Origin: Bacillota bacterium | GTDB lineage: Bacteria; Bacillota; Sulfobacillia; JAIMAT01 | NCBI GenBank assembly: GCA_029961055.1 | Contig: JASBVM010000012.1 | Span: 55,741 to 119,740 of the forward strand | Length of the DNA stretch: 64,000 nucleotides | Direction: 5' to 3' | Shown: positions 1-64,000 of the stretch, in pieces | Layout: every line of letters begins with the position of its first letter | Position numbering within the stretch: the stretch's first letter is position 1 | Made by a program: the position numbers and the translations under genes | Notes under the pieces: model-generated | What the model saw: only the letters and a program-made list of their open reading frames with translations | Told to the model about the DNA's origin: nothing | Databases searched by the model: none

Positions 1-239
1 ACCAGCGGGCGAAGGGCGGATCCCACTCCAGCACCTTCTCCCACGGCTTGAACCAGGTCACCTGCTCCCGGGCCATCCGCGCCCAGAAAGCCTCCGGATC
101 GCGGTCCGCTTCCTCGTAGATGGAAGGGTCGTTCCAGAGCGCCTTCTCCTTGAACTCGGGCGAAGGCTCGAAGGTCCGGTTCTCCTGAAGGAGGGCGTCC
201 AGGCCCTCCGGCAGTTCCGGTCGCTCGGGTACCGCCACC
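1..239 (-). CDS. acs: Acetyl-CoA synthetase (AMP-forming), N-terminal fragment; the gene continues beyond the window start
   Basis: Minus-strand translation VAVPERPELPEGLDALLQENRTFEPSPEFKEKALWNDPSIYEEADRDPEAFWARMAREQVTWFKPWEKVLEWDPPFARW matches the conserved Acs N-terminus (YEEA..DPE.FW....L.WFKPW..VLDW..PF.KWF). GTG start at 237-239 preceded by AGGGAGGTG RBS and an in-frame TAG. Confidence 0.7.
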
Positions 240-413
240 GACTACACCTCCCTCTTACCGGTGCAGAGAAACCACGACGCGCAGGGCTTCCTCCCGTCGC
301 CGGGCGCGCCGCGCAACTCTTTTTCATCGCCGTTCGCCGTCCTCGCCTCCTCTCCTGCGGGCGGGGCGGCGAAGAGCGGCTCCGCCCCGCCCGCCAGGGG
401 CGCCGCCTTGCGG

Positions 414-1049
414 CTAGCCCGCCCGCGCAGCGGCGCGCGCCGGGCCGGCCGCGCCCGTGTTCCTCGGTCCGACGGGAAGGACGACCCTGCCGCTCACGTC
501 GTTGATGACCCCTGCGGCCGAAGCGTACCAGGCCACCAGGGCGGTGGCGATGCCGGTCCAGCCGCCTGCGACGCCGAGGCCGGCCGATCCGAAGGCGCCC
601 AGCGTCAGCAGGAGGAAGGTGACGAAGAGAAGCGTGAAGACGGCCAGGAGCGCGTTGTTGAGGCGAAAGCTGCCGATCCACATATAGAAGGTGAAGACGG
701 TCCAGGCGAGGAGCCAGAAGCCCATGGCGTCGCCGCTCATCTCGACGTAGCCGGCGTGCTCCAGGGCCACCATGCTGGCCAGGGCGATCCAGAAGGCGCC
801 GTAGCTGGAGAAGGCCGTCGCCCCGAAGGTGTTCCGCCGCCGATACTCCCACATGCCGGCGAGGAGCTGCGCCAGACCGCCGTAGAAGAAGGCCAGGGTG
901 AGGAAGGCGGTGCCCGAACCGATCCGTCCCGCGTTGGTCGCACTGAGGATGAACGTGGTCATGGCGAAGCCCGCCAGCCCCAGCGGACCCGGGTCGGCGA
1001 TGGCCTCGCTCGTGCTCACCACCTGGACGCGCTCATCCGCCATGTGCAT
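414..1049 (-). CDS. satP: GPR1/FUN34/YaaH (SatP) family acetate/succinate transporter
   Basis: 211-aa hydrophobic protein with the NPGPLGLAGFAMTTF YaaH signature. It lies directly upstream of acs on the same strand. Confidence 0.8.
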   Translation of the reverse strand: MHMADERVQVVSTSEAIADPGPLGLAGFAMTTFILSATNAGRIGSGTAFLTLAFFYGGLAQLLAGMWEYRRRNTFGATAFSSYGAFWIALASMVALEHAGYVEMSGDAMGFWLLAWTVFTFYMWIGSFRLNNALLAVFTLLFVTFLLLTLGAFGSAGLGVAGGWTGIATALVAWYASAAGVINDVSGRVVLPVGPRNTGAAGPARAAARAG

Positions 1050-1225
1050 CCCCCCTTGTGCACATGGTTTTCGTCGTCTGCGCGACCCATCCTTTGTCGA
1101 GTCATTTGATATATGGTCGTTAGTTTGCGTCTCTCGTCCTGTGCCCGGGGCTCGGCGGAGAAGGAGCGCGTCTCGGCCGGGCCGGCGTCACCGCCGGGTT
1201 CGCACGTCGGGGACCGGGGTGACGT

Positions 1226-2044
1226 TCATCGGTCCACCCCCTGGTGGGGAGAGCCGCCGGCGGGCACGCGGAACATCCCCTTGCCCAGCCACTGCCCGCC
1301 GTCCACGGTCAGCACCTCGCCGGTGATCCAGCTCGCCTCCTCCGACAACAGGAAGCGAGCCGCCCGCGCCACGTCCTCCGGCGTTCCCAGGCGTCCCAGC
1401 GGCACCTGCGCCTCCAGCGCCCGCAGGTCGCTCTCCCCCGGGAAGAGGTGCGAGGCGGCGCCCTCGGTGGGCACCGGCCCCGGCGCGATGGCGTTGACGC
1501 GGATGCCGAAGGGCGCCCACTCCACCGCCAGCGTCCGCGTCATGGCCAGTACGCCCGCCTTGGCCGCCGCCGAGTGGACCGTGCCCGGACCGCCCGTCCA
1601 GGCGTAGCTGGCCACCACGTTGAGGATGGCGCCCCCTCCGCCGCGGCGGATGGCGTGGCGGCCGAAGGCGCGCGAGCAGTAGAAGCTCCCGTCCAGGACG
1701 ATGCCGACCACGGCGTCCCAGCCGCGCGGCGAGAGCTCCTCCGCCCGGACCACGAAGTTCCCTGCGGCGTTGTTGACCAGGAAGTCCAGCCGCCCGAACC
1801 GCTCCACCGCCGCCTCCACCACCCGCTCCACCGCCTCGGCGTCGCGGACGTCCAGCGGCATCGCCAGCGCCTCGCCTCCGGTCGTCCGGCGCAGCTCCGC
1901 CGCCGCCCCGTCCAGGCGTTCGCGGTTGCGGCTGGCGATGACCACGCGCGCCCCTTCCTCCAGCAACATCCGGCTCATGGCGTAGCCGAGGCCGGTCCCG
2001 CCGCCCGTCACCAGCGCCGCCTTGCCCTGGAAGATCCCCGCCAT
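1226..2044 (-). CDS. SDR family NAD(P)-dependent oxidoreductase (2,4-dienoyl-CoA reductase-like)
   Basis: KAALVTGGGTGLG Rossmann motif, NNAAG, catalytic S..Y...K region. The start was moved to the ATG at the MAGIF.. position. Confidence 0.8.
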   Translation of the reverse strand: MAGIFQGKAALVTGGGTGLGYAMSRMLLEEGARVVIASRNRERLDGAAAELRRTTGGEALAMPLDVRDAEAVERVVEAAVERFGRLDFLVNNAAGNFVVRAEELSPRGWDAVVGIVLDGSFYCSRAFGRHAIRRGGGGAILNVVASYAWTGGPGTVHSAAAKAGVLAMTRTLAVEWAPFGIRVNAIAPGPVPTEGAASHLFPGESDLRALEAQVPLGRLGTPEDVARAARFLLSEEASWITGEVLTVDGGQWLGKGMFRVPAGGSPHQGVDR

Positions 2045-2060
2045 CGTCCGCACCGCCCCC

Positions 2061-2768
2061 TCAGGCATCCGGCTCGCCGCGGCCGAAGCAGAGCGTGTAC
2101 CGGAACCAGCCGCCCCGCCGGCCCAGCGGGACCAGCCCCACCTCGCGGCCCGCCCGCTCCACGCACCCCGGCGACAGGAAGTCCGGATCGGCGAAGTGCT
2201 CGGTGACGCAGAGACGCCCCCCCGGGCGCAGGACCCGGCGCGCCTCGGCCAGCGCCCGGCGCCGGTCGGGCACCTCCCCGAGCACCGTCACCATCACCAC
2301 CCGGTCGAAGCTGGCGTCCCCGAAAGGAAGGCTCTGCGCGTCGCCCTGCACCAGCTCCACGTTCCGGATCCCCTGCGCCTCCAGGCGCCAGCGGATCTCC
2401 TCGAAGTGGTCGGGCTGGACGTCCAGCCCCACCAGGTGGCCGCCCGGCTCCACCGCCCCGGCCAGCGCCGGCGTCAGGAAGCCGGTCCCGACCCCCACCT
2501 CCAGCACGTCCATGCCCGGCGCCAGCTCCAGCGCGGGCAGCACCTCCCTCGGGCCCAGCGTCAGCGCCCGCAGCCGGCTTTCCAGGAAGAGCGGCTGGAT
2601 CCGCGCCGGCATCGGCCCCGGCCGCAGCCACGCCCGGACCCGCTGGGCCACGTCGACCAGCACCACGCCCAGGAGCACCCAGCCCACCGCCCTCCGGAGA
2701 GGGCTTCCTTCCCTCGCCTCCAGCCGGACCGGTGGCGTCCTCTCGGCCTGGTTCGCCTTCTCGGCCAT
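2061..2768 (-). CDS. Class I SAM-dependent methyltransferase
   Basis: VLEVGVGTGFLT (motif I) followed by a PGGRL segment. 235 aa. Confidence 0.75.
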   Translation of the reverse strand: MAEKANQAERTPPVRLEAREGSPLRRAVGWVLLGVVLVDVAQRVRAWLRPGPMPARIQPLFLESRLRALTLGPREVLPALELAPGMDVLEVGVGTGFLTPALAGAVEPGGHLVGLDVQPDHFEEIRWRLEAQGIRNVELVQGDAQSLPFGDASFDRVVMVTVLGEVPDRRRALAEARRVLRPGGRLCVTEHFADPDFLSPGCVERAGREVGLVPLGRRGGWFRYTLCFGRGEPDA

Positions 2769-2899
2769 CTCCGCACCCCCCGCGAGGCTTCCGCCTCCAT
2801 CCCGAGGCTACCGTTTCCTCCGCCGCCTTCGCCTCTCCTCCCGCCGCCCGGGCGCGAGTCGGACGGCTCTGCTACCATACCCCAGGAGGTGGCCGGCGG

Positions 2900-4078
2900 G
2901 TGCGGCTGCTGGTCTCGCCCTCTTCCTTCAAGGGGAGCCTGAGCGCGGCAGAGACGGCCGACGCCCTCGCCGAGGGCTGGTGGGAGCGGCGTCCCGGCGA
3001 CGAGCTCGTCCGGCTGCCCGTGGCGGACGGCGGCGAGGGAACGCTCGAGGCGCTCCTCCACGGCCTGGACGGCGAGCGGCGCCGCCAGCGGGTGAGCGGG
3101 CCGCTGGGCGAGCCGGTGGAGGCCGAGTGGGCGCTCCTGGCCGACGGCACCGCCGTCATCGAGATGGCCCAGGCGGCGGGCCTCGGCCTCGTCCCTCCCG
3201 GGCGGCGCGATCCGCTGCGCGCCACCAGCCGTGGCGTGGGCGAGCTGGTCCGGGCGGCCCTCGATGCCGGCGCCCGCTCGCTCCTGGTGACGGTGGGCGG
3301 AAGCGCCACCAACGACGGCGGCGCAGGCCTCCTCCAGGCGTTGGGCGCGCGCCTCCTGGACGGCTCCGGGCAGCCCCTGGAGGCGGGCGGTGCCGCCCTG
3401 TCGCGGCTGGCGGAGGTCGACCTCAGCCGCCTCGACCCCCGTCTCTCGCGCACGCCGGTGGCCGTCGCCTGCGACGTGACCAACCCGCTCCTGGGCCCGA
3501 CGGGGGCCAGCGCCGTCTACGGCCCCCAGAAAGGGGCCACGCCTGACCAGGTGGCCCGGCTCGACCGGGCGCTGGCCCGGTGGGCCGACCGGCTGGAGGC
3601 GGTCGTCCCTCCGCCGGCCGGAGGTCGCTGGCGTGACCTGCCCGGCGCGGGGGCCGCAGGCGGCACGGGCTTCGCGCTGCTCGCCGCCCTCCACGCCCGG
3701 TTCGAGCAGGGAGCGCGCCTCGTCCTGGACCGGCTGCGCTTCGACGACCGCCTCCGAGGCGTCGACCTGGTCCTGACCGGGGAGGGGCGCCTGGACCGCC
3801 AGACCGCCTACGGAAAGGCGCCGGCAGAGGTGGCCCGCCGCGCCTCGGCCCGCGGTATTCCCGTCATCGGACTGGCCGGCGGCCTCGGCGAGGGGGCGGA
3901 GCGCCTCCTGGTCGGGGAGGCCGGTTTCTCGGCGCTGCTGCCCGTGGTCGACGGACCCATGGACCTCGAAGAGGCGATGGCCGGCGCGCGCCGCCTCGTC
4001 CGCGCCGCCGCGGCCAGGGCGGCTCGTCTGGTGGAGCTGGGGCTCTTCCTCGCGGACCGGGGGAATCGGGACGGATAG
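2900..4078 (+). CDS. glxK: Glycerate kinase
   Basis: N-terminal VRLLVSPSSFKGSLSA signature of the glycerate kinase family, then TGEGRLD. GTG start at 2900 follows a GGAGGTG RBS. Confidence 0.85.
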   Translation: MRLLVSPSSFKGSLSAAETADALAEGWWERRPGDELVRLPVADGGEGTLEALLHGLDGERRRQRVSGPLGEPVEAEWALLADGTAVIEMAQAAGLGLVPPGRRDPLRATSRGVGELVRAALDAGARSLLVTVGGSATNDGGAGLLQALGARLLDGSGQPLEAGGAALSRLAEVDLSRLDPRLSRTPVAVACDVTNPLLGPTGASAVYGPQKGATPDQVARLDRALARWADRLEAVVPPPAGGRWRDLPGAGAAGGTGFALLAALHARFEQGARLVLDRLRFDDRLRGVDLVLTGEGRLDRQTAYGKAPAEVARRASARGIPVIGLAGGLGEGAERLLVGEAGFSALLPVVDGPMDLEEAMAGARRLVRAAAARAARLVELGLFLADRGNRDG

Positions 4079-4187
4079 GGGCCGCAGAGGCGATCCGGCC
4101 GGCCTGAACGGGGTGAGCCCGGGGAGCCCTCGAAGGCCGCCCGGGCTTGCTGGGGGAAGGCGGCACCTCGTCCGCCGTCGCCCAGGC

Positions 4188-4328
4188 TCAGAGGGTCAGG
4201 GCGATGCCGAATGGCGGAGGAAGCTGGTCGGAGGCGACCCGGGTCGGGATCGCCGTCCAGCTCAGCAGCGCCGCCAGCGCCAGCCCGATGCCGGCCAGGG
4301 CGACGACCCGCCACGCCCGCCGCTTCAC
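4188..4328 (-). CDS. Unlisted 46-aa ORF; candidate exported signalling pro-peptide cognate to the upstream HTH-TPR regulator
   Basis: GTG start with GAGGTGA RBS 7 nt upstream. Product VKRRAWRVVALAGIGLALAALLSWTAIPTRVASDQLPPPFGIALTL has a basic N-terminus, hydrophobic core and a short C-terminal tail. GC3 is high. It sits 57 nt downstream of the regulator on the same strand. Confidence 0.35.
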   Translation of the reverse strand: MKRRAWRVVALAGIGLALAALLSWTAIPTRVASDQLPPPFGIALTL

Positions 4329-4385
4329 GCCGGGCTCACCTCGCTTCCGCTCGGGAGACTCCGGCCCGCGACAGGGATACCGTCC

Positions 4386-5672
4386 TCAGCGACGACCCTG
4401 GTGCCGTGCCTTCTGCCGCAGGTCCGCCGCGGGGGCGGAGCCGCTGCCGCTGCTCCTGCGGTAGCTGTCCAGGATCGATTCTATGATCCACCACACCTGA
4501 GGCTGCAGTTCATGCTGGAGCGCCTCGGCGGCCAGCCGGTACTGCGCCGTCGCCTCGGGCGCCGCCTGGCTGGCGGCGGCCACCTCGCCCAGCGCCAGGT
4601 GCGCCAGCGCGGCGTCGAGGCCGCTGGCACCGGCAAGGAGCGCCCGCTTGGCCGCCTTCTCCGCCTCCGGGAAGTCGCCGTCCAGAAGCGCCGCCCGCGC
4701 CGCCTCCGGCCAGAAGGAGGCAGCCCATTCCCGGGCGGTCCGCGGCTCGTGCAGCTCGAGGTAGGTGAAGATCCGCCGGGCCACGTGGAGACGGCCGGCG
4801 TCGGTCAGGGCGATGGCCACGTTGAGGAGGATGTGGGGGAGCAGGTCGTCGGCGCCCGCCTCCCGGGCCGCCCGGAGGGCCAGGCGCCCTTGGTGGAAGG
4901 CCTCCTCCGCCCTGCCCAGCCGGCGCAGCGCCACACCCAGGCCCATGCGGGCCCGAGCCTCGTCCCGGCCGGGTGCCTCGCCGGCCAGCATGGCCAACGC
5001 CCGCCGGTACCACCGCTCCGCCAGCTGCACCAGGCCGAGGGAGAGGACCACCGTGCCCAGGTTGATGGCGACTCGGGCCATCTCCTCGCCGGGGGCCTGC
5101 TCGCGCTGCGCCGTGTCGTAGGCGACGATATGGTGCTGGAGCGCCCGCTCCAGATCCGAGCGCTCGCCCGCGCTCAGCCCGAGGAGCTGCTCCGCGACGG
5201 CCTGGAGACGGAGCTCGCCCGCCGCCCGGGCCGACCGGCGGACGCTCTGCAGCTGCCGCCGCGCCCGCCGCCCGTCCCCCCAGCGGAGCTCGGCGTCGGC
5301 CGCCCGCAGCCGGACCTCGAGGGCCTGGCCGTAGGTCCCCCGCCGTCGCGCCAGGACGACCGCCCGGGCGAAGAGCCGCCGGGCCATCCGCGCGTGGCCC
5401 CGGCGGGCGAGCCAGACCGCCACCTCCGACAGGCTCGACTCGGAATCGACCGACTCCATCCAGACGGTGGCGATCCGCTCGGCCGGGAGCTCCAGGAGCT
5501 CGCTGATCGCCTCCAGCCGGCGAACCGGGGGGAGGCGGCGCCCGCTCTCCCAGCTGTCCCAGGTCTCCTCCGTGACGCCAAGCCGCCGCGCCAGGTCGGG
5601 AACCGCCCAGCTCGCCCTGCGCCGGGCCAGCGCCAGGAGGTCCCCCACCGCTCCGGCCGGTCGTTCGCCCAC
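4386..5672 (-). CDS. Transcriptional regulator with N-terminal XRE-type HTH and C-terminal TPR repeats (RNPP/NprR-like architecture)
   Basis: HTH segment GDLLALARRRASWAVPDLARRLGVTEETWDSWESGRRLP, followed by about 350 aa of TPR-like helical repeats. Start uncertain: GTG at 5672 or 5681, or ATG at 5795. Confidence 0.6.
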   Translation of the reverse strand: MGERPAGAVGDLLALARRRASWAVPDLARRLGVTEETWDSWESGRRLPPVRRLEAISELLELPAERIATVWMESVDSESSLSEVAVWLARRGHARMARRLFARAVVLARRRGTYGQALEVRLRAADAELRWGDGRRARRQLQSVRRSARAAGELRLQAVAEQLLGLSAGERSDLERALQHHIVAYDTAQREQAPGEEMARVAINLGTVVLSLGLVQLAERWYRRALAMLAGEAPGRDEARARMGLGVALRRLGRAEEAFHQGRLALRAAREAGADDLLPHILLNVAIALTDAGRLHVARRIFTYLELHEPRTAREWAASFWPEAARAALLDGDFPEAEKAAKRALLAGASGLDAALAHLALGEVAAASQAAPEATAQYRLAAEALQHELQPQVWWIIESILDSYRRSSGSGSAPAADLRQKARHQGRR

Positions 5673-5843
5673 CCAAGCCACCCCCGTCGTCCAGGGACAG
5701 GATCGAGGCGCCGTCGCTGGGTCCCCGTTGGAAACATCTTGACGCCAGAGCGCAGAGGGTGACAAGCGCAGACGACGGGAGACGGACCGTGACAAAAGAA
5801 GGGCGGCGTCCCGCGACGCCGCCTCATGGAGCCGCCCTTCGCC

Positions 5844-6422
5844 TCAGAAGCCGGGCATGCCCGCCATGGCCGGGAAGGCCTGCGCGGCGGGGCGCATGAT
5901 GTCGCTCTGGACCGGCGGCACGGGGTACCAGTTGTGGGCGTGCAGGTACTGGAAGAGCTCGTAGGCCATGTCGGCGTGGTCCTTGCACATGCCGAGCAGC
6001 GCCTGCCGGACCTGCGGGGTGGCCGCCTCCAGGCCGGCGTGGAGCGTCTCCGTCGCATGCCATTTGCACCGATCCAGGGAGTCGACGGCGACGGTCCGGT
6101 CCGAAGCGCGATGGTCGCGAAACTCGTTGGCCTGAAAGGGCTGGAAGCCGCCCTGGGGGTTCCAGCCCTGGTTGCCGAAACCGCCCCCGTATTGGCCGGT
6201 GTAGTTGAAGTCGGGCGCCGAGGACGGCGTCTGCCCGCTTTGGGCCAGGAAGTTGCGCAGGGTGTTGTAGTGCTGCTGGTGGGCGCGCAGGTGCCGCTCC
6301 AGGATGCTCCGCAGCTGCGGATCCTGGACGGCGTTGACGTCGACCATCAGCTTGTCGATGGCGGCGGCGTGACCGTTGAGGATCTCGGTCAGCGAAAGCG
6401 CTTCCTTTTGCGTGATGGGCAT
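5844..6422 (-). CDS. Spore coat protein, CotF/coat F domain family
   Basis: MPITQKEALSLTEILNGHAAAIDKLM...ERHLRAHQQHY...LLGMCKDHADMAYELFQYLHAHNWY is characteristic of the ferritin-like CotF family. GGAAAGGGG RBS. Confidence 0.75.
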   Translation of the reverse strand: MPITQKEALSLTEILNGHAAAIDKLMVDVNAVQDPQLRSILERHLRAHQQHYNTLRNFLAQSGQTPSSAPDFNYTGQYGGGFGNQGWNPQGGFQPFQANEFRDHRASDRTVAVDSLDRCKWHATETLHAGLEAATPQVRQALLGMCKDHADMAYELFQYLHAHNWYPVPPVQSDIMRPAAQAFPAMAGMPGF

Positions 6423-6547
6423 GGCCCAACCCCTTTCCGGGCAAGTCTGGACGGGCCGGGGTTTCCGGTCCGCCCTAAACATGCCCTCTCGCTCCCGCCG
6501 GCATGCGCGCCGTCGCGCGCGCCGGCCGCCCTTGGGGCGCGTCGGCG

Positions 6548-8392
6548 TCAGACGATGCGGACCTTGTACTGCCGCAGCCAGGCGTCCGTCTGGACCAGGT
6601 AGGCGAAGAGCTGGGCGCCGCCCAGCAGCTGCGAGAACCAGGCCGGGTCGAAGGAACGGCCGTCCTCCTCGATCAGGGCGCGGACGCGCGCCACGTCGAG
6701 GAGCGGTACCAGCGGGGAGTCGGAATCCTCCAGGATGGCTTCCAGCCGCCGGCGCACCTCCTGCCGGAAGCCGGGGTGGTGGCTCTTGGGATAGGGACTC
6801 TTCCTTCTGGCCAGGACCTCCTCGGGCAGGATGCCGCGCATGGCCAGGCGGAGGATCCCCTTTTCGCGTCCACCCGCCGTCTTCAGCCGCCAGGGGATGT
6901 TCCAGACGTATTGGACGAGACGGTGGTCGCAGAAGGGGACCCGGACCTCCAGGCCGACACGCATGCTCATGCGGTCCATCCGGTCGAGCAGGATGGGCAG
7001 GAAGCGGGTGATATTGATGTACGACATGGCCCGCATGCGGGCCTCTTCCTCCCCCTCCCCGGGAAGTGGCGGCACCTCGGCGAGCGCTTCGCGAAAGCGC
7101 TCGGCCGCGTACTCCAAGGGGCGGACCCGGCGCCGCACGTCCGGCGCCAGGAGTTCGGCCCGTTCGGCGATCTTCCTCACCCAGGGAAGGCTTGGCCCGT
7201 CCAGCGCGCGGGGATCGCGGAACCAGGGATATCCCCCGAAGACCTCGTCGGCCGCCTCGCCCACCAGGGCGACGGTCGCCTCCCGTCTCACCTCGCGGCT
7301 GAAGAGGTAGAGCGAGGCGTCCACGTCCGCCATGCCGGGCAGATCCCGCGCCAGGAGGGCGGGCCGGAGCGCCGCCGCCAGCTCGCCGCTGTCGATGAGG
7401 AAGTCCCGGTGCCGCGTGGCGAAGGTCTCGGCCACCCGGTGGGCCCAGGGGCCGTCGGCATCGGGCTGGAAGGCGTTCGGCCGGAAGTAGCGGTCGTTCC
7501 CCACGTAGTCGACGCTGAAGGTCTGAAACGGGCCGCGGCCTTCGCGCCGGAAGGCGGCGGCCGCGAAGGCGGTGACCGCGCTGGAGTCGAGCCCGCCGGA
7601 GAGGAGGGCGCCGAGGGGCACGTCGGAGACCAGCTGCCGGCGGACCGCGTCCTCCAGGAGCTCCCGCACGCGGGCCGCTGTCGCCTCCAGCGAGTCGACG
7701 TGCGGCCGGCTCTCCAGCCGCCAGTAGCGGCGAAGCTCGACGCCCCGGCGGTCGAAGCGGAGCCAGCTGCCCGGCCGGAGCTCCTCGACGCCACGGAAGA
7801 CGCCCAGGCCCGGCGTCCGGCTCGGGCCCATGACGAAGATCTCGGCCAGGCCTTCCCCGTCGATCTCCGCCTCCATCGCCGGGTGGGCGAGGAGCGCCTT
7901 GATCTCCGAGCCGAAGAGGAGCCCGCCGCCGCGCCGCGCGAAGAAGAGCGGCTTGACGCCGAGCGGGTCGCGCGCCAGGAAGAGCGCCTCTTCCTCCTCG
8001 TCCCAGATGGCGAAGGCGAAGATCCCGTTGAGGCGCTCCGGTGCCCGCTCCCCCCACTCCATGTAACTGGCCAGGAGCACCTCGGTGTCGGAGTGGCCGC
8101 GGAAGCTGTAACCGCGGGCCAGGAGTTCGCCCCGCAGCTCCTCGGTGTTGTACAGCTCGCCGTTGTAGGTGAGGACGTAGCGGGCGCCGTGCCGCTCGCG
8201 CACCATGGGCTGGACGCCCACCTCGGGGTCGACCACGATCAGCCTGCGGTGGGCCAGCGCGGCGTGCGGCGAGAGCCAGAGGCCGGAATCGTCGGGTCCC
8301 CGGCAGGCCAGGGTGGCCCCCATCGCCTCCGCCACTCCAGCTTCCTGGCGGAGATCCCGCTCCCAGTCCACCCACCCTGCGATTCCGCACAC
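6548..8392 (-). CDS. asnB: Asparagine synthase (glutamine-hydrolysing)
   Basis: N-terminal MCGIAG nucleophile; SGGLDSS PP-loop; full-length 614 aa. Confidence 0.9.
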   Translation of the reverse strand: MCGIAGWVDWERDLRQEAGVAEAMGATLACRGPDDSGLWLSPHAALAHRRLIVVDPEVGVQPMVRERHGARYVLTYNGELYNTEELRGELLARGYSFRGHSDTEVLLASYMEWGERAPERLNGIFAFAIWDEEEEALFLARDPLGVKPLFFARRGGGLLFGSEIKALLAHPAMEAEIDGEGLAEIFVMGPSRTPGLGVFRGVEELRPGSWLRFDRRGVELRRYWRLESRPHVDSLEATAARVRELLEDAVRRQLVSDVPLGALLSGGLDSSAVTAFAAAAFRREGRGPFQTFSVDYVGNDRYFRPNAFQPDADGPWAHRVAETFATRHRDFLIDSGELAAALRPALLARDLPGMADVDASLYLFSREVRREATVALVGEAADEVFGGYPWFRDPRALDGPSLPWVRKIAERAELLAPDVRRRVRPLEYAAERFREALAEVPPLPGEGEEEARMRAMSYINITRFLPILLDRMDRMSMRVGLEVRVPFCDHRLVQYVWNIPWRLKTAGGREKGILRLAMRGILPEEVLARRKSPYPKSHHPGFRQEVRRRLEAILEDSDSPLVPLLDVARVRALIEEDGRSFDPAWFSQLLGGAQLFAYLVQTDAWLRQYKVRIV

Positions 8393-8458
8393 GGCTCCGT
8401 CACCTCGCCCCGGCCTATGCGGCGACGGAGCCGCCGGGTGTTTGTCTGAGGAAGGACT

Positions 8459-8464
8459 TATAAT
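8459..8464 (+). promoter_or_regulatory. Candidate sigma-A -10 box (TATAAT) upstream of the TauE/DUF81 operon
   Basis: Perfect TATAAT in a locally AT-richer stretch about 42 nt upstream of the ATG at 8506. The -35 is unclear. Confidence 0.3.
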
Positions 8465-8505
8465 GGCGGAGGCTTCAACGACCTCCTCGGGAGCGGTTAT
8501 CGTTC

Positions 8506-9345
8506 ATGCACCTGCTGGACTTCAGCCTCGTAGCCTTCGCGGCTTCGGTGGTCTTCGGCCTGTTGGGATCGCTCCTGGGGCTCGGTGGCGGGGTCTTCGT
8601 AGTCCCCATGCTTACCCTGGGGCTGGGGCTGGACATCCACGACGCCATCGGCGCCAGCATCGTCACCGTGATCGCCACCTCCAGCGGCGCCGCGGCCACT
8701 TACGTCCGCGACCATCTGACCAACATCCGGGTCGCCATGTTCCTGGAGATGGCCACCACGACGGGCGCCATCACGGGGGCGTTCCTGAGCGGTATCATCC
8801 CGGCCCGTTACCTTTACATCATCTTTGCGGCGCTGATGGGCTGGTCGGCACTGAACGCGCTCCAGAAGAGTCGCGGCACGCCCCCGGAGCCCCGTCAGGC
8901 CAGCCCCCTGGCGCGACGGCTGAAGCTCCAGGGCAGCTACTACGACGCGGCCCTGGGCCGGCAGGTGGAGTATGCCGCCACCGCCGTTCCCCAGGGATTC
9001 GGCATGATGTACGTGGCGGGTCTGATCTCGGGCCTGCTGGGAATCGGCTCCGGTGCCCTCAAGGTTCTGGCCATGGACGGCTTCATGCGGCTCCCGCTCA
9101 AGGTCTCCTCCGCCACCAGCAACTTCATGATGGGGGTGACGGCCGCGGCCAGCGCGGCCATCTACTTCGCCCGCGGTGACATCCGTCCGGAGACGACGGC
9201 GCCGGTCGCCCTGGGCGTCCTGCTGGGGGCCTCGCTGGGTTCGCTGGTCCTGACGCGGATCAGGAACCGGACGCTCCGGCTGATCGCCGTCCCGATCCTT
9301 CTTTTCATCGGCGTGGAGATGCTGTTGCGGGGTCTGGGGGGATAG
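8506..9345 (+). CDS. TauE/SafE (DUF81) family sulfite/anion exporter
   Basis: Two-repeat membrane protein with GLLGSLLGLGGGVFVVP and GLLGIGSGALKV motifs. Confidence 0.85.
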   Translation: MHLLDFSLVAFAASVVFGLLGSLLGLGGGVFVVPMLTLGLGLDIHDAIGASIVTVIATSSGAAATYVRDHLTNIRVAMFLEMATTTGAITGAFLSGIIPARYLYIIFAALMGWSALNALQKSRGTPPEPRQASPLARRLKLQGSYYDAALGRQVEYAATAVPQGFGMMYVAGLISGLLGIGSGALKVLAMDGFMRLPLKVSSATSNFMMGVTAAASAAIYFARGDIRPETTAPVALGVLLGASLGSLVLTRIRNRTLRLIAVPILLFIGVEMLLRGLGG

Positions 9346-9348
9346 ACG

Positions 9349-9741
9349 GTGTCCGAGCGGAAGGCCGCGCCGGTGGCGGAGGACGCGGGGACAGGGAAGG
9401 CGGTCGATCTCGAGCTCCTGATCAGCTGGGTCCTCCGGGCTGGGGTCCTGCTGAGCGCCGTGATCATGCTGGTCGGTCTCGTCCTCGTCCTGGTCCATCC
9501 CGCGGGGCTCCCTCTGGCACGCCCCGCCGGCTTCGCGCAGGTCTTCCTCGGCCTGGCCCGGGGAAACCCGCTGGCCGTCATCGACCTGGGCATCCTGATC
9601 CTGGTCCTCACCCCCATCGCGCGCGTGCTCCTCTCCGTCCTGATCTTCCTCCGCGAGCGCGACCTGACCTACACCGCGATCACCCTGTTCGTGCTGCTGG
9701 TCCTGATCATCAGCTTCCTGCTGGGCAAGGCGGGGGGGTAG
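9349..9741 (+). CDS. DUF1634 family membrane protein (frequent partner of DUF81)
   Basis: 130-aa protein with two TM segments; GTG start 4 nt after the DUF81 stop. Confidence 0.65.
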   Translation: MSERKAAPVAEDAGTGKAVDLELLISWVLRAGVLLSAVIMLVGLVLVLVHPAGLPLARPAGFAQVFLGLARGNPLAVIDLGILILVLTPIARVLLSVLIFLRERDLTYTAITLFVLLVLIISFLLGKAGG

Positions 9742-9795
9742 GGACCGGCGGGCGCGCCTGCCCGCCCGGCCGTCGGTCGGCCGGTGGCAGGCGAT

Positions 9796-10224
9796 TCAGA
9801 TGGCGGGAGCCGCGAGGGCCGCGCGCAGGCGCTCGCCCAGCTCGGGGTCGATGCGGTGGAGACGCTTGCCGGCCCAGACGTTGAGGCCGTCGCCGGTCTG
9901 CCGGGGCAGCACGTGCAGGTGGAAGTGGAAGACCGTCTGCTGGGCGGCCCGGCCGTTGGAGTTGAGAAGGTTGACGCCGCCGGCGCCCAGCACCTGCCGC
10001 TGGGCCAGGGCCACGCGCCGCGCGAGGCGGGCGATCTCGGCGATCTCTTCTTCCTCCAGGTCGAAGAGATCGCGGGCGTGGCGGCGGCTCATCACCAGGG
10101 CGTGTCCGAGAGCGGCGGGGTAGGCGTCGAGGATGACCAGGGCCCGTTCGCTCTCCAGCAGGCGGAAGGCGGGTGCACGGCCCGTCACGATCCGGCAGAA
10201 GATGCACTCGTCTGCGAGCTCCAT
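9796..10224 (-). CDS. HIT (histidine triad) family protein
   Basis: CIFCRI..G near the N-terminus; HFHLHVLPR histidine-triad motif. Confidence 0.85.
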   Translation of the reverse strand: MELADECIFCRIVTGRAPAFRLLESERALVILDAYPAALGHALVMSRRHARDLFDLEEEEIAEIARLARRVALAQRQVLGAGGVNLLNSNGRAAQQTVFHFHLHVLPRQTGDGLNVWAGKRLHRIDPELGERLRAALAAPAI

Positions 10225-10291
10225 GCGACAGGCTCCACCTCCGGCGGTCCGGGGCCGTCCACCCGCTTCCGGGAAGCGTCCGGGCGTCGCC

Positions 10292-10567
10292 TCAGGACTC
10301 CTCGATGATGGCCAGGACGTCCGAACGGCTCAGGATCAGGTGCGTCTCCCCGTCCAGCTTGATCTCGTTTCCGCCGTACCGCGCATAGAGAACGCGGTCG
10401 CCGGCCTTGAAGATCTTCTGCAGCTCCTCGTCGGTTCCCACGGCCAGCACTTCGCCCTCCTGGGGCTTCTCCCTCGCGGTGTCGGGCAGGTAGAGCCCCG
10501 AGGCGGTCTTCTCCTCCTCGTGCAGGGGCCGGACCAGGAGCCGGTCGTCGATGGGCTTGATCTTCAT
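10292..10567 (-). CDS. groES: Co-chaperonin GroES (10 kDa)
   Basis: MKIKPIDDRLLVRP...EKTASGLYLPDTAREKPQEGEVLAVG...YGGNEIKLDGETHLILSRSDVLAII matches GroES end to end. No groEL follows it. Confidence 0.85.
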   Translation of the reverse strand: MKIKPIDDRLLVRPLHEEEKTASGLYLPDTAREKPQEGEVLAVGTDEELQKIFKAGDRVLYARYGGNEIKLDGETHLILSRSDVLAIIEES

Positions 10568-10658
10568 CCCTTTCGCCTCCTTCGGCTTCGCATGGACAGC
10601 TGCAATGGGTTCCCACCGGACCCCGCCGGATGCGCCGGCTCCTCCGCAGGGCGGCTCC

Positions 10659-10901
10659 CTACTCGCGGAGCCCCAAAGCGCGGACGAGGCGGGCGCGATC
10701 GAAGCCGACGATGATCTGGCCGTTGACGTCGATGACCGGAACGCCCATCTGACCCGACTTGCGGACCACCTCGCGCGCCGCGGCAGGGTTCCGCGAGACG
10801 TCGATCTCCCGGTAGGGGACCTTCCGATCGGCCAGAAAGCGCTTGGTGGCGCGGCAGTACGGGCAGCTGGGCGTGGTGTAGACCAGAACCGCCACCCCCA
10901 T
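10659..10901 (-). CDS. Glutaredoxin-like protein (NrdH/Grx family, CPYC active site)
   Basis: VLVYTTPSCPYCRATKRFL ... GQMGVPVIDVNGQIIVGFD; GGAGG RBS. Confidence 0.75.
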   Translation of the reverse strand: MGVAVLVYTTPSCPYCRATKRFLADRKVPYREIDVSRNPAAAREVVRKSGQMGVPVIDVNGQIIVGFDRARLVRALGLRE

Positions 10902-11061
10902 CCCTCCTGCACCAGCGAGATTGGCTGCTCGCCTGGCCCTACGGGGCCAGGCAGCCAGCGTCCGCACGCCAGTATACCCACCCGGGTACCAGCAGCCAAG
11001 AGGCCGGCCGGCGTCCGGCCCTCCACCGGCTCGACCCTCGGGCGGCCTGCCCGGCGCAGGC

Positions 11062-11499
11062 TCATCCGGCCGCCTTGCCGCGGCTGTACTGGATGGCCCA
11101 GACCAGGAGCCCGATGAACAGGATGTTGAGCGCGTACTCCGCCATCCCCTGGCGGAAGGCCGAGTCGCTCACCCGCCCCGGCAGGCTCTCCACGGTCAGG
11201 ACCAGGATCCGCCGGACGCTGGCGATGAGCGCGACCACCAGCAGCGGCTGGAAGTCCAGCACGTGCGTGCGGATGAAGACGACCACGGTGTGGAGCAGCT
11301 CGAGAAGCATCATCACCACCAGGAGCGGGTCGAGCACGCGGGCGACATCCGCGGTACCCCCCGCCCCCAGGAGCAGGCGGATCGCACTGACCAGCGCGGA
11401 GACCGCGAGGGCGACCAGCATGACGGCGACCGCCAGGTAGAGAGCGTCCTCGATCCAGTCCAGGAGGCGGACCCAGCCCCGTTCTTTCCCGCCCGGCAT
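11062..11499 (-). CDS. psiE: PsiE-family (phosphate-starvation-inducible E) membrane protein
   Basis: 145-aa four-TM protein with a PsiE-like profile; GAGGAGGA RBS. Its start is 1 nt after the MarR stop, suggesting an operon. Confidence 0.6.
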   Translation of the reverse strand: MPGGKERGWVRLLDWIEDALYLAVAVMLVALAVSALVSAIRLLLGAGGTADVARVLDPLLVVMMLLELLHTVVVFIRTHVLDFQPLLVVALIASVRRILVLTVESLPGRVSDSAFRQGMAEYALNILFIGLLVWAIQYSRGKAAG

Positions 11500-11500
11500 C

Positions 11501-12103
11501 CTACCGATCCTCCTCTGTCACGGCTCGTGCCCCCCCGCGCTCTGCAACCCCGCGGTGCAAACCGGGAGCGGCGTGGACCCGGTCCTCGCTCTCTCCCCCT
11601 CCGCCCTCCGGTACCTCCTTCGCCGGCCCCTCGGACCTCTCCGTCCGCTCCGCCCTCTCCGCCTGTTCGACGACCCGCTCCAGCAGAAGGGCCAGCTGTT
11701 CTTGCTCGGCCTCGCTCAAAGGCTCCAGGAGAAGTTCCAGCGACTGGAACAGGCGATCGCGCCAGGCCTGCACCTGGCCGAACCCGCGGGGTGTCAGGCG
11801 CACCTTGACGACCCGTTCGTCGCCCGTCTGCCGCTCGCGCCGGACGAAGCCACACCGCTCCAGCCGCTTGCAGGCCACGGTGACCGAACTCGGGCTGATG
11901 CCGAGCTGCGCCGCCAGCTCGCCGATGGACGTCGGACCGGACCTCTCCAGGTGCCGCAGCAGCCAATACTGCTCCGGCGTCATCTCACCGCGGCGCACGG
12001 GATGCGTGCGGCGGCGGAGAAGGCGCCAGAGCGCGATGAACGCATGGACGAACCTCTCGCTGGCCGTGGCCCCCGCCCCCTGTCCGGATTGTAGACGATG
12101 CAC
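11501..12103 (-). CDS. MarR family transcriptional regulator
   Basis: ERFVHAFIALWRLL..LTPEQYWLLRHLERSGPTSIGELAAQLGISPSSVTVACKRLERCGFVRRE winged-helix. Start taken as GTG 12103; the alternative ATG 12178 overlaps the divergent -10 box. Confidence 0.7.
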   Translation of the reverse strand: MHRLQSGQGAGATASERFVHAFIALWRLLRRRTHPVRRGEMTPEQYWLLRHLERSGPTSIGELAAQLGISPSSVTVACKRLERCGFVRRERQTGDERVVKVRLTPRGFGQVQAWRDRLFQSLELLLEPLSEAEQEQLALLLERVVEQAERAERTERSEGPAKEVPEGGGGESEDRVHAAPGLHRGVAERGGARAVTEEDR

Positions 12104-12144
12104 GCCCCGTCGTTCCGTGACGGAACGTGGCGTCCCGCTTCGGG

Positions 12145-12173
12145 TTGCACGGGGCGGGGGTCCAGGGTATATT
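12145..12173 (+). promoter_or_regulatory. Sigma-A type promoter for yceI-like gene (TTGCAC-17 nt-TATATT)
   Basis: Near-consensus -35/-10 with 17-nt spacer about 40 nt upstream of the ATG at 12215, in the divergent marR/yceI intergenic region. Confidence 0.45.
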
Positions 12174-12214
12174 TTCATAGTCGTCGAAATACCTGTGCCA
12201 AGGGAGGCTTGGGG

Positions 12215-12784
12215 ATGTCGGTCGGTCAAGCTGCTGAGGAGACGAGCCGGAGCGGCACCGTCTGGAAGGTGGACCCAGTCCACACCACGGTGGAGTTCTC
12301 CGTCCGCCACATGATGATCGCCACGGTGCGCGGCCAGTTCACGCAGGTCGCCGGCGAGCTGCGCGGGGACCCGGACAACCTGCCGGGCTGCCAGATCGAG
12401 GGGGTCATCCAGGCGGCCTCCGTCGATACACGCGAACCCAACCGGGACGCGGACCTCCGGTCCGCCAACTTCTTCGACGTCGAGCGCTACCCGGAGATCC
12501 GCTTCGAGAGCCGGAGCATCACATCCCGCGGCGGGGGAGACGAGTACGAGGTCCTCGGCGACCTGACCATGCACGGCGTCACCCACCCCGTCACCCTTAC
12601 CCTCACCCTCGAAGGTCAGATTCGGGACCCCTACGGCCACCAGCGCGTCGGCTTCACCCTGGAAGGCTCGCTCAACCGGAAGGATTGGGGCCTCAACTGG
12701 AACGTGGTGCTGGAAGCCGGCGGAGTGATGGTCAGCGACCAGGTGAAGATCGTCGTCCACGTCGAGGCGGTCCGGCAGGACTGA
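12215..12784 (+). CDS. YceI family (polyisoprenoid-binding) protein
   Basis: WKVDPVHTTVEFSVRHMMIATVRGQF...DVERYPEI.F....G.L..HGVT.PV is the YceI signature; AGGGAGG RBS. Confidence 0.85.
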   Translation: MSVGQAAEETSRSGTVWKVDPVHTTVEFSVRHMMIATVRGQFTQVAGELRGDPDNLPGCQIEGVIQAASVDTREPNRDADLRSANFFDVERYPEIRFESRSITSRGGGDEYEVLGDLTMHGVTHPVTLTLTLEGQIRDPYGHQRVGFTLEGSLNRKDWGLNWNVVLEAGGVMVSDQVKIVVHVEAVRQD

Positions 12785-12945
12785 GCCCCCTGACAGCGGC
12801 CGACTGCTCGCTGCCCGGTACCGGTACCATCGCGGGCCGGGCGGCGAGCCGGCCGCCGGCCTTCCCGCTTCTCGCTCCCCGATATTCCCTTTCACGCGAT
12901 TGCCGCCTATGATCATGACGAGAACCCAGAAGGGAGGGCGGCTCC

Positions 12946-13320
12946 GTGAAGCGGATCCGGGTTGAGATCGTGGGGCTTCTTCCGGAATTCTTCAACATGT
13001 GCGCCGCCTGCCAGGGGATGGACGTCCTCCAGGTGGCCCGGCTGGATTACGCCCGCGACCAGTTGGGCGACTACCCGCCCGAGGTGGCGGAGGAGCAGCA
13101 ACGGGCGGTGGAGGTGGTCCATGCGCTGGTGACCGAGTTCGGCTCCGCCGTCGAGCCGGTCACCGTGGATGCCTACTCGCCCCAAGGGCTCTGGCTCACC
13201 CTCCGGCACCGGATCGGCAGGGGCCCGGCCCTGATCGTGGCGGGTCGCCACGTCGTCCGCCAGCTCTCGCCGACGGCGGCCTGCGAGGCGGTGAGGGAGG
13301 AGCTGCGGGCCTCGGCCTGA
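12946..13320 (+). CDS. Small CxxC protein, possibly YuzD-like (DUF1462, thioredoxin fold)
   Basis: VEIVGLLPEFFNMCAACQG ... GPALIVAGRHV resembles the YuzD pattern (VELxVYGAExICASCVN ... IVAEG). GTG start with GAAGGGAGG RBS. Confidence 0.4.
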   Translation: MKRIRVEIVGLLPEFFNMCAACQGMDVLQVARLDYARDQLGDYPPEVAEEQQRAVEVVHALVTEFGSAVEPVTVDAYSPQGLWLTLRHRIGRGPALIVAGRHVVRQLSPTAACEAVREELRASA

Positions 13321-13484
13321 ACCCGCCCAGCCTGTCCCAGGTTTTCCGGCGGTCGTCCGCGTCGTCGTTTCCCTTTGAGTCGGCCCCTTCGCCCCAATAG
13401 AAGGATTTCGTTCTTCGCCGGTCGAATCCACGTTTCACAGCGCCGCCGGTCACGGCGGTGACGCTTCCTCGGGGAGGGAGAGCT

Positions 13485-15209
13485 GTGACGACGCCGTTCT
13501 GGTTCGTGGTGGCGGCCCTGGTCTTCTACGCCATCGCCTACCTGGTCTACGGCCGCTGGTACGATCGGACGGTCTGGAGACCGGACCCGAAGCGGACCAC
13601 GCCGGCCCACATGTACATGGATGGCGTGGAGTTCTTCCCGGCGAGCCGCTATGTGCTCTGGGGGTACCAGTTCAAGAGCGTCGCCGCCCTGGGACCGATC
13701 CTGGGCCCCTTCATCGCTCTCCAGTATGGCTGGCTTCCCGCCTTGATCTGGATCATCTTGGGCAACTTCTTCATCGGGTGGCTTCAGGACTACGGGGCCA
13801 TCATGGTCTCGGTGCGGAACAACGGACGCTCCTTCGGCCCCATCGCGTACGAGTTCACGGGCGCCAGCGGGCGCAGCACCCTGCTCGGTTTCATCCTGTT
13901 CTACCTGCAGATGATCTCCGCCACCTTCGTCTTCTTCATCGCCCAGTTCTGGAACTCGCTCCCCGGCACCTTCGCGGCCACCGTAGGGGTCATCATCACG
14001 GCGGTCATCGTCGGCCAGCTGATGTACAAGGTTCGCCTCAACGTGGGGTTGACCACGTTGATCGGTCTCGTCCTGGTCGCTCTCTCCGTGGTCGCCGGGG
14101 TCTACCTCCGGACCCCCACCGATCCCTTCGGCGCCTGGTCGATCCCGTTCTGGGCGGCCCTGGTCGGCGTCTTCCTCTTCGTCGCGTCGGTGGTACCGCT
14201 GCCCTCGCTGATCCAGCCGATGAACTTCATCAGCTTCTTCCCCACCTTCCTCGCGGTGCTGCTGATCATCGTCGGCGGGCTGCTCTCGCCGGTCTTCCAC
14301 GTCCCCCTGCAGCAGCCGGCCTGGAAGGGCTTCTGGTCGCCGAACACCGGGCCGCTCTGGCCCATGATGTTCCTGGCCATCGCCTGCGGCGCCATCTCCG
14401 GCTGGCACAGCCTGGTGGGCAGCTCCACCACGGCCAAGCAGCTGGACCTGGAGACCGACGCGCACCCCGTGGGCGCGGGCGCCATGCTGTCGGAGGGCCT
14501 GGTGGCGCTCGCCTCGCTGGCCGCCTACATGGTGCTGGCACCCGGCGAGATCACCAAGAACACCACCGCCTGGGTCGCGGGAGCGATCCGCCTGACGGAA
14601 GGCTTTCTCGGCGGACCGGGAGCGGCCGCCTTCCTGGCCACTTTCTTCGGCGTCTCGCTGGTGCTCTACGCCATCACGGTCCAGTCGCTGGTCACCCGCT
14701 TCTGGCGCCTCATCTCCGCCGAGGTCGCCGGCCAGGGGCGCTTCGCCGTGCTCGGCCAGAAGCACGTGGCCACCTTCCTCGGCATCCTGATCGCCTGGCT
14801 CTTCGCCGTCTCGGGCTCGTGGAACAACCTCTGGCTCTACTTCGGCGGCTCCAACCAGCTGCTGGCCGGCTTGGCGCTGATGCTGGTCTCCATCCACCTG
14901 GCCAGGGCGCGGAGCCAGACCGGCTGGACCTTCTGGCCGGCCATGTTCATGATCGTCACCACCATCTTGGGCCTCGCCTACCAGACCTACATCTTCGCGA
15001 AGGCGGTCTACACGGGGAAGACGCTGGTCCAGCCGCCCCTGGGCAACATCGCTTGGGCGGCACACACCCTGGACGGCATCTTCACCGTGGTGGGCGTGGT
15101 GCTGATCGTCCTCGGCGTCCGCATGGCCATCATGACGCTCCGCTCGTACTTCGCAGCGCGGGCACGCCCGGTCTCCATGGTGGGCGAGTCGGCCAGCCCG
15201 GCGCGCTGA
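13485..15209 (+). CDS. cstA: Carbon starvation protein A (peptide/pyruvate transporter CstA family)
   Basis: 575-aa polytopic protein with the full-length CstA pattern (WGYQFKS..LGPI.GP..A.Q.GWLPA..WI..G); GTG start after GGGAGGGAG. Confidence 0.9.
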   Translation: MTTPFWFVVAALVFYAIAYLVYGRWYDRTVWRPDPKRTTPAHMYMDGVEFFPASRYVLWGYQFKSVAALGPILGPFIALQYGWLPALIWIILGNFFIGWLQDYGAIMVSVRNNGRSFGPIAYEFTGASGRSTLLGFILFYLQMISATFVFFIAQFWNSLPGTFAATVGVIITAVIVGQLMYKVRLNVGLTTLIGLVLVALSVVAGVYLRTPTDPFGAWSIPFWAALVGVFLFVASVVPLPSLIQPMNFISFFPTFLAVLLIIVGGLLSPVFHVPLQQPAWKGFWSPNTGPLWPMMFLAIACGAISGWHSLVGSSTTAKQLDLETDAHPVGAGAMLSEGLVALASLAAYMVLAPGEITKNTTAWVAGAIRLTEGFLGGPGAAAFLATFFGVSLVLYAITVQSLVTRFWRLISAEVAGQGRFAVLGQKHVATFLGILIAWLFAVSGSWNNLWLYFGGSNQLLAGLALMLVSIHLARARSQTGWTFWPAMFMIVTTILGLAYQTYIFAKAVYTGKTLVQPPLGNIAWAAHTLDGIFTVVGVVLIVLGVRMAIMTLRSYFAARARPVSMVGESASPAR

Positions 15210-15243
15210 ACGGCAGGCAGGCAGTCGGCCAGAAACCGGCGCC

Positions 15244-15266
15244 GGGCAGGGCGCAGTGCCCTGCCC
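15244..15266 (+). terminator. Stem-loop GGGCAGGGC-gcagt-GCCCTGCCC downstream of cstA (GC-rich terminator without a clear U-tract)
   Basis: Perfect 9-bp inverted repeat 35 nt after the cstA stop. Confidence 0.35.
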
Positions 15267-15298
15267 TGGCGCCACTTCAGGGGACGAGGTGAGGGAGA

Positions 15299-15610
15299 TT
15301 GCTCTGGCGACGGAAGAAGACCGAAAAGGAGAACCCTTCCCAGGCTGAGGGCACGGAGAAGCAGGGCTTGGGAACGGCGATGAAGGACGTCCTCTACGGC
15401 ATGGCCTCCCACGGGAACGTGACCGCGGCACTCCGGACGCGCATGTACATGGAGCACCTCTTCATGTTCATCACCCTGGGCGACATGCTGGGCATCCCCG
15501 TTCTGCCGCCCTACTACTCGCTCCGGATCCTCCCGTACGCGGTGCCCAACATCGAGTCCTGGAAGCAGCGGGTCTTCCGCGAGCGCGACTTCACCGACGC
15601 GCTCTACTAG
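15299..15610 (+). CDS. Small protein of an unrecognised family (paralog of 18908-19270), first gene of the ArsA-pair operon
   Basis: TTG start after GAGGTGAGGGAG RBS; high GC3. The C-terminal half MEHLFMFITLGDMLGIPVLPPYYSLRILPYAVPNIESWKQRVFRERDF aligns with DLIRLMIFGEFLGLPLMNASVGLRLLPYALEGLPGWRERLSQEFDI of the minus-strand paralog. Confidence 0.5.
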   Translation: MLWRRKKTEKENPSQAEGTEKQGLGTAMKDVLYGMASHGNVTAALRTRMYMEHLFMFITLGDMLGIPVLPPYYSLRILPYAVPNIESWKQRVFRERDFTDALY

Positions 15611-15663
15611 CCGGATCGCAACGTCCAGCGTCCGGCGAGATGAGATCACCGGAGGTGAACCCC

Positions 15664-16662
15664 TTGAAGCCGGCTGGGCTCAAAGCCTACTTCGACGCAC
15701 ACCCCGAGATCCGCGTCGCCATCTTCGCCGGCAAGGGCGGGCTGGGAAAGACGACGTCCAGTTCCTCCCTCGCCTACTACCTGGCCACCGAGAAGAAACG
15801 GAAGACGCTTCTCTTCAGCACCGACCCCCAGGCCTCGCTGTCGGACATCTTCGAGCAGAACTTCTTCGGCAAGGGCGTCATCGAGGTGATCCCCAACCTC
15901 TTCGTGGTCGAGATCGACGCCGACCGTCGGGTGGCCGAGTACCAGGCCGGCGTCAAGCAGAAGATCCGCGACATGTACGGCCTGGCGGAACTGCCCCGGG
16001 AGATCGAGGAGTACATCGACTCCTCCTCCGCCGAGCCGTCCATGTACGAATCGGCCACCTACGACGCCATGGCCGAGCTGGTGGCGGCCAACGAGTTCGA
16101 CATGTACATCTTCGACATGCCGCCCTTCGGTCACGGCGTGCGCATGGTCGCCATGGCCGAGATCCTCTCCAAGTGGGTGGAGAAGATCACCGAGGCACGC
16201 AGCCAGGTGGCGGAGTATGAGCAGGTCGCCGCCTCGCTCAAGGGCGAGCGCGCGCAGGAAGATGCCATGATGGCCGAGCTGCTCGACATCCGCCAGCGGA
16301 TCACCACCTTCACCGACCTGATCACCAACCAGACCAGCACCGGTTTCTTCATGGTGCTGATCCCGGAACAGATGGCGATCCTGGATACCGACCGGGCCCT
16401 GGCCATGTTCTCCGAGCTGGGCATCCAGCTCTCCGGCCTGATCGTCAACCAGGTCTACCCGCCCGAGCTGCTGGAGCAGCCCAACCTGAGCGAGTTCCTG
16501 CGCAACCGCCTGGAGGGCCAGCGTCCCTACCTCCAGGAGATCGAGCGCAAGTTCGGCGAGAGGGTTCTCTCCGTGGTACCGATGTACACCCGTGAGCCGA
16601 AGGGGCTGGAGATGATCGCGCGGGCCAGCGCCGACCTGATGGAGTGCAAGGTGGCTGTCTAG
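15664..16662 (+). CDS. ArsA/GET3-family anion-transporting-type ATPase, half-size (one nucleotide-binding domain), copy 1
   Basis: P-loop AGKGGLGKTT and DMPPFGHG (DTAPTGHT-like switch II). TTG 15664 preferred (GGAGG 8 nt upstream; N-terminus then aligns with copy 2); ATG 15640 is the alternative. Confidence 0.85.
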   Translation: MKPAGLKAYFDAHPEIRVAIFAGKGGLGKTTSSSSLAYYLATEKKRKTLLFSTDPQASLSDIFEQNFFGKGVIEVIPNLFVVEIDADRRVAEYQAGVKQKIRDMYGLAELPREIEEYIDSSSAEPSMYESATYDAMAELVAANEFDMYIFDMPPFGHGVRMVAMAEILSKWVEKITEARSQVAEYEQVAASLKGERAQEDAMMAELLDIRQRITTFTDLITNQTSTGFFMVLIPEQMAILDTDRALAMFSELGIQLSGLIVNQVYPPELLEQPNLSEFLRNRLEGQRPYLQEIERKFGERVLSVVPMYTREPKGLEMIARASADLMECKVAV

Positions 16663-16720
16663 ACGACCCGGGCGGATGCGCTCCCGCGCCCGACCCAGGA
16701 AGGGAGGACGATCCCCGACC

Positions 16721-17746
16721 ATGCAGAGCCTGAGCGAGTTCCTCGAGGAGCATCCCAACCTGCGCTTCGTCTTCACCGGCGGGAAGGGCGGGGTCGGCAA
16801 GACCGTCAGCGCCGCCGTCCTGGCCTACCACTTCGCCCGGCAGGGCAAGCGGACGCTGCTGGCCTCGCTCAACCCCGTCCACTCCCTCTCCAGCCTCTTC
16901 GGCCAGGACCTCTCCGGCGGCCAGGTGCGGCCGGTCCAGGGAGTCGACAACCTCTTCGCCATCGAGGTGAACACCGAGGACGCGGTCCAGCGCTACCGCG
17001 ACAGCGTCAGCACCCGCATCCGGGAGTTCCTGCGCTACGCCGACATCCCGGTGGACGCCCGTCCCTTCATCGACATCGCCATGACCAACCCGGCCTTCGA
17101 GGAGTCGGCGATGTTCGACAAGATGACCGACATGATGCTGATGCAGTCCGGCGAGTACGACCGCATCGTCTTCGACACGGCCGCCGTCGCCAACGCCGTC
17201 CGGCTGATCGGCCTCTCCAAGATCTACGGCCTCTGGCTGGGGCGGCTGATCGAAAGCAGGAAGGAGGCGCTCTCGCTGCGCGTCCAGCTCTCCTTCCGCA
17301 AGGAGAAGGTGATGGAAGAGGTCCGGCAGGATCCGATGATGGCCGACCTGATCGGCATGAACGACCGCTTCGAGAGGGTGAAGGGGCTCCTGGTCGATCC
17401 GGAGACCACCGCCTTCTTCTTCGTCACGCTGCCGCTCTCGCTGCCCATCTCGGTGGTCAAGCGCTTCATCGAGATGGTGCGCGCCTACGACATCCCGGTG
17501 GGTGGCGTGATCGTCAACGAGGTGATCACCCGCGACGCGCTCGGCGAGGAGCCGGACGAGTACCTGCGCAACAAGTTCGCCGAGCAGGGGAGCTACCTGC
17601 AGACCATCCAGGCCGACCTCGGCCCGCTGGTCCGCACCTACCTGCCGCTCTACCCGCGCGAGGTGGTCGGCCTGGAGGCGGTCGACCGGGTGGCCGAGGA
17701 CATGTTCCGGCCCAGCCAGGACCTGGCCGCCGAGCTGCCCGCCTGA
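16721..17746 (+). CDS. ArsA/GET3-family ATPase, half-size, copy 2 (degenerate switch II)
   Basis: P-loop GGKGGVGKT is intact, but the DTAPTGH position reads DTAAVANA. GGAAGGGAGGA RBS; 58 nt after copy 1. Confidence 0.85.
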   Translation: MQSLSEFLEEHPNLRFVFTGGKGGVGKTVSAAVLAYHFARQGKRTLLASLNPVHSLSSLFGQDLSGGQVRPVQGVDNLFAIEVNTEDAVQRYRDSVSTRIREFLRYADIPVDARPFIDIAMTNPAFEESAMFDKMTDMMLMQSGEYDRIVFDTAAVANAVRLIGLSKIYGLWLGRLIESRKEALSLRVQLSFRKEKVMEEVRQDPMMADLIGMNDRFERVKGLLVDPETTAFFFVTLPLSLPISVVKRFIEMVRAYDIPVGGVIVNEVITRDALGEEPDEYLRNKFAEQGSYLQTIQADLGPLVRTYLPLYPREVVGLEAVDRVAEDMFRPSQDLAAELPA

Positions 17747-17783
17747 GGGCCGGCCGGTCTCCTCCACCGCGCGGAGGCGAGCG

Positions 17784-18266
17784 ATGGGCGAGCACCTGAT
17801 TGCCGCGCACAACCTGATCCTGGGCACCGTCAACTTCCTGGTGCTCAGCCTGCCGGAGGGGTGGGGGCTGAGCGACCCGGGAGGTCCTCCCGAGGTGGAG
17901 TCGCGGGTCCTGCGCGACGGCGTCTCCTGGGCCCGGGACGGCCAGGCCGCCTACCTCCTCCGGCTCGCCGACGGCCGCCTGGCCCGTCTCGACCTCCGCG
18001 CCGGTCCGGCGACTCCTCCCGTCCCGAGCGGCTTCCGCCCCGAGCGGCCGGTCGCGGAGGTCCCTGTGGGCGGCCACCCCGCCCGCGCCGAGTCGGGGCG
18101 GGCGCGCCCCTTCCTGGGACGGTTCGGCCGGGCCCGGCCGGTCCTGACGCTGGCCTTCCGCTGCCCCGAGACCGACCGGGGGCTGCGGCTCTCCGTCTGG
18201 GGGGAGCTGCGGCCCGAGGAGCGGGAGGAGCTCCTGCAGAGCCTGGCTGCCGTCGCCTGCCACTGA
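17784..18266 (+). CDS. Hypothetical protein (160 aa), last gene of the ArsA-pair operon
   Basis: High GC3 coding signal; hydrophobic N-terminal segment AHNLILGTVNFLVLSL; no recognised domain. Confidence 0.45.
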   Translation: MGEHLIAAHNLILGTVNFLVLSLPEGWGLSDPGGPPEVESRVLRDGVSWARDGQAAYLLRLADGRLARLDLRAGPATPPVPSGFRPERPVAEVPVGGHPARAESGRARPFLGRFGRARPVLTLAFRCPETDRGLRLSVWGELRPEEREELLQSLAAVACH

Positions 18267-18309
18267 CACCGCCCACCGCCGGACGGCACCTCCCGGCCCT
18301 GAGCAGAGC

Positions 18310-18335
18310 GGCCCCCGGGGCGCTTCCCGGGGGCC
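18310..18335. terminator. Bidirectional stem-loop GGCCCCCGGG-gcgctt-CCCGGGGGCC between convergent operons
   Basis: Perfect 10-bp stem between the 17784-18266 (+) and 18353-18859 (-) gene ends. Confidence 0.4.
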
Positions 18336-18352
18336 GTGCGCTTCCGCCCGTC

Positions 18353-18859
18353 TCACGCCAGGCCGGCGGCGCGCTGGCGGAGGTTCCGAAAGGCGGCGGC
18401 CACGGTCGCCTCCGGGGGCCCCTCCAGCGGCACCGCCAGGTGCAGGTGCGGATGCTGGCGCCGGAGCTCGAGGACCGAACCCGCCGGCAGGCCGGGCAGC
18501 TGCTCCGGACCTTCCAGGAGCAGCTCACGCGCGGGCTGCCGGAGGAGGTCCGCCTCGATCACCAGCTGGTCCCCGCGCCGGCGCCAGAGCGTCCAGAGAA
18601 TGGCCAGCGGCGCCTCGCGCCCGGCCAGGAGCGCCAGCACGGCCACGGCGCGGAAAGGCGAGCCGACGCCCTCCAGGTCGATGCGGAAGGCGGAGCCTCC
18701 GTGCCAGCGGATGGTGGCGGAGCCGGCCAGCTCCCGCAGCTCCGGTCGCAGCGCCGCCAGCACCCGCTCGGCCCGCCGCCGGTTGACCCAGGCCCCGGCC
18801 ACCCACCAGACGGCCAGGAGCCCGGCCAGCGCGAAGACCAGCCCATTCTCTGCGGACAC
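18353..18859 (-). CDS. Hypothetical N-terminally membrane-anchored protein (168 aa)
   Basis: GTG start; LVFALAGLLAVWWVAGAWV signal-anchor; last gene of the minus-strand four-gene cluster. Confidence 0.45.
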   Translation of the reverse strand: MSAENGLVFALAGLLAVWWVAGAWVNRRRAERVLAALRPELRELAGSATIRWHGGSAFRIDLEGVGSPFRAVAVLALLAGREAPLAILWTLWRRRGDQLVIEADLLRQPARELLLEGPEQLPGLPAGSVLELRRQHPHLHLAVPLEGPPEATVAAAFRNLRQRAAGLA

Positions 18860-18907
18860 GCCTCTCCCCCCGCCTCCGGGCCACGCCTCGCCGGCTCAGC
18901 CGGCGGT

Positions 18908-19270
18908 TCAGTCCACGTGGGGCAGCTCGTCCACGATGTCGAACTCCTGGGAGAGCCGCTCCCGCCAGCCCGGCAGCCCCTCCAGGGCATAGGGGAGCAG
19001 GCGCAGGCCGACGGAGGCGTTCATCAGCGGCAGGCCGAGAAATTCGCCGAAGATCATCAGGCGGATCAGGTCGTCCAGCTTCCTGGCCTGCTCGCGGGTC
19101 TCGCGGTAGGTGTCGTAGAAGAAGAGGCCCCAGGCGAACTGGCGGAGTCCCTCCCGCCAGCCGGGACGCCCGCGCCGGCCGCCGTCTCCCGTCTCAGTCC
19201 CCGCCGTCCTCCCCACCTCCCGGAGCCGCCGCCCCCCGGGCCCGGGCGTTTCCATCTCTCCCGCGCTCAT
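18908..19270 (-). CDS. Small protein (120 aa), paralog of 15299-15610
   Basis: ATGA start/stop overlap with the upstream gene. The C-terminal region LRQFAWGLFFYDTYRETREQARKLDDLIRLMIFGEFLGLPLMNASVGLRLLPYALEGLPGWRERLSQEFDIVDEL is homologous to the plus-strand small protein. Confidence 0.55.
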   Translation of the reverse strand: MSAGEMETPGPGGRRLREVGRTAGTETGDGGRRGRPGWREGLRQFAWGLFFYDTYRETREQARKLDDLIRLMIFGEFLGLPLMNASVGLRLLPYALEGLPGWRERLSQEFDIVDELPHVD

Positions 19271-20049
19271 GCCGGCGTGCCGAAGACCTGGTCCCGCCAG
19301 CCGCGGAAGTACCGCTCGCTGGCGAAGTTGAGCACCCGCCGCGCCCGCCGGAAGTGGGCGGCCAGGCTCTCCAGCACCCCCCGCCACCCGGAGAGGCTGG
19401 CTCCTGCCTCTTCCGAGGCCATCTCGTAGTAGCGGCGCCCCTCCGCCTCCAGCCAGTCCAGCGGCGTCGCAGAGAGGTTGGCCACGTGCTCGGCGAAGAC
19501 GCCGCTCAGGAAGAGCGCCAGGTCGCCCACCCGCCGGTAGACCAGGAAGCGGTCGCGGGGATCGACCATCCCCGCCAGCTCCTTCATCCGCCGCAGGTCC
19601 AGCTCGCTCACCCGGATGCGGCGAGGACCGCGCGGCGTCCGCACCCAGATCCGGCCGCTGGCGGCGCGGGTGAACGAGGCCAGGAGGAGCGCCAGATACT
19701 CCCGGCGCTCCGGATCGCCCAGGAACCGGACCAGCTCGGGCGTGTCGAAGAGCGGGACGCGCATCCGCGGCCCCGCCAGCTCGCTGGCGTAGCTGGTGCT
19801 GGCCAGCTCCCGCAGCGCCTGCCGCAGGAAGACCTCGAAGAGAAGGAAGGGTGTCACCCTGGCCAACCCTTCCTCCACCCGCGAGAGCCTCTCGAAGAGC
19901 CGCGGGTTGTCGAGCATCACGTCCACCAGCTCCGGCGCCCGGCGCAGCCGCTCCACCGCGGAGGGATCGTCCCCCTGCCCCGCCGCCTCCACCAGGAAGC
20001 GCAGGTCTCGCTCGCTCAGATGCTCCAGAAGGAGCGGCACGGCCGCCAT
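19267..20049 (-). CDS. Hypothetical protein (260 aa)
   Basis: Balanced composition (MAAVPLLLEHLSERDLRFLVEAAG...); translationally coupled to the downstream small paralog; no recognised domain. Confidence 0.5.
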   Translation of the reverse strand: MAAVPLLLEHLSERDLRFLVEAAGQGDDPSAVERLRRAPELVDVMLDNPRLFERLSRVEEGLARVTPFLLFEVFLRQALRELASTSYASELAGPRMRVPLFDTPELVRFLGDPERREYLALLLASFTRAASGRIWVRTPRGPRRIRVSELDLRRMKELAGMVDPRDRFLVYRRVGDLALFLSGVFAEHVANLSATPLDWLEAEGRRYYEMASEEAGASLSGWRGVLESLAAHFRRARRVLNFASERYFRGWRDQVFGTPA

Positions 20050-20092
20050 GGTCCATCCCCCCGGCTCCGACCTTTTGCGGGTTAGAGCCAGT

Positions 20093-21100
20093 TTACTCCG
20101 CTTTCTGCCCGCCGTCGAAGCGCCAGATGCCGCCTTCCCGGACCATCCTGGCGGTGTAGACGACGTTTTCCGTCATTCCCTCCAACTGGAAGGTCCCCTG
20201 CAGCCGCACCTCCGCCCGCTGGCCCTCGCCGGTCTTGGCGTCGCCTCCCACCGGCCGGCCCGCCTCCGCGGTGTAGCCCCGGTAGCTCCCCAGGCCCTCC
20301 GCCCAGGCGGTGACGTCCACGGCCGCGGGCTTCCCGTACCGGGCGCGCAGCCCGGGTCCCATCAACCGCCACATGGCCTCGCGGTCGGGGATGGCCGCGA
20401 TCCAGAGATCCAGCGCCTCCTCCGGTGCCAGACCCCGCACCAGCTCCGAATCCAGCGGAGGCAGAAGCCGCCGGAAGAGGAAGCCCTCCCCCGTGAAGGG
20501 ATGCTCCTCGCTGCCCACCCGCGCCCCCTCCACCCGCAGCTCGACGCCCTTGACGCCCTGGACGGAGGCGGCCGTCAGCGCGATCTGGTCGAGGAGCGTC
20601 CCGACCGCCAGCGTCCCGCCCGCCTGCTCCAGCTCGCCGGAGAAGTCGAGCACCGCCACCGGCCGGGCCACCTCCACCCCGAGCAGCCGGGTCCCCCGGG
20701 GCAGGGCGCTGGCCCACCCGGCCCGCCGCTCTTCCTCGGTCGGCCCGGAGAGAAGCGCCTCCATCGCCGCCCTCAGCCGCGCGTGCACGTCGTCCGGGCG
20801 CACCCCCTCCGGCAGCGGGCGGCGGACCGGGGCGAGGACGGGCCGCTGTCTCCCGCCTCCGCTCCCGTGCACGAAGTAGACCGCCAGGGCGGGCTCGCCC
20901 TCGGGTGCGGGCCCTTTCCGGGAGGGGGGCGCCCCTTGGCTGGCGCCTCCGGGAGCCGGTCCCGTCCCCGCCCCCGTCCCCGACCCCACCCCGACCCCCT
21001 GCCCGCAACCGGCGCCCAGCAGGAGAAGGGCGAGGAGCAGCGCGCTCCCCAGGCGCCGGCCCGCCCGTCGCCATCCGCCTTTCCGATGCCGCACGTCCAT
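20093..21100 (-). CDS. Lipoprotein with GerMN (sporulation/germination GerM-like) domain
   Basis: Signal peptide plus lipobox LLLLGAGC; low-complexity linker; LAVYFVH...G.. and a second beta-rich repeat typical of GerMN domains. Confidence 0.65.
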   Translation of the reverse strand: MDVRHRKGGWRRAGRRLGSALLLALLLLGAGCGQGVGVGSGTGAGTGPAPGGASQGAPPSRKGPAPEGEPALAVYFVHGSGGGRQRPVLAPVRRPLPEGVRPDDVHARLRAAMEALLSGPTEEERRAGWASALPRGTRLLGVEVARPVAVLDFSGELEQAGGTLAVGTLLDQIALTAASVQGVKGVELRVEGARVGSEEHPFTGEGFLFRRLLPPLDSELVRGLAPEEALDLWIAAIPDREAMWRLMGPGLRARYGKPAAVDVTAWAEGLGSYRGYTAEAGRPVGGDAKTGEGQRAEVRLQGTFQLEGMTENVVYTARMVREGGIWRFDGGQKAE

Positions 21101-21187
21101 CCCTCCGCGCTCCTTGGACGCGCCAGCGGCCTGCGGGTTCCCCGCGCCGGAGCCGGAGACCTCCTCTCCCGCCGGCCCAGGTTATCT

Positions 21188-22552
21188 ATGGTAGGATACG
21201 AAGCGACCGTTCACGCTCGGACCAACCCCTTTCCTCCCCCCGGAGGTGTTCGCTCGACGGACAAGCGGCCGTCCCTGCGCCTGAGCGGAGCCTTCTCCGC
21301 CTTGCGCCACCGGAACTTCCAGCTCTTTTTCGCAGGTCAGACCGTCTCGCTGGTGGGCACCTGGATGCAGAACGTGGGCCAGGGCTGGCTCGTCCTCCAG
21401 CTGAGCGACTCTCCCTGGGTGCTGGGCATGGTCAGCGCGCTCCAGTTCGTGCCCTTCCTGATCTTCTCGCTGGTGGCGGGGGCGCTGGTCGACCGGATGG
21501 CGAAGCGGCGCCTCCTGGTGGCCACCCAGAGCACCCTCGCCCTTCTCGCCCTGGTCCTGGGGCTTCTGACGCTCTCCGGCCAGGTGCGCGTCTGGCACGT
21601 GATGGTGCTCGCCTTCCTGACCGGGACGGTGCAGAGCTTCGACAACCCGGGGCGGCAGGCGTTCCTGGTCGAGATGGTCGGGCGGGAAGACCTGATGAAC
21701 GCCATCTCGCTCAACTCCTCCACCTTCAACGGCGCCCGCCTGGTGGGGCCGGCCGTGGCGGGGCTGGTCATCGGCGCGGCGGGAGCAGGCTGGGCCTTTC
21801 TGCTCAACGCGGCCAGCTTCGTCGCCGTGATCGCCGGCCTCCTGATGATGCGCCTCGAGCCCGGCCGCGAACGGCCCGTCCACGCCCCGCTGCTCAAGGA
21901 AGTGGTGGGCGGCCTGGATTACGTCCGCAAGACCCCGGCGGTGCTGGTCACCATCCTCCTGATCGGCGTCATCAGCACCTTCGCTCTCAACTTCAACGTC
22001 CTGATGCCGGTCTTCGCGCGCTACACGCTCCGGGCGGGCCCGGAGATCTACGGCTACCTCATGTCCGCCATGGGCTCGGGCGCGCTGGCGGGCGGCCTGG
22101 TCCTGGCCTACCTCTCGCGCTGGGGTCCGCGGCGGGAGATCCTCCTGGGCGGGGCGCTCCTCTTCACCACCGGCGTCACCGTCCTGGGCTTCGTCCGGCA
22201 GTTCGTGCCGGCGATGCTCCTCCTCTTCCTGATCGGCTTCGCCATGATCGGCTACACCGCCACCTCCAACAGCACCATCCAGGTGACGGTGCCCGACCAG
22301 CTGCGCGGGCGCGTGATGAGCCTCTACGTGATGGTCCTCAACGGCGTCGCCCCCGTGGGCGCGCTCTTCGTCGGCGGGCTCGCCCAGCGCTGGGACGCGG
22401 GGGCCGGTTTCCTGGTCGGGGGCGCCGTCAGCCTGGCGGCCGTGCTGGCCGCCCTGGCGCTGCGCAGGCGCTGGGACCCCGACCTCCGGCCGGCACCTGC
22501 GGTGCGCGGGGGCGCGGCAGGCTGCCCGCGCCAGGGGGAGGGGGGCGCCTGA
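21188..22552 (+). CDS. MFS transporter (EntS/MFS_3-like)
   Basis: FSALRHRNFQLFFAGQTVSLVGTWMQNVGQGWLVLQLS N-terminal MFS_3 signature; 12 TM. Start at ATG 21188 is uncertain. Confidence 0.8.
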   Translation: MVGYEATVHARTNPFPPPGGVRSTDKRPSLRLSGAFSALRHRNFQLFFAGQTVSLVGTWMQNVGQGWLVLQLSDSPWVLGMVSALQFVPFLIFSLVAGALVDRMAKRRLLVATQSTLALLALVLGLLTLSGQVRVWHVMVLAFLTGTVQSFDNPGRQAFLVEMVGREDLMNAISLNSSTFNGARLVGPAVAGLVIGAAGAGWAFLLNAASFVAVIAGLLMMRLEPGRERPVHAPLLKEVVGGLDYVRKTPAVLVTILLIGVISTFALNFNVLMPVFARYTLRAGPEIYGYLMSAMGSGALAGGLVLAYLSRWGPRREILLGGALLFTTGVTVLGFVRQFVPAMLLLFLIGFAMIGYTATSNSTIQVTVPDQLRGRVMSLYVMVLNGVAPVGALFVGGLAQRWDAGAGFLVGGAVSLAAVLAALALRRRWDPDLRPAPAVRGGAAGCPRQGEGGA

Positions 22553-23820
22553 TGGGTGGCCGGCGGACGGAGGATCGCCCGCCCCGCCCCGACCGGCGCC
22601 TGCCGGCCACCGTCTGGGCGGCCGGGCTGGTCAGCCTGCTCACGGACATCTCCACGGAGATGATCGTCCCGGTGCTCCCCCTCTTCGTCACCGAGACGCT
22701 CCACGCCGGGGCGGGCGCGCTGGGACTCCTGGAGGGCGTGGCGGAGAGCACCGCCAGCGTCCTCCGCGTCGCCTCCGGCTGGTTCTCCGACCGGATCGGC
22801 CGCAGGAAGCCCCTGATGCTGGCCGGCTACGGCTTCTCCAACCTGGTCAAGCCGCTCTTCGCGCTCTCCACGAGCTGGATCCAGGTGCTGGGCATCCGCT
22901 TCCTGGACCGCTTCGGCAAGGGGATCCGGGGAGCCCCCCGCGACGCGCTCCTGGCGGAGGTGACGCCGCTGGAGGATCGCGGCCGCTCCTTCGGCCTCCA
23001 CCGGGCGCTGGATACGCTGGGGGCGGCGCTGGGACCGCTCCTGGCGGCCTGGCTCCTGGCCTCGGCGCCCGGCCGGTACCGGACCATCTTCTGGGTCTCG
23101 GCCATTCCCGGCACGCTGGCCGTGCTGATCCTCCTCTTCGCCGTCCACGAGCCCGCGCCCGGTCGCTCCGCCCGCGCCGTGGAGGGGCGGAAGGGGGAAC
23201 CCGCCCCGAGCGGGCGGGTGTCGGATCTCGGGGGCGCCTTCCTCTGGCTGCTGGCGGCCGCGACGCTCTTCTCGCTGGGCAACTCCTCCGACGCCTTCCT
23301 GATCCTGAAGGCACGGAGCACCGGCCTGGATGACTCGCTGGTACCGCTGGCCTACTTCCTCCTGAACGCGGTCTACTCCGCCGCGTCGTACCCCCTGGGG
23401 GCGCTCTCCGACCGGGTGGGACGCTTCCCGCTGGTGCTCGGCGGCTGGGTCGCCTTCGCCCTGATCTACGCGGGCTTCGCCCTCGCCTCCCGGCCGCCGG
23501 CCATCTGGTTCCTCTTCGCCGTCTACGGGGTGTATTACGCTGCGACGGAAGGGATGCTGCGGGCGCTGGCCGCCGACCTGGTGCCCGCACCGCGCCGGGC
23601 GACGGCGCTCGGCCTGCTCAACGGGCTGACCGGCGTGGCGCTCCTTCCCGCCAGCGTGGTGGCCGGGTGGCTCTGGCAGAGCGTGGCGCCCGCCGCGGTC
23701 TTCTGGTTCGGTGCCGCCACGGCGCTGGCCGCGGCCCTCCTCCTCCTGGCCGGCCGCAGGAAGCTCCTCGCCGGCGTGGAGGCCGGCGCCGGAGGGGACC
23801 GGGCGGCTCCGTCGAGCTAG
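22552..23820 (+). CDS. MFS transporter
   Basis: 12-TM protein with GWFSDRIGRRKPLMLAG MFS motif A; ATG overlaps the preceding stop (TGATG). Confidence 0.8.
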   Translation: MGGRRTEDRPPRPDRRLPATVWAAGLVSLLTDISTEMIVPVLPLFVTETLHAGAGALGLLEGVAESTASVLRVASGWFSDRIGRRKPLMLAGYGFSNLVKPLFALSTSWIQVLGIRFLDRFGKGIRGAPRDALLAEVTPLEDRGRSFGLHRALDTLGAALGPLLAAWLLASAPGRYRTIFWVSAIPGTLAVLILLFAVHEPAPGRSARAVEGRKGEPAPSGRVSDLGGAFLWLLAAATLFSLGNSSDAFLILKARSTGLDDSLVPLAYFLLNAVYSAASYPLGALSDRVGRFPLVLGGWVAFALIYAGFALASRPPAIWFLFAVYGVYYAATEGMLRALAADLVPAPRRATALGLLNGLTGVALLPASVVAGWLWQSVAPAAVFWFGAATALAAALLLLAGRRKLLAGVEAGAGGDRAAPSS

Positions 23821-23826
23821 GGAGGG

Positions 23827-25215
23827 ATGCGGGTGAGGCCGTCGCTGGGCGAGGCGATCGGGCGGCTGCCGGCGCTCTTCACCGGCTTCGCCCTGGGCCA
23901 CTTCGCCCTGGGCGCGCTCCTCGGCGCCTGGATGGCGCTCCGGCCGGCCGTCGTCCCCCTGCTCCGGCCGCTCCACGAGGTGCTCAACCCCTGGGGCTGG
24001 CTCACCTTCCTCATCTACGGGGTGACCTACGCCATGCTCGCCCTCCTCCTGGGACGCCAGGCACCCTGGCCCTGGCTGGGGCGGCTGCACCTGGCGGTGG
24101 CGGAGTCGGCCATCTGGCTCCTGGTGGCCGCCGACGTCGGCTCCTCCGCCCCGCTGGCCACGGCCGGGCTGGCGCTCCAGGCGGCGGCGCCCTGGCTCTT
24201 CCTGGCCAACCTCATGAGCGCGGTCTTCTTCGGCAGCCGCCTCGACCGGGAGGCGCTGGCCGAGTCGGCCAGCCGCCTGCTGGCCCGCCGGGCGGAGCGG
24301 GCCGGGCGGCCCGCTCCCGCTCGGCATCCGCGGCGGGCGGCTCGCCCGGCACCCTGGATCCACCTGCTCGCCCGCTCCGAGGTGGCCCGGAGCACCGATC
24401 CGGTGGGCCGGCGCGGGACGGAGCTGGCGGCGCTGGCCCTGCTGCTGGCGGCGGCCCTGGAGGCGGGGCCGCTCTTCGGTCGCTCGACCCTCTCCCTGCC
24501 CTACGTCGCCACCCCCGCCGGGGGACTCCTCCTCCGCTACGGCTGGATCGCGGGCACGCTCCTGGCCGTGCCGCTCCACCTCCTGCCGCGCTGGCTCGGC
24601 TACGGCGCCGTCCGCCGGCGGGGCGGCGAGCTGGTCCAGCTCCTCTGGCTGCCCGCGCTGGCGCTGGCGGCGGCCGGCCTGGCGCGGGGCGCCTGGTCGC
24701 TGGCGGCGGTGGGAAGCCGGCTGCTGGGGCTGGCCTTCCTCTACGCGGCCGCGCTCTACCTGGCGCCCGGCCGCCGCCTGCGGCGGCTGGGCCCACCGCT
24801 GGCCCTCGCCTGGAACGCGGGCTGGGCCTTCGCGGCGGTCCTGGGGCTCGCGCTCCTCCTCGGGCTCGACCCGCTCTCGCCGCTGGCCACCCACCTGGCG
24901 CTCCTGGGCTGGGCGACCACCCTGGCCTACGGCGTCGGTTACGCCCTGTTCCCCCTCTTTCTCCGGCGGCGACCGCGGGCGGTGGGGCTCTCCCTCCTCC
25001 AGCTCGCCCTGGCCGTGGCCGGTGTGGCGCTGATGGCGCTGGGCTTCCTCCTGGGGGAAGGCGGGAGCGCGGCGGGAGGCCTTCCCTCGGGGGAGGGACT
25101 CCTGGCCGCGGGCGGCTCGCTGGCCGCCGTCGCGGCGCTCCTCTACGCCCTGCTCTGGCTTCCCGGCCGCTCCCCTGCGGAGGAACCGGGCGGGGAACCG
25201 GGCGGGGAAGGCTAA
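23827..25215 (+). CDS. Hypothetical polytopic membrane protein (462 aa)
   Basis: GGGAGGG RBS 7 nt after the MFS stop; very high GC3; more than 10 predicted TM helices; no recognised family. Confidence 0.5.
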   Translation: MRVRPSLGEAIGRLPALFTGFALGHFALGALLGAWMALRPAVVPLLRPLHEVLNPWGWLTFLIYGVTYAMLALLLGRQAPWPWLGRLHLAVAESAIWLLVAADVGSSAPLATAGLALQAAAPWLFLANLMSAVFFGSRLDREALAESASRLLARRAERAGRPAPARHPRRAARPAPWIHLLARSEVARSTDPVGRRGTELAALALLLAAALEAGPLFGRSTLSLPYVATPAGGLLLRYGWIAGTLLAVPLHLLPRWLGYGAVRRRGGELVQLLWLPALALAAAGLARGAWSLAAVGSRLLGLAFLYAAALYLAPGRRLRRLGPPLALAWNAGWAFAAVLGLALLLGLDPLSPLATHLALLGWATTLAYGVGYALFPLFLRRRPRAVGLSLLQLALAVAGVALMALGFLLGEGGSAAGGLPSGEGLLAAGGSLAAVAALLYALLWLPGRSPAEEPGGEPGGEG

Positions 25216-25337
25216 GATGGGAACCGGCGCCAGCCCGCAGGGCGGCGCGCCCTGCGGCCGGGGCGGTGGCCCCGATCCCGGCTGGCGGAGGCTGCCGGGG
25301 CGGGCGCCAAGTTTCAGGAGTTGGAGGGTGAGGCGGC

Positions 25338-27164
25338 TTGGACGGCAACCCCGACAAGGAACGGGCCCGGGGCGCGGTGCCCGAGCGGAACGCCACCGAT
25401 CCGCGCTACCGCTGGCGGGTGGAGGATCTCTTCCCCGACGAGGAGAGCTGGGAGAGGGCGCTGCAACAGGCGGAGGCGACGATTCCCCGGCTGGCGGCGC
25501 TGCGCGGCCGGCTCGCCGGCGGCGCCGGCGAACTGCTCGCCGTCCTCCGCGCGGCCGACGAGCTGGAGCTGGCGCTGGAGCGGCTCGTCGTCTACGCCAA
25601 GCTGCGCATGGACGAGGATCAGCGCGTCAGCCGCCACCAGGAGATGATGGACCGCGCCATGGCGGTGGCCACCCGGGCGGCCGAGGCGGGGGCCTTCATC
25701 GAGCCCGAGATCCTGGCCATCGACCCCGAGCGGCTCCGGCGCTGGCAGGAGGAGGAGCCCGGCCTCGCCCCCTACCGCCAGCGCTTGAGCGTGCTGGAAC
25801 GCCTCCGCCCCCACGTGCGCTCGGCCGAGATGGAGGAGCTGCTGGCCTCGGCCGGCCAGATGGGCCAAGCCCCGGGGCGGATCTTCGAGGCCGTCCAGTA
25901 CGCCGACATGCGCTTCCCCACCATCCGTGACGCGCGCGGCAAGGAAGTGGAGATGAGCCACGGGCGGTACACCCGCCTCCTGGAGGAGCCCGACCGGGAG
26001 GTCAGGCGGCGCGCTTTCGCCGCCATGGGCGAGACGCTGGCCCGGCACCGCCACACCCTGGCCGCCTCGCTCCAGGCGGAGGTGCGCAAGAACGTCTTCT
26101 TCGCCCGGGCGCGGCGCTACGGCTCGGCGCGGGAGGCGGCGCTGGCGCCCCACCAGATCCCGGTCTCGGTCTACGACAACCTGGTCCAGACCGTCCGTCG
26201 CCACCTGGACCTGCTCCACCGCTGGGTGGCGCTCCGGAAGCGGGCGCTGGGCCTGGACGAGATCCACCTGTACGACGTCTACGTCCCCGTCGACGCCGGC
26301 GAGGAGCGCCCCATCCCCTACGAGGAAGCGGTCCGCCTGGTGGAGGACGGCCTCCGCCCGCTGGGCGAGGGGTACCTGCGCGATTTCGACGCCGGCGTGC
26401 GCGGCGGCTGGGTGGACGTCTATGAGAACCGCGGCAAGGCGTCCGGCGCGTACACCAGCACCGTCTACGGGACACACCCCTACGTCCTGCTCAACTACCA
26501 GGAGAACCTGGACAGCGTCTTCACGCTGGCCCACGAGATGGGCCACGCCATGCACAGCTTCTACTCCAACGCCCGCCAGCCGTACCCCACGTCGCAATAC
26601 GCCCTCTTCGTGGCCGAGGTGGCCTCCACCCTGAACGAGTCGCTCCTCATCCAGGAGATGCTGGAACGGACCCGGGACCCCATGGAGCAGCGCCGGCTCC
26701 TGGACCGCTACCTGCAGGCCTTCCGGGCGACGCTCTTCCGGCAGACGCTCTTCGCCGAGTTCGAGCAGCGGATTCACGAGCTGGTCGAGTCCGGCGGCGC
26801 GCTCCAAGCCGAGAACCTCTCCACGATCTACCACGACCTGAACGTCGACTACTTCGGGCCGGAGATGGTGATCGACGCCGAGATCGACCTGGAGTGGGCC
26901 AGGATCCCCCACTTCTACATGAACTTCTATGTCTACCAGTACGCCACCGCCTTCTCCGCCGCCACCGCCCTGGCCCAGCGGATCCGCCGCGAAGGCGAGC
27001 CGGCGCAGCGCAGATACCTCGACTTCCTCGCCAGCGGCAGCTCGCGCGACCCCCTGGACCTGCTCGAGGCCGCTGGCGTCGACCTGCGCCGGCCCGAGCC
27101 CATCGAAGAGGCGCTCGCCTTCTTCTCCCGGCTTCTCGACCGCTTCGAGGCAACGGGGCTATGA
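25338..27164 (+). CDS. pepF: Oligoendopeptidase F (M3B family)
   Basis: HEMGHAMH zinc motif with downstream E; full-length M3B architecture. TTG start after GGAGGGTGAGG. Confidence 0.9.
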   Translation: MDGNPDKERARGAVPERNATDPRYRWRVEDLFPDEESWERALQQAEATIPRLAALRGRLAGGAGELLAVLRAADELELALERLVVYAKLRMDEDQRVSRHQEMMDRAMAVATRAAEAGAFIEPEILAIDPERLRRWQEEEPGLAPYRQRLSVLERLRPHVRSAEMEELLASAGQMGQAPGRIFEAVQYADMRFPTIRDARGKEVEMSHGRYTRLLEEPDREVRRRAFAAMGETLARHRHTLAASLQAEVRKNVFFARARRYGSAREAALAPHQIPVSVYDNLVQTVRRHLDLLHRWVALRKRALGLDEIHLYDVYVPVDAGEERPIPYEEAVRLVEDGLRPLGEGYLRDFDAGVRGGWVDVYENRGKASGAYTSTVYGTHPYVLLNYQENLDSVFTLAHEMGHAMHSFYSNARQPYPTSQYALFVAEVASTLNESLLIQEMLERTRDPMEQRRLLDRYLQAFRATLFRQTLFAEFEQRIHELVESGGALQAENLSTIYHDLNVDYFGPEMVIDAEIDLEWARIPHFYMNFYVYQYATAFSAATALAQRIRREGEPAQRRYLDFLASGSSRDPLDLLEAAGVDLRRPEPIEEALAFFSRLLDRFEATGL

Positions 27165-27198
27165 TGGCGGCGAAGCCGGTCAAGTACCACAAGGGGGT

Positions 27199-27546
27199 AT
27201 GGGTACTGTGAGGATCGCACTTCCTGTCGACGCCGACGGGCAGGTCTTCCCCCACTTCGGCCGGGCGCCGCGGCTGGCGGTGGCCACGCTGGAGGACGGG
27301 CAGGTGCACGACTGGCAGGTGCTGGAGGTCGACTGGGGCGCCTCCCACGACCGGGAACCCCACGGGGAGCACCACCGCCGGGTCTTCGAGGACCTGCGCG
27401 GGCAGGGCGTGGAGGTGGTCCTGGCCGGTGGCATGGGCGAGGGCATGGTCCGCTCCCTGAGCGGTGCCGGCGTCCAGGTGGTGCTGGGCGTCTCCGGCGA
27501 CGCCCGCAGCGCCGCCGAGACGTATGCCGCGGAGCATGGCGCCTGA
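27199..27546 (+). CDS. NifB/NifX-like dinitrogenase FeMo-cofactor family (PF02579) protein
   Basis: VRIALPVDADGQVFPHFGRAPRLAVATLEDGQV...VVLAGGMGEG is typical of the family. Confidence 0.7.
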   Translation: MGTVRIALPVDADGQVFPHFGRAPRLAVATLEDGQVHDWQVLEVDWGASHDREPHGEHHRRVFEDLRGQGVEVVLAGGMGEGMVRSLSGAGVQVVLGVSGDARSAAETYAAEHGA

Positions 27547-27724
27547 GCCTGCGGCCCCTGGTCGGAGAGCGCCGGTACCCGCCGGCGGCGCGTCATCCTC
27601 CCCGCTGTAGGGGACGGGCGGTGCCCCGTGACGGGCGCCGCCCGCCCCTTCCGTCCCTCGTCTCGCACCGGTCGGCTCCGCCTCCCGCCTCGTCTATACT
27701 CGGAGCAAGAGACGGGGTGGGGCC

Positions 27725-28711
27725 ATGCAAGTCCTGAAGATCACACCGCGCGGCTACTGCTACGGCGTGGCCGACGCGCTGACGCTGGCGCAGCGGGTGG
27801 CGGCCGACCCCCGGGTGCCGAGACCGATCCACGTCCTGGGCATGATCGTCCACAACCGGCATGTGGTCGACTGGCTGCGCACCCTGGGTGTGGTCACCCT
27901 GGAAGGAAGCAACCGGCTCCAGCTCCTGGAGCAGATCGACCGGGGGACGGTCATCTTCACCGCCCACGGCGTCTCCCCCGAGGTGAAGCGGCGGGCGCGG
28001 GAGAAGGGGCTGCACGTGGTCGACGCCACCTGCCCCGACGTGACCCGCACCCACGAGGTGATCCGCCGCAAGGTGGCGGAGGGTTACGAGATCGTCTACA
28101 TCGGCAAGAAGGGCCACCCCGAGCCCGAGGGAGCCATGGGCGAGGGCGGGGGCCACGTCCACCTGGTGGAGACCGAGCAGGACCTGGAGGCGCTGCCGAT
28201 CCCTCCCGGCAGGGAGAAGGTGGCGGTGGTCACCCAGACCACCCTCAGCCAGTGGGATACGGCCGCTCTGATCGCGCAGGTGCGCCGGCGCTTCCCCGCG
28301 GCCGAGGTCTTCAACGAGATCTGCCTCGCCACGCAACTCCGCCAGAAGGCGGCGGTAGAGGAGGGGCGCCGCTGCGACCTGGTGATCGTGGTGGGCGACG
28401 AACAGTCGAACAACTCCAACCGCCTGGTCGACGTGGTCCGCCAGATCGCCGGGCGCCCCGCCTACCGCATAGGCTACGTGGGCGAGATCGACCCGGCCTG
28501 GTTCCGAGGCGCCCGCTGCGTGGGCGTCACCGCCGGATCGTCGACGCCCAGCCAGATCGTCAACGAGGTGATCGCCTACCTCGAGGGCTTCGATCCGGAG
28601 GATCCGGCCACCTGGGAGCGGCGCAGCCGCCTCGAGGAGGGGCCGCTCGCCATCCTCCCCGCTGCCAGGCGGTCCTCGGAACCCTCGTCCGGCGGCGCCG
28701 GGGCGGCATAG
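27725..28711 (+). CDS. ispH: 4-hydroxy-3-methylbut-2-enyl diphosphate reductase
   Basis: RGYCYGV (Cys1), ...HGVSPEV..., ATCPDVTRTH, ...SNNSNRL... are conserved IspH/LytB blocks. A TATACT -10 box lies about 25 nt upstream. Confidence 0.9.
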   Translation: MQVLKITPRGYCYGVADALTLAQRVAADPRVPRPIHVLGMIVHNRHVVDWLRTLGVVTLEGSNRLQLLEQIDRGTVIFTAHGVSPEVKRRAREKGLHVVDATCPDVTRTHEVIRRKVAEGYEIVYIGKKGHPEPEGAMGEGGGHVHLVETEQDLEALPIPPGREKVAVVTQTTLSQWDTAALIAQVRRRFPAAEVFNEICLATQLRQKAAVEEGRRCDLVIVVGDEQSNNSNRLVDVVRQIAGRPAYRIGYVGEIDPAWFRGARCVGVTAGSSTPSQIVNEVIAYLEGFDPEDPATWERRSRLEEGPLAILPAARRSSEPSSGGAGAA

Positions 28712-28750
28712 GAGAGAGGGCGGCGGACGGAGAATGAGCCGCTCTGAGGA

Positions 28751-29413
28751 GTGATGCCGTTGTTCGTCCGCAACTTCTGGCGGACGGACATCCTTTCCGT
28801 CCGGGTCGAGACGACGGCCGACGAGGCGCTGGCGGTCCTGCAGGACACGGGCGTCACCTCGCTGCCGGTGACGCGGGGGAAGGAGCTGGTGGGCGTCATC
28901 ACCGCCCGTGCCGTCTACGACTGGGCGCTGGCCGGGCGCTTCCCGCCGGCCACCGTGGGCGACCTGATGGAGGAAGCGCCGGAACCGCTCCACCCCGACG
29001 ACGTGATCGAGGCGGTGGCCGTCCGCATGCTGGGCGAGCCCCTCAACTTCCTGCCCGTGGTGGACGAGGGCGGCGAGCTGATCGCCATCGTCACCCGGGA
29101 CGCCCTCATCGCCGAATTCGCCCGTCTCTTCGGCGCGGGCGAGGAGAACACGCGCTTCACCCTGGCGGCCGTGGAGCGACCCGGCCAACTGGAGCGGATC
29201 GCCCGCATCGTGGGCGCCCACGGCGGGAACATCACCCACGTGGTCACCCACCGGGCGGAGCGCGCCGGCGCCTACCTGATCATGCTCCGGGTCGACGTCG
29301 AGAGCCCCGGCGCCCTGGCCAAGGCCTTCGCCGAGGCAGGCTTCGGCGTCGTCGACGTCTTCAACTTCCGGAACGGCCGCCGGATCGGACTGGCCACGTC
29401 CCCGCAGGAGTGA
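28751..29413 (+). CDS. CBS-pair plus ACT domain protein (AcuB-like)
   Basis: Two CBS motifs (VTSLPVTRGKELVGVITARAV; PLNFLPVVDEGGELIAIVTRDAL) followed by a C-terminal ACT-like fold. Confidence 0.7.
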   Translation: MMPLFVRNFWRTDILSVRVETTADEALAVLQDTGVTSLPVTRGKELVGVITARAVYDWALAGRFPPATVGDLMEEAPEPLHPDDVIEAVAVRMLGEPLNFLPVVDEGGELIAIVTRDALIAEFARLFGAGEENTRFTLAAVERPGQLERIARIVGAHGGNITHVVTHRAERAGAYLIMLRVDVESPGALAKAFAEAGFGVVDVFNFRNGRRIGLATSPQE

Positions 29414-29449
29414 TCGCCCGGAGGCCGGGCCTCCGGGCGATCCCCCGAT

Positions 29450-31519
29450 CTAGCCGCGTGGACCCGCCAGGTACTCTTCGAACCAGCCGACGATCCTTTC
29501 CAGCCGGTCGACCCGGTGCCACGGCTTCCCCGAGCGGGAGAGCTCGTGGCTCTCCCCCGGGTAGCGGACGAAGCGGACGGTCCTGCCCAGTTTCTTCAGG
29601 GCCGCGTAGAGCTGCTCCCCCTGTTCGATGGGGCATCGCCAGTCGTTCTCCGCATGGAGGATGAGGAGAGGCGTCCGGATCCGGTCCACGTACGTGAGCG
29701 GCGACATCCGCCGGTAGGGCTCCGGGTCGCGCCAGGGCAGCGCCCCGCCGAACATCTCGTCGTCCAGGAAGCCGAAGTCGCCGGAACCGAAGTCGCTCTC
29801 CCAGTTGACGACGCTGCGCATGGTGACGGCGGCGCGGAAGCGGTCGGTGTGGCTGACCGCCCAGTTGGTCATGAAGCCGCCGTAGCTTCCTCCCGCGATG
29901 CCCACCCGCTCGGGGTCGAGGCCGCCCCGGGCGAGGCCCGCGTCCAGCAGGGCCATCACGTCCTCGAAGTCGTCCGTCCCCCAGCGGCCGTGGATCGAGT
30001 TCCGGAAGGCCTCGCCGTACCCCTCGGAGCCGCGCGGGTTGGACCAGAGGACGGCGAAGCCGCGGGCGCGGAGGAGCTGGAACTCGAAGAAGAAGGCGCC
30101 CGTGTACATGGCCGCGGGGCCTCCGTGCACCTCCAGCACCGCCGGCACGGGCCGGGCCTGCGGACCGTTGTCCGCCGGCCGGAGGAGCCAGCCGTCGACC
30201 TCCGGGCTCCCGGGCTTCGCCCGGAAGGTGAAGTGCTCGGGTGCGCCCAGGTCGACGGAGTCGAGGAGCTCCGCGTTGATCCGCGTCAACCGCCGCAGTC
30301 CCTCCTCGTCCGGACGGCCGCGCCAGAGGTCGCAGGGCGTCCGTGCGTCCGTGCCGAGGGCGACGAAGAAGGAACGGTCGCGCGGCCAGGCCACGCCGAA
30401 AAGGCTCGGTTCCTCCGGCGTCAGCGCCTCCGCCCGGCCGTCCGCCACCGCCAGGCCGAAGAGCCGCGTGCTGCCGCGATCGGAGACCAGCGCGTAGATC
30501 CGGCCCCCGTCGGCGGACCAGGCGAGGCGGGCCCCGCCGTCGTGACCGCGGGTGTCGCCGATCGAGGCGTCCAGAAAGGAGCGGTCGGTGCCGCCGCTCA
30601 GGGAGCGGGCGGGCGAGGAACCGTCGGCGGCGACCAGCCAGACCTCGGCGTTCCCCTGCGAGCCGTCGGGGTGCTTCCGCGAGAAGAGATAGGCGATCCG
30701 CGCGCCGTCCGGCGACCAGGAGGGCGACCCGACCCCGCCCCCGCCCGCGCTCAGCCGGCGTGGCTCGCCTCCCTCCGCCGGGACCACGTAGAGGTCGGTC
30801 AGGTCCGGATGCATGTCGTCGCGCCGGGAGACGTAGGCCACCTGCCGGCCGTCCGGCGAGGGCGCCGCCTCCTCGTCGTCGTACTCGCCCGGCCCGGTCA
30901 GCCGTCGCAGCCGCTCGGGCCCGGCCGGCTCCCCGTCGGCCGGCATCTCCGCCAGGTCCAACAGGAAGAGGTGGGAGCGCTCCTGGAAGATGTAGCCCAC
31001 GGTGTCGATGCGGTAGAAGATCCGGTCGATGACGCGGACGTCGCGGGTGTAGCGCTCCCGCTGGGCGCCCGCCTCCTCCGGGAGGGGGCCCTCTTCCTTG
31101 GGATCGGGCGGTTCGGGGCCGTCGCGGCCCTCGCGGACGGTGAGGAGGAGGCGCCGCTCGTCCAGCCAGGCGAAGTCGGTGATCCCCTTCACCCGCGTCA
31201 GCTGTCGCGCCTCGCCGCCGCCTGCCGGCATCAGCCAGATCTGGTCGGAGCCGGAGCGGTCGGAGAAGAAGGCGACCTGCCGCCCCCCGGGCGAGAAGCA
31301 CGGGTGGCGGTCGCGGCCCTCCTCCGGCGGGTTGGTCCAGGGCAGCGGGGTTCCGCCCTCCAGGGGATCGACGGCGATCAGGCGGGAGCGGTACCGGTTC
31401 CGGCGGGGATCGACGGTGGTCTCGACGGCGAGAAGCCGGGAGCCGTCCGGCGACAGCTCCGGCTCCCCCAGGAAGCGGAGCCGCAGGAGATCCTCCGCTT
31501 CCAGAGCTCGCAACGGCAT
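29450..31519 (-). CDS. S9 family serine peptidase (prolyl oligopeptidase/acylaminoacyl-peptidase-like) with N-terminal beta-propeller
   Basis: C-terminal GIAGGSYGGFMT nucleophile elbow plus the D and H of the triad; propeller repeats (SPDG.). Confidence 0.85.
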   Translation of the reverse strand: MPLRALEAEDLLRLRFLGEPELSPDGSRLLAVETTVDPRRNRYRSRLIAVDPLEGGTPLPWTNPPEEGRDRHPCFSPGGRQVAFFSDRSGSDQIWLMPAGGGEARQLTRVKGITDFAWLDERRLLLTVREGRDGPEPPDPKEEGPLPEEAGAQRERYTRDVRVIDRIFYRIDTVGYIFQERSHLFLLDLAEMPADGEPAGPERLRRLTGPGEYDDEEAAPSPDGRQVAYVSRRDDMHPDLTDLYVVPAEGGEPRRLSAGGGGVGSPSWSPDGARIAYLFSRKHPDGSQGNAEVWLVAADGSSPARSLSGGTDRSFLDASIGDTRGHDGGARLAWSADGGRIYALVSDRGSTRLFGLAVADGRAEALTPEEPSLFGVAWPRDRSFFVALGTDARTPCDLWRGRPDEEGLRRLTRINAELLDSVDLGAPEHFTFRAKPGSPEVDGWLLRPADNGPQARPVPAVLEVHGGPAAMYTGAFFFEFQLLRARGFAVLWSNPRGSEGYGEAFRNSIHGRWGTDDFEDVMALLDAGLARGGLDPERVGIAGGSYGGFMTNWAVSHTDRFRAAVTMRSVVNWESDFGSGDFGFLDDEMFGGALPWRDPEPYRRMSPLTYVDRIRTPLLILHAENDWRCPIEQGEQLYAALKKLGRTVRFVRYPGESHELSRSGKPWHRVDRLERIVGWFEEYLAGPRG

Positions 31520-31523
31520 AGCT

Positions 31524-32498
31524 TCACCCCTTTCCCCCCGAGCCTACCACGCCGTTGCCACCGCCGCCCCGGCCCGTCGGACCCTCCATCTCCAGGAGGC
31601 CGAGGAGCGAGGCGAGGACCGCCGGCGGCCGGATCACCTCCATGCACACCTTCCACGGGCATTCCCAGTCAAGCGGCTGTTCCATGCAATTGAGCCCGCA
31701 GGCCCCCTGGACGGGGAGGGCGTTGGGGTAGGGAGGCGCCCAGAGCCAGGCCTGGGCGGGACCGAAGAGGACCACCGTGGGGCGCCCCTGGACGGCGGCC
31801 AGATGGGCGAGACCGTTGTCCACGGCGACCATCGCCCGTGCCGCGCTGATCAGGTCGAGCGTTCCCAGGATGCCGGCCTTGCCCAGGCGGGGCAGCCCCG
31901 CGCGGGCCAGCTCTGCCACCTGATGGGAATAGGCTTCCTCCGGGCGGCCGACCACGGCGACGCGCCAGCCGCGCCCCTCCAGGCCCGCCGCCAGCTCCAG
32001 CCAGTGGGCCGTCGGCCAGAGCTTGTTCAGCCGCCGGCCTCCCGGGGCCAGGAGGAGAAGGCGGTCCAGGTCGGCGGGATCGATCCCCGCCTCGCGCAGC
32101 TCCCCGGCCGCCGGCGGGCGGCGGACCAGCTCGGGCCGCCCGGGAGCGGGCGGGAAGCCGAAGATCCGCTCCAGCACCCGGAGCATGTGGATGGGGCCGA
32201 AGGCGCGGGTGAAGGCCTCCGAGCCCCACCACCAGCGCCGTTGCAGGGGGTGCTCGCGGAGGTCGAAGAAACGGATCCCGGCCGGGGCCCCCCCGCCTCG
32301 CCGGCGACCGCGCTCCGCCAGGAACCGTTCCACGGTCACCGTCCGGTCGACCCAGGGCGCCCGGGTGAGGAGCTCCGCCTGCACGGGGGAGGGGCAGGCC
32401 ACGACCAGCTCCCCCTCCTCCCCCAGGCGCCGGAGGAAGGGGAGGGTGAGCGCCAGGTCGCCGATCCCGGCACCGTAGAGGCGGACCCAGCTCGCCCT
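31524..32498 (-). CDS. Glycosyltransferase family 9 (heptosyltransferase-like); start codon unresolved
   Basis: VRLYGAGIGDLALTLPFLRRL (N-terminal GT9 motif) ... VAVDNGLAHLAAVQGRPTVVLFGP (C-terminal GT9 motif). No ATG/GTG/TTG lies in frame in the 62 nt between the trpP stop and the conserved N-terminus. Confidence 0.6.
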   Translation of the reverse strand, partial: RASWVRLYGAGIGDLALTLPFLRRLGEEGELVVACPSPVQAELLTRAPWVDRTVTVERFLAERGRRRGGGAPAGIRFFDLREHPLQRRWWWGSEAFTRAFGPIHMLRVLERIFGFPPAPGRPELVRRPPAAGELREAGIDPADLDRLLLLAPGGRRLNKLWPTAHWLELAAGLEGRGWRVAVVGRPEEAYSHQVAELARAGLPRLGKAGILGTLDLISAARAMVAVDNGLAHLAAVQGRPTVVLFGPAQAWLWAPPYPNALPVQGACGLNCMEQPLDWECPWKVCMEVIRPPAVLASLLGLLEMEGPTGRGGGGNGVVGSGGKG

Positions 32499-32551
32499 GG
32501 CGCTCCCTGAATCCGTGCCGCTCGCCTCCTGCGCCGGCGACCGGACCGCCC

Positions 32552-33127
32552 TCAGCGACCCGGGCCCTGGAGGGCCGGGGAGCCGGTCAGGCGGCGCGCG
32601 GCGCGGGCGACGGGATAGAGGACGGCCACCACCACCGCGTTGGCCAGCGCGGCGGGCAGGACCACCGCCAGCAGCGTGGCGGGGAAGGCCGCCGCCGGGA
32701 AGACGCCCAGCACCATCGCCGTGCTCAGGAAGACCGTCCCGCTGATCAGCGTGCCGAGGACCGCCACCCCGATCGAGAGCAGGTTGGGCTGAAGCCGCGA
32801 GAAGAGCCGGATGAGGCCGACCAGCACCAGGGTGGTGACCAGTTTGTCCACCAGGTTGGGGATCTGGCCGCCGGGCATGCTGGTGGTGATGGCGGTGATG
32901 GCGCCCGCGGCCAGCCCGGCCGCCACGTCCAGCGTCACGTTCCGGTAGAGGAGCAGGATGATGAAGAGCATGCCCAGCACCAGGTCCGGCTTGACGCCCG
33001 CGTACAGGGCCGGCGTCACCACGTGGAGGACGTAGCCCACGGCCAGGAGGACCGCGGCCGTCACCAGGTCGACGACGCGCAGCGCCTCCCCCGGACCGCC
33101 CTCGCCTTGCCGCATCGCGCTCTGCAT
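32552..33127 (-). CDS. trpP: TrpP-family tryptophan transporter (ECF S-component-like)
   Basis: GVKPDLVLGMLFIILLLYRNVTLDVAAGLAAGAITAITTSMPGGQIPNLVDK aligns with B. subtilis TrpP/YhaG (GMKPDMMLTMMF...TAFPGGQLPNIIDK). AAGGAGGT RBS. Confidence 0.8.
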   Translation of the reverse strand: MQSAMRQGEGGPGEALRVVDLVTAAVLLAVGYVLHVVTPALYAGVKPDLVLGMLFIILLLYRNVTLDVAAGLAAGAITAITTSMPGGQIPNLVDKLVTTLVLVGLIRLFSRLQPNLLSIGVAVLGTLISGTVFLSTAMVLGVFPAAAFPATLLAVVLPAALANAVVVAVLYPVARAARRLTGSPALQGPGR

Positions 33128-33244
33128 CGCCGTCCGACCTCCTTGGGCCCGGCGTCCGACCGGAGCCCTGTAGAAGAGACCGCCACCGCCCCGCCGGCCT
33201 CCACCGGCCCCCGCAGATGGGAGGGCGGGCGCGCCGGCCCCGGG

Positions 33245-33590
33245 TCCCCCGGATGCAAAAGGCTCCGTCCCTTGCGGGACGGAGCCTTCCGTGGTGCCAC
33301 CCGGCTTCGCCGCCCGGAGGCGGCGCGCTCGACGGCGGCCCGCCTGCCGCGCGGCCCGGCCGGGGCCGGGCGTCGCGGTGGATGGAGCCGCCTCCCCCTC
33401 TATCGGCGGGGTCCCCGCCGGGCTCCCTCTCTCGTCCAGCCTGGGCTGCACGGAGGTTCGGCCCGGAGGCTCGCGGGTCCATTCGCCGGCTTCCCCGCGC
33501 CGGTTTCCAGCTTCCCGGCTCTCTGGGGCGGGGGTGCTCCGGGTACTCTTCCCGGTCATCGCCTGCTTCGGTCGCGGTGCGGTTATCAGT
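33245..33590 (-). promoter_or_regulatory. T-box riboswitch leader (Trp specifier) controlling trpP
   Basis: On the minus strand: Stem I with AGAGAG distal motif and a 3'-side specifier loop GAAUGGA (UGG codon plus purine). T-box sequence GGGUGGCACCACGG (consensus GGGUGGNACCGCGG; N=C fits G73 of tRNA-Trp) at 33302-33289. Terminator AAGGCUCCGUCCC-gcaa-GGGACGGAGCCUUUUG at 33288-33257. Leader is about 340 nt. Confidence 0.6.
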
Positions 33591-33593
33591 CCC

Positions 33594-33624
33594 ACTATGC
33601 TCTTCCGGCCCATGCCCTGTCAAC
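33594..33624 (-). promoter_or_regulatory. Sigma-A promoter for the T-box/trpP transcript (TTGACA-18 nt-CATAGT)
   Basis: Perfect -35 hexamer and a 4/6 -10 on the minus strand immediately upstream of the predicted leader. Confidence 0.4.
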
Positions 33625-33688
33625 ACGCCGGCGGCTGCTGCAGATCCGCGTGCCACCCGTGGTAAGCTCTGGCGCAGGAGGGATCGGC

Positions 33689-33988
33689 ATGTTGGGAGCA
33701 GGCAGAAGGTGGCTTCGTCGTGCCGCCGGGCTCACCTTCGCCGCGGGCTTGGTCGCCAGCACCACGCTGGGGGCGGCCGCCGGGGCCGCGGTGGGCGCGG
33801 GCCTGCGCGAGCTGGGCCGCACCCGGCACCGGCGCGGGGAATTCGAGGACGAGGAGTTCCGGCGCCGGTTCCGCGAGTTCCGCCGGCGCATGGGCCACGC
33901 CTTCGAGGTCTGGCGCGACCCGCTGCCGGAGGAGCGGGGCGGGTCGGAAGGGTACCGGCCCTCCATCGAGCCCGAGGACGACGTCTGA
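33689..33988 (+). CDS. Hypothetical small membrane-anchored protein with highly charged C-terminus (100 aa)
   Basis: GCAGGAGGG RBS then ATG. One TM segment (LTFAAGLVASTTLGAAAGAAVGAG), then an RR/EE-rich tail. Ends 12 nt before the ubiB-like gene. Confidence 0.45.
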   Translation: MLGAGRRWLRRAAGLTFAAGLVASTTLGAAAGAAVGAGLRELGRTRHRRGEFEDEEFRRRFREFRRRMGHAFEVWRDPLPEERGGSEGYRPSIEPEDDV

Positions 33989-34000
33989 GCCGATCGCCCG

Positions 34001-35731
34001 GTGAACGCCCTGCGTCGCAGCGCGACCGTCCTGGCGCTGGTCGCCGGCATCGCGCTGGAGTGGCTTTGGGTGGCGGCCCTTCACCGCCTGGGCCGGAGGG
34101 AGCAGGCGAGCCGCGTCGCCGCCCGTCTCCTGCCGGTCCAGGCGCGGCGGCTGCGCCGCGCCGCCCTGCGCCTCCAGGGGCTCCTGATCAAGGTCGGCCA
34201 GTTCCTGAGCACGCGGATCGACGTCTTGCCCGAATCCTTCACCAGCGAGCTGGCCGCCCTCCAGGACGTCGTCCCGGCCGCACCCTGGGAGGCGATCCGG
34301 CTTCGCCTGCAACAGGCTTACGGCCCTCCGGACTCGTGGCCTTTCGCGCGCGTGGAGCAGGAAGCGGTGGCCGCCGCCTCGCTGGCCCAGGTCCACCGCG
34401 CCTGGCTCGACGACGGGCGCCTCCTGGCGCTCAAGATCCTCCGGCCCGGCATCGAGCGGATGGTCGAGACCGACCTCTGGTCGCTGGGCGTGGCCGCCCG
34501 CCTGGCCGCCCGCTGGACCTCGTGGGGACGGCGCTACGACCTGCTCCGGATCTACCAGGAGTTCCGCGAGACCACCCTGGCCGAGCTCGACCTGCTCGGC
34601 GAGGCGGACCGCGCGCTCCGCTTCGCCGCCGACTTCGCCGGCCGGCGAGGCATCCGCGTCCCCCGCATCCACCGGGAGCTCTCCACCCGCACCACCCTGG
34701 CGATGAGCTACGAGGAAGGGATCCCCTGCGACGACGTGCGCGCCCTGGAAGCGGCGGGCATCGACCCGCGCCGGGTCGCCCACCGCCTGGTCCGCGCCAC
34801 CATGCGCCAGATCCTGGATCACGGCTTCTTCCACGCCGACCCCCATCCGGGCAACGTCTTCGTCACCTCCGGGGGCGCCCTGCTCTACCTCGACTTCGGC
34901 ATGATGGGCGAGGTCCGCCCCGAGGACCGGGAGGGGGTGGCCCACCTGCTCCTCTCGCTCCTGGGGCGGGATCCCGAGGGGATCGCCCAGGCGGTGGTCG
35001 AGCTGGACTTCGTCCGCCCGGGTGTCGACCGTGAGGCGCTTCGCCAGACCATGGCCTTCGCCATGGAGCGCCTCCTCTCCGCCAACACCGCCGAGGACCC
35101 CGAGGCCTTCGTCCGCTTCACCCACGAGATGGGCGACTTTCTCTACGCGCATCCCTTCCAGTTGCCGGCCCGCTACCTCTTCCTCGGGCGGGCGCTGGGC
35201 ATGGTCGCCGGCACCTTCACCAGGCTGGCGCCGGGAGAGGACTTCATGGGCACCGTCCTGGAAGCGGGCCGCGAGCTCCTGCTGGGGAACGGCACCATCG
35301 CCCGCGGACTGGCGGGCGCCCTCCTCCCCGTGCGCGCCGGCTCCGCCGCGACGGCCGGCGCGGATCCGCCCTCCTCCCGCCCCGCAGGCGCCGGTGACCG
35401 CCTCCCCGGGCAGGTGCTCCTCGGCATCCTCCAGCCGTGGCTCCGCCTCCCCCGCACGCTGGAGACGATCCAGCGCACCCTCTCGGCGCAGGAAGCGCGG
35501 CAGAACCCCGCCTTCGCGGCCCATGCGGCCGAGGCCGGGGCCCGCACCCGGCCGGTCGAAGCGCGGCTGGTCGACCGCCTCGTCTGGGCCTGGTGGGCCG
35601 GCCTCCTCGGCCTCGTCCTCCTCTTCGGCCCGGCCGCCGGCGGGCTCGCCGCCGAGCCGCACTTCCGCCTGGGCGCCGCGGTGGCGGAGGCGGGAGCCCT
35701 CTTCCTGTGGCTGAGGACCTACCGGCGCTAG
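34001..35731 (+). CDS. ABC1/UbiB-family atypical protein kinase
   Basis: LIKVGQFLSTRIDVLP, ...AAASLAQVHRA..., HADPHPGN catalytic motif, C-terminal TM helices; GTG start. Confidence 0.85.
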   Translation: MNALRRSATVLALVAGIALEWLWVAALHRLGRREQASRVAARLLPVQARRLRRAALRLQGLLIKVGQFLSTRIDVLPESFTSELAALQDVVPAAPWEAIRLRLQQAYGPPDSWPFARVEQEAVAAASLAQVHRAWLDDGRLLALKILRPGIERMVETDLWSLGVAARLAARWTSWGRRYDLLRIYQEFRETTLAELDLLGEADRALRFAADFAGRRGIRVPRIHRELSTRTTLAMSYEEGIPCDDVRALEAAGIDPRRVAHRLVRATMRQILDHGFFHADPHPGNVFVTSGGALLYLDFGMMGEVRPEDREGVAHLLLSLLGRDPEGIAQAVVELDFVRPGVDREALRQTMAFAMERLLSANTAEDPEAFVRFTHEMGDFLYAHPFQLPARYLFLGRALGMVAGTFTRLAPGEDFMGTVLEAGRELLLGNGTIARGLAGALLPVRAGSAATAGADPPSSRPAGAGDRLPGQVLLGILQPWLRLPRTLETIQRTLSAQEARQNPAFAAHAAEAGARTRPVEARLVDRLVWAWWAGLLGLVLLFGPAAGGLAAEPHFRLGAAVAEAGALFLWLRTYRR

Positions 35732-35819
35732 GCCGGGACCGGTTCTACCGCCTGGTATAGAGGGGCGACGCCGCCTCTCCCGAATCCCGCGGACGAAGCA
35801 GGGGAGAGGGGGCCGTCGC

Positions 35820-36854
35820 ATGCCGGAGCCCGACCGACCGGTGCGGGTGGCGCTGGACGCGTTCTCCGGCGATCACGCGCCCGGGGAGCTGGTGGCCGGT
35901 GCCCTGGCGGCGCTGGAGGAAGAGCCGGGTCTGGAGGTCCTGCTGGTGGGACCGGGACCGCTCCTCCGCGAGGAGATCGAACGCCGCGGAGGAAGCGCCT
36001 GGCTCCGGTCGGGCCGGCTCCACCCGGTGGAGGCGGCGCGCCGCGTCGAGGAGGGCGAGAGCCCGGTGCGGCTGATCCAGCGGGATCCGGAGCTCTCCGT
36101 GGCCGTGACCGCGCGCCTGGTCCGCGACGGGCGGGCGGACGCGGGCGTCTCCGTCGGCCACACGGGCGCCACCCTGGCCGCGGCGACGCTGATCCTCGGG
36201 CTCCTGCCGGGGATCGAGCGCCCGGCGGCCGGTCTCGCGCTCCCCTTCGCCCCCCACACCTTCCTGGTCGACCTGGGGCCCAACGTGGACGTGACGGCCA
36301 GGCACCTGCTGGACTTCGCCCGCATGGGGGTCGTCTACGCCCAGACCTTCCTGGGCGTGCGCGAACCCACCGTGGCGCTCCTCGCCAACGGGCAGGAACG
36401 CGGGAAGGGGAACCGGCAGACCCGCGCCGCCTACGAGCTGCTGGAGCGGAGCGGCCTCCGCTTCCGCGGCTACGTGGAGGGGCAGGACGTGGTCCTGGGC
36501 AGCGCCGACGTGGTCGTGGTCGACGGCTTCACCGGCAACATCCTGCTCAAGTTCCTGGAGGGGCTGGCCGCTTACCTGGCCGGACGGCTGCGGGCGGCGG
36601 TGGCCGGGGCGGGACTGGCGCCGGCCGGGGAGCTGGGACGGCTGCTCGACCTGCTGGAGCAGCTGAGCGACGCCACGCAGCTGCCGAGCGTGCCCGTCCT
36701 GCTCGGCGTCGACGGGCTCTTCCTGCCCGGGCACGGGCGCTCCCGCGCAGCGCAGGTCCGGCACCTGCTGCGATCTGCCGCGGAAGCCGTGCGCAACGGC
36801 CTTCTGCCGCGGCTTCGGGAGGCTTTGCGATCCGAGGAGGCGATGCGGGGATGA
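35820..36854 (+). CDS. plsX: Phosphate acyltransferase PlsX
   Basis: RVALDAFSGDHAP, ...VSVGHTGA..., VVVVDGFTGNILLK conserved PlsX blocks. Confidence 0.9.
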   Translation: MPEPDRPVRVALDAFSGDHAPGELVAGALAALEEEPGLEVLLVGPGPLLREEIERRGGSAWLRSGRLHPVEAARRVEEGESPVRLIQRDPELSVAVTARLVRDGRADAGVSVGHTGATLAAATLILGLLPGIERPAAGLALPFAPHTFLVDLGPNVDVTARHLLDFARMGVVYAQTFLGVREPTVALLANGQERGKGNRQTRAAYELLERSGLRFRGYVEGQDVVLGSADVVVVDGFTGNILLKFLEGLAAYLAGRLRAAVAGAGLAPAGELGRLLDLLEQLSDATQLPSVPVLLGVDGLFLPGHGRSRAAQVRHLLRSAAEAVRNGLLPRLREALRSEEAMRG

Positions 36855-37909
36855 GCACCTATCCCCTGGCGGAGGACCGCCAGCCGGCCGTCGCGTGGGA
36901 TGGGCGCCGGCTGGGCGAGGTGCTGGAGACGGCGGCGGCGGAGTTCTCCCGCCATGCGGAGGAGATCAACCGGATCAACGTCTTCCCGGTCCCCGACGGC
37001 GACTCCGGGACCAACATGGAGAGGACCCTGGCGGCGGTGGCGCGGGCGGCCCAGCAGGCGGCGGCCGCCGGGGCCGGCGCGGGCGAGCTGATGCGCCAGG
37101 CCGCCCGCGCGGCGCTCCTGGGGGCGCGGGGCAATTCCGGGGTGATCCTGGCCGAGATCTTCCGCGGCATGTCGCGCCGCCTGGAGCAGCTGGCCACGCT
37201 CCGCCCGCGGGACATGGCGGAGGCGCTCGCGGCCGGCGCCGAGGCCGCCTACAAGGCGGTGGTGGAGCCGGTCGAGGGCACCATCCTGACGGCCATCCGC
37301 GCGGCGGCCGAGGCGACGGCCCGCTTCCGCCAGGAGCCGGCCGGCGGCATGGCCGAACTGCTGCGCACCGCGGCCGAGGCCGCCCGGGAGGCGACCCTGC
37401 GCAGCCCGGAGCTGCTCCCCGTCCTGCGCGAGCGGGGCGTGGTCGACGCCGCGGCCAAGGGCCTCGCCATCTTCCTGGAGGCGGCGGCGGCCCAGGCCAG
37501 CCGGATCGAGGCCGAGGGCCGGGCAGGCTGGCAGGAGGCCGGGGCGAGCCCGGCGGAAGAGCCGCTCGCGGGGGACGGCGCGGGAGCCACCGTCCAGGGA
37601 ACGCCGGCGGCCCGGGCGCCCCGGGCACCCTTCTACGGCCAGGAGGTCCAGCTGCTCCTCTTCACCACGCTGCCCGAGGGCGAGGTGCGCAGCCGGCTCG
37701 AGCCCCTGGGCGGCTCGCTGCTGGTCATCGGCGAGCCGGGCCTCTACCGGGTCCACATCCACACCCGCCGGACGGCGGAGGTGTTGGAGAGCTGCCGGGC
37801 CATGGGCCGGACCGATCAGGAGACGGTGGAGGACCTGGACGAGGAGGCCGCCCGCGCCGAGGCCGGGTCCCACCTCCGGGGCGACGAGCCTGGGGGCGGT
37901 GCTTCCTGA
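36851..37909 (+). CDS. DAK2-domain protein (fatty-acid kinase FakA-like, short form)
   Basis: INRINVFPVPDGDSGTNM DAK2 signature; ATGA overlap with plsX, an arrangement typical of Firmicutes plsX-fakA neighbourhoods. Confidence 0.7.
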   Translation: MSTYPLAEDRQPAVAWDGRRLGEVLETAAAEFSRHAEEINRINVFPVPDGDSGTNMERTLAAVARAAQQAAAAGAGAGELMRQAARAALLGARGNSGVILAEIFRGMSRRLEQLATLRPRDMAEALAAGAEAAYKAVVEPVEGTILTAIRAAAEATARFRQEPAGGMAELLRTAAEAAREATLRSPELLPVLRERGVVDAAAKGLAIFLEAAAAQASRIEAEGRAGWQEAGASPAEEPLAGDGAGATVQGTPAARAPRAPFYGQEVQLLLFTTLPEGEVRSRLEPLGGSLLVIGEPGLYRVHIHTRRTAEVLESCRAMGRTDQETVEDLDEEAARAEAGSHLRGDEPGGGAS

Positions 37910-38490
37910 CCGAGGGCGTGCCAGTCGATGGGCGTCTCACTCATGTAGAGCTTGGCCAAGTGGCCCGCCGAATCCCAGCCGAAGTAGACGTAGCCGCCCC
38001 GAAGGGGCAGCTCCACGATGCTCAGGCTCCCGGAGACGGAGGGATCGAAGGGGACGACCACCCGTCCCGAGCCGGTCCGGGGATGCTGGCGAAGCCAGGT
38101 GCCCACGGCCTCCAGCGCCTGCCGGGAGGGATGGTCGCCCAGGCTGAGCAGCTGGGCTCCCTCCACCATCTCCGTGTCCGGGCGGAGAAGTCCCTCGAGC
38201 GGGTCGCCCGAACCCTGGAGGAGCCGGTCGTAGACGGCGACGCTCCGCCCCACCAGAGGGTCGGAGCTGCCCGCCGGCGTCGGTCTCCTCGCTGCCGGCG
38301 CCCGGCCCGCCCCGCAGCCGGCGCCGCCCGCGACAAGGGCGGCGACCAGCACCCAGAGCGCCAGGCACCGCCCCAGGCGGGCGGCCCGCTCACCGGCCCG
38401 CTCAGCCGCCGATGGCGTACATCGCCCGTTCGGGCGGGCGGAAGCCCGTCTGGTTGATGAGATGGCCTTCCCACTTGCTCCAGACTGCAT
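37816..38490 (-). CDS. Putative lipoprotein (hypothetical); overlaps the moaA 3' end and the fakA-like 3' end
   Basis: LALWVLVAALVAGGAGC lipobox. The central region (VVVPFDPSVSGSLSIVELPLRGGYVYFGWDSAGHLAKLYMSETPIDWHA) looks protein-like. The only in-frame start is ATG 38490, inside moaA. Confidence 0.4.
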   Translation of the reverse strand: MQSGASGKAISSTRRASARPNGRCTPSAAERAGERAARLGRCLALWVLVAALVAGGAGCGAGRAPAARRPTPAGSSDPLVGRSVAVYDRLLQGSGDPLEGLLRPDTEMVEGAQLLSLGDHPSRQALEAVGTWLRQHPRTGSGRVVVPFDPSVSGSLSIVELPLRGGYVYFGWDSAGHLAKLYMSETPIDWHALGQEAPPPGSSPRRWDPASARAASSSRSSTVS

Positions 38491-39391
38491 CGCGCATCAC
38501 CGCGGCCAGTTGCTGATCGTCGGCCCCGGCGCGGAGAGGCCCGCGCAGGTCGGCCTCCGCCAGGGCGAAGAGGCAGTTGCGGATCTTCCCGTCCGCGGTG
38601 AGGCGGATTCGATCGCACTGGCGACAGAACGGCTGGGAGACGCTGGCAATGATCCCGAACACGACGCCGGCCGCGCGATAGAGGCGCGCCGGCTGGTGCG
38701 GGTCGGCCTCCACGGCCTCCACCGGCCCCAGCTTCGCGGCCTGCGCCAGGATCTCGCCGGCGGTCACCACCCGCTCCCGGCTCCACTGCCGGTCGCCGTC
38801 CAGCGGCATGAACTCGATGAAGCGGAGAAGGACGCCGTTCTCCCCGCTCCATGCGATCAGGTCGGCCACCTCGTCCTCGTTGACTCCGCGCATCAGCACG
38901 GTATTGATCTTGACGGGGAAGCCGGCCGCCCGGGCGGCGCGGATCCCCTCCAGCACACGCTCCAGGCTGTCGCGCCGGGTCAGCTCGGCGAACCGTTCCC
39001 GGCGCAGGCTGTCCAGGCTGATGTTGACGCTCTTCAGACCGGCCGCGCGCAGCGCCTCCGCCTTCTCGGGCAGGAAGTAGCCGTTGGTGGTCATGGAGAG
39101 GTCCTGCAGGCCCTCGATGGCCGCCAACTGCCCGACCAGGACCTCCAGCTCCGGCCGGGCCAGGGGCTCCCCACCCGTCAGGCGGACGCGCCGGACCCCG
39201 AGGCCGACGGCCACCCGGGTGACCCGGGTGATCTCCTCGAAGCTGAGGATCTCGCCCCGGGGCAACCAGCGGACGTTCTCGCTGGGCATGCAGTACTGGC
39301 AGCGAAAGTTGCAGCGGTCCGTGACGGAGATCCGCATCTTCCGGACGACGCGACCGAACCGGTCGACAAGCTCCGCTCCCAATCTCGTCAC
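38402..39391 (-). CDS. moaA: GTP 3',8-cyclase MoaA (radical SAM)
   Basis: ISVTDRCNFRCQYCMP radical-SAM CxxxCxxC, GGEPL, and C-terminal CRQCDRIRLTADGKIRNCLF second cluster. GTG start 39391. Confidence 0.9.
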   Translation of the reverse strand: MTRLGAELVDRFGRVVRKMRISVTDRCNFRCQYCMPSENVRWLPRGEILSFEEITRVTRVAVGLGVRRVRLTGGEPLARPELEVLVGQLAAIEGLQDLSMTTNGYFLPEKAEALRAAGLKSVNISLDSLRRERFAELTRRDSLERVLEGIRAARAAGFPVKINTVLMRGVNEDEVADLIAWSGENGVLLRFIEFMPLDGDRQWSRERVVTAGEILAQAAKLGPVEAVEADPHQPARLYRAAGVVFGIIASVSQPFCRQCDRIRLTADGKIRNCLFALAEADLRGPLRAGADDQQLAAVMRDAVWSKWEGHLINQTGFRPPERAMYAIGG

Positions 39392-39572
39392 TTCCCCTGC
39401 CGTCCCGGCTTCGCCACGAAGCTGGCGACGACTCTGCTGTCCAGACTCTAGCACCGCGCCTGCCTTCCTGACGAGACGGGACGTCGCCGGGGGCGAGGCG
39501 CCGCGGCGGCGCCCCCCCACGTTGTGCGGGTCGGGCGATCGGAGATACCTTGAGGGTTGAAGGAGATGCCGT

Positions 39573-40196
39573 ATGAGCCACCGAGCCATCGATCGCCGGG
39601 CCAAATGGGTCGCCCTCCGGAATTACGCCGGCTCCGCGCCCATGGACGTGGGGCGCGTCGCCCTCCTCGCCTTCCTGGCGGGTCGCCTGGACCAGGTCCA
39701 CTTCGTCCGCGACCTGGAAGGGGCTCGCGTGACGCTGCGCCTGACCCAGTCGCGCCGTCTCGTGGTGCCGGGGCCTCCCTTCCAGGCGGTGGTGGACGGC
39801 GTGCCCATCCCCAACCCCATGCTCTTCATCGCCGCCATGGCGGAACGCGACGACGCCATCTACGTCCAGCTGGAGTTCGACGGCGCCGAGGACGCCGACT
39901 GGTACCAGGCGGTGCTGGAGGAGAGCGCCGGGGAAGCGGGCGGGAACCTGGAGGAGGATCCGCGCTGGCGGATCGAGCTCCTGCGCGAGCGCGTCAACCA
40001 TGCCCTGGACGTCTACCGCGAGTGCCGGCGCCTCCTCGCCGAGGGCCATCCCGAGCGCGAGGCCGAGCTCAAGTTCTTCCTGAGCATGGCGCGGACCGAG
40101 ATGGCCGACCTGAGCCGCGAGATCCGCGAGCTGGGCGCGCAGCTGCCCCATCCCGAAGGCGAGCCGCCCGGCCCTCCCGAGCCGCCCTCGCTCTGA
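39573..40196 (+). CDS. Hypothetical protein (207 aa)
   Basis: AAGGAGA RBS 7 nt before the ATG; soluble, acidic; no recognised domain. Confidence 0.5.
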   Translation: MSHRAIDRRAKWVALRNYAGSAPMDVGRVALLAFLAGRLDQVHFVRDLEGARVTLRLTQSRRLVVPGPPFQAVVDGVPIPNPMLFIAAMAERDDAIYVQLEFDGAEDADWYQAVLEESAGEAGGNLEEDPRWRIELLRERVNHALDVYRECRRLLAEGHPEREAELKFFLSMARTEMADLSREIRELGAQLPHPEGEPPGPPEPPSL

Positions 40197-40301
40197 GCCC
40201 CGACCCTTCCGGGGCGCGCAGCGCCCGCCGCCGCCCGTCCCGCCCGGCAAGGCCCGGGCAGGGAGAGGCCGGTCTCTCCCGAAGAAGTACCCCCGTTGGA
40301 C

Positions 40302-40340
40302 GTCCCGCAGCCCGCCCTTCCGGTTCGCGGGCTGCGGGAC
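40302..40340 (+). terminator. Strong stem-loop (14-bp perfect stem GTCCCGCAGCCCGC / GCGGGCTGCGGGAC, 11-nt loop) between the hypothetical gene and the amidohydrolase gene
   Basis: Perfect inverted repeat; preceded by a second hairpin GGGAGAG-gccggt-CTCTCCC at 40261-40280. Confidence 0.4.
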
Positions 40341-40357
40341 AGCAGAGGGGGTCGACC

Positions 40358-41551
40358 ATGGCAGAGGCAGAACGAGTGCTCGCGATCACGGGCGGCCGCG
40401 TGGTGACGGTGAGCGGGCCCACCTACGAGCCCGGTACGGTCCTCGTCCGGAACGGGCGGATCGAGGCGGTGGGACCGGCGGACGATCCGGCGCTGGCACC
40501 CCCGCCGGGCGCCGAGCGGATCGACGCCGGCGGGCGCTGGGTGACGCCGGGCTTCATCGACGCGCACAACCACTCGGGCGTCCACGAGGAAGCCAACGGT
40601 CCCGCCGGCTCGGACGGCAACGAGATGACCGACCCCGTCACCCCGCAGCTCCGCGCCATCGACGCCATCAACCCCGAGGACGAGGGCATCCGCGACGCCC
40701 TCCGTGGCGGCGTCACCACCGTATGGATCACGCCCGGCAGCGGCAACGCCATCGGCGGCCAGGGGTCGACGCTCCACACCTCCGGCCGGACGGTGGAGGA
40801 GATGCTGCTGCGCGAGTTCTCCGGCCTGAAGATGGCGCTGGGCGAGAACCCCAAGCGCGTCTACGGCGAGCAGAAGCGGATGCCCTCGACCCGCATGGGA
40901 ACCGCCTACGTCATCCGCGAGGCCTTCGTCCGCGCCCAGGAGTACATCGAGAAGGTGGAGAGGGCCCAGGGCGACCCGGAGAAGCGCCCGGCCCGGGACC
41001 TGAAGCTGGAGGCGCTGGCGCGGGTGCTGCGGAGGGAGGTGCCGGTCCGCAACCACTGCCACCGCGCCGACGACATCCGGACCGCCCTCCGCCTGGCCGA
41101 CGAGTTCGGCTACCGGCTGGTGATCGACCACGGCACCGAGGCGCACAAGCTGGCCGACGAGCTCGCCCGCCGCGAGGTCCCGGTGGCCTGGGGTCCGGCC
41201 ACCACCTCCCGCAGCAAGGTGGAGCTGCGCGACCGCAGCCTGCGCACCCCCCGCGCCCTGGCCGAGGCGGGTGTCCGCTTCGCCATCATGACCGACCACC
41301 CCGTCATCCCGGTCTGGCTCCTCCGCATCACCGCCGGCCTGGCCGTGGGCGAGGGCCTGGACGAGGAGGTCGCCTTCCGCGCGCTCACCCTGGTACCGGC
41401 CGAGATCACCGGCGTGGCCGACCGGGTCGGCTCGCTGGAGGTGGGCAAGCTGGCCGACGTCGTCGTCTGGGACGGCCACCCCTTCGAGGTGCGGAGCCAT
41501 CCCGAGCGCGTCCTCATCGAGGGGCGGACCGTCTGGAGCACGGAGGCGTGA
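40358..41551 (+). CDS. Amidohydrolase family protein (metal-dependent hydrolase, COG1228-like)
   Basis: GFIDAHNHSG metal-binding motif, ...NHCHRADDI..., ...MTDHPV.... 397 aa. Confidence 0.8.
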   Translation: MAEAERVLAITGGRVVTVSGPTYEPGTVLVRNGRIEAVGPADDPALAPPPGAERIDAGGRWVTPGFIDAHNHSGVHEEANGPAGSDGNEMTDPVTPQLRAIDAINPEDEGIRDALRGGVTTVWITPGSGNAIGGQGSTLHTSGRTVEEMLLREFSGLKMALGENPKRVYGEQKRMPSTRMGTAYVIREAFVRAQEYIEKVERAQGDPEKRPARDLKLEALARVLRREVPVRNHCHRADDIRTALRLADEFGYRLVIDHGTEAHKLADELARREVPVAWGPATTSRSKVELRDRSLRTPRALAEAGVRFAIMTDHPVIPVWLLRITAGLAVGEGLDEEVAFRALTLVPAEITGVADRVGSLEVGKLADVVVWDGHPFEVRSHPERVLIEGRTVWSTEA

Positions 41552-42501
41552 GCCCCCTGCCCGCCCGGCCCGAGCCCCGGCCCGGGCGAGACCCCGGTGG
41601 CCGGCCGGCCCCCCGGGCCGGTCGCGACCGGGGTCCGGGCGACCTCCAGCTCGCGCTCCTGCCCCCCGACGAGTCTCTCGTCCTGAGTGCCACGCGGCTC
41701 GACGTCTGGCGCAGCTGCCGGCGGCGCTACCTCTTCCAGTACGTCCAGCGACTGCCCGCCCGGACGACAGAGCCGCTCTGGATCGGCCGCCTCGTCCACC
41801 GGGTGCTGGAACGGCTGGTCGCCCTCCCCCCCGCCGAGCGGCGCGAGGAGGCCGCCCTCGCCCTCCTCGACCGGCTCTGGCCCGAGGAAGCGGACCGGCG
41901 GAGCGCCTTCCCCTCCCCGGAGCGCGAGCAGGCGGCGCGCCAGCGCGCCCGCGCCATGCTGGCCGCCTGGGTGCGCCGCGAGCGGGCGAGGCTGGGTCCC
42001 GACAGCCGCCTGGTGGGGCTCGAGCTGCCCCTCAGCCTGCGCCTGGGCGACGGCCTGGCCTTCACCGGCCGGATCGACCGGCTGGAATGGCGAGAAGGCG
42101 GGCTCGAGCTGGTGGACTACAAGACCGGTCGCCCGCGGAGCGCGCCGGCGCTCCGCCGCGACCTGCAGGCCGTCGCCTACGCCTGGCTCGTGGAGAGCGT
42201 CTGGGGTCGCCCGGTCGAGCGCGTGACCTTCTGGTTCCTCGCGGTCGACCGCCTCGTCACCTTTCCGGTCGACCGCGAGGCCGCCTCGGCCCTGCCCGAT
42301 CGGCTGCGCGCCGAGGGCCGGGCGATCCGGGAGGAGAGGCTCTACCCCGCCCGTCCCGGTCCGGCCTGCCGCTGGTGCGACTACCTCGCGCTCTGCCCGG
42401 AGGGGCAGCAGGCGGCCCGGCGCCTCGCGTCGCGTCAGGCGGGCGGATCGGCCGGGGCGGCCCCCTCCCAGGCTGCGCGGAGCAGCGACTCGGGCAGGTA
42501 G
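41548..42501 (+). CDS. PD-(D/E)XK nuclease with Cas4/AddB-type Fe-S cysteines (standalone)
   Basis: N-terminal C (VWRSCRRRY) plus C-terminal CRWCDYLALC give one plus three Cys; ELVDYKTG core. GTG start overlaps the amidohydrolase stop. Confidence 0.6.
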   Translation: MSPLPARPEPRPGRDPGGRPAPRAGRDRGPGDLQLALLPPDESLVLSATRLDVWRSCRRRYLFQYVQRLPARTTEPLWIGRLVHRVLERLVALPPAERREEAALALLDRLWPEEADRRSAFPSPEREQAARQRARAMLAAWVRRERARLGPDSRLVGLELPLSLRLGDGLAFTGRIDRLEWREGGLELVDYKTGRPRSAPALRRDLQAVAYAWLVESVWGRPVERVTFWFLAVDRLVTFPVDREAASALPDRLRAEGRAIREERLYPARPGPACRWCDYLALCPEGQQAARRLASRQAGGSAGAAPSQAARSSDSGR

Positions 42502-42860
42502 GCGCGGATCATGTAGTAGAGGTCGTCGGGCGTGCGGGCGCCGAACCAGGTATGGACCGGTTCGCCCCGGATCAGGAGCTTCAGCGTGGGCGCCGACGAG
42601 ACGGCGAAGCGCTCCACCAGCCGCCTCGACTCCTCCACCCAGAGCCGGTACACCGGAAAGGGCGGCAGCGCCGGCAGGACCGCCTCCAGCGCCCGCTCCA
42701 GGAGGCCGCACTGACCGCAGGTGGGCGTGACGAAGAGCAGCGCCATCACCTCCGGCGGCCGCCGGAGGAGCGCCTCCACCTCTTCCTGGGGAACCTCCAG
42801 AATGCCGGTCGCCTTCTCGGCCTCCCTTCCGGCCGTCTTCGACAAGGAAGCCATCTCCAT
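42435..42860 (-). CDS. Thioredoxin-family protein (CGQC active site)
   Basis: LLFVTPTCGQCGLLERAL ... APTLKLLIRGEPV; convergent, with a 66-nt overlap of the nuclease gene 3' end. Confidence 0.7.
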   Translation of the reverse strand: MEMASLSKTAGREAEKATGILEVPQEEVEALLRRPPEVMALLFVTPTCGQCGLLERALEAVLPALPPFPVYRLWVEESRRLVERFAVSSAPTLKLLIRGEPVHTWFGARTPDDLYYMIRAYLPESLLRAAWEGAAPADPPA

Positions 42861-43025
42861 CACCCCGTGGCGGCGTCTTCCCCCCGGTGAGCGACGCCGC
42901 CTTCTCCCTCCCCGCGTCGAAGCAGGGTTGCGAAACCCCACCGGGTATCTCTAGCATAACGCCCCAGGCAAGGGGCCTGGAGGACCCGCTTCCTGCCGGG
43001 GAGAACGCGTCGAGGAGGCAGAGGC

Positions 43026-44396
43026 ATGACCCGCTACATCGTCGCAGGCGGAGTCGCCGCGGGCATGAGCGCGGCTTCACGCATCCGGCGGCTCGACCCG
43101 GAGGCCGAGATCCTCGCCTTCGAGCGGAGCGGCTACGTCTCCTACGGGGCCTGCGGCCTCCCCTATTTCGTGGAGGGGCTGGTCGAGCGGCCGGAGCAGC
43201 TGGTCACCTACTCGCCCGAGACCTTCCGCAGCCAGCGCCGCATCGACGTGGCCGTCCACACCGAGGTGGAGCGGATCGATCGCGAACGTCACGAGGTGAC
43301 GGTGCGAGACCTGGAGAGCGGAGAGCCCCGGCGGCTCCGGTACGACCGGCTGATCCTGGCCACGGGTGCCCGCCCCTCGGCCCCTCCCATCGACGGCCTG
43401 GACCTGGAGGGGGTCCACGTCCTCCGCCTGGTGGAGGACGGCATCCGGCTGCGCCGGGCGCTGGAGGAGCGACGCGGCCGGGCGGTCATCCTGGGCGGCG
43501 GCTACATCGGCCTGGAGGCGGCGGAGGCCGTCCGCAAGCGGGGTTGGGAGGTCACCCTGGTGGAGGCGCTTCCCCAGGTGATGGCCACGATGGACCCGGA
43601 GCCGGCCCAGGCGGTCGCCCGCGAGCTGGAACGGAACGGGATCGAGCTGCGGCTGGGCGAGCCGGTCCTGGGCCTGGAGAGCGACGGGTCGGGGGCCGGG
43701 AAGGGCCGCGTCCGGCGCGTCGTCACCCGCGCGGGCTCCGTGGAGGCGGACCTGGTCCTGGTGGCCACGGGCGTCCGCCCCAACAGCGAGCTGGCTGCCG
43801 AGGCCGGCATCGCGACCGGCGTGCGCGGTGCGATCCGCGTCGACGCGGAGATGCGGACCTCCGATCCCGATGTCTGGGCGGCCGGCGACTGCGCGGAGAG
43901 CTTCCACGCGGTGACCGGGCGGCCGGACTGGATCCCGCTGGGAACGACGGCCAACAAGCAGGGGCGGATCGCGGGCGAGAACGCCGCCGGCGGCCACGCC
44001 CGCTTCCCCGGCGTCGCCGGCACCGCCATCGTCAAGGTCTTCGACCTGGGCGTGGCGCGGACCGGCCTCTCGCTGGCGGAGGCGCAAAGGGCAGGGCTGG
44101 AGGCGGAGGCGGTCGACGCGCTCCAGCGCTCCCGGGCCGGATACTACCCGGGGGGCGGCCGGGTGGCCGTCCGGCTGGTGGTGGAGCGGGCCAGCCGCCG
44201 GTTGCTGGGCGGGCAGCTGACCGGGCCGGTGGACGCGGTCAAGCGCGTCGACACCCTGGCCGCCGCCCTCTACGGTCGCTTCACCGTCGACGACCTGTAC
44301 GGCCTGGACCTGGCGTACGCGCCGCCCTTCGCGCCGGTCTGGGATCCCCTCCTGATCGCGGCCCGGCAGGCGCTGCGCGGCGCCGGCGCCGACTGA
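43026..44396 (+). CDS. CoA-disulfide reductase/NADH oxidase family flavoprotein (pyridine nucleotide-disulfide oxidoreductase)
   Basis: VAGGVAAGMSAA FAD site, SYGACGLPY redox-Cys motif, GGGYIGLE NAD site, AAGDCA. Confidence 0.85.
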   Translation: MTRYIVAGGVAAGMSAASRIRRLDPEAEILAFERSGYVSYGACGLPYFVEGLVERPEQLVTYSPETFRSQRRIDVAVHTEVERIDRERHEVTVRDLESGEPRRLRYDRLILATGARPSAPPIDGLDLEGVHVLRLVEDGIRLRRALEERRGRAVILGGGYIGLEAAEAVRKRGWEVTLVEALPQVMATMDPEPAQAVARELERNGIELRLGEPVLGLESDGSGAGKGRVRRVVTRAGSVEADLVLVATGVRPNSELAAEAGIATGVRGAIRVDAEMRTSDPDVWAAGDCAESFHAVTGRPDWIPLGTTANKQGRIAGENAAGGHARFPGVAGTAIVKVFDLGVARTGLSLAEAQRAGLEAEAVDALQRSRAGYYPGGGRVAVRLVVERASRRLLGGQLTGPVDAVKRVDTLAAALYGRFTVDDLYGLDLAYAPPFAPVWDPLLIAARQALRGAGAD

Positions 44397-44538
44397 GGAG
44401 GGCCCCGCCCGGGGCCCCGCCGGACACGCTCCGCCTCCGGGACATGGCCGCGGGGCCCGCCTCCTTCCACCGTCCTCCATCGGGTGAAGACCCGATGCGC
44501 TTGCAGGGATCGCACCCTAGGCAGCGTATCCGTGATAG

Positions 44539-44556
44539 TGAATGAACGTTCATTCA
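44539..44556 (+). promoter_or_regulatory. FadR (YsiA)-type operator, 18-bp perfect palindrome TGAATGAACGTTCATTCA
   Basis: Matches the Bacillus FadR box (TGAATGA-N4-TCATTCA) about 90 nt upstream of fadD. A cognate TetR gene lies immediately downstream of fadD. Confidence 0.6.
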
Positions 44557-44644
44557 GTGAAACCGGCCGGGAGAACGCCGGCGGGCGCAGGAGGGAGGGG
44601 ATGGCTCCCCGGTCGCGGCCGCCGAGCAGGGAGGGGTGGCTGCC

Positions 44645-46363
44645 ATGGATGAGACGACGCGCTCCGTGGAAGAGGCTGCCGCGATCTACGGCTCCGCGCC
44701 TTGGGCGAGCGCTTACCCGCCCGACGTGCCGCTGCACCTGGAGTACCCGCAGCTCAGCCTGGCCGACCTGCTGGAGCAGGCGGTCCGCCAGGCGCCCGAG
44801 CGCGAGGCGGTCCGCTTCTTCGGCCGCGGCACCCGCTACGGGGAGCTGGGCCGGCGCGTGCGGCGCTTCGCCGCCGCGCTCTATGCGCGGGGGGTCCGGA
44901 AGGACGAGCGGGTGGCGATCATGCTGCCCAACGCGCCGCAGCTGGTGGTCGCCTACTTCGCCACGCTCCGGCTGGGCGGGGTGGTGACCCTGGTCAACCC
45001 GCTCTACACGCCCCGCGAGATCCACCACCAGCTGGTCGACTCCGGCGCCCGCTGGCTGATCGCCCTCGACCTGACCTGGCCCCGCCTGGAGGAGGCGGTG
45101 CGGGGGTCTGCGGTGGAGCGGGTGATCGTCGCCGCGGTGGAGGATGAGCTCGGTTTCCCGCTCGGCTTCCTGGCGCGGCTCCGGAAGCCGAAGCTGGAGA
45201 TCCGGCCGACGCTGGCCGGGGTCCCGGTGGAGCGCTTCCCCGACCTGGAGCGGGAGCAGTCGCCGGAGGCACCGCCGGTCCAGGTGGCCCCGGAAGACCT
45301 GGCGCTCCTGCAGTACACCGGCGGCACCACCGGCGAGCCGAAGGGGGCGATGCTCACCCACCGGAACCTGGTGGCCAACGCGGTCCAGTGCGTCGCCTGG
45401 GTGGGGGCCGAGGGGGTCCAGCGGATCCTGGGGGTCCTTCCTCTCTTCCACGTGTACGGGCTGACGACGGTGCTCAACTACGGCATCGCCAGCGCCTCGA
45501 CGCTGATCCTCCTCCCCCGCTTCCAGGTGAAGGAGGTGCTGGCCACCATCCAGAAGGAGCGGCCCACCGTCTTCCCGGGCGCGCCCACCATGTACGTGGC
45601 CCTCAACACCTCTCCCGACGTCCACCGCTACGACCTCTCCTCCATCCGGGCCTGCATCTCGGGCTCGGCCCCGCTCCCGGTGGAGGTGCAGAAGGAGTTC
45701 GAGGCGCGCACGGGCGCCCAGGTGGTGGAGGGCTACGGGCTGACCGAGGCCTCGCCGGTCACCCACGCCAACCCCTTCCGCGGCGGACCGGTCCGCATCG
45801 GCACCATCGGCATCCCCTGGCCGGACACCGAGGTGCGCGTCGTCGACGAGGCGCACCGCCCGGTCCCGCCGGGGGAGGTGGGCGAGCTGGCGGTGCGCGG
45901 TCCGCAGGTGATGAAGGGCTACTGGAACCGCCCGGAGGCGACGGCGCAGGTGCTGGACGAGGAAGGCTGGCTCTACACGGGCGACCTGGCGGTGATGGAG
46001 GAGGACGGCTACTTCCGCATCGTCGACCGGAAGAAGGACGTGATCATCGCCTCCGGCTTCAACGTCTACCCGCGGGAGGTGGAGGACGTGCTCCACCAGC
46101 ATCCCGCCGTGCTGGAGGCGGTGGTGGTCGGCGTCCCCGACCCCTACCGCGGCGAGACGGTCAAGGCGTTCGTCCGGCTCCGGCCCGGCGCCAGCGCCAC
46201 CCAGGAGGAGATCGTCGCCTTCTGCCGCGAGCGGCTGACACCCTACAAGGTGCCGAAGCTGGTGGAGTTCCGCGACGAGCTCCCCAAGAGCACCGTCGGC
46301 AAGCTCCTCCGCCGCGTGCTGGCCGAGGAGGAGCGGCAGAAGAGCCGCCGGAGCGAAGCGTGA
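44645..46363 (+). CDS. fadD: Long-chain-fatty-acid--CoA ligase
   Basis: YTGGTTGEPKGAMLTHRNL AMP-binding motif, ...GYGLTE..., ...KVPK... C-terminal motif. ATG 44645 after GGGAGGGG (GTG 44636 is the alternative). Confidence 0.9.
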   Translation: MDETTRSVEEAAAIYGSAPWASAYPPDVPLHLEYPQLSLADLLEQAVRQAPEREAVRFFGRGTRYGELGRRVRRFAAALYARGVRKDERVAIMLPNAPQLVVAYFATLRLGGVVTLVNPLYTPREIHHQLVDSGARWLIALDLTWPRLEEAVRGSAVERVIVAAVEDELGFPLGFLARLRKPKLEIRPTLAGVPVERFPDLEREQSPEAPPVQVAPEDLALLQYTGGTTGEPKGAMLTHRNLVANAVQCVAWVGAEGVQRILGVLPLFHVYGLTTVLNYGIASASTLILLPRFQVKEVLATIQKERPTVFPGAPTMYVALNTSPDVHRYDLSSIRACISGSAPLPVEVQKEFEARTGAQVVEGYGLTEASPVTHANPFRGGPVRIGTIGIPWPDTEVRVVDEAHRPVPPGEVGELAVRGPQVMKGYWNRPEATAQVLDEEGWLYTGDLAVMEEDGYFRIVDRKKDVIIASGFNVYPREVEDVLHQHPAVLEAVVVGVPDPYRGETVKAFVRLRPGASATQEEIVAFCRERLTPYKVPKLVEFRDELPKSTVGKLLRRVLAEEERQKSRRSEA

Positions 46364-46971
46364 GCCGGACGACGCAGGCGGAGCGGTACCAGGGGATCCT
46401 GCGCGCCGCGGCGCAGATCATCGCCCGGCGCGGCTACCACGGGGCGCGGATCAGCGACATCGCCCGGGAGGCGGGCGTCGCCGACGGGACCGTCTACCTC
46501 TACTTCGCCAACAAGGAAGACGTGCTGATCGCGGTCTTCCGCGAGGGGATCGGCGGTTACCTCCGCCACCTGGACGAGCAGCTGGCGGGCGCCCCCGACG
46601 CCCGCGAGGAGCTTCGCCGCCTGGTCGTCTCGCACCTGGGCTACCTGGGGAGCCACCGCGAGTTCGCCCAGGTGACCCAGATCGAGCTCCGCCAGTCCGA
46701 CGGCAAGATCCGCCGGGCCATCGACGCCATCATGGATCCGTACTTCCGTCGCATCGACCGGATCGTCGAGCGCGGGCGGCAGGAGGGGCTCTTCCTCCCC
46801 GACGTGGACCGCCGCGTCGCCCGGCGCATGATCTTCGGCACCCTCGACCAGTGCGTCACCTCCTGGGTGATGTCGCGCCACCCCTACGAGCTGGCCTCCA
46901 TCGCGCCCGAGGTGACGCGGCTCCTCCTGGGCGGGCTGGAGGGGCGGGCCGATCAAGCCTCAACGCCGTGA
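46360..46971 (+). CDS. fadR: TetR-family regulator, FadR (YsiA) ortholog
   Basis: RYQGILRAAAQIIARRGYHGARISDIAREAGVADGTVYLYFANKEDVL TetR HTH; position matches B. subtilis lcfA-fadR; GTGA overlap with fadD. Confidence 0.8.
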   Translation: MSRTTQAERYQGILRAAAQIIARRGYHGARISDIAREAGVADGTVYLYFANKEDVLIAVFREGIGGYLRHLDEQLAGAPDAREELRRLVVSHLGYLGSHREFAQVTQIELRQSDGKIRRAIDAIMDPYFRRIDRIVERGRQEGLFLPDVDRRVARRMIFGTLDQCVTSWVMSRHPYELASIAPEVTRLLLGGLEGRADQASTP

Positions 46972-46988
46972 AGGGAGTGAAGACGCCG

Positions 46989-49406
46989 ATGAGACCTTTG
47001 AAGCGGGCGGTGGTGCTGGGCGCGGGCGTGATGGGCGCCCAGATCGCCGCGCACCTGGCCAACGCCGGTGTGGAGGTCGACCTCCTGGACATCGTGCCCT
47101 CGCAGCTGACGCCCCAGGAAGAGGCGGCAGGCCTGACCCTGGGGGACCGCCGCGTCCGCGACCGCCTCGCCCTGGCGGGGCTGGAGCGGCTCCGCACCCT
47201 GAAGCCCTCCCCCGTCTTCCACGCCGCCAGCCTCGCGCGGATCCACCCGGGCAACGTGGAGGACGACCTCGAGCGCGTCCGCTCGGCCGACTGGGTGATC
47301 GAGGCCATCGTCGAGCAGCTGGAGCCCAAGCGGCAGCTCTGGGGGCGGGTCGAGCCGCTGGCCGCGGAGGACGCCGTCCTCTCCAGCAACACCTCCGGCC
47401 TCTCCCTGGCCGCCATCGCCGAAGGAAGGGGCGACGGCTTCCGCCGCCGCTTCCTGGGTACCCACTTCTTCAACCCGCCCCGCTACATGAGACTCCTCGA
47501 GCTGATCCCCACCGCGGAGACCGACCCCGCCGTGGTGGAGACGGTCCGGGCCTGGGGAGAGCGCCTCCTCGGCAAGGGGATCGTCCTCGCCCGCGACACG
47601 CCCAACTTCATCGGCAACCGCATCGGCGTCTACGCGCTCCAGGTGACGCTCCAGGCCATGGAGGAGTTCGGGCTCAACCCGGAGACGGTGGACGCGCTGA
47701 CCGGTCCCCTCATCGGCCACCCCAAGTCGGCCACCTTCCGCACGCTGGACGTGGTCGGCCTGGACACCATGGTCCTGGTCGCCGACAACATCCGCGAGAA
47801 GCTGGAGGATCCCGCCGAGCGGGCCGTCTTCGAGGTGCCGGGCTACGTCCGCGAAATGCTCCGCCGCGGCTGGCTGGGCCAGAAGAGCGGCCAGGGCTTC
47901 TACAAGCGGGTGGTGGAGGACGGTCGCCGCACCTACCTGGTCCTCGACCTGCAGCGGCTGGAGTACCGGCCCCAGGAGGTGGCGCGCTACCCCTCCCTGG
48001 AGGCGGCGCGCCGCCAGACCGACCTGGGCGAACGGCTGCGCACCCTGGTCTACGCCGACGACCCGGCGGGCCGCTTCACCTGGACGGTGACCAAGCGGAT
48101 CCTTCTCTACGCCGCGGCCAAGGCGGAGGAGATCGCCGGCGGCGACCTGGAGGCCGTCGACCGCGCCCTCCGCTGGGGCTTCAACTGGGAGGCCGGCCCC
48201 TTCGAGGTCTGGGCGGAACTGGGGCTGGCCCGCTCGGTGGCGCGGATGCGCGAGGAGGGCGAGGAGGTCCCGGAGTGGGTGCTGGCGGCCGTGGCACGGG
48301 GCGAGGAGCGGCTCTACACCCCCTCCCCCACCGCCAGCGAGCGCTACCCGGTGGCGCCGGTGGTCTGGCTGGAACGGCAAGGCAAGACGGTCTGGTCCAG
48401 CCCCGGCGCCACCCTGGTCGACCTGGGCGAGGAGGTGGCGGCGCTCGAGTTCCACGCGCCCAAGGACGCCATCGGCCCCGACCTGATCGAGGCGCTCCAC
48501 CGGGCCGCGCGCGAGGTGGAGCGGAACTGGCGCGGCCTGGTCCTGGTCAACGAGCGGAGCGAGAACTTCTGCGTCGGCGCCAACCTGGCCCTCATCCTGA
48601 TGGCGGCCGAGAACGGCGACTGGGCGGACATCGAACAGATGGTGGACGCCTTCCAGCAGGCGAACATGGAGCTCAAATACCTCCATCGCCCCGTGGTGGC
48701 GGCGCCCTGGGGCATGGCGCTGGGCGGCGGCGCCGAGATCTGCCTCCACGCCGACAGGGTCCAGGCCGGGGCCGAGCTCTACATCGGGCAGGTGGAGGCC
48801 GGCGCCGGCGTCATCCCCGCCGGCGGCGGCACCAAGGAGCTCCTCCTGCGGGCGCTGGCCCGCATCCCCGCGGGGGCCAGCTGGGGCCCCATCGCCGGCG
48901 GGCCGACGGCGGGCACCGGTGCCCTCGCCGTCTTCGACCCGGCGCCCTTCGTCACCCAGGCCTTCGAGACCATCGCCACGGCCAAGGTCTCCACCAGCGC
49001 GGCGGAGGCGCGGGAGCTGGGCTTCCTGCGCGACTGCGATGCCGTCAGCATGGGTCGCGACGCCCTCCTCTCCGACGCCCGCGATCAGGTCCTCCTCCTG
49101 GACCGGCTGGGCTACCGCCCGCCGGAGCGGAGGCCGGTGCCGGTGCCGGGCCGGGAGGTGCGGGCGGTCCTGGACGTGGCCGTCGACTACCTCCTCCGCT
49201 CGCGGCAGGCGAGCGAGCACGACGCCCGCATCGCCAGGGCGCTGGCGCGGGTGATCACCGGCGGCGACCTGCCGCAGGGCACCCCGGTGGACGAGCAGCA
49301 CCTGCTGGATCTGGAGCGCGAGGCCTTCCTCAGCCTGGTGGGCGAGGCGAAGACGCGCGAGCGGATGCAGCACCTGCTGGAGACAGGCAGGCCGCTGCGC
49401 AACTAG
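46989..49406 (+). CDS. fadN: Multifunctional 3-hydroxyacyl-CoA dehydrogenase / enoyl-CoA hydratase (FadN/FadB-type)
   Basis: N-terminal VVLGAGVMGAQIA 3HCDH Rossmann; C-terminal crotonase fold (GGG.E); 805 aa; AAGGGAG RBS. Confidence 0.9.
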   Translation: MRPLKRAVVLGAGVMGAQIAAHLANAGVEVDLLDIVPSQLTPQEEAAGLTLGDRRVRDRLALAGLERLRTLKPSPVFHAASLARIHPGNVEDDLERVRSADWVIEAIVEQLEPKRQLWGRVEPLAAEDAVLSSNTSGLSLAAIAEGRGDGFRRRFLGTHFFNPPRYMRLLELIPTAETDPAVVETVRAWGERLLGKGIVLARDTPNFIGNRIGVYALQVTLQAMEEFGLNPETVDALTGPLIGHPKSATFRTLDVVGLDTMVLVADNIREKLEDPAERAVFEVPGYVREMLRRGWLGQKSGQGFYKRVVEDGRRTYLVLDLQRLEYRPQEVARYPSLEAARRQTDLGERLRTLVYADDPAGRFTWTVTKRILLYAAAKAEEIAGGDLEAVDRALRWGFNWEAGPFEVWAELGLARSVARMREEGEEVPEWVLAAVARGEERLYTPSPTASERYPVAPVVWLERQGKTVWSSPGATLVDLGEEVAALEFHAPKDAIGPDLIEALHRAAREVERNWRGLVLVNERSENFCVGANLALILMAAENGDWADIEQMVDAFQQANMELKYLHRPVVAAPWGMALGGGAEICLHADRVQAGAELYIGQVEAGAGVIPAGGGTKELLLRALARIPAGASWGPIAGGPTAGTGALAVFDPAPFVTQAFETIATAKVSTSAAEARELGFLRDCDAVSMGRDALLSDARDQVLLLDRLGYRPPERRPVPVPGREVRAVLDVAVDYLLRSRQASEHDARIARALARVITGGDLPQGTPVDEQHLLDLEREAFLSLVGEAKTRERMQHLLETGRPLRN

Positions 49407-49451
49407 GCGGTCCGCTCCGGCGGCAGCGGTCGTGTAAAGGAGGCAGAGAGC

Positions 49452-50633
49452 ATGCGCGACGCAGTGATCGTCACGGCCATCCGGACCCCGGTGGGGAAGG
49501 CGCCCAAGGGGAGCCTGCGCACCGTCCGCCCCGACGAGTTGGCGGCGCTGGTGGTCCGGGCGGCGCTGGAAAGGACGCCGGGCCTGGAGCCCGGCCAGGT
49601 GGACGACGTCATCCTGGGCTGCGCCTTCCCCGAGGCCGACCAGGGCTTCAACGTCGGCCGCATCGCGGCCCTGGCCGCGGGCCTGCCCACCTCGGTGCCC
49701 GGCATGACCGTCAACCGATACTGCTCCTCCGGGCTCCAGTCCATCGCCCTGGCGGCCAGCCAGGTGATGACCGGCATGGCGGAGGTGATCATCGCCGGCG
49801 GGGTCGAGTCGATGAGCCGGGTGCCCATGATGGGCTACCGCGCCAGCCCCCACCCCGACTGGGCGCTCGACCACCCGGAGTGGTACATGGCCATGGGTCA
49901 TACCGCCGAGGAAGTGGCCCGTCGCTACCGGATCACCCGCGAGGATCAGGACGCCTTCGCGCTGCGCAGCCACCAGCGGGCCGCGGCTGCCATCGACCAG
50001 GGGCTCTTCCGCGAGGAGATCGTCCCTGTGGAGGTGCGGCAGCGGGGGCTCGGGCCCGACGGACGCGAGCAGGAGAGCGTCCGCCTCTTCGAGGTGGACG
50101 AGGGCGTCCGGCGCGACACCTCGATGGAGGCGCTGTCCCGTCTGAAGCCGGCCTTCCAGGTGGACGGCACCGTCACCGCGGGCAACTCCTCGCAGACCTC
50201 GGACGGCGCGGCGGCGGCGGTCGTCATGTCGGACAGCCTGGCCGCCCGGCTCGGATTGAAGCCGCTGGCGGTCTTCCGGGGCTTCGCCGCGGCCGGCGTC
50301 GATCCCGAGGTGATGGGCATCGGCCCGGTGGAGGCGGTGCCGAAGGCGCTGAAGGTGGCCGGGCTGAGCCTGGGCCAGATCGACCTGGTCGAGCTGAACG
50401 AGGCCTTCGCCGCCCAGTCGCTGGCCGTGATCCGCCAGCTGGAACTGGACCCGGAGCGGGTCAACGTCCAGGGTGGCGCCATCGCGCTCGGCCACCCGCT
50501 GGGCTGCACCGGCGCCAAGCTGACGGCCACCCTGCTCCATGCCATGCCGCGGCACGGTGCCCGCTATGGCGTGGTCACCATGTGCATCGGCGGCGGCATG
50601 GGCGCCGCAGGCGTCTTCGAGCGGGTGGCCTGA
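49452..50633 (+). CDS. fadA: Acetyl-CoA C-acyltransferase (thiolase)
   Basis: [11 protein letters not shown] (active Cys), ...GNSS..., ...HPLGCTGA.., CIGGGMG thiolase signatures. Confidence 0.9.
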
Positions 50634-50666
50634 GCCGGGCGAGTCGAGAGAGGGAGGGAAGCCGAC

Positions 50667-52442
50667 TTGTCAGCAGAGACGGAGCGTACCGACCGGCAGG
50701 TGATCGCCGCCGGGGGCGGCTGGCTCCTGGGCCCGGTCCAACCGGAGGAGGTGCGGGTTCCGGAGGAGCTGAGCCCGGAGCAGCAGGCGCTGGCGGAGGC
50801 CGCCGGCGAGTTCGTGGAGCGCCAGGTCCTTCCCCACATGGGGGCGCTGGAGGAGCACGATCAGGAGCTCCTGGTGGAGCTGATGCACCAGGCCGGCGAG
50901 CAGGGCCTCCTCGGCTTGGAGATCCCCGAGGAGTACGGCGGGCTCGGACTGGACCGGACCGGCGCCACGCGGGTGACCGAGGCGGTGGCGCCGAGCGGCG
51001 GCTTTGCGGTGACGCACGGGGCGCACGTGGGGATCGGTTCGCTGCCCCTCGTCTTCTTCGGGAGCGAGGAGCAGAAGCGGCGCTATTTGCCCAGGCTGGC
51101 CAGCGGCGAGTGGATCGCGGCCTACGCGCTGACGGAGCCGGGATACGGCTCGGACGCGCTGCACGCGCGCACGACGGCGCGGCTCTCCGAGGACGGCACG
51201 AGCTACATCCTGAACGGCGAGAAGCAGTGGATCACCAACGCCGGCATCGCCGATCTCTTCACCGTCTTCGCGCAGCTGGAAGGGGCCGGGTTCACCGCCT
51301 TCCTGGTGGAGAGGGGCTTCCCCGGGGTCTCTACGGGCCCCGAGTACGAGAAGATGGGCCTGCGCAGCTCCTCGACGCGTCCGCTCATCCTTCAGGAGGC
51401 GCGCGTCCCGGTGGAGAACCTGCTGGGCGAGCCGGGCAAGGGGCACCGGGTGGCGCTGGGCATCCTCGACATCGGCCGGCTCAACCTGGGCGCGGGGGCG
51501 CTGGGCTCCTCCAAGCGGCTCGTCGACATCGCCGCCCGCTACGCCCTGGAGCGGGAGCAATTCGGCCGCCCCATCGCCGAGTTCGGCCTGATCCGCGAGA
51601 AGCTGGCGGAGATGGAGGCGCGCACCTGGGCGCTGGAGGCGATGGTCTACCGGACGTCGGGGCTGATCGACGCGGAGCTCCGGCGGAGCGATGCCACCGA
51701 CCCGGCCAAGGCGACCGCCGAGTACGCGCTCGAGTGTGCCGCCGTCAAGGTGTACGGCTCCGAGGTGCTGGACTACGTGGTGGACGAGGCGGTCCAGATC
51801 CACGGCGGCTACGGGTACATGCGCGAGTACGAGGTGGAGCGGGCCTACCGGGACGCGCGCATCAACCGGATCTTCGAGGGGACCAACGAGATCAACCGCC
51901 TGACCATCCCGGACACGCTCCTCCGCCGGGCGCTCAAGGGCCGGCTGCCGCTGATGCAGGTGCTCCAGGCGCTCCAGCAGGAGCTGCCCCGCCTGCGCAG
52001 GCCGGCCTTCTTCGACCAGCCGCTGGAAGAGGAGAGCTGGCGCGTGGAGGCGTTGAAGAAGGCGTCGCTGATGGTGGGCGGGCTGGCCGTGGAGCGGTAC
52101 GGCCAGGCGCTGGAGGAGGAAGAGGAGCTGCTCGGCTCGTTCGCCGACATGCTGATCGAGACCTACGCGGCCGAGTCGGCGCTGCTCCGGGCCCGGAAGC
52201 GGCGCGCCTCCGGCGGCGCGGACGCGCTCGCCGAGGCGATCGCCCGCCTGACCGTCGACCGCGCCGCCCGGAGGGTCCGCGATCTGGCCGGCCGCGCGCT
52301 GGCCGCCCTCTACCAGGGCGACGAACTCCGCCTCCGCCTCGCGCTGGTCGACCGGCTGGCCGGCCGCGAACCCATCGACGAGATCGGGCTCCGCCGGCAG
52401 GTCGCCCAGAGGGTCCTGGAAGCGCGCGGCTACGTGGCCTAG
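50667..52442 (+). CDS. fadE: Acyl-CoA dehydrogenase (long form, FadE/YusJ-like)
   Basis: YALTEPGYGSDA, ...QIHGGYGY... ACAD motifs with about 180-aa C-terminal extension; TTG start after GGGAGGGAAG. Confidence 0.9.
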   Translation: MSAETERTDRQVIAAGGGWLLGPVQPEEVRVPEELSPEQQALAEAAGEFVERQVLPHMGALEEHDQELLVELMHQAGEQGLLGLEIPEEYGGLGLDRTGATRVTEAVAPSGGFAVTHGAHVGIGSLPLVFFGSEEQKRRYLPRLASGEWIAAYALTEPGYGSDALHARTTARLSEDGTSYILNGEKQWITNAGIADLFTVFAQLEGAGFTAFLVERGFPGVSTGPEYEKMGLRSSSTRPLILQEARVPVENLLGEPGKGHRVALGILDIGRLNLGAGALGSSKRLVDIAARYALEREQFGRPIAEFGLIREKLAEMEARTWALEAMVYRTSGLIDAELRRSDATDPAKATAEYALECAAVKVYGSEVLDYVVDEAVQIHGGYGYMREYEVERAYRDARINRIFEGTNEINRLTIPDTLLRRALKGRLPLMQVLQALQQELPRLRRPAFFDQPLEEESWRVEALKKASLMVGGLAVERYGQALEEEEELLGSFADMLIETYAAESALLRARKRRASGGADALAEAIARLTVDRAARRVRDLAGRALAALYQGDELRLRLALVDRLAGREPIDEIGLRRQVAQRVLEARGYVA

Positions 52443-52454
52443 CCGGCGCCGGCG

Positions 52455-52486
52455 GGGAGGCCCGGGGCGACCGCCCCGGGCCTCCC
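52455..52486. terminator. Bidirectional terminator hairpin GGGAGGCCCGGGG-cgaccg-CCCCGGGCCTCCC between fadE and the YHS gene
   Basis: Perfect 13-bp stem in the 78-nt convergent intergenic region. Confidence 0.45.
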
Positions 52487-52520
52487 GTCGCGACAGGGCT
52501 CCCGAGCGGCGCCGGGCCGC

Positions 52521-52721
52521 TCAGCGGCCGTGGCGGGCGTGCGGGTCGGGCCGCGGCCCCTCCCCCGTATAGGCGGAGGGATCCTGCTCGAAGGCCCGCC
52601 GGCAGGCGGGGGAGCAGAAGTAGATGCGCCGCCCCTGGAAGTCGATCACCTCCGCACCCATCTCGAGCGCGCTCTCTTCCTCGAACTCCATGCCGCAGAC
52701 CGGGTCGCGCACCGTGGCCAT
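52521..52721 (-). CDS. YHS/TRASH-domain metal-binding protein
   Basis: DPVCGMEF....YYFCS..C pattern (PVCGMEFEEE...RIYFCSPACRRAF); GGGAGGTGA RBS; 66 aa. Confidence 0.7.
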   Translation of the reverse strand: MATVRDPVCGMEFEEESALEMGAEVIDFQGRRIYFCSPACRRAFEQDPSAYTGEGPRPDPHARHGR

Positions 52722-52761
52722 GGCGAGGTCACCTCCCGTCCGGTCGCGCCTGCCGCCGCCC

Positions 52762-53193
52762 TTACTGGACAATGAGGACGGCGCGCTTGGCGCGGTGGAC
52801 CACCTTGGCGGAGACGCTGCCGGCGAGCATCTCCTGGATCGGGCCGAGGCCGCGCCGGCCCATCACGATCAGGTCGTACCCCCCGTCCTGGGCGGTGCGG
52901 CAGATCTCGGTGGCCGGGTCGCCCACCGCGGTCAGCGGCAGGTAGTCGATGCCCCGCTCCCGGAGAGGGCCGGCGTGGGCCTCCAGCAGCTCCTCCGCGT
53001 GCCGCTCCTGGAGCATGGCGGGGTCGAGGCCGTTGGCCCGCAGCTCGTCCACCACGAAGAGCGGGACGGGTTCCGTCACCGTGAGCATGGCCACCTGCGC
53101 CCCGGGCAGGGCCGCCGCCAGCTCCGCCGCCGCCGCCACAGCCCGGTCCGCGCCCTCCGATCCGTCCACCGCCACGAGGATTTTCCGGAACAT
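52762..53193 (-). CDS. Universal stress protein (UspA family)
   Basis: MFRKILVAVDGSE ... DLIVMGRRGLGPIQEMLAGSVSAKVVHRAKRAVLIV. Confidence 0.8.
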   Translation of the reverse strand: MFRKILVAVDGSEGADRAVAAAAELAAALPGAQVAMLTVTEPVPLFVVDELRANGLDPAMLQERHAEELLEAHAGPLRERGIDYLPLTAVGDPATEICRTAQDGGYDLIVMGRRGLGPIQEMLAGSVSAKVVHRAKRAVLIVQ

Positions 53194-53350
53194 GCTCGCC
53201 ACCTCCGCAACCGGCCGCCCCGGGGGCGGCAGCTCGCTTCCGGTGGGAGAGGTTCGCCACCGGCGGCCGGAGCCCTTGGGCGGCCGGGATGGTCGGGACC
53301 GTCCACCGCCGCGGCTCGTCCCCTATACTCCAGGGGAGGAGGCGTTCGGC

Positions 53351-53938
53351 ATGCCCGGCTTGACGGAGGCCCGGAAGGAGCCCGCGGAGGAGTCCACCGG
53401 CGCTCCCCGCGTCGAGGAGGGGCGGCTGCGGTGGGTCGAGGTGGCCACCGGCTGGGGGCGCTTCGCCCTGGGCTGGACGCGCCGGGGAATCGCCTGGCTG
53501 GGCCTCCCCGGTCGTGCCGGAGGGGAGGCGGAGCTTCCGCCTGGGGACTGGCTGCGGCGCCTCTTCCGCCCGGGCGAGGCGGAGGGCGCCGGAACGACGC
53601 TGGCCGAGGCGGCGGCGGCCCAGCTCCAGGAGTACTTCTCCGGCAGGCGACAGCGTTTCGACCTGCCCCTGGACCTGCGCGGCACGCCCTTTCAGCTCCA
53701 GGTCTGGCAGGAGCTCCTCCGCCTCCCCTTCGGTGAGACGGTCACCTACGCCCAGCTGGCGGCCCGCGTCGGCCGCCCCCGTGCCGCCCGGGCGGTGGGT
53801 GGGGCCATGGCGGCCAACCCGGTGCCTCTCCTCGTCCCCTGTCACCGCGTGGTGGCGGAAGCCGGCCTGGGAGGCTACGGCGGCGGACTGGAGCTGAAAC
53901 GGCGCCTGCTCCGGCTCGAGCGCGGCGAGGCGGTGTGA
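53351..53938 (+). CDS. ogt: Methylated-DNA--protein-cysteine methyltransferase
   Basis: FQLQVWQELLRLPFGETVTYAQLA ... VPCHRVV active-site motif; GGGGAGGAGG RBS. Confidence 0.85.
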   Translation: MPGLTEARKEPAEESTGAPRVEEGRLRWVEVATGWGRFALGWTRRGIAWLGLPGRAGGEAELPPGDWLRRLFRPGEAEGAGTTLAEAAAAQLQEYFSGRRQRFDLPLDLRGTPFQLQVWQELLRLPFGETVTYAQLAARVGRPRAARAVGGAMAANPVPLLVPCHRVVAEAGLGGYGGGLELKRRLLRLERGEAV

Positions 53939-55215
53939 GCGCCCCGAACGCGCTTCCCGGCCTGGCCCCGCTCCGCTGCCCGGCTTGCGGCGGGGAACCG
54001 CCGCCGGCCGCCTGGCGCTGCCCCCGCTGCGGCGGCCCGCTCGAGCTGGCGGCGGTCCCCGGTTCGCCGTGGGGGCCGGTCCGCCTGGAGCCGCCGCCCG
54101 GAGCCGGGGAGCGCTGGCCCTGGGAGCGGAGCATCTGGCGCTGGGAGCCGCTCCTCCCCGCCGTCCCCGCCGAGGCGCGGGTGACGCTGGGAGAGGGCGA
54201 GAGCCCGCTGGTTCCGCTGGCTCCGCTGGCTGCCGCGCCCGCCGCGCCGCCGGCCGGACCGGAGGAAGCGGGGATCTGGTTGAAGCTGGACTTCCTCCAG
54301 CCCACCGGTTCCTTCAAGGATCGGGGCGCCGCCTTCCTGGTCAGCTACCTGAGGGCGCAAGGGGCGCGCGAGGTGCGGGACGACTCCTCGGGCAACGCCG
54401 GCGTGGCGCTGGCCGCCTACGCGGCACGGGCCGGCCTCCGCTGTCACGTCTACGTGCCCGCGGAGAGCTCCGAGGGGAAGCTCGCGCAGCTCCGCCTCTT
54501 CGGCGCGGAGATCCACCGGCAACGGGGCGGGCGCGGCGCCGCCCGTCGCGCCGCCGAGTCCGGGGAGGCGCCCGGTCTCTACGCGAGCCACAACTGGCAC
54601 CCGGCCTTCCTGGCCGGCCTTCTCTCCCTCGGCTTCGAGCTGGCGGAGGAGGTGGCCTCGCTGGTGGAGCCGGGCGGACGTTGGCACGTGGTGGTGCCCG
54701 CCGGTCATGGAAGCCTGGTGCTGGCGCTGGGGCGGAGCTGGGAGGCGCTGGAGCGCCGCGCTGGCCCCGCGCTGGCAGAGGGCCGTCTGGCGGCACGGCC
54801 CGCCATCTGGGCGGTCCAGGCCGACGGTGACGCCCCCCTGGTCCGCGCGCTGGAGGCCGGTCTGGATGCCCCCAGCGAGGCGATCCTGGCGGCCCCGCGC
54901 GGGCCGACGGCGGCCGAGGGCATCGCCGGCGCCCGGCCGGTCCGCGGCGCCGAGATCCTCCGCCATCTCCGGCGGGGCGGCGGCGCCGTCACGGTGACCG
55001 ACGGGGAGCTGGCGCACGCGCTCCGCCGGCTCCTGGCCCGCGGCCTCCTGGTCGAGCCCACCGCGGCCGCCGCCCTGGCCGGCGTGCTCCGCCTCCGCCA
55101 CCAGGGGCGGATCCCGGAGGGCGAGCCGGTGGTCGCCGTGCTCACGGGCAGCGGGCTGAAGTCCGCGTCCGCGGTGGAGCGACTGGCCGGCCCGGCGGGC
55201 GGGGACGCCCCGTGA
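53935..55215 (+). CDS. Threonine synthase-family PLP enzyme with N-terminal Zn-ribbon
   Basis: CPACG...CPRCG ribbon; LQPTGSFKDRGA PLP-lysine motif; ...DSSGNAG...; GTGA overlap with ogt. Confidence 0.7.
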   Translation: MSAPNALPGLAPLRCPACGGEPPPAAWRCPRCGGPLELAAVPGSPWGPVRLEPPPGAGERWPWERSIWRWEPLLPAVPAEARVTLGEGESPLVPLAPLAAAPAAPPAGPEEAGIWLKLDFLQPTGSFKDRGAAFLVSYLRAQGAREVRDDSSGNAGVALAAYAARAGLRCHVYVPAESSEGKLAQLRLFGAEIHRQRGGRGAARRAAESGEAPGLYASHNWHPAFLAGLLSLGFELAEEVASLVEPGGRWHVVVPAGHGSLVLALGRSWEALERRAGPALAEGRLAARPAIWAVQADGDAPLVRALEAGLDAPSEAILAAPRGPTAAEGIAGARPVRGAEILRHLRRGGGAVTVTDGELAHALRRLLARGLLVEPTAAAALAGVLRLRHQGRIPEGEPVVAVLTGSGLKSASAVERLAGPAGGDAP

Positions 55216-55622
55216 TCTTCCGGCTTCTCTACCTCTACCTGCTGGCGGTCAACCTGTGGGCGTACGGGCGCCTGGCCCTGGAGGCGCAGCGCCGTCCCGG
55301 GGCGGGCATGGCGGGGCTGGCGGCCGCCCTGCTCCTGCGGGGGCGCCGCCTCCCCGCCGGCGAGCTCCGCCGTCTGGCCTGGCTGGGCGCGGCGCCGGGC
55401 GTCCTCCTGGCCGTCCGCCGCTTCCGCCCCCAGGAAGCCACCACCCGGCTGGTCCGCACCGCCCTCGCCGCGGCGGTGGTGGAGTACGGCGCCCTCCTCT
55501 TTCTCACCCATCCCTCGCTGGAGACGGTGCTGGTCGAGGCGCTGGGCATGCTGGCCACCGCCCTGGGCGGCGACCTGCAGGTGGCGTTCGGCTTCCTGCG
55601 GCAGCACCTCGGCCTGCCGTGA
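55212..55622 (+). CDS. Small membrane protein, DUF1294-like
   Basis: LLYLYLLAVNLWAYG...RRLPAGELRRLAWLGAAPG resembles DUF1294 (LLLYLL.VNL..F...DK......R.PE..LL.LAL.GG.PGA); GTG start overlaps the preceding stop. Confidence 0.4.
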   Translation: MIFRLLYLYLLAVNLWAYGRLALEAQRRPGAGMAGLAAALLLRGRRLPAGELRRLAWLGAAPGVLLAVRRFRPQEATTRLVRTALAAAVVEYGALLFLTHPSLETVLVEALGMLATALGGDLQVAFGFLRQHLGLP

Positions 55623-55665
55623 CCGGCAGCCGCGCGCCGGTGCGACCGGACCGGGCAGCGGTCCG

Positions 55666-57345
55666 CTACCGGCCCGAGAGAAGCGGCACGGCCCGGAGCG
55701 AGTCGGCCGCCGCCAGCGCGGTGGCCCTGTCGGGCGCCCAGACCCAGGCGATGCGCCTCGGCCCGGCCCAGCGCAGGACCACGCCGCCGCCGGAGGGGGC
55801 CAGCTCCGCCGGCATGCCCGAGGCCAGCCGGAGCGTCTCGGGCTTCGCACCGGGCGCCGGCCGCGGCGCCAGGGCGGCCGACTGGGCGGCCGCCCCCACC
55901 ACCAGCAGGAGCCGCCCCCGGGCGATGCGGGGGTCGTCGGCGGGCAGCGGCCGGGGGGTCGCCCACAGCTCGACCGAGTAACCGCCTGCGGTGGCGTTCA
56001 CCCGAACCGACGTCGCCATCCCCGCCGGCGGCGGCGGCACCGCCGAGGGAAGCTCCACCGGGATGCGCGAAGGCAGGAGGCCGTAGAGCGCGGGCGACCA
56101 GACCGGCGCGGGCGCCTTCTCGGGGGTCTTGTCGAGGACGGAGAAGTCGACGCCCGGGCTGTACCGGCTCTCCGCGTTCCAGAGCAGGAAGGAGCGGATC
56201 CCCGCCGCCGCCAGCGCCCTCAGCTCCCCCTCCACTTCCCGGGCGCCGTAGACGGTGGGGCCCAAGGTGAAGTCCTGGATCCACGGGCGGATCGCCGCCC
56301 GCGGCAGGTCGGCCGTGCGCGCCTCGGCCGCCGCCAGGGTCTGCCAGACCACGTCGTAGGGCCGGGCGCTGGGATCGGCCATGCCGAGCTGCCCCCGCCC
56401 GTAGAGGGAGGGGTAGATCATGGGCGAGACGACGTCCACGGCCGCCGCAACCTCCGGGTAGCTCTGCCCGATCAGGCTGTCGCCCCGGACCAGCGGGCTG
56501 ATCCCCACCACGTCGGCGGAGACCGGCACCCCCGCGGCACGACCGATCGCCTCCCGCGCCGCCTTCAGGAAGCCCACCACCCGCGCCACCCGCTCCCCGG
56601 CGCGCCCGGCGTCGTGCAGCTCCGGGATCGCCTGCGCCGGCAGGCGGACGAAGTCGTACTGGATCTCGTCGAAGCCGAGCCGGGCGGCGGCGACGCCGAT
56701 CTGGATGTTGTAATCCCAGGCTCCCCGGCTCCAGAGGCTGAGCCAGGCGCGGCCCTGGTCGTCGGTCCAGAGCCGGTCGCCCGCCCGGATCGCCCACTCG
56801 GGCCGCCGGGCGGCAGCCAGCGGATCGGCGAAGGCCACCACCCGGCCGATCACGTAGATCCCGTTCCGGTGGAGCAGGCGGAGAAGTCCGGCCACGTCGC
56901 CGATCTTGTTCCGGGCCGTGCCCAGCTCCTGCGCTGCGGTACCGGGCAGGGGGAAGCTGAGCCACCCGGAGTCGTCCTTGACGTCGATCACCACCGCGTT
57001 CAGCCCGTTCGCCCTCATGGTGCGCAGGAGCTCGGCCACCCGGCCCGGGTCGCCGGCGGTGTAGCCGGAAAGGTAGATCCCGCGCACCTCCCGGGGTGGC
57101 GCGGGCAGGTGCTCCCCCACGGCCGGGGCCGCGGACTCGCTCCCGGAGCCGCCTCCCACGCGGCTGCCGGCCGGACGCTCCCGCTGGGGCGCCATCGCCT
57201 CCCCCGCCGGCTTCGAGAAGAGCTGACAGCCCTCCAGAGCCGGCAGCGCGGAGAGGAGCAGCACGAGCAGGAGGGCGAGGGCGGGCCCGCGCCCTCGTTC
57301 CGGCGACCGGCGCCGGCCGCCCCGGAAAGGTGGATCGAAGCGCAA
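55666..57345 (-). CDS. Putative glycoside-hydrolase-like TIM-barrel lipoprotein (DUF4015/GH-like)
   Basis: Lipobox LSALPALEGC; VRGIYLSGYTAG...NAVVIDVKDDSGWLSF is typical of the GHL family. TTG start after AGGGGG. Confidence 0.6.
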   Translation of the reverse strand: MRFDPPFRGGRRRSPERGRGPALALLLVLLLSALPALEGCQLFSKPAGEAMAPQRERPAGSRVGGGSGSESAAPAVGEHLPAPPREVRGIYLSGYTAGDPGRVAELLRTMRANGLNAVVIDVKDDSGWLSFPLPGTAAQELGTARNKIGDVAGLLRLLHRNGIYVIGRVVAFADPLAAARRPEWAIRAGDRLWTDDQGRAWLSLWSRGAWDYNIQIGVAAARLGFDEIQYDFVRLPAQAIPELHDAGRAGERVARVVGFLKAAREAIGRAAGVPVSADVVGISPLVRGDSLIGQSYPEVAAAVDVVSPMIYPSLYGRGQLGMADPSARPYDVVWQTLAAAEARTADLPRAAIRPWIQDFTLGPTVYGAREVEGELRALAAAGIRSFLLWNAESRYSPGVDFSVLDKTPEKAPAPVWSPALYGLLPSRIPVELPSAVPPPPAGMATSVRVNATAGGYSVELWATPRPLPADDPRIARGRLLLVVGAAAQSAALAPRPAPGAKPETLRLASGMPAELAPSGGGVVLRWAGPRRIAWVWAPDRATALAAADSLRAVPLLSGR

Positions 57346-57465
57346 GGAAGAACCCCCTCCATGCCTTTCTGCAGCCGGACGCCGACTCCCCGCGCGTGGA
57401 GCGGCCCGCAGGCGGCCACCCTTGGAGGAAGACGTCCCCGGCGGCGAGAGGTTTCGCGGCGGCAG

Positions 57466-58230
57466 GTGAAACCGGTGGTCGAATCGTCTGCGAAGGAGCC
57501 GCAGCGGATTCCGGGCCCGCTCCTCCCCCAGGGCTTCTACGACCGCCCGGCCGTGGAGGTGGCGCCGGAGCTGCTGGGTGCCGTCCTGGTCCATGACGGC
57601 CCCGAGGGCTGCACCTGCGGCCGGATCGTCGAGGTGGAGGCCTACGCCGGGCCCGAGGACCGGGCCGCCCACTCGTGGGGCGGCCGCCGGACCGCGCGGA
57701 CCGAGGTGATGTACGGCCCGCCGGGGCGGACGTACGTCTTCGCCATCTACGGCATGCACTGGTGCTTCAACGTGGTCGCCGGCCCGGGCGGGAAGCCGGA
57801 GGCGATCCTGGTCCGGGCGCTCGAGCCGCTCTGCGGCCTGGAGCTGATGCGCCGCCGCCGGAGCCGCCCGGCGCGTCTGCGGGGACCGCAGCCCGAGGTC
57901 GGCGCCGCGCCGGCTCGTCTTAACGAAACCTTCCACTGCCATTCTTCTCCTGCGGCGGAGCGTCTGGTAGAGTCGAGGCGGCCCGAACGGGCATCCCGCC
58001 TTCTGACCGCCGGCCCGGCCCGGCTCTGCCAGGCCTTGGGCATCACGGGCGAAGCGTACGGGCTTCCTCTCTGGGAGCCGTCCTCGCCGCTCCGGATCCA
58101 CCGCGGCGAGGCGCCGCTCCCGCCCGGCCGGATCGCCACGGGGCCGCGGGTGGGCGTCGACTACGCCGGTGCGTGGCGGGAGCGGCCCTGGCGCTTCTGG
58201 ATCCGCGACAACCCGTTCGTCAGCGCGTAG
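57466..58230 (+). CDS. mpg: DNA-3-methyladenine glycosylase (Mpg/AAG family)
   Basis: GRIVEVEAYAGPEDRAAHS..GRRT.RTEVMYGPPGRTYVFAIYGMHWCFNVV is diagnostic. Contains an insertion with locally atypical codons. GTG 57466 or 57475. Confidence 0.8.
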   Translation: MKPVVESSAKEPQRIPGPLLPQGFYDRPAVEVAPELLGAVLVHDGPEGCTCGRIVEVEAYAGPEDRAAHSWGGRRTARTEVMYGPPGRTYVFAIYGMHWCFNVVAGPGGKPEAILVRALEPLCGLELMRRRRSRPARLRGPQPEVGAAPARLNETFHCHSSPAAERLVESRRPERASRLLTAGPARLCQALGITGEAYGLPLWEPSSPLRIHRGEAPLPPGRIATGPRVGVDYAGAWRERPWRFWIRDNPFVSA

Positions 58231-58286
58231 GAGCGGCCGCCCGCGGTGCGGGCCACGTCGCTGGCGGCGTGGAAGGAGGAACCCGT

Positions 58287-59330
58287 TTGCCGGGAAGCCT
58301 GTCCGCACTCCCCGTCCTGGAGCTGGAGGGGCTCTCCAAGTCCTTCGGCCCGGTGAGGGCCGTCCTCGACGTCTCCTTCCAGGTGCGCGCCGGAACCGCC
58401 TTCGGGGTCATCGGGCCCAACGGCGCGGGGAAGACCACCACCCTGCGCATGATCCTGAACATCCTCGAGCCCGACGCCGGCCGGGTCCTCTTTCTGGGGC
58501 GACCCGCCAGGGAGCTTCCCCGCCGTTCCTTCGGCTACCTGCCCGAGGAGCACGGCCTCTACCCGCGCATGCCGGTGCGGGAACAGCTGGCCTTCTTCGG
58601 CCGGCTGGCCGGTCTCCCCCCCGGCGAGGCCCAGCGCCGCGCCGACGCCTGGATCGAGCGGCTGGGACTGGAGCCGTGGGCGAACAAACCCGCCCAGACG
58701 CTCTCCAAGGGGAACGCCCAGAAGGCGCAGCTCGCGACGGCCCTCCTCCACGAGCCGGAGCTGATCATCCTGGACGAGCCCTTCAGCGGTCTCGACCCGG
58801 TCAACGTGGACCTGCTGAAGTCGGTCATCCGCGAGCAGGTGGCGGCAGGGCGGACGCTCCTCTTCTCCAGCCACCGCATGGAGCACGTGGAGGAGCTCTG
58901 CGAGGGCGTCTGCCTGATCGCCGCGGGCCGCGCCGTCCTGGCCGGCCCCGTCCGCCGGGTGAAGGAGGCCGACGGGCGCCGGACGCTGCGGCTCGCCTTC
59001 GCCGAGGCGGGCGAGGACGGCGAGCCGGTGCAGGGCGGGCGGGGGCGCGCGCTCTACGAGGCGGTCGCCCGGGAGCTCGGCCTGTCGGTCTCCCGGCGGG
59101 GCGTCGACTACTGGGAGTACCTGCTGGAGCCGGGGCGCCCGGTGGAACCGGGCCCGCTCCTGGACCGGATTCGGACCTTCGGCACGCCGCTCCGCTTCGA
59201 GATCGGCCTGCCGAGCCTGGAGCGGATCTACATCGACCGGGTGGAGAGCCTGCAGGCGGAGCCCGGGGAGTCCCCGGCCCCGGCGCCCGCGCGGGCAGGG
59301 GTCCGCCGGGGAAAGGAGGCGGGCGCGTGA
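58287..59330 (+). CDS. ABC transporter ATP-binding protein
   Basis: GPNGAGKTT Walker A, LSKGNAQK signature, ILDEPFSGLD Walker B; TTG start after GGAAGGAGG. Confidence 0.85.
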   Translation: MPGSLSALPVLELEGLSKSFGPVRAVLDVSFQVRAGTAFGVIGPNGAGKTTTLRMILNILEPDAGRVLFLGRPARELPRRSFGYLPEEHGLYPRMPVREQLAFFGRLAGLPPGEAQRRADAWIERLGLEPWANKPAQTLSKGNAQKAQLATALLHEPELIILDEPFSGLDPVNVDLLKSVIREQVAAGRTLLFSSHRMEHVEELCEGVCLIAAGRAVLAGPVRRVKEADGRRTLRLAFAEAGEDGEPVQGGRGRALYEAVARELGLSVSRRGVDYWEYLLEPGRPVEPGPLLDRIRTFGTPLRFEIGLPSLERIYIDRVESLQAEPGESPAPAPARAGVRRGKEAGA

Positions 59331-60595
59331 ACCAGTTCTGGGTCCTGACGCAGCGCGAGTTCCGGCAGATGGCGGGCTCCACCGGCTACAAGGTGACCAC
59401 CGTCGTGGCGCTGGTGCTGGTGGTGGCGCTGGCCTTCCTGCCGGCCTTGATGGACTGGCTGGGCAGCATGGGCACCAGCCGGGTGGCCGTCCTCGACCAG
59501 GGGACCGGGCTGGCGCCGGCGCTGGAACAGGCGGTCAAGGCGCAACCCTCGGCGGGACGGCTGGCGCTCCAGCCCTGGCGGGGCCCCGCCGACCAGGCCG
59601 CCGTGGAGCAGGCGGTGCGGGCGGGAAGGGTCTCCGGCGTGCTCTGGCTCCGGCCGAGCGCCGGACCGGAGGCGGTCTCCGCCCGGTACATCTCCAAAGA
59701 CCGGGCCGAGCAGGCGGTGGCCGTCCTCTCCGCAGCCCTGAGCCAGGCCTCGCTCCCCCTGCGCCTGGAGCGGGCCGGGATCAGCCCCGCGGCCTTCCAG
59801 GCGGCGATGTCCCCGCTGGTCATCCGGCAGGTGGCGCTGGAGCCGAAGAGCAGGCCTGCCGACTTCCTGGTGACGCAGGGGCTGGGCTACTTCCTGATGA
59901 TCTTCCTCTACGTCGCCCTGGCCATGTACGGCTCGATGATGCTGTACAGCGTCACCACGGAGAAGACCTCGCGCATCGCGGAGGTCCTCCTGGTGGCCAC
60001 CCGCCCGGCCACCATCCTCCTCTCCAAGCTGGCCGGGCTGGGCGCCGCCGGCCTCCTCCAGTTCCTCCTCATGATGCTGGTGGGGCTGGGCGTGGCGCTG
60101 CTCCGCGGTCTTCCCTCCGGCCTTCTGCCGGGGGCGCTCCAGGCGGGGGGCGAGCTGAAGCTCTCCACCATTCCGGTGGGCGCCTGGGCCTGGATGGTGG
60201 TCTTCTTCCTGGTGGGGTTCCTGATGTACTCGGCGCTCTATGCGGCCATGGGCGCCATGGTCAGCCGGACGGAGGAAGCCCAGAACGCGGCGGGCCTCCC
60301 CTCCATGCTGATGATGGTGGCCTACTTCGTCGCCATCTTCGCGGTGGTCTCGCCGGAGAGCCGGGTGGCCACCATCGGCTCCTTCGTGCCCTTCCTGACG
60401 CCGATGATCATGTTCCTCCGCGTGCTGACGCTGCCGGTCCCCATCTGGGAGCCCTTCCTGGGCCTGGCCATCAACCTGGCGGCCCTCTGGCTCCTGATCC
60501 GCTGGGCCGCCCGCGTCTACCAGGAGAACCTGCTGGTCCAGCAGCCCTTCTCGCTCAGGCGGGCCTTCCGCCTGCGGCCGAGGAGCGCCGCGTGA
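59327..60595 (+). CDS. ABC-2 family transporter permease
   Basis: N-terminal TM, large extracytoplasmic loop, then five TM; GTGA overlap with the ATPase gene. Confidence 0.75.
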   Translation: MNQFWVLTQREFRQMAGSTGYKVTTVVALVLVVALAFLPALMDWLGSMGTSRVAVLDQGTGLAPALEQAVKAQPSAGRLALQPWRGPADQAAVEQAVRAGRVSGVLWLRPSAGPEAVSARYISKDRAEQAVAVLSAALSQASLPLRLERAGISPAAFQAAMSPLVIRQVALEPKSRPADFLVTQGLGYFLMIFLYVALAMYGSMMLYSVTTEKTSRIAEVLLVATRPATILLSKLAGLGAAGLLQFLLMMLVGLGVALLRGLPSGLLPGALQAGGELKLSTIPVGAWAWMVVFFLVGFLMYSALYAAMGAMVSRTEEAQNAAGLPSMLMMVAYFVAIFAVVSPESRVATIGSFVPFLTPMIMFLRVLTLPVPIWEPFLGLAINLAALWLLIRWAARVYQENLLVQQPFSLRRAFRLRPRSAA

Positions 60596-61577
60596 GCGCG
60601 GCCGCGTTGACGCAGTGGAGCGGGGGCAGTCCCTGCTCCACCCGCCGCAGGTTCTCGGCGACCGCGGCGCCGATGCCGGCGTAGGACTCCTCCGTGACGC
60701 CGGCGATGTGCGGCGTCAGGAAGAGGTTGGGCGCGCTGCGGAGCGGATCGTCCGCCGGCAGCGGCTCGCGCTCGAAGACGTCGAGGGCGGCTCCCCCCAG
60801 CCGGCCCGCGTGCAGCGCCTCGGCCAGCGCCGCGCCGTCGACCAGCCCGCCGCGCCCCGCGTTGACCAGGACGGCACCCGGCTTCATGCGCGCCAGCATC
60901 TTCCCGTCGATCAGGTGGTAGCTCTCCGGCCCCAGCGGCAGGCAGAGGAAAAGGGCATCCATCCGCGGCAGGAGATCCGGCAGGTCGGCGGGACCGCCCA
61001 GCCCCTCCAGACCCAGACGCGCCACCAGGGCGGCGCCGTCCTCCCCCATCCCGCGCCGGCGGACCGCCCAGACGTGCATCCCCAGCGCGCGCAGGCGCGG
61101 GGCCAGGAGCTGTCCGATCCCGCCCAGGCCGACCACCAGCGCCGCCTTCCCCATCAGCAGCCGGCCCACCGGCCGACCCCAGGTGGCCGAACCCCCGTCC
61201 AGGTTGCGGCGCGCTTCCTCGATGCGCCGGGAGACCGCCAGCGCCCCCAGGAGCGCCCACTCGGCCACCGACTCGGCGTTGCCGGTGCCGGCGGAGGGCA
61301 CGTTGGCCACCGGCACGCCGCGCCGGCTGCACGCGTCGATGTCCACCGTGTCCAGACCCGCCCCCCACTGCTGCACCAGCCGCACGCCCGGGGCCTGCTC
61401 CAGCACCGCCTCGTCCACCGGCGACATGCCCGGGACGATGACGTCAGCCCCGCCCACCCGCCTCAGCGTCTCGGCCAGGCGCCCGGGCTCGCTGGGCAGC
61501 ACCTCCGTGCCCGGGAGCAGCCGCGGCAGCCGTTCGAAGAGGTCGCCGAAGCTCCGTGCACCCACCACCACGCGCAT
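60555..61577 (-). CDS. D-isomer-specific 2-hydroxyacid dehydrogenase family protein
   Basis: GLGGIGQ NAD-binding motif, ...VNAGRGGLVD..., catalytic H in PHIAG. Confidence 0.8.
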   Translation of the reverse strand: MRVVVGARSFGDLFERLPRLLPGTEVLPSEPGRLAETLRRVGGADVIVPGMSPVDEAVLEQAPGVRLVQQWGAGLDTVDIDACSRRGVPVANVPSAGTGNAESVAEWALLGALAVSRRIEEARRNLDGGSATWGRPVGRLLMGKAALVVGLGGIGQLLAPRLRALGMHVWAVRRRGMGEDGAALVARLGLEGLGGPADLPDLLPRMDALFLCLPLGPESYHLIDGKMLARMKPGAVLVNAGRGGLVDGAALAEALHAGRLGGAALDVFEREPLPADDPLRSAPNLFLTPHIAGVTEESYAGIGAAVAENLRRVEQGLPPLHCVNAAALTRRSSAAGGRPA

Positions 61578-61650
61578 TCCCGGCTCACCTCCCCGGGATC
61601 CGGCGGCCCGGCCGGCCGAGTCGGCCGCGCCGGCCGGGCCGACCCCCTGC

Positions 61651-63999
61651 TCAGCGCCGGCTCCGCGCCGGCTGCGGCTCCGGTTGCGCGCCCCGCTGAA
61701 GGTGGCGTTCGAACCACTCCCGGATCGCCCTCAGGCGGTGGACGCGGTGCCACGGCCTCCCCTGCCGGCTGAGGCCGTGGCTCTCGCCGGGATACTGGAA
61801 CATCTCGCTCTCCACCCCCTGCACCTGCAGCGAGGCGAACATCTGCTGCCCCTGCTCCAGCGGGCAGCGGTAGTCCTCCTCGCTGTGGAGGACCAGGGTG
61901 GGCGTACGGACGCGCCCCACGTAGGTGATGGGCGACTGGGCATCGTAGCGGTCGGGCACCTCCCAGGGCTTGCCGCCGAAGACCTCATCCCAGTGGTAAC
62001 CCCCGTCGGAGGTGCCGAAGAAGCTCTGCATGTTGTTGAGCGCTCGCATGGAGACCGCCGCGCGGAAGCGGTCGGTGTGCCCGACCACCCAGCTGGTCAT
62101 GAAGCCGCCGTAGCTGCCGCCGGCGATGCCCAGCCGCTCCGGGTCGATCCAGGGGTAGCGCTCCAGCGCCGCGTCCACCAGCGCCATCACGTCGGCGTAG
62201 TCGTGCTCGCCCCAGTGGCCGCGGATGTCGGCGGTGAACGCCTCGCCGTAGCCCTGGCTGCCGCGCGGGTTGGCGTAGAGGACGGCGAAGCCCGCCGACG
62301 CCAGCACCTGGAACTCGAAGAAGAACTCGCTCGTGTACATCATCTGCGGCCCGCCGTGGACCTCCACCACGGCGGGGTAGCGCTCGCCCTCCCGCCAGCC
62401 GAGCGGCCGGATCAGCCAGCCGTCGAGCTCAGGCCCTCCGGGCGAGCGGAAGGTGAAGCGCTCGGGCAGTACCGTCGCCCGGCGCTGGAGGAGCCGGCTG
62501 GAAGTGTGCGTCCGGCGCCGCAGCGGCAGCCCGCCCCCCGCCTCGGGCGGCGCCGCCAGCAACCGCTCCAGCGCCTCGGCGCCGGGCCCGGCGGCGAGCG
62601 GCCGGAACTCCCGCAGGTCGCCTACGTAGATGTCGTTGGGGTTCTCCGCCGTCCCCACCGAGAGCGCCACCCGCCCGCTGCGGGGGTCGAAGCTGCCGTC
62701 GAAGGCGACCAGGTCGCCCGTGGTCAGCCGCTCCACCCGGGCCCCGGAGCCGCTTTCCAGCGCCCCCGCCACGTCGACGCGGAAGAGGTGGGTGGTCCCG
62801 TTGGCGGAGGCGAGGAGAAGCACCTGCCGGCCGTCGGCGCTCCAGGTGGGCCGGAAGCCCTCGCCTGCGAAGCGCATGTCGACCACCGAGGCGTCCTCCA
62901 GCGAGCGGGCGAACCCCCGCGTCAGCGAGCGGCGCACCTCCTCGTCCGTCGCGCCGCGGCGGGCGGCCTCCAGGTCGATCAGGACGAGCTGCACGTCGGT
63001 GTACCAGCCCTGCTCCCGCTCGTGGCCCAGGTAGGCAAGGGTGCGCCCGTCCGGGGCGAAGGCGGGAGAGGTGCAGATGCCGCGGGAGGGCGTCAGCTTC
63101 CTCGGCTCGCCCTGGCCGTCGGCGGGGAAGAGCCAGATGTCGGTGAAGCGGGCCAGGTCGGAACGCTCCACCCGGGCGGCGGAGACGGCCACGGTCGAGC
63201 CGTCGGGCGACCAGGCCGGCATGGCGTGGTCGTAGGGCCCCCCGGTCAGCTGGAGCGGCCGCGGGCGCGGCTCTCCCCTCGCCACCGCCTGCCGGGCGGC
63301 GACCACGTCCAGGACGAAGACCTGGAGGAAGCGATCCTCCAGGTAGCCGACGCCGTCCTCCCGGTAGCGCGCCCGGGTGTGGTGCTTCACGTCGGCGTTG
63401 AACCTGCGGAAGAGGCGCTCGTTCTCGTCCAGCTCGTCGTCGTCGGCCGCCTTCTCGTCCAGGAAGCGGGGCCCGGCCAGCGGCACCCGCGCGACAAAGG
63501 CCACACGCCGGCCGTCCGGCGCCCACACGAAGCCCTCGACGCCGCCGCGCAGGTCGGTGACGCGGAGCGCCTCACCCCCCGTCGCCGGCATCAGGTAGAG
63601 CTGCACCCCCAGGGCTTGGAGCGGGCGGCCCTCCGCGTCCAGGCCGGCATCCTTCCCCTTCGCCGCCTCGCGGTCGGAGAGGAAGGCCAGCCAGCGCCCG
63701 TCGGGCGACCAGCGGGGGTGGAAGTCGCGGCCCGGGCCGGTCGTCATCGGTTCCGCCTCGCCTTCCTCCCCCTCGCCCTCGAACGGAAGGCGGAAGATGC
63801 GGGAGCGGTAGCGGTTCTCTTCCTTGTCCACCACCGTCTGCACATAGGCGACGACGGCGCCCTCCGGTGCGATCTGGGCGTCGCCGACAAACTCGAAGTC
63901 CACCAGGTCGGTCTCGCGGAACCTTTCCAGGCTCCACCACTCCCCTCCTCGACGGATCGCAGCGATACCTTCATACCCCACCGCCCGGAGCGCGGGCAA
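61651..63999 (-). CDS. S9 family serine peptidase with beta-propeller (paralog of 29450-31519); the start may lie at or beyond 63999
   Basis: GIAGGSYGGFMTSW nucleophile elbow; same architecture as the first S9 gene, and C-terminal blocks nearly identical. Confidence 0.8.
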   Translation of the reverse strand: MPALRAVGYEGIAAIRRGGEWWSLERFRETDLVDFEFVGDAQIAPEGAVVAYVQTVVDKEENRYRSRIFRLPFEGEGEEGEAEPMTTGPGRDFHPRWSPDGRWLAFLSDREAAKGKDAGLDAEGRPLQALGVQLYLMPATGGEALRVTDLRGGVEGFVWAPDGRRVAFVARVPLAGPRFLDEKAADDDELDENERLFRRFNADVKHHTRARYREDGVGYLEDRFLQVFVLDVVAARQAVARGEPRPRPLQLTGGPYDHAMPAWSPDGSTVAVSAARVERSDLARFTDIWLFPADGQGEPRKLTPSRGICTSPAFAPDGRTLAYLGHEREQGWYTDVQLVLIDLEAARRGATDEEVRRSLTRGFARSLEDASVVDMRFAGEGFRPTWSADGRQVLLLASANGTTHLFRVDVAGALESGSGARVERLTTGDLVAFDGSFDPRSGRVALSVGTAENPNDIYVGDLREFRPLAAGPGAEALERLLAAPPEAGGGLPLRRRTHTSSRLLQRRATVLPERFTFRSPGGPELDGWLIRPLGWREGERYPAVVEVHGGPQMMYTSEFFFEFQVLASAGFAVLYANPRGSQGYGEAFTADIRGHWGEHDYADVMALVDAALERYPWIDPERLGIAGGSYGGFMTSWVVGHTDRFRAAVSMRALNNMQSFFGTSDGGYHWDEVFGGKPWEVPDRYDAQSPITYVGRVRTPTLVLHSEEDYRCPLEQGQQMFASLQVQGVESEMFQYPGESHGLSRQGRPWHRVHRLRAIREWFERHLQRGAQPEPQPARSRR

Positions 64000-64000
64000 A

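Follow-up and report, generated by a model that had tools for sequence, protein, structure and literature searches.

The minus strand of the window (the whole 64,000-nucleotide stretch analysed, ~73% GC, from a Bacillota MAG) carries a two-gene unit: a regulator combining an HTH domain with about nine TPRs and, directly downstream, a 46-aa ORF whose product is built like a secreted pro-peptide. We favour reading the pair as a functional RRNPP-like receptor/pro-peptide cassette, one member of a small family, specific to its lineage, which includes a Rap-like, HTH-less paralogue, and we regard the chances of this reading as about evenly balanced. Architecture, gene arrangement and peptide properties are the basis of the RRNPP claim. 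The features given in the earlier note were confirmed at their coordinates, on the minus strand, and the parts of the locus are as follows:

4116..4147, unstranded: GC-rich hairpin (inverted repeat, 16-nt arms, 81% complementary) lying between the mini-ORF and the glycerate kinase gene convergent with it
4188..4328, minus: mini-ORF running from GTG to a TGA stop, its 46-aa product a candidate secreted pro-peptide; 57 nt past the regulator TGA
4209..4241, minus: motif RVASDQLPPPF, residues 30-40, with candidate pheromone core D-x-L-P-P-x-F and the 6-residue tail GIALTL
4257..4328, minus: N-terminal export-like segment, MKRRAWR (net +4) and then hydrophobic VVALAGIGLALAALLSW
4329..4385, minus: 57-nt spacer between regulator and mini-ORF, read directly from the sequence and holding the RBS
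4336..4342, minus: RBS GAGGTGA, followed by a 7-nt spacer and the GTG at 4326..4328
4386..5672, minus: receptor/regulator gene, an ORF of 428 aa; stop TGA at 4386..4388
4392..5441, minus: TPR-like superhelix, residues 78-427, 18 helices in about nine hairpins
5472..5648, minus: XRE-type HTH DNA-binding domain, residues 9-67 (Pfam HTH_31, E 6.8e-9; HTH_19; HTH_3)
5673..5801, minus: presumed promoter/leader of the regulator, with lower GC3
5802..5823, minus: intrinsic terminator that ends the Coat_F gene upstream (terminator scan: 9-bp stem, 8 GC pairs, T-run)
5847..6419, minus: Coat_F spore-coat gene upstream of the regulator, assigned by a Coat_F match

The regulator and its surroundings

The regulator gene spans 429 codons counting the stop, so the 429 aa given in the earlier note become 428, while its description of an HTH domain joined to a long TPR array stands, with about nine TPRs. 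GC3 is 0.93 and the codon log-odds are +131 nats (0.31 per codon). The protein is identical to NCBI MDI3316942.1, a "helix-turn-helix transcriptional regulator" in a Bacillota MAG. One gene caller, applied to Logan contig L005, used an alternative GTG start at 5681 that yields a 431-aa regulator, three codons longer; a 469-aa form starting from TTG at 5795 was ruled out because GC3 drops to background upstream of ~5680.

Besides its Pfam matches, the HTH domain attracts PHROG repressor HTH matches, and the TPR region matches Pfam TPR_12 at E 5.9e-12, above the Pfam cut-off. An AlphaFold model built from a four-sequence alignment (pLDDT 81, pTM 0.74) places a five-helix HTH (helices at residues 8-72) ahead of 18 helices that form about nine TPR-like hairpins, the last two of which are of low confidence and poorly defined. 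The TPRs are near-consensus: the family profile matches designed consensus TPR proteins at E 1e-34. No signal peptide was found in the regulator, which we take to be cytoplasmic.

The two-gene unit is delimited on its 5' side by the strong terminator of the Coat_F gene and downstream by the glycerate kinase gene, which is convergent with it. Between the latter and the mini-ORF, the GC-rich hairpin is a possible bidirectional terminator to judge from its sequence, a weak one because it has no T-run. Short direct repeats occur in the presumed leader (TTGTCAC twice and TCTGCGCT twice), which contains no match to the sigma-70 consensus; operator-like inverted repeats or a sigma-70 promoter were not found in convincing form upstream of either gene. 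Ordinary chromosomal housekeeping genes surround the cassette, and the 64-kb window holds neither signs of mobile elements nor Opp permease genes. The role in sporulation or competence-like decisions suggested by the earlier note found nothing to link it to the module, the Coat_F gene being set apart by its terminator. That spore-coat gene next door, behind the terminator, is the sole tie to sporulation.

The mini-ORF and its product

The same-strand ORF of 46 aa that the earlier note had described, 57 nt downstream of the regulator and led by GAGGTGA, a 7-nt spacer and GTG, is present in every detail; it shares the reading frame of the regulator, 19 codons away, and encodes MKRRAWRVVALAGIGLALAALLSWTAIPTRVASDQLPPPFGIALTL. 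Because long spurious ORFs are common in such GC-rich DNA, one of 549 aa lying antisense to the regulator itself, the reality of the mini-ORF had to be asked. Those very long frames are one argument for a chance open frame of a 75% GC genome that is not a gene; the other is a peptide-profile search of 5.8 billion proteins, which returned nothing but the mini-ORF product itself. We nevertheless consider a chance frame very improbable on the evidence of base composition, codon usage, translation signals, annotation and a homologous ORF at the equivalent position of a paralogous locus (described below).

By codon position, the GC content of the mini-ORF follows the pattern of genuine genes here (GC1 0.72, GC2 0.60, GC3 0.91), and a GC3 of at least 43/47 has a probability of 0.004 at 75% GC. 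Scored with a codon-usage model for which 28 confident genes from the window served as training set, it reaches log-odds of +13.8 nats, or 0.30 per codon compared with 0.31 for the regulator; this exceeds all 1,140 wrong-frame 46-codon controls and falls at the 27th percentile of true-gene windows, whereas this DNA scores negative in each of its other five frames. The RBS and its spacing are canonical. Two annotation pipelines call the gene: NCBI PGAP, which already lists it as hypothetical protein QJR14_04925 / MDI3316941.1 next to MDI3316942.1, and the gene caller run on Logan contig L005, which is identical to the window. The mini-ORF looks like a real gene, genuinely coding; with this coding signature and the homologous mini-ORF of the paralogue, the refutation foreseen in the earlier note, a mini-ORF unconserved or devoid of coding signature, did not materialize.

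Hydropathy and charge analysis of the product delimits a hydrophobic stretch of 20-22 residues followed by a neutral tail. A stretch of this length could serve as a signal peptide that is cleaved off or as a membrane anchor that stays uncleaved. As a heuristic, charge and hydropathy predict an N-in, C-out insertion and fit Sec targeting. No canonical AXA site lies close to the end of the hydrophobic segment, and the best (-3,-1) site, VAS|DQ, comes 9-11 residues past it. Both the length of the segment and the position of this site would suit an uncleaved, membrane-anchored partner that tethers or sequesters the TPR regulator, or that shows its LPPxF tail to an extracellular partner. We judge such a partner improbable: the positive-inside rule (N-terminus +4, neutral tail) places the motif outside, away from the cytoplasmic receptor, and the duplicated motif units in the peptide of the paralogue, each after an RVA tripeptide, suggest proteolytic release.

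A published signature of RRNPP systems (Bernard et al. 2023; PMC10075063) combines a receptor of 250-500 aa that matches TPRs, an adjacent propeptide ORF of 10-100 aa at a distance of -60 to 400 bp, and export of the propeptide by a Sec signal (SignalP Gram-positive) or some other route. At 428 aa and with TPR_12 as its TPR match, the regulator falls within the receptor limits, as do the size and distance of the same-strand mini-ORF within those for the adjacent ORF. An HTH domain (HTH_31, residues 9-67) is present in the window regulator and absent from the paralogue. The pro-peptide-like build of the mini-ORF and the RRNPP architecture and size that the earlier note had recognized agree with this signature.

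Relatives and a paralogous cassette

The regulator is close to an orphan in sequence searches. A word-indexed search with the regulator returned only the regulator itself, and searches of this kind that also used the four-sequence family profile added a single relative, P0004. With phmmer over 1.84 billion representatives, three specific relatives were recovered, P0002 (E 9e-29), P0004 and P0008, which are 38-41% identical to the regulator across the TPR region; the remaining matches were generic TPR or HTH. Members of the P0002 and P0008 clusters are filed by NCBI under the MAG of the window (MDI3317827; QJR14_07750; QJR14_09185), and P0004 belongs to a second MAG, Bu54, accession GCA_029960955.1. 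Scans of two GTDB genomes and of JGI metagenomes for receptor relatives returned the Bu54 locus only. The P0002-type gene was also present on two Logan contigs, L002 and L004, the former from run SRR24392716, which also gave a contig identical to the window.

The P0002-type paralogue is a TPR-only protein, ~41% identical to the regulator and devoid of an HTH: it starts at the equivalent of regulator residue ~77, directly at the first TPR, and is preceded by ~250 nt of intergenic DNA and then an unrelated gene. Past its stop, at a distance of 23 nt and behind a purine-rich RBS, lies a 58-aa ORF encoding MKAIVAACAVLAAAAGLALLAGHFGAAARVADFLPPLFSPNVRVADFLPPIFSATAVL. Like the product of the window mini-ORF, it starts with MK and goes on to a hydrophobic stretch (here ~20 residues). 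It carries the motif twice, as the tandem pseudo-repeats RVADFLPPLF and RVADFLPPIF, compared with RVASDQLPPPF in the window, so that the two peptides share R-V-A-(S)-D-x-L-P-P-x-F; both end in a six-residue hydrophobic tail (SATAVL in the paralogue, GIALTL in the window). A lipoprotein reading of the paralogue peptide (VAAC, residues 5-8) was ruled out because the Cys comes ahead of the hydrophobic core. The order of receptor then peptide recurs at the paralogous locus, with the motif duplicated.

Taken alone, the similarity of the two peptides is modest (BLASTP E 0.13), with p ~0.004 when every six-frame 23-mer of the window is taken as background and p ~0.03 when shuffles are used. The match, however, sits at the equivalent position beside homologous genes and in products of like overall build. 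When two strains were compared at the paralogous locus, the peptide ORF showed 0/173 differences, the TPR gene 2/1029 and the intergenic DNA upstream of the TPR gene 5/137. A DNA scan of metagenomes for the pattern R-V-A-D-x-L-P-P-x-F gave at least 120 matches, judged to be chance because none falls in a small ORF whose N-terminus looks export-like. Synteny of regulator and mini-ORF in relatives, to which the earlier note had pointed as a check, is split: the paralogue has a homologous mini-ORF with its motif duplicated, but the Bu54 relative, a shorter TPR-only protein, has no comparable peptide ORF within 6 kb.

The pairing evidence comes from one pair of paralogues filed by NCBI under one MAG, and co-duplication of two genes could therefore explain the linkage without any ligand-receptor function. 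The regulator would then be an ordinary XRE-TPR transcription factor and its neighbour a single-pass membrane protein, co-transcribed with it but not acting as its ligand; some other protein or signal would be bound by the TPR domain, and the shared motif would reflect duplication of a two-gene block only. This account draws on the peptide-less Bu54 relative, on a hydrophobic stretch with the length of a transmembrane helix, and on the generic HTH and TPR families and protein-binding TPR scaffolds that are the only family matches and the closest folds of the regulator. We hold this account, the main alternative, to be somewhat unlikely. What is conserved in the small ORFs is concentrated in a short extracytoplasmic motif, present as a tandem duplication in the paralogue, while the receptors have diverged to ~41% identity; this is the pattern of a pheromone propeptide and not that of a membrane anchor, and tight same-strand coupling is kept at both loci (57 and 23 nt).

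Comparison with RRNPP systems and implications

The search for RNPP family membership, which the earlier note had envisaged as a profile comparison, produced only generic HTH and TPR matches in Pfam, NCBIfam and PHROGs, and phmmer of the regulator against the PDB returned no RNPP member. Searched with the family profile, RapJ scores E 1.1e-6, on a par with the TPRs of O-GlcNAc transferase (OGT), and NprR (5dbk) E 0.79. The NsdA family of Streptomyces (NCBIfam NF053720) gave 16.5 bits (E 0.0045), under the 75-bit cut-off. Because there is no RNPP-specific family match and none in the PDB search, and because OGT scores the same as RapJ, homology of the regulator to the RNPP family is not demonstrated by sequence or profile. 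In structure the regulator does resemble Rap, NprR and PlcR, yet no more closely than it resembles eukaryotic TPR proteins, and the best fold matches are protein-binding TPR scaffolds.

Among characterized systems, the nine-TPR and HTH architecture of the window regulator matches that of NprR-NprX from the Bacillus cereus group and QssR from Clostridium. Both receptors belong to clan B, in which NprR, QssR and Rap have non-degenerate nine-TPR folds (PMC12700828). NprR-NprX differs from the window cassette in several respects: no sequence-level family relationship was detected, the genome here is ~73% GC, the peptide motif is a different one (D-x-LPP-x-F), no neighbouring target gene like nprA is evident, and there is no sign of phosphatase function.

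The HTH-less paralogue parallels Rap of the Rap-Phr cassettes found in Bacillus, its phages and its plasmids; the Rap subfamily itself arose through HTH loss (PMC12700828). In contrast to Rap, the window receptor has kept its HTH, and the paralogue, by alignment, lacks the N-terminal three-helix-bundle effector domain. Phr propeptides, as described by Felipe-Ruiz et al. (PMC11343458), can carry their pheromone duplicated in tandem, can extend 6-18 residues further at the C-terminus, and are conserved only in the pheromone and in the Met-Lys at the N-terminus; all three traits are found here too.

PlcR-PapR, also from the Bacillus cereus group, is a clan A system whose receptor has 285 aa and five TPRs and whose pheromone occupies the very C-terminus. 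The searches revealed no sequence homology between PlcR and the window regulator, and the resemblance of PapR to the window peptide may be coincidental. The peptide-binding TPR scaffolds LGN/Pins, APPBP2 and MalT domain III, and generic bacterial XRE-TPR regulators, have no adjacent secreted mini-ORF; LGN and APPBP2 additionally lack an N-terminal HTH, and TPR scaffolds of this sort are mostly eukaryotic.

If the favoured receptor/pro-peptide reading is right, the two genes would be co-transcribed, and the receptor would act as both a cytoplasmic peptide sensor and a transcription factor encoded beside its own pro-peptide gene. The peptide would be inserted or exported via Sec with its C-terminus outside the cell, where extracellular proteases could cut on both sides of the motif to release a short, proline-rich peptide with (D)xLPPxF. 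Building up with cell density, the processed peptide would be re-imported by an oligopeptide permease and would sit in the concave groove of the TPR superhelix. Its binding may alter the oligomeric state of the receptor or the DNA binding of its HTH, and so switch a regulon. The HTH-less paralogue could act in a Rap-like manner through protein-protein interaction, or serve as a peptide sink.

It is plausible that the cassette represents a new subfamily of RRNPP-like systems. A bolder proposal, which we regard as doubtful, is that it belongs to a deep-branching RRNPPA lineage that sampling has so far missed, hosted by uncultured, spore-forming Bacillota of high GC (~73%) and marked by nine near-consensus TPRs with an HTH, a proline-rich (D)xLPPxF pheromone and a Rap-like HTH loss of independent origin. 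As for taxonomic novelty, an occurrence outside the well-studied low-GC classes is plausible, but the description "outside Firmicutes" is inapplicable because the organism is a Bacillota MAG.

Twenty-one new RRNPP subfamilies have already been reported and signature-level candidates number in the thousands; the cassette adds one more such candidate, and its immediate impact is limited because it comes from a MAG without a cultured host. If functional, it would widen the range of peptide quorum sensing through cytoplasmic receptors to a high-GC lineage of Bacillota about which little is known, add LPPxF as a new pheromone motif, and provide a second case in which an HTH-bearing receptor has given rise to Rap-like paralogues that have lost the HTH and whose pheromones are duplicated in tandem. 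Its unusually consensus-like TPRs may also help as a point of reference when the RRNPPA family, which evolves fast, is to be rooted. Whether the RRNPPA ancestor had five or nine TPRs is a question left open in PMC12700828; should the lineage prove deep-branching, it could supply an outgroup or early branch with which to root RRNPPA evolution and settle that question.

Reading frames and flanks of the cassette

The regulator (428 aa, HTH and TPR) and the 46-aa mini-ORF, a candidate secreted pro-peptide, share a reading frame across 4188..5672 (minus strand), with a single TGA and 19 sense codons between them. A fusion of the two would be the outcome of read-through or of a sequencing error; the drop in GC3 within the spacer, together with the ribosome-binding site, argues for their separate translation.

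Two further features adjoin or overlap the cassette:
4113..5762, plus strand, 549-aa ORF antisense to the regulator, a shadow ORF
5844..6419, minus strand, gene for a Coat_F spore-coat protein (E 5.8e-22)

Like the other very long overlapping ORFs, the antisense ORF is a shadow ORF of the type expected in DNA of 75% GC; the codon-position GC pattern of these ORFs is wrong for coding. Immediately upstream of the cassette and on the same strand, the Coat_F gene ends in a strong terminator, and its presence supports spore formation by the organism.

Peptide-related and other genes in the window

Genes elsewhere in the window include:
13458..15209, plus strand, CstA carbon-starvation (peptide/pyruvate) transporter
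15640..17746, two tandem ArsA-type ATPases, after the CstA gene
19796..22552, plus strand, 918-aa MFS transporter ORF
25338..27164, plus strand, oligopeptidase F (Peptidase_M3 and M3_N domains)
34001..35731, plus strand, 576-aa ABC1-kinase ORF, its Pfam domain ending at residue 331
35450..35529, minus strand, tRNA-Gly(TCC), predicted by ARAGORN
44636..52442, plus strand, fatty-acid beta-oxidation cluster

The oligopeptidase F gene lies 20 kb from the cassette; when overexpressed in B. subtilis, PepF degrades Phr-type signalling peptides. The beta-oxidation cluster comprises an acyl-CoA synthetase, a fused 3-hydroxyacyl-CoA dehydrogenase/enoyl-CoA hydratase, a thiolase and an acyl-CoA dehydrogenase.

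The start of the MFS ORF is probably over-called, since MFS_3/MFS_1 match at residues 498-890 only, while its N-terminal half has no family match and overlaps a 260-aa ORF on the minus strand (19267..20049). The predicted tRNA-Gly(TCC) sits within the 3' part of the ABC1-kinase ORF, reflecting either an over-extended ORF or a real overlap.

Relatives of the regulator

We compared the paralogous locus, where a TPR gene lacking the HTH is followed by a peptide ORF, between two strains (L002 1..1368 vs L004 1247..2609). The TPR gene has two substitutions, each of them non-synonymous (R to M; R to Q). No change was seen in the peptide ORF, and 5 changes fall in 137 nt of intergenic DNA upstream of the TPR gene.

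A TPR-only relative is found in the Bu54 MAG:
within 5352..6831 of contig L001, P0004 (276 aa)

Its gene is preceded by one encoding 152 aa, for which no Pfam match was found, and overlaps at its 3' end, by 4 nt, a convergent GATase_3 gene (6828..7574) that adjoins a MurT-type ligase gene. P0004 appears to be a member of the regulator's family that is shortened and lacks a peptide ORF.

Follow-up and report, generated by a model that had tools for sequence, protein, structure and literature searches.

Operons of the type cstA-cstX-arsA(-cstY), some with tandem arsA pairs, were described by Castillo and Saier in 2010 (PMC2963123). From the co-evolving trees of CstA, CstX and ArsA, the authors proposed that the ATPase energises CstA; their account is purely bioinformatic and covers 26 SEED operons (PMC2963123). 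Tandem pairs form their 'cluster 15', which includes Symbiobacterium thermophilum and Pyrobaculum arsenaticum (PMC2963123).

Here, we analysed a locus in a window of 64,000 nucleotides, the whole stretch of DNA under study, that closely follows this pattern. Like the 'cluster 15' operons, it combines CstA and a CstX protein (about 90 aa in that cluster) with a pair of neighbouring ArsA homologues, each a single domain of about 330 aa, and both lack ars genes and arsR. The ArsA pairs of 'cluster 15' are 25-31% identical, compared with 33% here. The published account does not contain the fixed Asp-to-Asn/AVAN asymmetry, the universal presence of a second CstX paralogue in systems with tandem pairs, orf160, orf124 or the gene fusions presented below (PMC2963123). 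The module is thus one previously described by bioinformatics, to which these features are added.

Layout and conservation of the locus

Four of the genes, encoding proteins of 103, 340, 341 and 160 aa (CstX1, ArsA1, ArsA2 and orf160), lie where the initial annotation had placed them in the window. ArsA2 starts at the ATG at 16721, with AGGGAGG 13 nt upstream; no ribosome-binding site precedes the alternative, longer frame that starts at 16676, and the gap between the ATPase genes is therefore 58 nt. GC3 values of 0.91-0.97 in all cluster genes support genuine coding regions. The features are as follows.

12946..13320, + strand: orf124, small Cys protein (GC3 0.91)
13458..15209, + strand: CstA-family permease, 583 aa, polytopic (PF02554)
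15299..15610, + strand: CstX1 (DUF7990), 103 aa (PF25952)
15640..16662, + strand: ArsA1, Get3/ArsA-family ATPase, presumed catalytic subunit
15814..15843, + strand: ArsA1 switch I, FSTDPQASLS, with the catalytic Asp62 kept (translation)
16111..16137, + strand: ArsA1 switch II, FDMPPFGHG, a DTAPTGH variant (translation)
16721..17746, + strand: ArsA2, Get3/ArsA-family paralogue, presumed ATP-binding and hydrolysis-impaired
16865..16888, + strand: ArsA2 switch I, SLNPVHSL, with Asn51 (16871-16873) in place of the catalytic Asp
17171..17206, + strand: ArsA2 switch II, FDTAAVANAVRL, PTGH replaced by AVAN (translation checked)
17784..18266, + strand: orf160, soluble accessory protein, predicted Mog1/PsbP/Eag-chaperone-like fold
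18310..18335, no strand: GC-rich inverted repeat, GGCCCCCGGG-GCGCTT-CCCGGGGGCC, in the gap where orf160 and orf168 converge
18353..18859, - strand: orf168, N-terminal TM helix and cytoplasmic domain
18908..19270, - strand: CstX2, second DUF7990 paralogue, 120 aa
19267..20049, - strand: orf260, lineage-specific; 4-nt overlap of its stop with the start of CstX2

Read from its sequence, the inverted repeat is likely a bidirectional terminator hairpin; as it lacks a T run, it escaped the terminator consensus scan.

The module comprises seven to eight genes (orf124, CstA, CstX1, ArsA1, ArsA2, orf160, orf168 and CstX2), the last two of which are on the opposite strand here. We compared it across 65 related loci with enough sequence, from Bacillota, Chloroflexota, Thermoplasmata, Bathyarchaeia and Thermoproteota. 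The order CstX1-ArsA1-ArsA2 is kept in 64 of them. In 50, CstA is the same-strand gene directly 5' of CstX1, and 7 further loci have it at another place; some Bathyarchaeia encode it on the opposite strand or gave no hit for it in the flank examined. The neighbours stay with the ATPase pair in about 60 genomes, and 15 of 34 wide loci yielded the full eight-gene set. Two Symbiobacterium loci (L014, L015) are among the recovered orthologues. No other gene family was found to recur beside the module across phyla. Judged by this gene order, the ATPase pair sits at the heart of a module that bacteria and archaea alike have conserved. The initial annotation had seen a pair of unknown function bracketed by unknown proteins, and had looked to Firmicutes and sporulation for context. 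This picture is not supported, as the 103-aa protein is DUF7990/CstX, a CstA permease lies just 5', and the described module (PMC2963123) spans bacterial and archaeal phyla, Thermoplasmata, Bathyarchaeia and Thermoproteota among them.

The permease has numerous hydrophobic segments by hydropathy and matches PF02554 over residues 14-367 (361 bits), with just 172 bits against PRK15015, the model of E. coli-type CstA (cut-off 1188). CstX1 consists of a basic, disordered N-terminal tail followed by an ultra-conserved, helical core of 75 aa. Its 1297 homologues, all precomputed as PF25952, are 65-90% identical across phyla, and 43 of its residues are conserved at 95% or more. Within the core, a Met-rich hydrophobic stretch lies about 28 residues from the C-terminus, and the ultra-conserved final 28 residues carry a high density of charges. 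CstX was described as a single-TMS protein (PMC2963123). Our data give no support to a classical TM helix: peak 19-residue hydropathy of CstX1 is 1.41 (TM threshold 1.6), and the three helices predicted by AlphaFold2 have a low pLDDT of 60.6. Such extreme conservation in a protein that yields no confident fold by itself is what would be expected of an interface adaptor. CstX1 also weakly matches a related NCBIfam family, cory-CC-star (NF041419; 32 bits, cut-off 80), which is named after a C-terminal Cys-Cys.

A second CstX paralogue is present in most loci. Here it is 33% identical to CstX1, the exact protein bears the precomputed mark PF25952, and 34 of 46 orthologues have His as their last residue. 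Several fusions occur: one ORF contains two DUF7990 domains (P0001), the C-terminus of a CstA is joined to CstX1 (P0164), and orf124 is fused to a CstX2-type domain in two proteins (P0222, P0258).

On sequence grounds, orf124 is the eighth module component; jackhmmer places it within the module in about 40 loci, at variable positions. An N-terminal Cys is kept in 90% or more of its sequences (C19-x2-C22, a CxxC, in this genome), and it also has the motif S-x-RG-x-WL-x2-RHR. It matched no Pfam, NCBIfam or PDB family, nor significantly any thioredoxin-fold structure, and a thioredoxin-like fold is only suspected. orf160 is confidently modelled with a Mog1/PsbP/Eag-chaperone-like fold, a likeness to chaperones that bind TM helices. 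Its invariant residues are His98, Cys127, Thr130, Arg132 and the C-terminal Cys159-His160; from the strand register, His98 and Cys127 would lie on neighbouring antiparallel strands. orf168, found in 28 of the 34 wide loci, has a 19-residue hydropathy of 2.12 (residues 7-25) followed by a conserved nRRR motif, and probably corresponds to the protein that Castillo and Saier named 'CstY'. Module membership of orf260 is doubtful: a homologue was found only in the closest relative (L006), and family searches gave no match. Its overlap with CstX2 is visible in the gene calls of L086.

Two non-equivalent ATPases

Both ATPases match PF02374 (ArsA_ATPase) over their full length, with 226 bits for ArsA1 and 189 bits for ArsA2 (cut-off 24.3), and likewise TIGR00345 (GET3_arsA_TRC40; 215 and 198 bits, cut-off 135). 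These scores and the ORF coordinates bear out the earlier reading of two tandem single-domain genes of the Get3/ArsA family, 58 nt apart. We recovered 70 ArsA1-type and 68 ArsA2-type orthologues, which score at least 374 bits against their own type and at most 198 bits against the other. By this measure, ArsA1 and ArsA2 are separate, ancient paralogues. A canonical arsenite-pump ArsA split by a frameshift, which the Pfam domain name and the half sizes might suggest, is refuted by the 33% identity, by separate genes in about 65 genomes, each here with its own start and stop, by only 94 and 97 bits against TIGR04291 (cut-off 650), by the missing metalloid-binding Cys and by the lack of ars genes among the nearby ORFs tested, and we give it practically no credence.

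In ArsA1, translation yields the motifs AGKGGLGKTT, FSTDPQASLS and FDMPPFGHG, all invariant among 71 sequences. FSTDPQASLS aligns with STDPAHSL of the archaeal Get3 structure 3UG6, and switch II keeps D, P, G and H of DTAPTGH. Motif comparison thus finds every catalytic element retained, 119 residues are conserved at 95% or more, and ArsA1 is presumed to be the catalytic subunit.

The corresponding motifs of ArsA2 are GGKGGVGKT, SLNPVHSL and FDTAAVANAVRL, so that switch II reads DTAAVANA against DMPPFGHG in ArsA1, as noted in the initial annotation. That annotation had missed a further substitution. Asn51 of ArsA2 aligns with the Asp of STDPAHSL in 3UG6, and is Asn in 66 of 67 orthologues. In Get3, the mutation D57N abolishes hydrolysis. 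This switch-I Asp (D57 in yeast) primes the attacking water (PMC10248533). In ArsA2 switch II, all 67 sequences share A155, A157, N158, A159, R161 and L162, and 66 of them have V156; both the Asn and AVAN are therefore fixed in essentially all orthologues. The elements for nucleotide binding are retained: the deviant Walker A motif (P-loop GGKGGVGKT), signature Lys included, and the Asn that contacts adenine (Asn266) are both invariant. With 121 of its 341 residues conserved at 95% or more, ArsA2 is as conserved as ArsA1, and it shares 64% identity between this bacterium and archaeal orthologues, which indicates strong purifying selection.

By its conservation, ArsA2 is a specialised subunit and no decaying copy. 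The earlier description of copy 2 as degenerate is too simple, as its variant motifs are invariant and its identity to archaea is this high. By homology, ArsA2 is presumed to bind ATP and to be impaired in hydrolysis, and an asymmetric ArsA1/ArsA2 heterodimer, as proposed before, is the natural reading.

A putative engine for a CstA-family transporter

We favour, at slightly better than an even chance, the reading that ArsA1/ArsA2 is an obligate asymmetric Get3/ArsA-type heterodimer acting as the cytoplasmic engine of a CstA-family transporter module. ATP at the ArsA2 site would stay bound as a stable 'glue', with turnover at the ArsA1 site alone, giving a one-stroke cycle of closing and opening like that of heterodimeric ABC exporters with one degenerate site. 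The helical CstX paralogues, one per ATPase subunit, may link the dimer to the permease and transmit its motion. On the principle of ArsA-ArsB, transport by a CstA-type carrier would thereby be driven or gated by ATP. TM-anchored orf168 could aid docking of the complex at the membrane. orf160 (Mog1/Eag-like, Cys/His) and orf124 (Cys) would be accessory factors that act as chaperones, serve in regulation or pass on the substrate or a metal. By family analogy, the substrate may be pyruvate or small peptides.

This reading is favoured by the synteny, the two ancient orthologous groups, the invariant asymmetric motifs with Asn51 at the catalytic Asp, the purifying selection on ArsA2, and the two CstX paralogues and their fusions, which parallel the two ATPases. 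The published co-evolving trees add an independent analysis (PMC2963123). Against it count the closeness of the ATPases to Get3, a set of conserved Met residues in ArsA1, the likeness of orf160 to chaperones of TM helices, and those Bathyarchaeia in which CstA is on the opposite strand or missing from the flank. To our knowledge, characterised CstA/BtsT carriers also operate without an ATPase. Gene linkage alone shows neither physical coupling nor transport direction, and the literature searched held no experimental test of any module component.

Several of these points suit a GET-like biogenesis machine, an explanation that we consider unlikely yet worth weighing. Here, ArsA1/ArsA2 would be a Get3-type chaperone capturing the hydrophobic helix of CstX or another small membrane protein, with orf160 loading and orf168 receiving the client, for delivery to or assembly onto CstA; it would not power transport. 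In sequence searches, both ATPases are closer to archaeal Get3 than to ArsA, their top structure scores being 142-182 bits with 3UG6 and 3ZQ6 (nearest to ArsA1, with 182 bits for 3UG6), and TIGR00345 is passed. Their alignment to 3UG6 is nearly gapless across the region after switch II, which we take to hold the TRC40-insert; by inspection, however, the segments at the lid region are less hydrophobic than those of 3UG6, and alignment to Get3 structures shows no CxxC zinc hinge in either ATPase. Thirteen Met residues of ArsA1, conserved in at least 70% of sequences, are reminiscent of a client-binding groove. The Met-rich stretch of CstX and the single-pass orf168 with its cytoplasmic domain would fit client and receptor, but the hydropathy of CstX stays below that of a TM helix, and its charged, ultra-conserved C-terminal 28 residues are unlike a translocated tail. 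Eight genes serving one permease would be unusual, and strict co-evolution with CstA has been reported (PMC2963123).

A metal, metalloid or redox system appears less probable still. In such a system, the SIMIBI ATPase pair would be a nucleotide-dependent metallochaperone or sensor (compare ArsA/ArsD, HypB, UreG and CooC), and orf124, orf160 and CstX2 would bind a ligand that is thiophilic or binds imidazole, and pass it on for transport by the permease. The invariant His and Cys of orf160, with His98 and Cys127 modelled on adjacent strands, could form a binding site, or else a purely structural zinc site. The terminal His of CstX2, the conserved Cys of orf124, the Cys-Cys of the related NCBIfam family and a three-tier layout common to ArsA/ArsD/ArsB point the same way. 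The ATPases themselves do not: no Cys is conserved at 95% or more (the best, C58 of ArsA1, in 53 of 71 sequences), and the metalloid-binding triad of ArsA is absent from both (see also PMC2963123). Similarity of orf124 to ArsD was not detectable (1.9% probability, with an approximate ArsD sequence), and neither a metal-responsive regulator nor a riboswitch was detected at the module. The missing Cys, the TIGR04291 scores and the lack of ars genes among the GC3-selected ORFs tested (4-29 kb of the window) agree with the earlier view that arsenite efflux is unlikely.

Very improbable is a free-standing regulatory heterodimer like BagA/BagB (Rv3679/Rv3680), unrelated to the neighbouring genes. 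BagAB, which has been linked to defence against the toxicity of glycerol and nitric oxide (PMC10597346), is likewise a tandem pair of single-domain ArsA-like ATPases without ars genes. The BagA and BagB models, however, give only 32-50 bits (cut-offs 400 and 521). PDB entry 6BS3, which holds both chains, is matched at E 2.7e-5 in chain A (best stretch around the P-loop) and at 6e-4 in chain B (over residues 15-172), no single stretch being significant, and the neighbours here are conserved with the pair.

Comparison with known systems

The link to Rv3679/Rv3680 drawn in the initial annotation thus reduces to an architectural analogy, with a very distant relationship and a different gene neighbourhood. 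We know of no connection of BagAB to CstA or CstX. In E. coli, the CstA-family carrier genes cstA and btsT are each followed by one for a small conserved protein (ybdD and yjiX), and there are no ATPase genes; DUF7990 showed no sequence relation to the YbdD/YjiX family in Pfam scans.

Archaeal Get3 (3UG6 from M. jannaschii, 3ZQ6 from M. thermautotrophicus) provides the best structure matches and shares the single-domain build and the deviant Walker A motif. In contrast to the homodimer of archaeal Get3 and eukaryotic Get3/TRC40, we predict a heterodimer of two fixed paralogues, without the zinc hinge and encoded beside a permease, in which ArsA2 naturally carries the Asn of the D57N mutant. 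Heterodimeric ABC exporters pair one consensus with one non-hydrolytic site in a dimeric motor on a membrane transporter. This analogy is functional only, since an ABC fold is compared with a SIMIBI fold, and the motor here is unfused to the membrane domain.

The ArsA-ArsB(-ArsD) pump differs in that the halves are separate genes here and lack the metalloid Cys triad, TIGR04291 scores are far under the cut-off, the permease comes from an unrelated family, CstA, and the two CstX adaptors have no ArsAB counterpart. What both share is a Get3/ArsA-fold ATPase with two non-equivalent sites, a permease of the secondary-carrier type and a small Cys-bearing accessory protein encoded alongside.

Gene layout of the module

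The two ATPases, ArsA1 and ArsA2, are part of an eight-gene module that also comprises a CstA-family permease, two paralogous DUF7990 proteins (CstX1 and CstX2) and the small ORFs orf124, orf160 and orf168. The module and its surroundings are laid out as follows.

8506-9741 (+), TauE/SafE exporter and DUF1634 partner, ordinary neighbour
11062-11499 (-), PsiE-family protein, ordinary neighbour
12098-12784 (+), YceI-like protein, ordinary neighbour
12946-13320 (+), orf124, a 124-aa Cys-containing ORF upstream of CstA
13458-15209, CstA-family permease (PF02554, 361 bits), directly upstream of the CstX1 ORF
15299-15610 (+), CstX1, 103 aa
15640-16662 (+), ArsA1, 340 aa
16721-17746 (+), ArsA2, 341 aa, ATG at 16721 preceded by the ribosome-binding site AGGGAGG
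17784-18266, orf160, 160 aa
18310-18335, perfect GC-rich hairpin (GGCCCCCGGG / CCCGGGGGCC) between the convergent orf160 and orf168
18353-18859 (-), orf168, on the same strand as CstX2 and after it, with an N-terminal TM helix
18908-19270 (-), CstX2, the protein itself carrying a precomputed PF25952 (DUF7990) mark
25338-27164 (+), M3 oligopeptidase F, ordinary neighbour

The four ORFs described in the initial annotation, and the 58-nt gap between its two ATPase genes, are confirmed by the reading frames and by the ribosome-binding site before the ATG at 16721. An alternative ArsA2 start at 16676 is possible. Since a ribosome-binding site is found only before the ATG at 16721, the spacing of 58 nt is correct. 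The pair does not, as had been thought, lie between unknown proteins: the CstA permease, the DUF7990/CstX context and a prior description of such operons had all been missed. The hairpin at 18310-18335 is probably a bidirectional terminator that lacks a T run. A scan for promoters and terminators found no promoter, and its terminator calls were of no help. An Rfam search of the window and five related loci returned no riboswitch or other RNA, its sole match being one tRNA in locus L001.

Next to the module, a 260-aa gene (19267-20049, -) overlaps the start of CstX2 by 4 nt, and a GerM (Germane-domain) gene (20093-21100, -) precedes this gene by 43 nt. The arrangement was seen only in the window and its closest relative among the loci (L006) and thus looks lineage-specific. 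It may be the source of the link to sporulation made in the initial annotation. The TauE/SafE-DUF1634, PsiE, YceI-like and M3 oligopeptidase F neighbours are ordinary genes unconnected with arsenic.

The GC content of the window is lowest at 12001-18000 (0.667-0.673, compared with 0.695-0.789 elsewhere). GC3 is 0.91-0.97 in the genes at 12-18 kb and is the same in the module genes of higher GC and in the adjacent GerM gene. On the strength of this uniformity, recent horizontal transfer, an idea raised by the dip, was rejected; the dip follows from constraint on the amino-acid make-up of CstA, CstX1 and ArsA1 and not from a foreign origin.

Conservation and prior description

A scan of one genome per species yielded 80 loci, and the six-frame ORFs of 82 non-redundant loci were searched with the proteins of the window. 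Gene order was counted in the 65 loci that have at least 2.3 kb downstream of CstX1. In 61 of these, ArsA1 and then ArsA2 directly follow CstX1. Three Anaerolineae loci (L032, L056 and L058) have orf124-CstX2 inserted between CstX1 and ArsA1, so that the gene order of the module, unlike its content, is not fixed. The sole locus with neither ATPase after CstX1 is L017, a MAG contig (JBBIMK010000008.1), where CstX1 stands without ArsA1, ArsA2, CstA, orf160, orf168 and CstX2 inside the fetched 13 kb. In 50 of the 65 loci, CstA is the gene immediately upstream, in the same orientation; 7 others have it at another place in the locus. Of the 34 loci with wide flanks, 28 contain orf168, 27 CstX2, 25 orf160 and 17 orf124; the full set of eight genes is present in 15. 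When the non-module ORFs of the 82 loci were clustered all against all, no ninth component common to several phyla emerged.

The carriers include both bacterial lineages (Symbiobacteriaceae, including the orthologous ATPase pairs of the Symbiobacterium loci L014 and L015; Thermaerobacter; Limnocylindria and other Chloroflexota; Thermodesulfobacteriota; Terriglobia) and archaeal ones (Thermoplasmata, Methanomassiliicoccales, Bathyarchaeia, Geothermarchaeales, Thermoproteota). Several archaeal loci show arrangements of their own. A different second CstX paralogue lies directly upstream of CstX1 in the Bathyarchaeia loci L057, L059, L060, L062, L071, L073, L074, L076 and L085. In L057, L059, L060 and L073, CstA is found downstream of ArsA2 and on the other strand; in the Thermoproteota loci L081 and L084 it is upstream and divergent. 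In three Thermoplasmata-type MAGs (L003, L004 and L005), the stop-to-stop ORFs of CstA (end 7943) and CstX1 (start 7947) are in frame with one stop codon between them.

Operons of this kind have been described before. Castillo and Saier (2010; PMC2963123) reported 26 operons that join an ArsA homologue with cstA, 24 of which also contain a protein of about 90 aa named 'CstX'; five archaeal operons encode in addition 'CstY', a protein of some 210 aa with one TMS. From congruent trees, these authors proposed that the ATPase energises CstA and that CstX couples the two. Homologous operons of Thermococcus kodakarensis and Symbiobacterium thermophilum are among those that they list. Their cluster 15, with Symbiobacterium thermophilum and Pyrobaculum arsenaticum, is the tandem-pair type. 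As in the window, it consists of two adjacent paralogues, with a published identity of 25-31% as against 33% here. They also noted that the Asp of the 'SxD' motif can be Asn and that DTAP is less conserved in single-domain proteins; the pairs were not analysed as asymmetric dimers (PMC2963123).

The window has the hallmarks of a CstA/CstX-associated ArsA system, with single-domain ATPases of about 330 aa, the order CstA, CstX1, ArsA1, ArsA2 and no ars genes among the ORFs tested, and so do 50-57 of the 65 loci. A literature search on DUF7990, cory-CC-star, CstX and CstA with ArsA returned only Castillo and Saier (2010) and no later paper or experiment, and the searchable text of a Get3 natural-history survey holds no mention of the CstA context. 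The module is thus known from bioinformatics and, as far as we found, experimentally untouched, and the window is a further example of it. New here are the eight-gene extent, an ATP-site asymmetry that is fixed, the orf160 fold with its invariant Cys and His, the terminal His of CstX2 and the gene fusions.

An asymmetric pair of Get3/ArsA-fold ATPases

Both ATPases match the family models over their full length (TIGR00345, 215 bits for ArsA1 and 198 bits for ArsA2, cut-off 135; PF02374, 226 and 189 bits, cut-off 24.3), and they share 33% identity with each other. Among solved structures, archaeal Get3 (3UG6 and 3ZQ6) and Chlamydomonas ARSA1 match them best, and E. coli ArsA is weaker. The two are sharply separated. 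For 70 ArsA1-type proteins, no score to ArsA1 falls below 407 bits and none to ArsA2 exceeds 198 bits; for 68 ArsA2-type proteins, the corresponding limits are 374 bits to ArsA2 and 187 bits to ArsA1. In each ATPase, some 120 of 340 residues reach at least 95% conservation, and the proteins of the window bacterium are 61% (ArsA1) and 64% (ArsA2) identical to their archaeal orthologues. By these measures, ArsA1 and ArsA2 are ancient and distinct proteins, both under strong constraint.

Translation gives the motifs AGKGGLGKTT, FSTDPQASLS and FDMPPFGHG for ArsA1, and GGKGGVGKT, SLNPVHSL and FDTAAVANAVRL for ArsA2. The deviant Walker A motif with its signature Lys (GKGGxGKT) is present in both, invariant as AGKGGLGKTT in 71 ArsA1 sequences and as GGKGGVGKT in 67 ArsA2 sequences. 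The catalytic Asp of switch I is present in one subunit only, as Asp62 of ArsA1. Its counterpart in ArsA2 is Asn51, which aligns with the Asp of STDPAHSL in 3UG6 and is Asn in 66 of 67 orthologues, a replacement that the initial annotation had overlooked. In Get3, the corresponding mutant, D57N, is hydrolysis-dead. In the yeast protein, D57 sets the water molecule in place for its attack on ATP (PMC10248533).

Neither protein keeps the switch-II motif DTAPTGH. ArsA1 reads DMPPFGH, in which D, P, G and H are retained, and ArsA2 reads DTAAVAN. These variants are fixed: the 71 ArsA1 sequences share an essentially invariant P-loop, FSTDPQASLS and FDMPPFGHG, and the 67 ArsA2 sequences an essentially invariant GGKGGVGKT and FDTAAVANAxRL, with Thr153 in 59 of the 67. 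ArsA2 keeps the elements for nucleotide binding and lacks the catalytic Asp and the switch-II His; its motifs and their conservation mark it as a specialised subunit. By homology, the two proteins would form a heterodimer in which ArsA2 is defective in hydrolysis. The heterodimer and the difference in switch II were already part of the initial interpretation and stand, as does its view that arsenite efflux is unlikely; what that interpretation lacked is the defining context and the prior description.

Against canonical ArsA (TIGR04291), the two proteins reach 94.5 and 97.2 bits with a cut-off of 650, which places them outside the family. ArsA of TIGR04291 consists of two fused halves of about 580 aa, whereas here two single-domain proteins are encoded by separate genes. 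The metalloid Cys triad of E. coli ArsA (C113/C172/C422) is missing, as no Cys is at least 95% conserved in either ATPase. This triad is likewise missing from other single-domain ArsA homologues (Castillo and Saier; PMC2963123). No arsB/acr3, arsC, arsD or arsR was found among the GC3-selected ORFs tested at 4-29 kb of the window, and the 82 related loci contain no recurrent family of ars type. The likeness to Rv3679/Rv3680 (BagA/BagB), drawn in the initial annotation, does not extend to family membership: ArsA1 scores 40.3 and 32.4 bits, and ArsA2 50.4 and 36.5 bits, against cut-offs of 400 (NF053622) and 521 (NF053621). The BagA/BagB structure 6BS3 matches weakly (E 2.7e-5 and 6e-4), with no single stretch significant. 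Both the reading as a BagAB-like system and that as a split ArsA are essentially excluded.

Putative coupling to the CstA carrier

The PF02554 match of the permease covers only its N-terminal 360 residues, and the score to the E. coli-type CstA model PRK15015 is 172 bits with a cut-off of 1188. These scores assign the permease to a divergent subfamily of the CstA family, and the match does not allow its substrate to be deduced.

CstX1 has 1297 homologues of 65-90% identity, all with the precomputed PF25952 mark, in Bacillota, Armatimonadota, Anaerolineae and archaeal MAGs. A second CstX paralogue is present in most loci; in the window, CstX1 and CstX2 are 33% identical. With 32-33 bits each to cory-CC-star (NF041419, cut-off 80), both are relatives of that family and not members. 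They end in ...DALY and ...PHVD, respectively, without the Cys-Cys that the name implies. Of the 46 orthologues of the CstX2 type, 34 have His as their terminal residue (motif AP-x-[IVL]-H). Searches of Pfam and NCBIfam at E up to 10 gave no YbdD/YjiX-type match for CstX. The N-terminal tail of CstX1 is basic and variable, and its core of 75 residues has 43 positions with at least 95% conservation. The AlphaFold2 model shows three helices (23-63, 71-81 and 85-102) with no confident tertiary fold (pLDDT 60.6, pTM 0.26), and the maximum 19-residue hydropathy is 1.41, under the 1.6 that is normally taken as the TM threshold. That so extremely conserved a protein lacks a fold of its own suggests that its partners shape it. 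A 991-aa database protein (P0200) was rejected as a CstX relative; it has low-complexity repeats, 15 stretches of which match the C-terminal segment of CstX1, and looks like a translated satellite repeat.

Several apparent gene fusions support a physical association of the module proteins. In P0001, a 180-aa ORF on a 460-kb contig, two DUF7990 domains are joined; P0164 joins the C-terminus of a CstA directly to the CstX1 core; and P0222 and P0258 join orf124 to CstX2. Each is represented by no more than one or two sequences in the database, so that the fusions lend support but are not strong evidence. P0004, a circular-looking two-domain protein whose contig is 800 bp long, is possibly an artefact of assembly.

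The predicted model of orf160 (identical to protein QJR14_05010 of the uncultured Bacillota MAG to which the window belongs) superposes on members of the Mog1/PsbP-like fold, including DUF1795 Eag chaperones. The protein ends in an invariant Cys-His, and its Cys/His residues are a probable metal site. orf124, first noticed as the N-terminal fusion on P0222 and P0258, has one Cys conserved in at least 90% of sequences (CxxC in the window) and an S-x-RG-x-WL-x2-RHR motif. No family or structure matches it significantly, and a profile comparison showed no relation to orf160. A thioredoxin-like fold of orf124 is only a suspicion, and no relation to the thioredoxin family is detectable. The idea of an ArsD homologue was dropped (hhalign against an approximate ArsD sequence, 1.9% probability). 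Sequence profiles of orf124, orf160 and CstX found no significant match in the PDB; orf160, orf168 and the 260-aa gene have no Pfam or NCBIfam family at E up to 10, the only match of orf168 being to BatA, at a non-significant E of 0.2.

Taken together, we propose that an asymmetric ATPase motor docks on the CstA carrier via CstX1 and CstX2. We slightly favour this statement as a whole. The linkage of the genes, their orthology and the asymmetry of the sites are directly shown, whereas homology suggests that CstX acts as an adaptor and that the ATPases energise or gate transport. A fuller version is tentative, and we think it somewhat less probable than its negation. Here, the module would be an ancient eight-protein machine of bacteria and archaea, in which an asymmetric Get3-type heterodimer, one subunit of which is a natural D57N-type protein, is mechanically coupled to a CstA-family carrier via two ultra-conserved CstX helices. 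The Eag/Mog1-like Cys/His protein and the Cys protein would be accessory.

As the main rival we see a GET-like system dedicated to chaperoning or assembly. In its favour are the closer likeness of the ATPases to Get3 than to ArsA, the Eag-like fold of orf160 and the TM anchor of orf168. The conserved Met residues of ArsA1 also speak for it, as indirect hints of what may be a hydrophobic client groove for a TM helix. The CxxC zinc hinge of Get3 is found in neither ATPase, and the CDFC of 3UG6 aligns to SEFL in ArsA1 and DEYL in ArsA2. We consider this reading unlikely. The Cys/His termini hint at a link to metals or redox, a role that we regard as quite improbable.

Two roles of ATPases with the Get3/ArsA fold are understood: arsenite pumping and tail-anchored protein targeting. 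The module provides a third and widespread context, found in at least eight prokaryotic lineages; at 90% clustering, its DUF7990 sequences number about 1300. With all partners and the probable metal site of orf160 named, it becomes testable: the predicted catalytic site sets D62 of ArsA1 against N51 of ArsA2, both targets for mutagenesis, and CstX1 and CstX2 are predicted to be the coupling elements. If the ATPase drives or gates the CstA carrier, this would change the view of the large 'carbon starvation' transporter family and offer a natural single-turnover Get3-like motor for mechanistic work. Coupling to CstA would then be a second, independent case of the ArsA-ArsB type, in which a secondary carrier is made ATP-driven or ATP-gated, and transporter coupling would stand beside tail-anchored protein targeting as an ancestral job of the Get3 fold.

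Follow-up and report, generated by a model that had tools for sequence, protein, structure and literature searches.

What do two small related proteins do beside a tandem pair of ArsA-like ATPase genes? The question is raised by a stretch of 64,000 nucleotides from a Bacillota bacterium (GCA_029961055.1 JASBVM010000012.1:55741-119740; the window), where the two proteins, SP1 and SP2, are encoded on opposite strands (Table 1). A sequence-only reading of this DNA had assigned them to an unrecognised family and viewed them as duplicated adaptors or clients of the ATPases, as found in chaperone or targeting systems. The locus was compared here to 82 related loci, found in Bacillota, in Chloroflexota and across many phyla of archaea, with subsets of 65 loci, of 63 loci that have enough flanking sequence and of 33 wide loci.

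Table 1. Genes of the module and its surroundings in the window.
Feature	Coordinates	Strand	Basis or remark
Thioredoxin-fold accessory protein, 124 aa, CAAC motif	12946..13320	+	
CstA-family permease, 583 aa, membrane partner	13458..15209	+	Pfam PF02554 E=1.7e-107
SP1, type-A DUF7990 (CstX) protein, 103 aa, TTG start	15299..15610	+	ORF
ArsA1, ArsA/Get3-family ATPase, 340 aa, catalytic motifs intact	15640..16662	+	PF02374 E=7e-67
ArsA2, paralogous ArsA/Get3-family subunit, 356 aa, switch I and II degenerate	16676..17746	+	PF02374 E=1.6e-55
Conserved 160-aa protein after ArsA2	17784..18266	+	in 26/33 wide loci
Membrane-anchored 168-aa protein, N-terminal TM helix, NRRR motif, 'CstY'-like	18353..18859	-	in 23/33 wide loci
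SP2, type-B DUF7990 (CstX) protein, 120 aa as annotated	18908..19270	-	ORF
260-aa hypothetical protein	19267..20049	-	ATGA overlap with SP2

Both small ORFs are present where they had been read. The SP1 start codon is preceded closely by a strong Shine-Dalgarno-like sequence, GAGGTGAGGGAGA, and the basic amino terminus of the protein, MLWRRKK, appears as MLFGRKR or MFWKKK in homologues. The ATG of SP2 overlaps the stop codon of the 260-aa ORF (GCATGA), as described when translational coupling of the two was proposed. The true start of SP2 is uncertain because its first ~45 residues are of low complexity and not conserved. BLASTP aligns SP1 and SP2 with 33% identity over 52 aa (E=2e-11), in the same alignment as had been drawn from the sequence, so that the similarity holds in a formal comparison. 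When homologues are added the alignment covers ~75 aa, from 'VLYGMA'/'FAWGLF' to the carboxyl terminus, which is wider than the ~50 residues first claimed. An independent curated model, NCBIfam NF041419, matches both proteins at E~5e-8. Judged by these alignments SP1 and SP2 are true paralogues; they end in ...FTDALY and ...ELPHVD, respectively.

Their family turned out to be a known one. SP1 and SP2 belong to Pfam DUF7990 (PF25952), a membership read indirectly, via annotated near-identical relatives: P0121, 99% identical to SP2 over 120 aa, has a precomputed PF25952 assignment, also found in P0122 and P0123, and a 76-aa product of locus L003, identical to SP1 residues 28-103, is annotated PF25952:DUF7990. 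The homologues of SP1, more than 1297, all carry PF25952. No third DUF7990 copy is found in the window. Profile matches indicate that SP1 and SP2 are also distant relatives of the NCBIfam family 'cory-CC-star' (NF041419), with a homologous core common to both: profile positions 10-71 of 80 are matched by SP1 residues 45-96 (32.3 bits) and SP2 residues 50-109 (32.9 bits), scores that do not reach the curated cut-off of 80 bits. All of 99 diverse DUF7990 members match this model below its cut-off as well (best E=4.5e-12). The carboxyl-terminal Cys-Cys implied by the cory-CC-star name is absent from SP1 and SP2 and was not seen among the DUF7990 members listed.

A protein called CstX had already been described in 2010 from cstA-cstX-arsA operons of 26 genomes, whose three products co-evolve and in which CstX was proposed as the linker (Castillo and Saier 2010, PMC2963123). 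CstX has ~90 aa, was scored with a single transmembrane segment (TMS) and was never found without CstA; two paralogues were reported in some cases, in two archaea, with Thermococcus kodakarensis listed as having two, and adjacent ArsA pairs in Symbiobacterium thermophilum and Pyrobaculum arsenaticum (PMC2963123). We infer the identity of CstX with DUF7990 from genomic context, because PMC2963123 gives no CstX sequences or accessions. The DUF7990 proteins resemble CstX in their ~90-100 aa and in being encoded together with a CstA permease and single-domain ArsA homologues of ~330 aa. In a metagenome-assembled genome of S. thermophilum (L015) the order CstA (580 aa), DUF7990, ArsA (340 aa), ArsA (343 aa) fits the published Sth2/Sth1 (339/345 aa). 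It is very likely that SP1 and SP2 are CstX/DUF7990 subunits of a CstA–ArsA module. Two CstX paralogues are treated as exceptions in the CstX paper, whereas they are the rule in the present loci, and in the window the second one, SP2, is displaced into a convergent operon, unlike in the published operons. That paper does not describe a degenerate ArsA2, nor a thioredoxin-fold or a His/Cys protein.

The gene order in the window is CstA - SP1 - ArsA1 - ArsA2. SP1 had been thought to lead the ArsA operon, but the CstA gene lies 89 bp upstream in the same orientation, a conserved arrangement. SP1 precedes ArsA1, and two conserved genes, coding the 160-aa and 168-aa proteins, separate ArsA2 from SP2. 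One CstA and a pair each of DUF7990 and ArsA paralogues form the core of the related loci. ArsA1 and ArsA2 follow directly the DUF7990 gene of the SP1 type (type A) in 61 of the 63 loci with enough flank, CstA is immediately upstream of it in 51/65 loci and present anywhere in 31/33 wide loci, and a second DUF7990 gene is found in 31/33 wide loci. Co-occurrence of the pair with tandem ArsA-like genes, which the sequence-only reading had put forward for checking, is thus the regular situation and supports a functional link of SP1 and SP2 to the ATPases. Distant family members keep a minimal order CstA - DUF7990 - DUF7990 - ArsA - ArsA. The module is hosted by Asgard, Thermoproteota, Thermoplasmata and Bathyarchaeia, and also by thermophilic Bacillota and Chloroflexota.

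No other part of the module is as conserved as type A, which is 55-93% identical to SP1 across bacterial and archaeal phyla; when the archaeal locus L081 is compared to the window, SP1 shows 72% identity, the ArsAs 64-66% and CstA 51%. For type B, to which SP2 belongs, most related loci have an orthologue with 35-51% identity. The type-B sequences form a cluster separate from type A and have a carboxyl-terminal tail like xAPxIH; other DUF7990 subfamilies end in HEHHLHG[LV]. The rule is one highly conserved type-A DUF7990 gene directly 5' of ArsA1 plus one divergent partner. The 260-aa protein, found in 1/33 wide loci, has a homologue only in the closest relative (L007/L003) and no Pfam or NCBIfam match; it is lineage-specific and outside the conserved module.

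The position of SP1 directly downstream of a CstA-family transporter is shared with E. coli YbdD and YjiX, a likeness of layout and not of homology. The E. coli gene orders are cstA-ybdD and btsT-yjiX-yjiA, the latter coding a CstA paralogue, a small protein and a P-loop NTPase; deletion of ybdD phenocopies that of cstA for pyruvate uptake (PMC5847655). Membership of DUF466 (PF04328) was rejected, with no match for SP1, SP2 or 99 family members at E<=10 under conditions where YbdD, the positive control, matches PF04328 at 1.6e-30, and hhalign gives a probability of 0.4% for the alignment of DUF7990 with E. coli YbdD. Since homology to YbdD/YjiX is not detectable, the E. coli precedent is only an analogy. 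DUF466 proteins differ further in ending with Arg-Cys-Cys, in being present in one copy instead of two and in having a P-loop GTPase as partner NTPase instead of an ArsA pair. The layout, the need of CstA function for YbdD and the published absence of CstX without CstA (PMC2963123) would suit DUF7990 proteins that are YbdD-like accessory subunits of CstA only, the ArsA pair acting elsewhere and being linked by co-regulation alone. This is very improbable given that the type-A gene directly precedes ArsA1 (61/63 loci), that the pattern of two DUF7990 to two ArsA is kept even in distant modules, and that the two DUF7990 genes remain together with the ArsA genes in loci with an inverted or displaced CstA gene (L055, L057, L058, L071, L079 and L082).

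Profile scores place both ATPases in the ArsA/Get3/TRC40 family (PF02374: ArsA1 226 bits, ArsA2 189 bits, cut-off 24.3; TIGR00345: 215 and 198 bits, cut-off 135). They are 33% identical. The motifs GKGGLGKT, STDPQASLS and FDMPPFGHG of ArsA1 are found in every orthologue that has residues at these columns (79/81 rows, the rest being gaps). In ArsA2 switch I reads S[LT]NPVHSL, with Asn replacing the Asp, and switch II reads FDTAAVANA or FDTAPTANA and lacks PTGH; these are the sole forms among the commonest listed for 73 orthologue rows, and the degenerate motifs are found also in three distant modules. The asymmetry of a catalytic ArsA1 and a degenerate ArsA2 is constant across orthologues, and ArsA2 is predicted from its motifs to be a non-hydrolysing partner.

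Assignment of the ATPases to arsenical pump-driving ArsA was rejected. Both proteins have a single domain and score 94.5 and 96.9 bits with TIGR04291, the model of the two-domain arsenical pump ArsA of ~580 aa (cut-off 650); metalloid-binding cysteines are lacking, ArsA2 having no Cys and ArsA1 one, residue 336, near the carboxyl terminus; and there are no ars genes (arsB, arsR or arsC) near the module in the window. The M. tuberculosis proteins BagA and BagB are likewise named in NCBIfam as a pair of distinct ArsA-like ATPases, but assignment to them (NF053622/NF053621) was rejected at 32-50 bits versus curated cut-offs of 400 and 521. The ArsA-ArsB(-ArsD) pump resembles the module in combining a SIMIBI ATPase of two homologous halves, a permease of secondary-carrier type and a thioredoxin-fold accessory protein; here the halves are separate genes, one of them catalytically degenerate, and the permease is CstA.

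The closest solved structure to ArsA1 is that of archaeal Get3 (3ug6, E=1.4e-52), a member of the same ATPase fold family, and both ATPases are nearest to archaeal Get3 (3ug6, 3zq6). The DUF7990 proteins might then be dedicated clients, their carboxyl-proximal hydrophobic hairpin being captured by a heterodimer of ArsA1 and ArsA2, which would bring them into the membrane as small integral subunits of CstA. In SP1 only ~22 residues separate the hydrophobic stretch (residues 52-81) from the carboxyl terminus, as expected for such a role, and the single TMS scored for CstX (PMC2963123) agrees with it. The 19-residue Kyte-Doolittle maxima of SP1 (1.41) and SP2 (1.49), however, are below the usual transmembrane threshold of 1.6, and the segment holds conserved D/E and R residues and near-invariant G-D/E, G-x-P, PP and L-R. 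In the AF2 model of SP1 (mean pLDDT 77) residues 24-64 form a long helix, followed by a GIPVLP loop and three short helices. The model depicts an elongated helical protein and not a globular enzyme; it splits the hydrophobic segment into a helix end, a Pro-rich loop and an 11-residue helix, with no single 20-residue transmembrane helix. Type A is moreover conserved over its whole length, unlike a membrane anchor, and two ATPase genes to insert two tiny proteins seem uneconomical. Delivery of DUF7990 clients is accordingly considered unlikely. The module also differs from the Get3 system in having no Get1/Get2/WRB-like proteins and no evident classical tail-anchored client. Because CstA is conserved upstream of SP1, the best-supported context is a transporter-associated ATPase module and not a soluble chaperone or targeting system; of the earlier proposal, the link to the ATPases stands and an adaptor or client role is plausible.

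The accessory proteins carry conserved residues of their own. The thioredoxin-like protein is frequent in the module, and in some lineages thioredoxin-like::DUF7990 fusions provide the second DUF7990 within the same module; the first Cys of its CxxC is conserved and the second is not universal. The orthologue alignment of the 160-aa protein reveals invariant His98, Cys127, Arg132 and carboxyl-terminal Cys159-His160, with no match in Pfam, NCBIfam or PDB sequences. The 168-aa protein has a Kyte-Doolittle maximum of 2.12 at residues 7-25 and orthologues of 165-230 aa, and probably corresponds to CstY, a protein of ~210 aa with a single TMS (Castillo and Saier, PMC2963123). The His and Cys residues in the 160-aa protein and the thioredoxin fold with its conserved first Cys would fit a relay for a metal, metalloid or thiol, of SIMIBI-type metallochaperone or ArsD/ArsA-like nature, in which a thiophilic ligand carried by DUF7990 is passed to or from CstA by these two proteins and the His-bearing tail of the second DUF7990. 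The His-containing tails of DUF7990 proteins (xAPxIH in type B, HEHHLHG[LV] in other subfamilies), the Cys-Cys ends of the relative cory-CC-star and of the analogues YbdD/YjiX, and the P-loop GTPase coded by yjiA next to yjiX in E. coli point the same way. The invariant core subunit, type A, lacks both a conserved Cys and a carboxyl-terminal His motif, however, and a relay is quite improbable also in view of the Cys content of the ATPases, the variable second Cys of the CxxC, the lack of an ArsD match in a profile search against PDB sequences and the absence of ars genes nearby.

The best explanation as a whole, to which we give an even chance, is that the DUF7990 pair tethers an asymmetric ArsA heterodimer to CstA, whose transport would thereby be coupled to ATP or gated by it. 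Speaking for it are the paralogy, the synteny, the conservation of type A, the constant ATPase asymmetry, the elongated helical SP1 model with its sub-threshold hydrophobic segment, the thioredoxin-like::DUF7990 fusions, the published linker proposal for CstX and the E. coli layouts. ArsA1 and ArsA2 would form an obligate heterodimer with one hydrolytic site, and the DUF7990 proteins, both small and largely helical, a membrane-proximal adaptor. Each of these would touch one ATPase protomer, and both together would attach the ATPase to CstA at its cytoplasmic face; transport by CstA might be driven or gated by ATP binding and hydrolysis, much as ArsA turns the ArsB carrier into a pump. The supposed need for DUF7990 may be compared to the YbdD requirement in CstA-dependent pyruvate uptake of E. 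coli. The thioredoxin-fold CxxC, His/Cys/Cys/His and CstY-like proteins could be accessory, regulatory or ligand-handling parts. The adaptor and coupling mechanism itself is proposed tentatively, at somewhat under an even chance. The members of the CstA family that have been characterised as transporters are coupled to protons and work with no ATPase, as far as is known, which counts against coupling. So do the archaeal Get3 relatives, which are targeting factors and not pump subunits, an orphan type-A gene found among unrelated genes without such a cluster (L018), and the conserved Cys and His of the accessory proteins, for which a simple coupling model does not account.

A pairing of each ATPase dimer with two distinct small helical proteins would recall Get1/Get2. 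It is conceivable, if a long shot, that the five-gene core of CstA, type-A and type-B DUF7990 and an active/dead Get3-like pair serves a Get3-type ATPase as its membrane-receptor system in prokaryotes, the DUF7990 pair playing the role of the Get1/Get2 cytosolic domains in docking a nucleotide-driven clamp on a polytopic membrane protein. If so, the module would be either an ATP-driven CstA transporter of a new class or a machine dedicated to insertion and assembly and, because it spans archaeal (including Asgard) and bacterial genomes, could bear on the origin of the Get3-receptor pairing.

SP1 (103 aa) and SP2 (120 aa) are paralogues. They align by BLASTP with E=2e-11 and 33% identity across 52 residues, in the same alignment as proposed by the sequence-only reading, and adding homologues extends it to ~75 residues starting from 'VLYGMA' in SP1 and 'FAWGLF' in SP2. 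There is no third copy in the window. The start of SP1 is supported by a strong Shine-Dalgarno-like sequence and by the basic N-terminal motif common to its homologues. The 45 N-terminal residues of SP2 are not conserved and its true start is therefore uncertain. Its ATG overlaps the stop codon of the 260-aa ORF upstream, the translational coupling noted previously.

The two proteins had been considered members of an unrecognised family, which is not the case: they are catalogued as Pfam PF25952 (DUF7990, the name coming from genomic-context annotation) and the family was described together with its genetic association in 2010. Scanning of SP1 and SP2 against a local Pfam copy gave no match because PF25952 is newer than that copy. 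The entry is precomputed for all of the >1297 SP1 homologues in a large protein collection, which are typically ~96 aa long and 67-92% identical to SP1, and for each of the three close homologues of SP2. A profile search of 1.8 billion representatives found 412 clusters at E<=1e-3. SP1 and SP2 match the NCBIfam model NF041419 ('cory-CC-star protein') with E~5e-8 and 32 bits, far under its 80-bit cut-off, while 99 out of 99 diverse DUF7990 members match it with a best E of 4.5e-12. The PF25952 annotation and these matches show that the family is already catalogued as a DUF, with a named but distinct NCBIfam relative.

Castillo and Saier (2010) found cstA clustered with arsA homologues in 26 genomes, 24 of which encode a ~90-aa protein named CstX, and a ~210-aa 'CstY' in five archaea (PMC2963123). 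Adjacent ArsA pairs were reported for Symbiobacterium thermophilum and Pyrobaculum arsenaticum and two CstX paralogues for two archaea. CstA, CstX and ArsA co-evolve, and CstX was proposed to link the permease to the ATPase, enabling ATP to energise transport (PMC2963123). The S. thermophilum MAG locus (L015) codes for a 580-aa CstA, a DUF7990 protein and ArsAs of 340 and 343 aa, sizes that match Sth2/Sth1 of that study (339/345 aa). The paper gives no CstX accessions, so we infer from context, but strongly, that CstX is DUF7990. In the literature searched 'CstX' is used in this sense only in the 2010 paper; searches on PF25952, DUF7990, cory-CC-star and BagA/BagB returned nothing useful and no paper mentioning DUF7990.

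Features of the CstA-DUF7990-ArsA module and of the adjoining ORF
Feature	Position	Strand	Remarks
124-aa CxxC protein	12946-13320	+	upstream of CstA; predicted thioredoxin fold
CstA-family permease	13458-15209	+	PF02554, E=1.7e-107; 89 bp upstream of SP1
SP1	15299-15610	+	ORF, 103 aa, TTG start
ArsA1	15640-16662	+	340 aa
ArsA2	16676-17746	+	356 aa
160-aa protein	17784-18266	+	after ArsA2; invariant H98, C127, R132, C-terminal C159-H160
168-aa protein	18353-18859	-	
SP2	18908-19270	-	last 120 codons of longer mechanical ORF
260-aa hypothetical protein	19267-20049	-	translationally coupled to SP2; present only in closest relative (L003/L007)

The sequence-only reading was sound in sensing a system built around the ATPase pair, two ArsA/Get3-family genes downstream of SP1, and overlooked the CstA permease encoded on the same strand immediately before SP1. 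The upstream flank (11501-12784) codes for a MarR-type regulator and a YceI-like protein, assigned by synteny with locus L003 and its Pfam matches, and the downstream flank (20093-24000) for a GerM (Germane) lipoprotein and MFS transporters; synteny of both flanks is limited to the closest relative, MAG Bacillota Bu54. The window has a G+C content of ~73% and its many long overlapping antisense ORFs, e.g. 13173-15431 on the minus strand, are artefacts of this high G+C. A simple scan detected no sigma-70-like promoters in the region, which leaves spacing and synteny as the only basis for the operon boundaries.

A scan of one genome per species yielded 80 loci with an SP1-type gene, to which the window proteins were compared by tblastn. 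The bacterial loci belong to Bacillota (Symbiobacteriaceae, Thermaerobacter), Chloroflexota, Terriglobia and Thermodesulfobacteriota, the archaeal ones to Thermoplasmata, Bathyarchaeia, Thermoproteota, Geothermarchaeota and Thor- and Sif-archaeal MAGs. The SP1-type gene is followed by ArsA1 and ArsA2 in 61 of the 63 loci with enough flank, bearing out the co-occurrence of the small protein with tandem ArsA-like genes. CstA lies directly upstream of the SP1-type gene in 51/65 loci. The 33 wide-flank loci include 31 with CstA and 31 with a second DUF7990 gene. Of the 33, 26 encode the 160-aa protein, 23 the 168-aa protein and 18 the 124-aa protein; the 260-aa and GerM genes are found in one, the closest relative. 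The 260-aa protein, which has no family match, is a lineage-specific addition. Distant DUF7990 members occur in the bare core CstA-DUF7990-DUF7990-ArsA-ArsA.

When all DUF7990 genes of the loci were clustered, each locus proved to have one type-A gene (83 sequences), accompanied by one divergent partner, of type B like SP2 or of another type in Bathyarchaeia. The subfamilies differ mainly in their C-terminal tails, several of which are His-rich: RDFTDxxY/F in type A, xAPxIH in type B, EHDYHLHG[LV], LTDLCDQEIT or LIEGID, and DITEKxRE in Bathyarchaeia. Type A has a basic-aromatic N-terminus (M-L/F-W/F-K/R-K/R-K). Conservation within the module is highest for this protein, with 55-93% identity between bacterial and archaeal phyla; the window and archaeal locus L081 share 72% identity in SP1, 64-66% in the ATPases, 51% in CstA and 46% in SP2. 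An orphan type-A gene, 82% identical to SP1, was found at locus L018 (5167-5433) between a long hydrolase-like ORF and metabolic genes that, judged by eye, seem unrelated. The 5 kb upstream and 10 kb downstream of it contain no CstA or ArsA gene. This may be a genuine orphan or the product of MAG mis-assembly.

ArsA1 and ArsA2 are 33% identical. In ArsA1 (81 aligned rows) the GKGGLGKT P-loop, the STDPQASLS switch I and the FDMPPFGHG switch II are constant in occupied columns, 2-3 rows being gapped. ArsA2 (73 rows; orthologues in L001-L093) retains the P-loop, while its switch I reads S[LT]NPVHSL, with Asn for Asp, and its switch II FDTAAVANA or FDTAPTANA, without the PTGH signature. None of the variants listed for these rows departs from these forms, and the degenerate motifs recur in three distant modules. 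The switch-I aspartate of ArsA and Get3 is catalytic or Mg-binding. Based on the precedent of the Get3 D57N trap mutant and ArsA D45, ArsA2 is predicted to bind but not to hydrolyse ATP. The motifs suggest that the pairing of an active with a dead ATPase subunit is conserved, and on the same precedent we infer that ArsA1 and ArsA2 probably form an obligate asymmetric heterodimer. Neither protein reaches the cut-offs of the NCBIfam models for arsenical-pump ArsA, BagA or BagB.

SP1 and SP2 would be two adaptor subunits that dock the asymmetric ArsA1/ArsA2 heterodimer onto CstA, and the docked ATPase would render CstA transport ATP-driven or ATP-gated. This coupling mechanism is the best-supported reading, though a tentative one. 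It is favoured by the constant 1:2:2 gene content, by the placement of type A immediately ahead of ArsA1 and by its extreme conservation. The DUF7990 pair also stays with the ArsA pair in loci where CstA is inverted (L055, L057, L058, L071, L079, L082), which supports the adaptor role; that DUF7990 proteins are accessory to CstA only appears very improbable. The closest solved structures of the ATPases are archaeal Get3 (3ug6, 3zq6) and Chlamydomonas ArsA1. A Get3-like system in which the DUF7990 proteins are clients of the ATPases is considered unlikely.

In the AF2 model of SP1, computed from a 99-sequence alignment (mean pLDDT 77), residues 24-64 form one 41-residue helix, followed by a loop at the conserved GIPVLP and by three short helices. 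This predicted elongated shape is typical of a subunit folding against partners. No similar solved structure was found, either with the DUF7990 profile against PDB sequences or by Foldseek of the SP1 model against the PDB. Hydropathy maxima of 1.41 (SP1) and 1.49 (SP2), together with near-invariant G-D/E, G-x-P, PP and L-R in the hydrophobic segment, cast doubt on the 'single TMS' reported in 2010.

The fold of the 124-aa protein was predicted by AF2 on a 7-sequence alignment, its homologue search having given 3 close matches. The domain of this protein, with its predicted thioredoxin fold, is fused N-terminally to DUF7990 in P0221, P0161 and P0137, encoded on independent contigs, and is listed also at L089 (8001-8648). 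The fusion partner is the second DUF7990 of the same gene cluster, in lineages other than that of the window; the order around P0161 is CstA-fusion-DUF7990-ArsA-ArsA. The 160-aa protein has no match in Pfam, NCBIfam or PDB. Its Cys127 lies within C-x-E-T-x-R and Cys159-His160 at the extreme C-terminus, the His/Cys set being a candidate four-ligand metal site. The reading of the module as a metal or thiol relay is rated as quite improbable. With its N-terminal TM helix, the 168-aa protein fits 'CstY' of the 2010 paper.

Other fusions were discarded. The tandem DUF7990-DUF7990 protein P0001 was dropped as a heterodimer proxy, as MAFFT put every homologue on one half only; P0001 and P0004, both apparent tandem DUF7990-DUF7990 fusions, are singletons resembling a frameshift or chimera of adjacent genes. 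The putative CstA::DUF7990 fusion fragment P0124 is a single record (source SRC, SRR5439155) without the last CstA helix and was therefore not used. The three proteins resemble deletions, frameshifts or chimeras and should not serve as Rosetta-stone evidence.

The adaptor reading has a parallel in E. coli, where ybdD comes after cstA, and where yjiX and then the P-loop GTPase gene yjiA come after btsT. In K-12 (L088, 4587909-4591279) btsT (a CstA paralogue), yjiX (DUF466) and yjiA adjoin on one strand. YbdD and YjiX are DUF466 proteins ending in Arg-Cys-Cys, and deletion of ybdD phenocopies that of cstA for pyruvate uptake (PMC5847655). The transporter/small protein/P-loop NTPase layout is that of the window module, but the small proteins are non-homologous: PF04328 (DUF466) matches 0/99 diverse DUF7990 members and hhalign gives a probability of 0.4%, a weak test with a single YbdD sequence. 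By eye, GIP...Y and FRER occur in the same order in both families. Judged from these comparisons, the E. coli case is parallel in its architecture only, with no relationship between the families.

Beyond what was described in 2010, the analysis contributes the paired A/B rule, an invariant ATPase subunit predicted to be dead, three additional conserved partners and the thioredoxin::DUF7990 fusions; in practice, the 'unknown family' was already named and has a hypothesis dating from 2010. The module is widespread, yet no component has been studied experimentally. Its combination of a competent and a degenerate ATPase with a conserved and a divergent small subunit is a clear, testable architecture. 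The classic example of a secondary carrier turned into a pump by a SIMIBI-class ATPase is ArsAB. Should the adaptor model hold, the module would add a second example, one that is far more widespread, and would provide a function for DUF7990 and for the many pairs outside ars operons that are annotated as 'ArsA family ATPase'.
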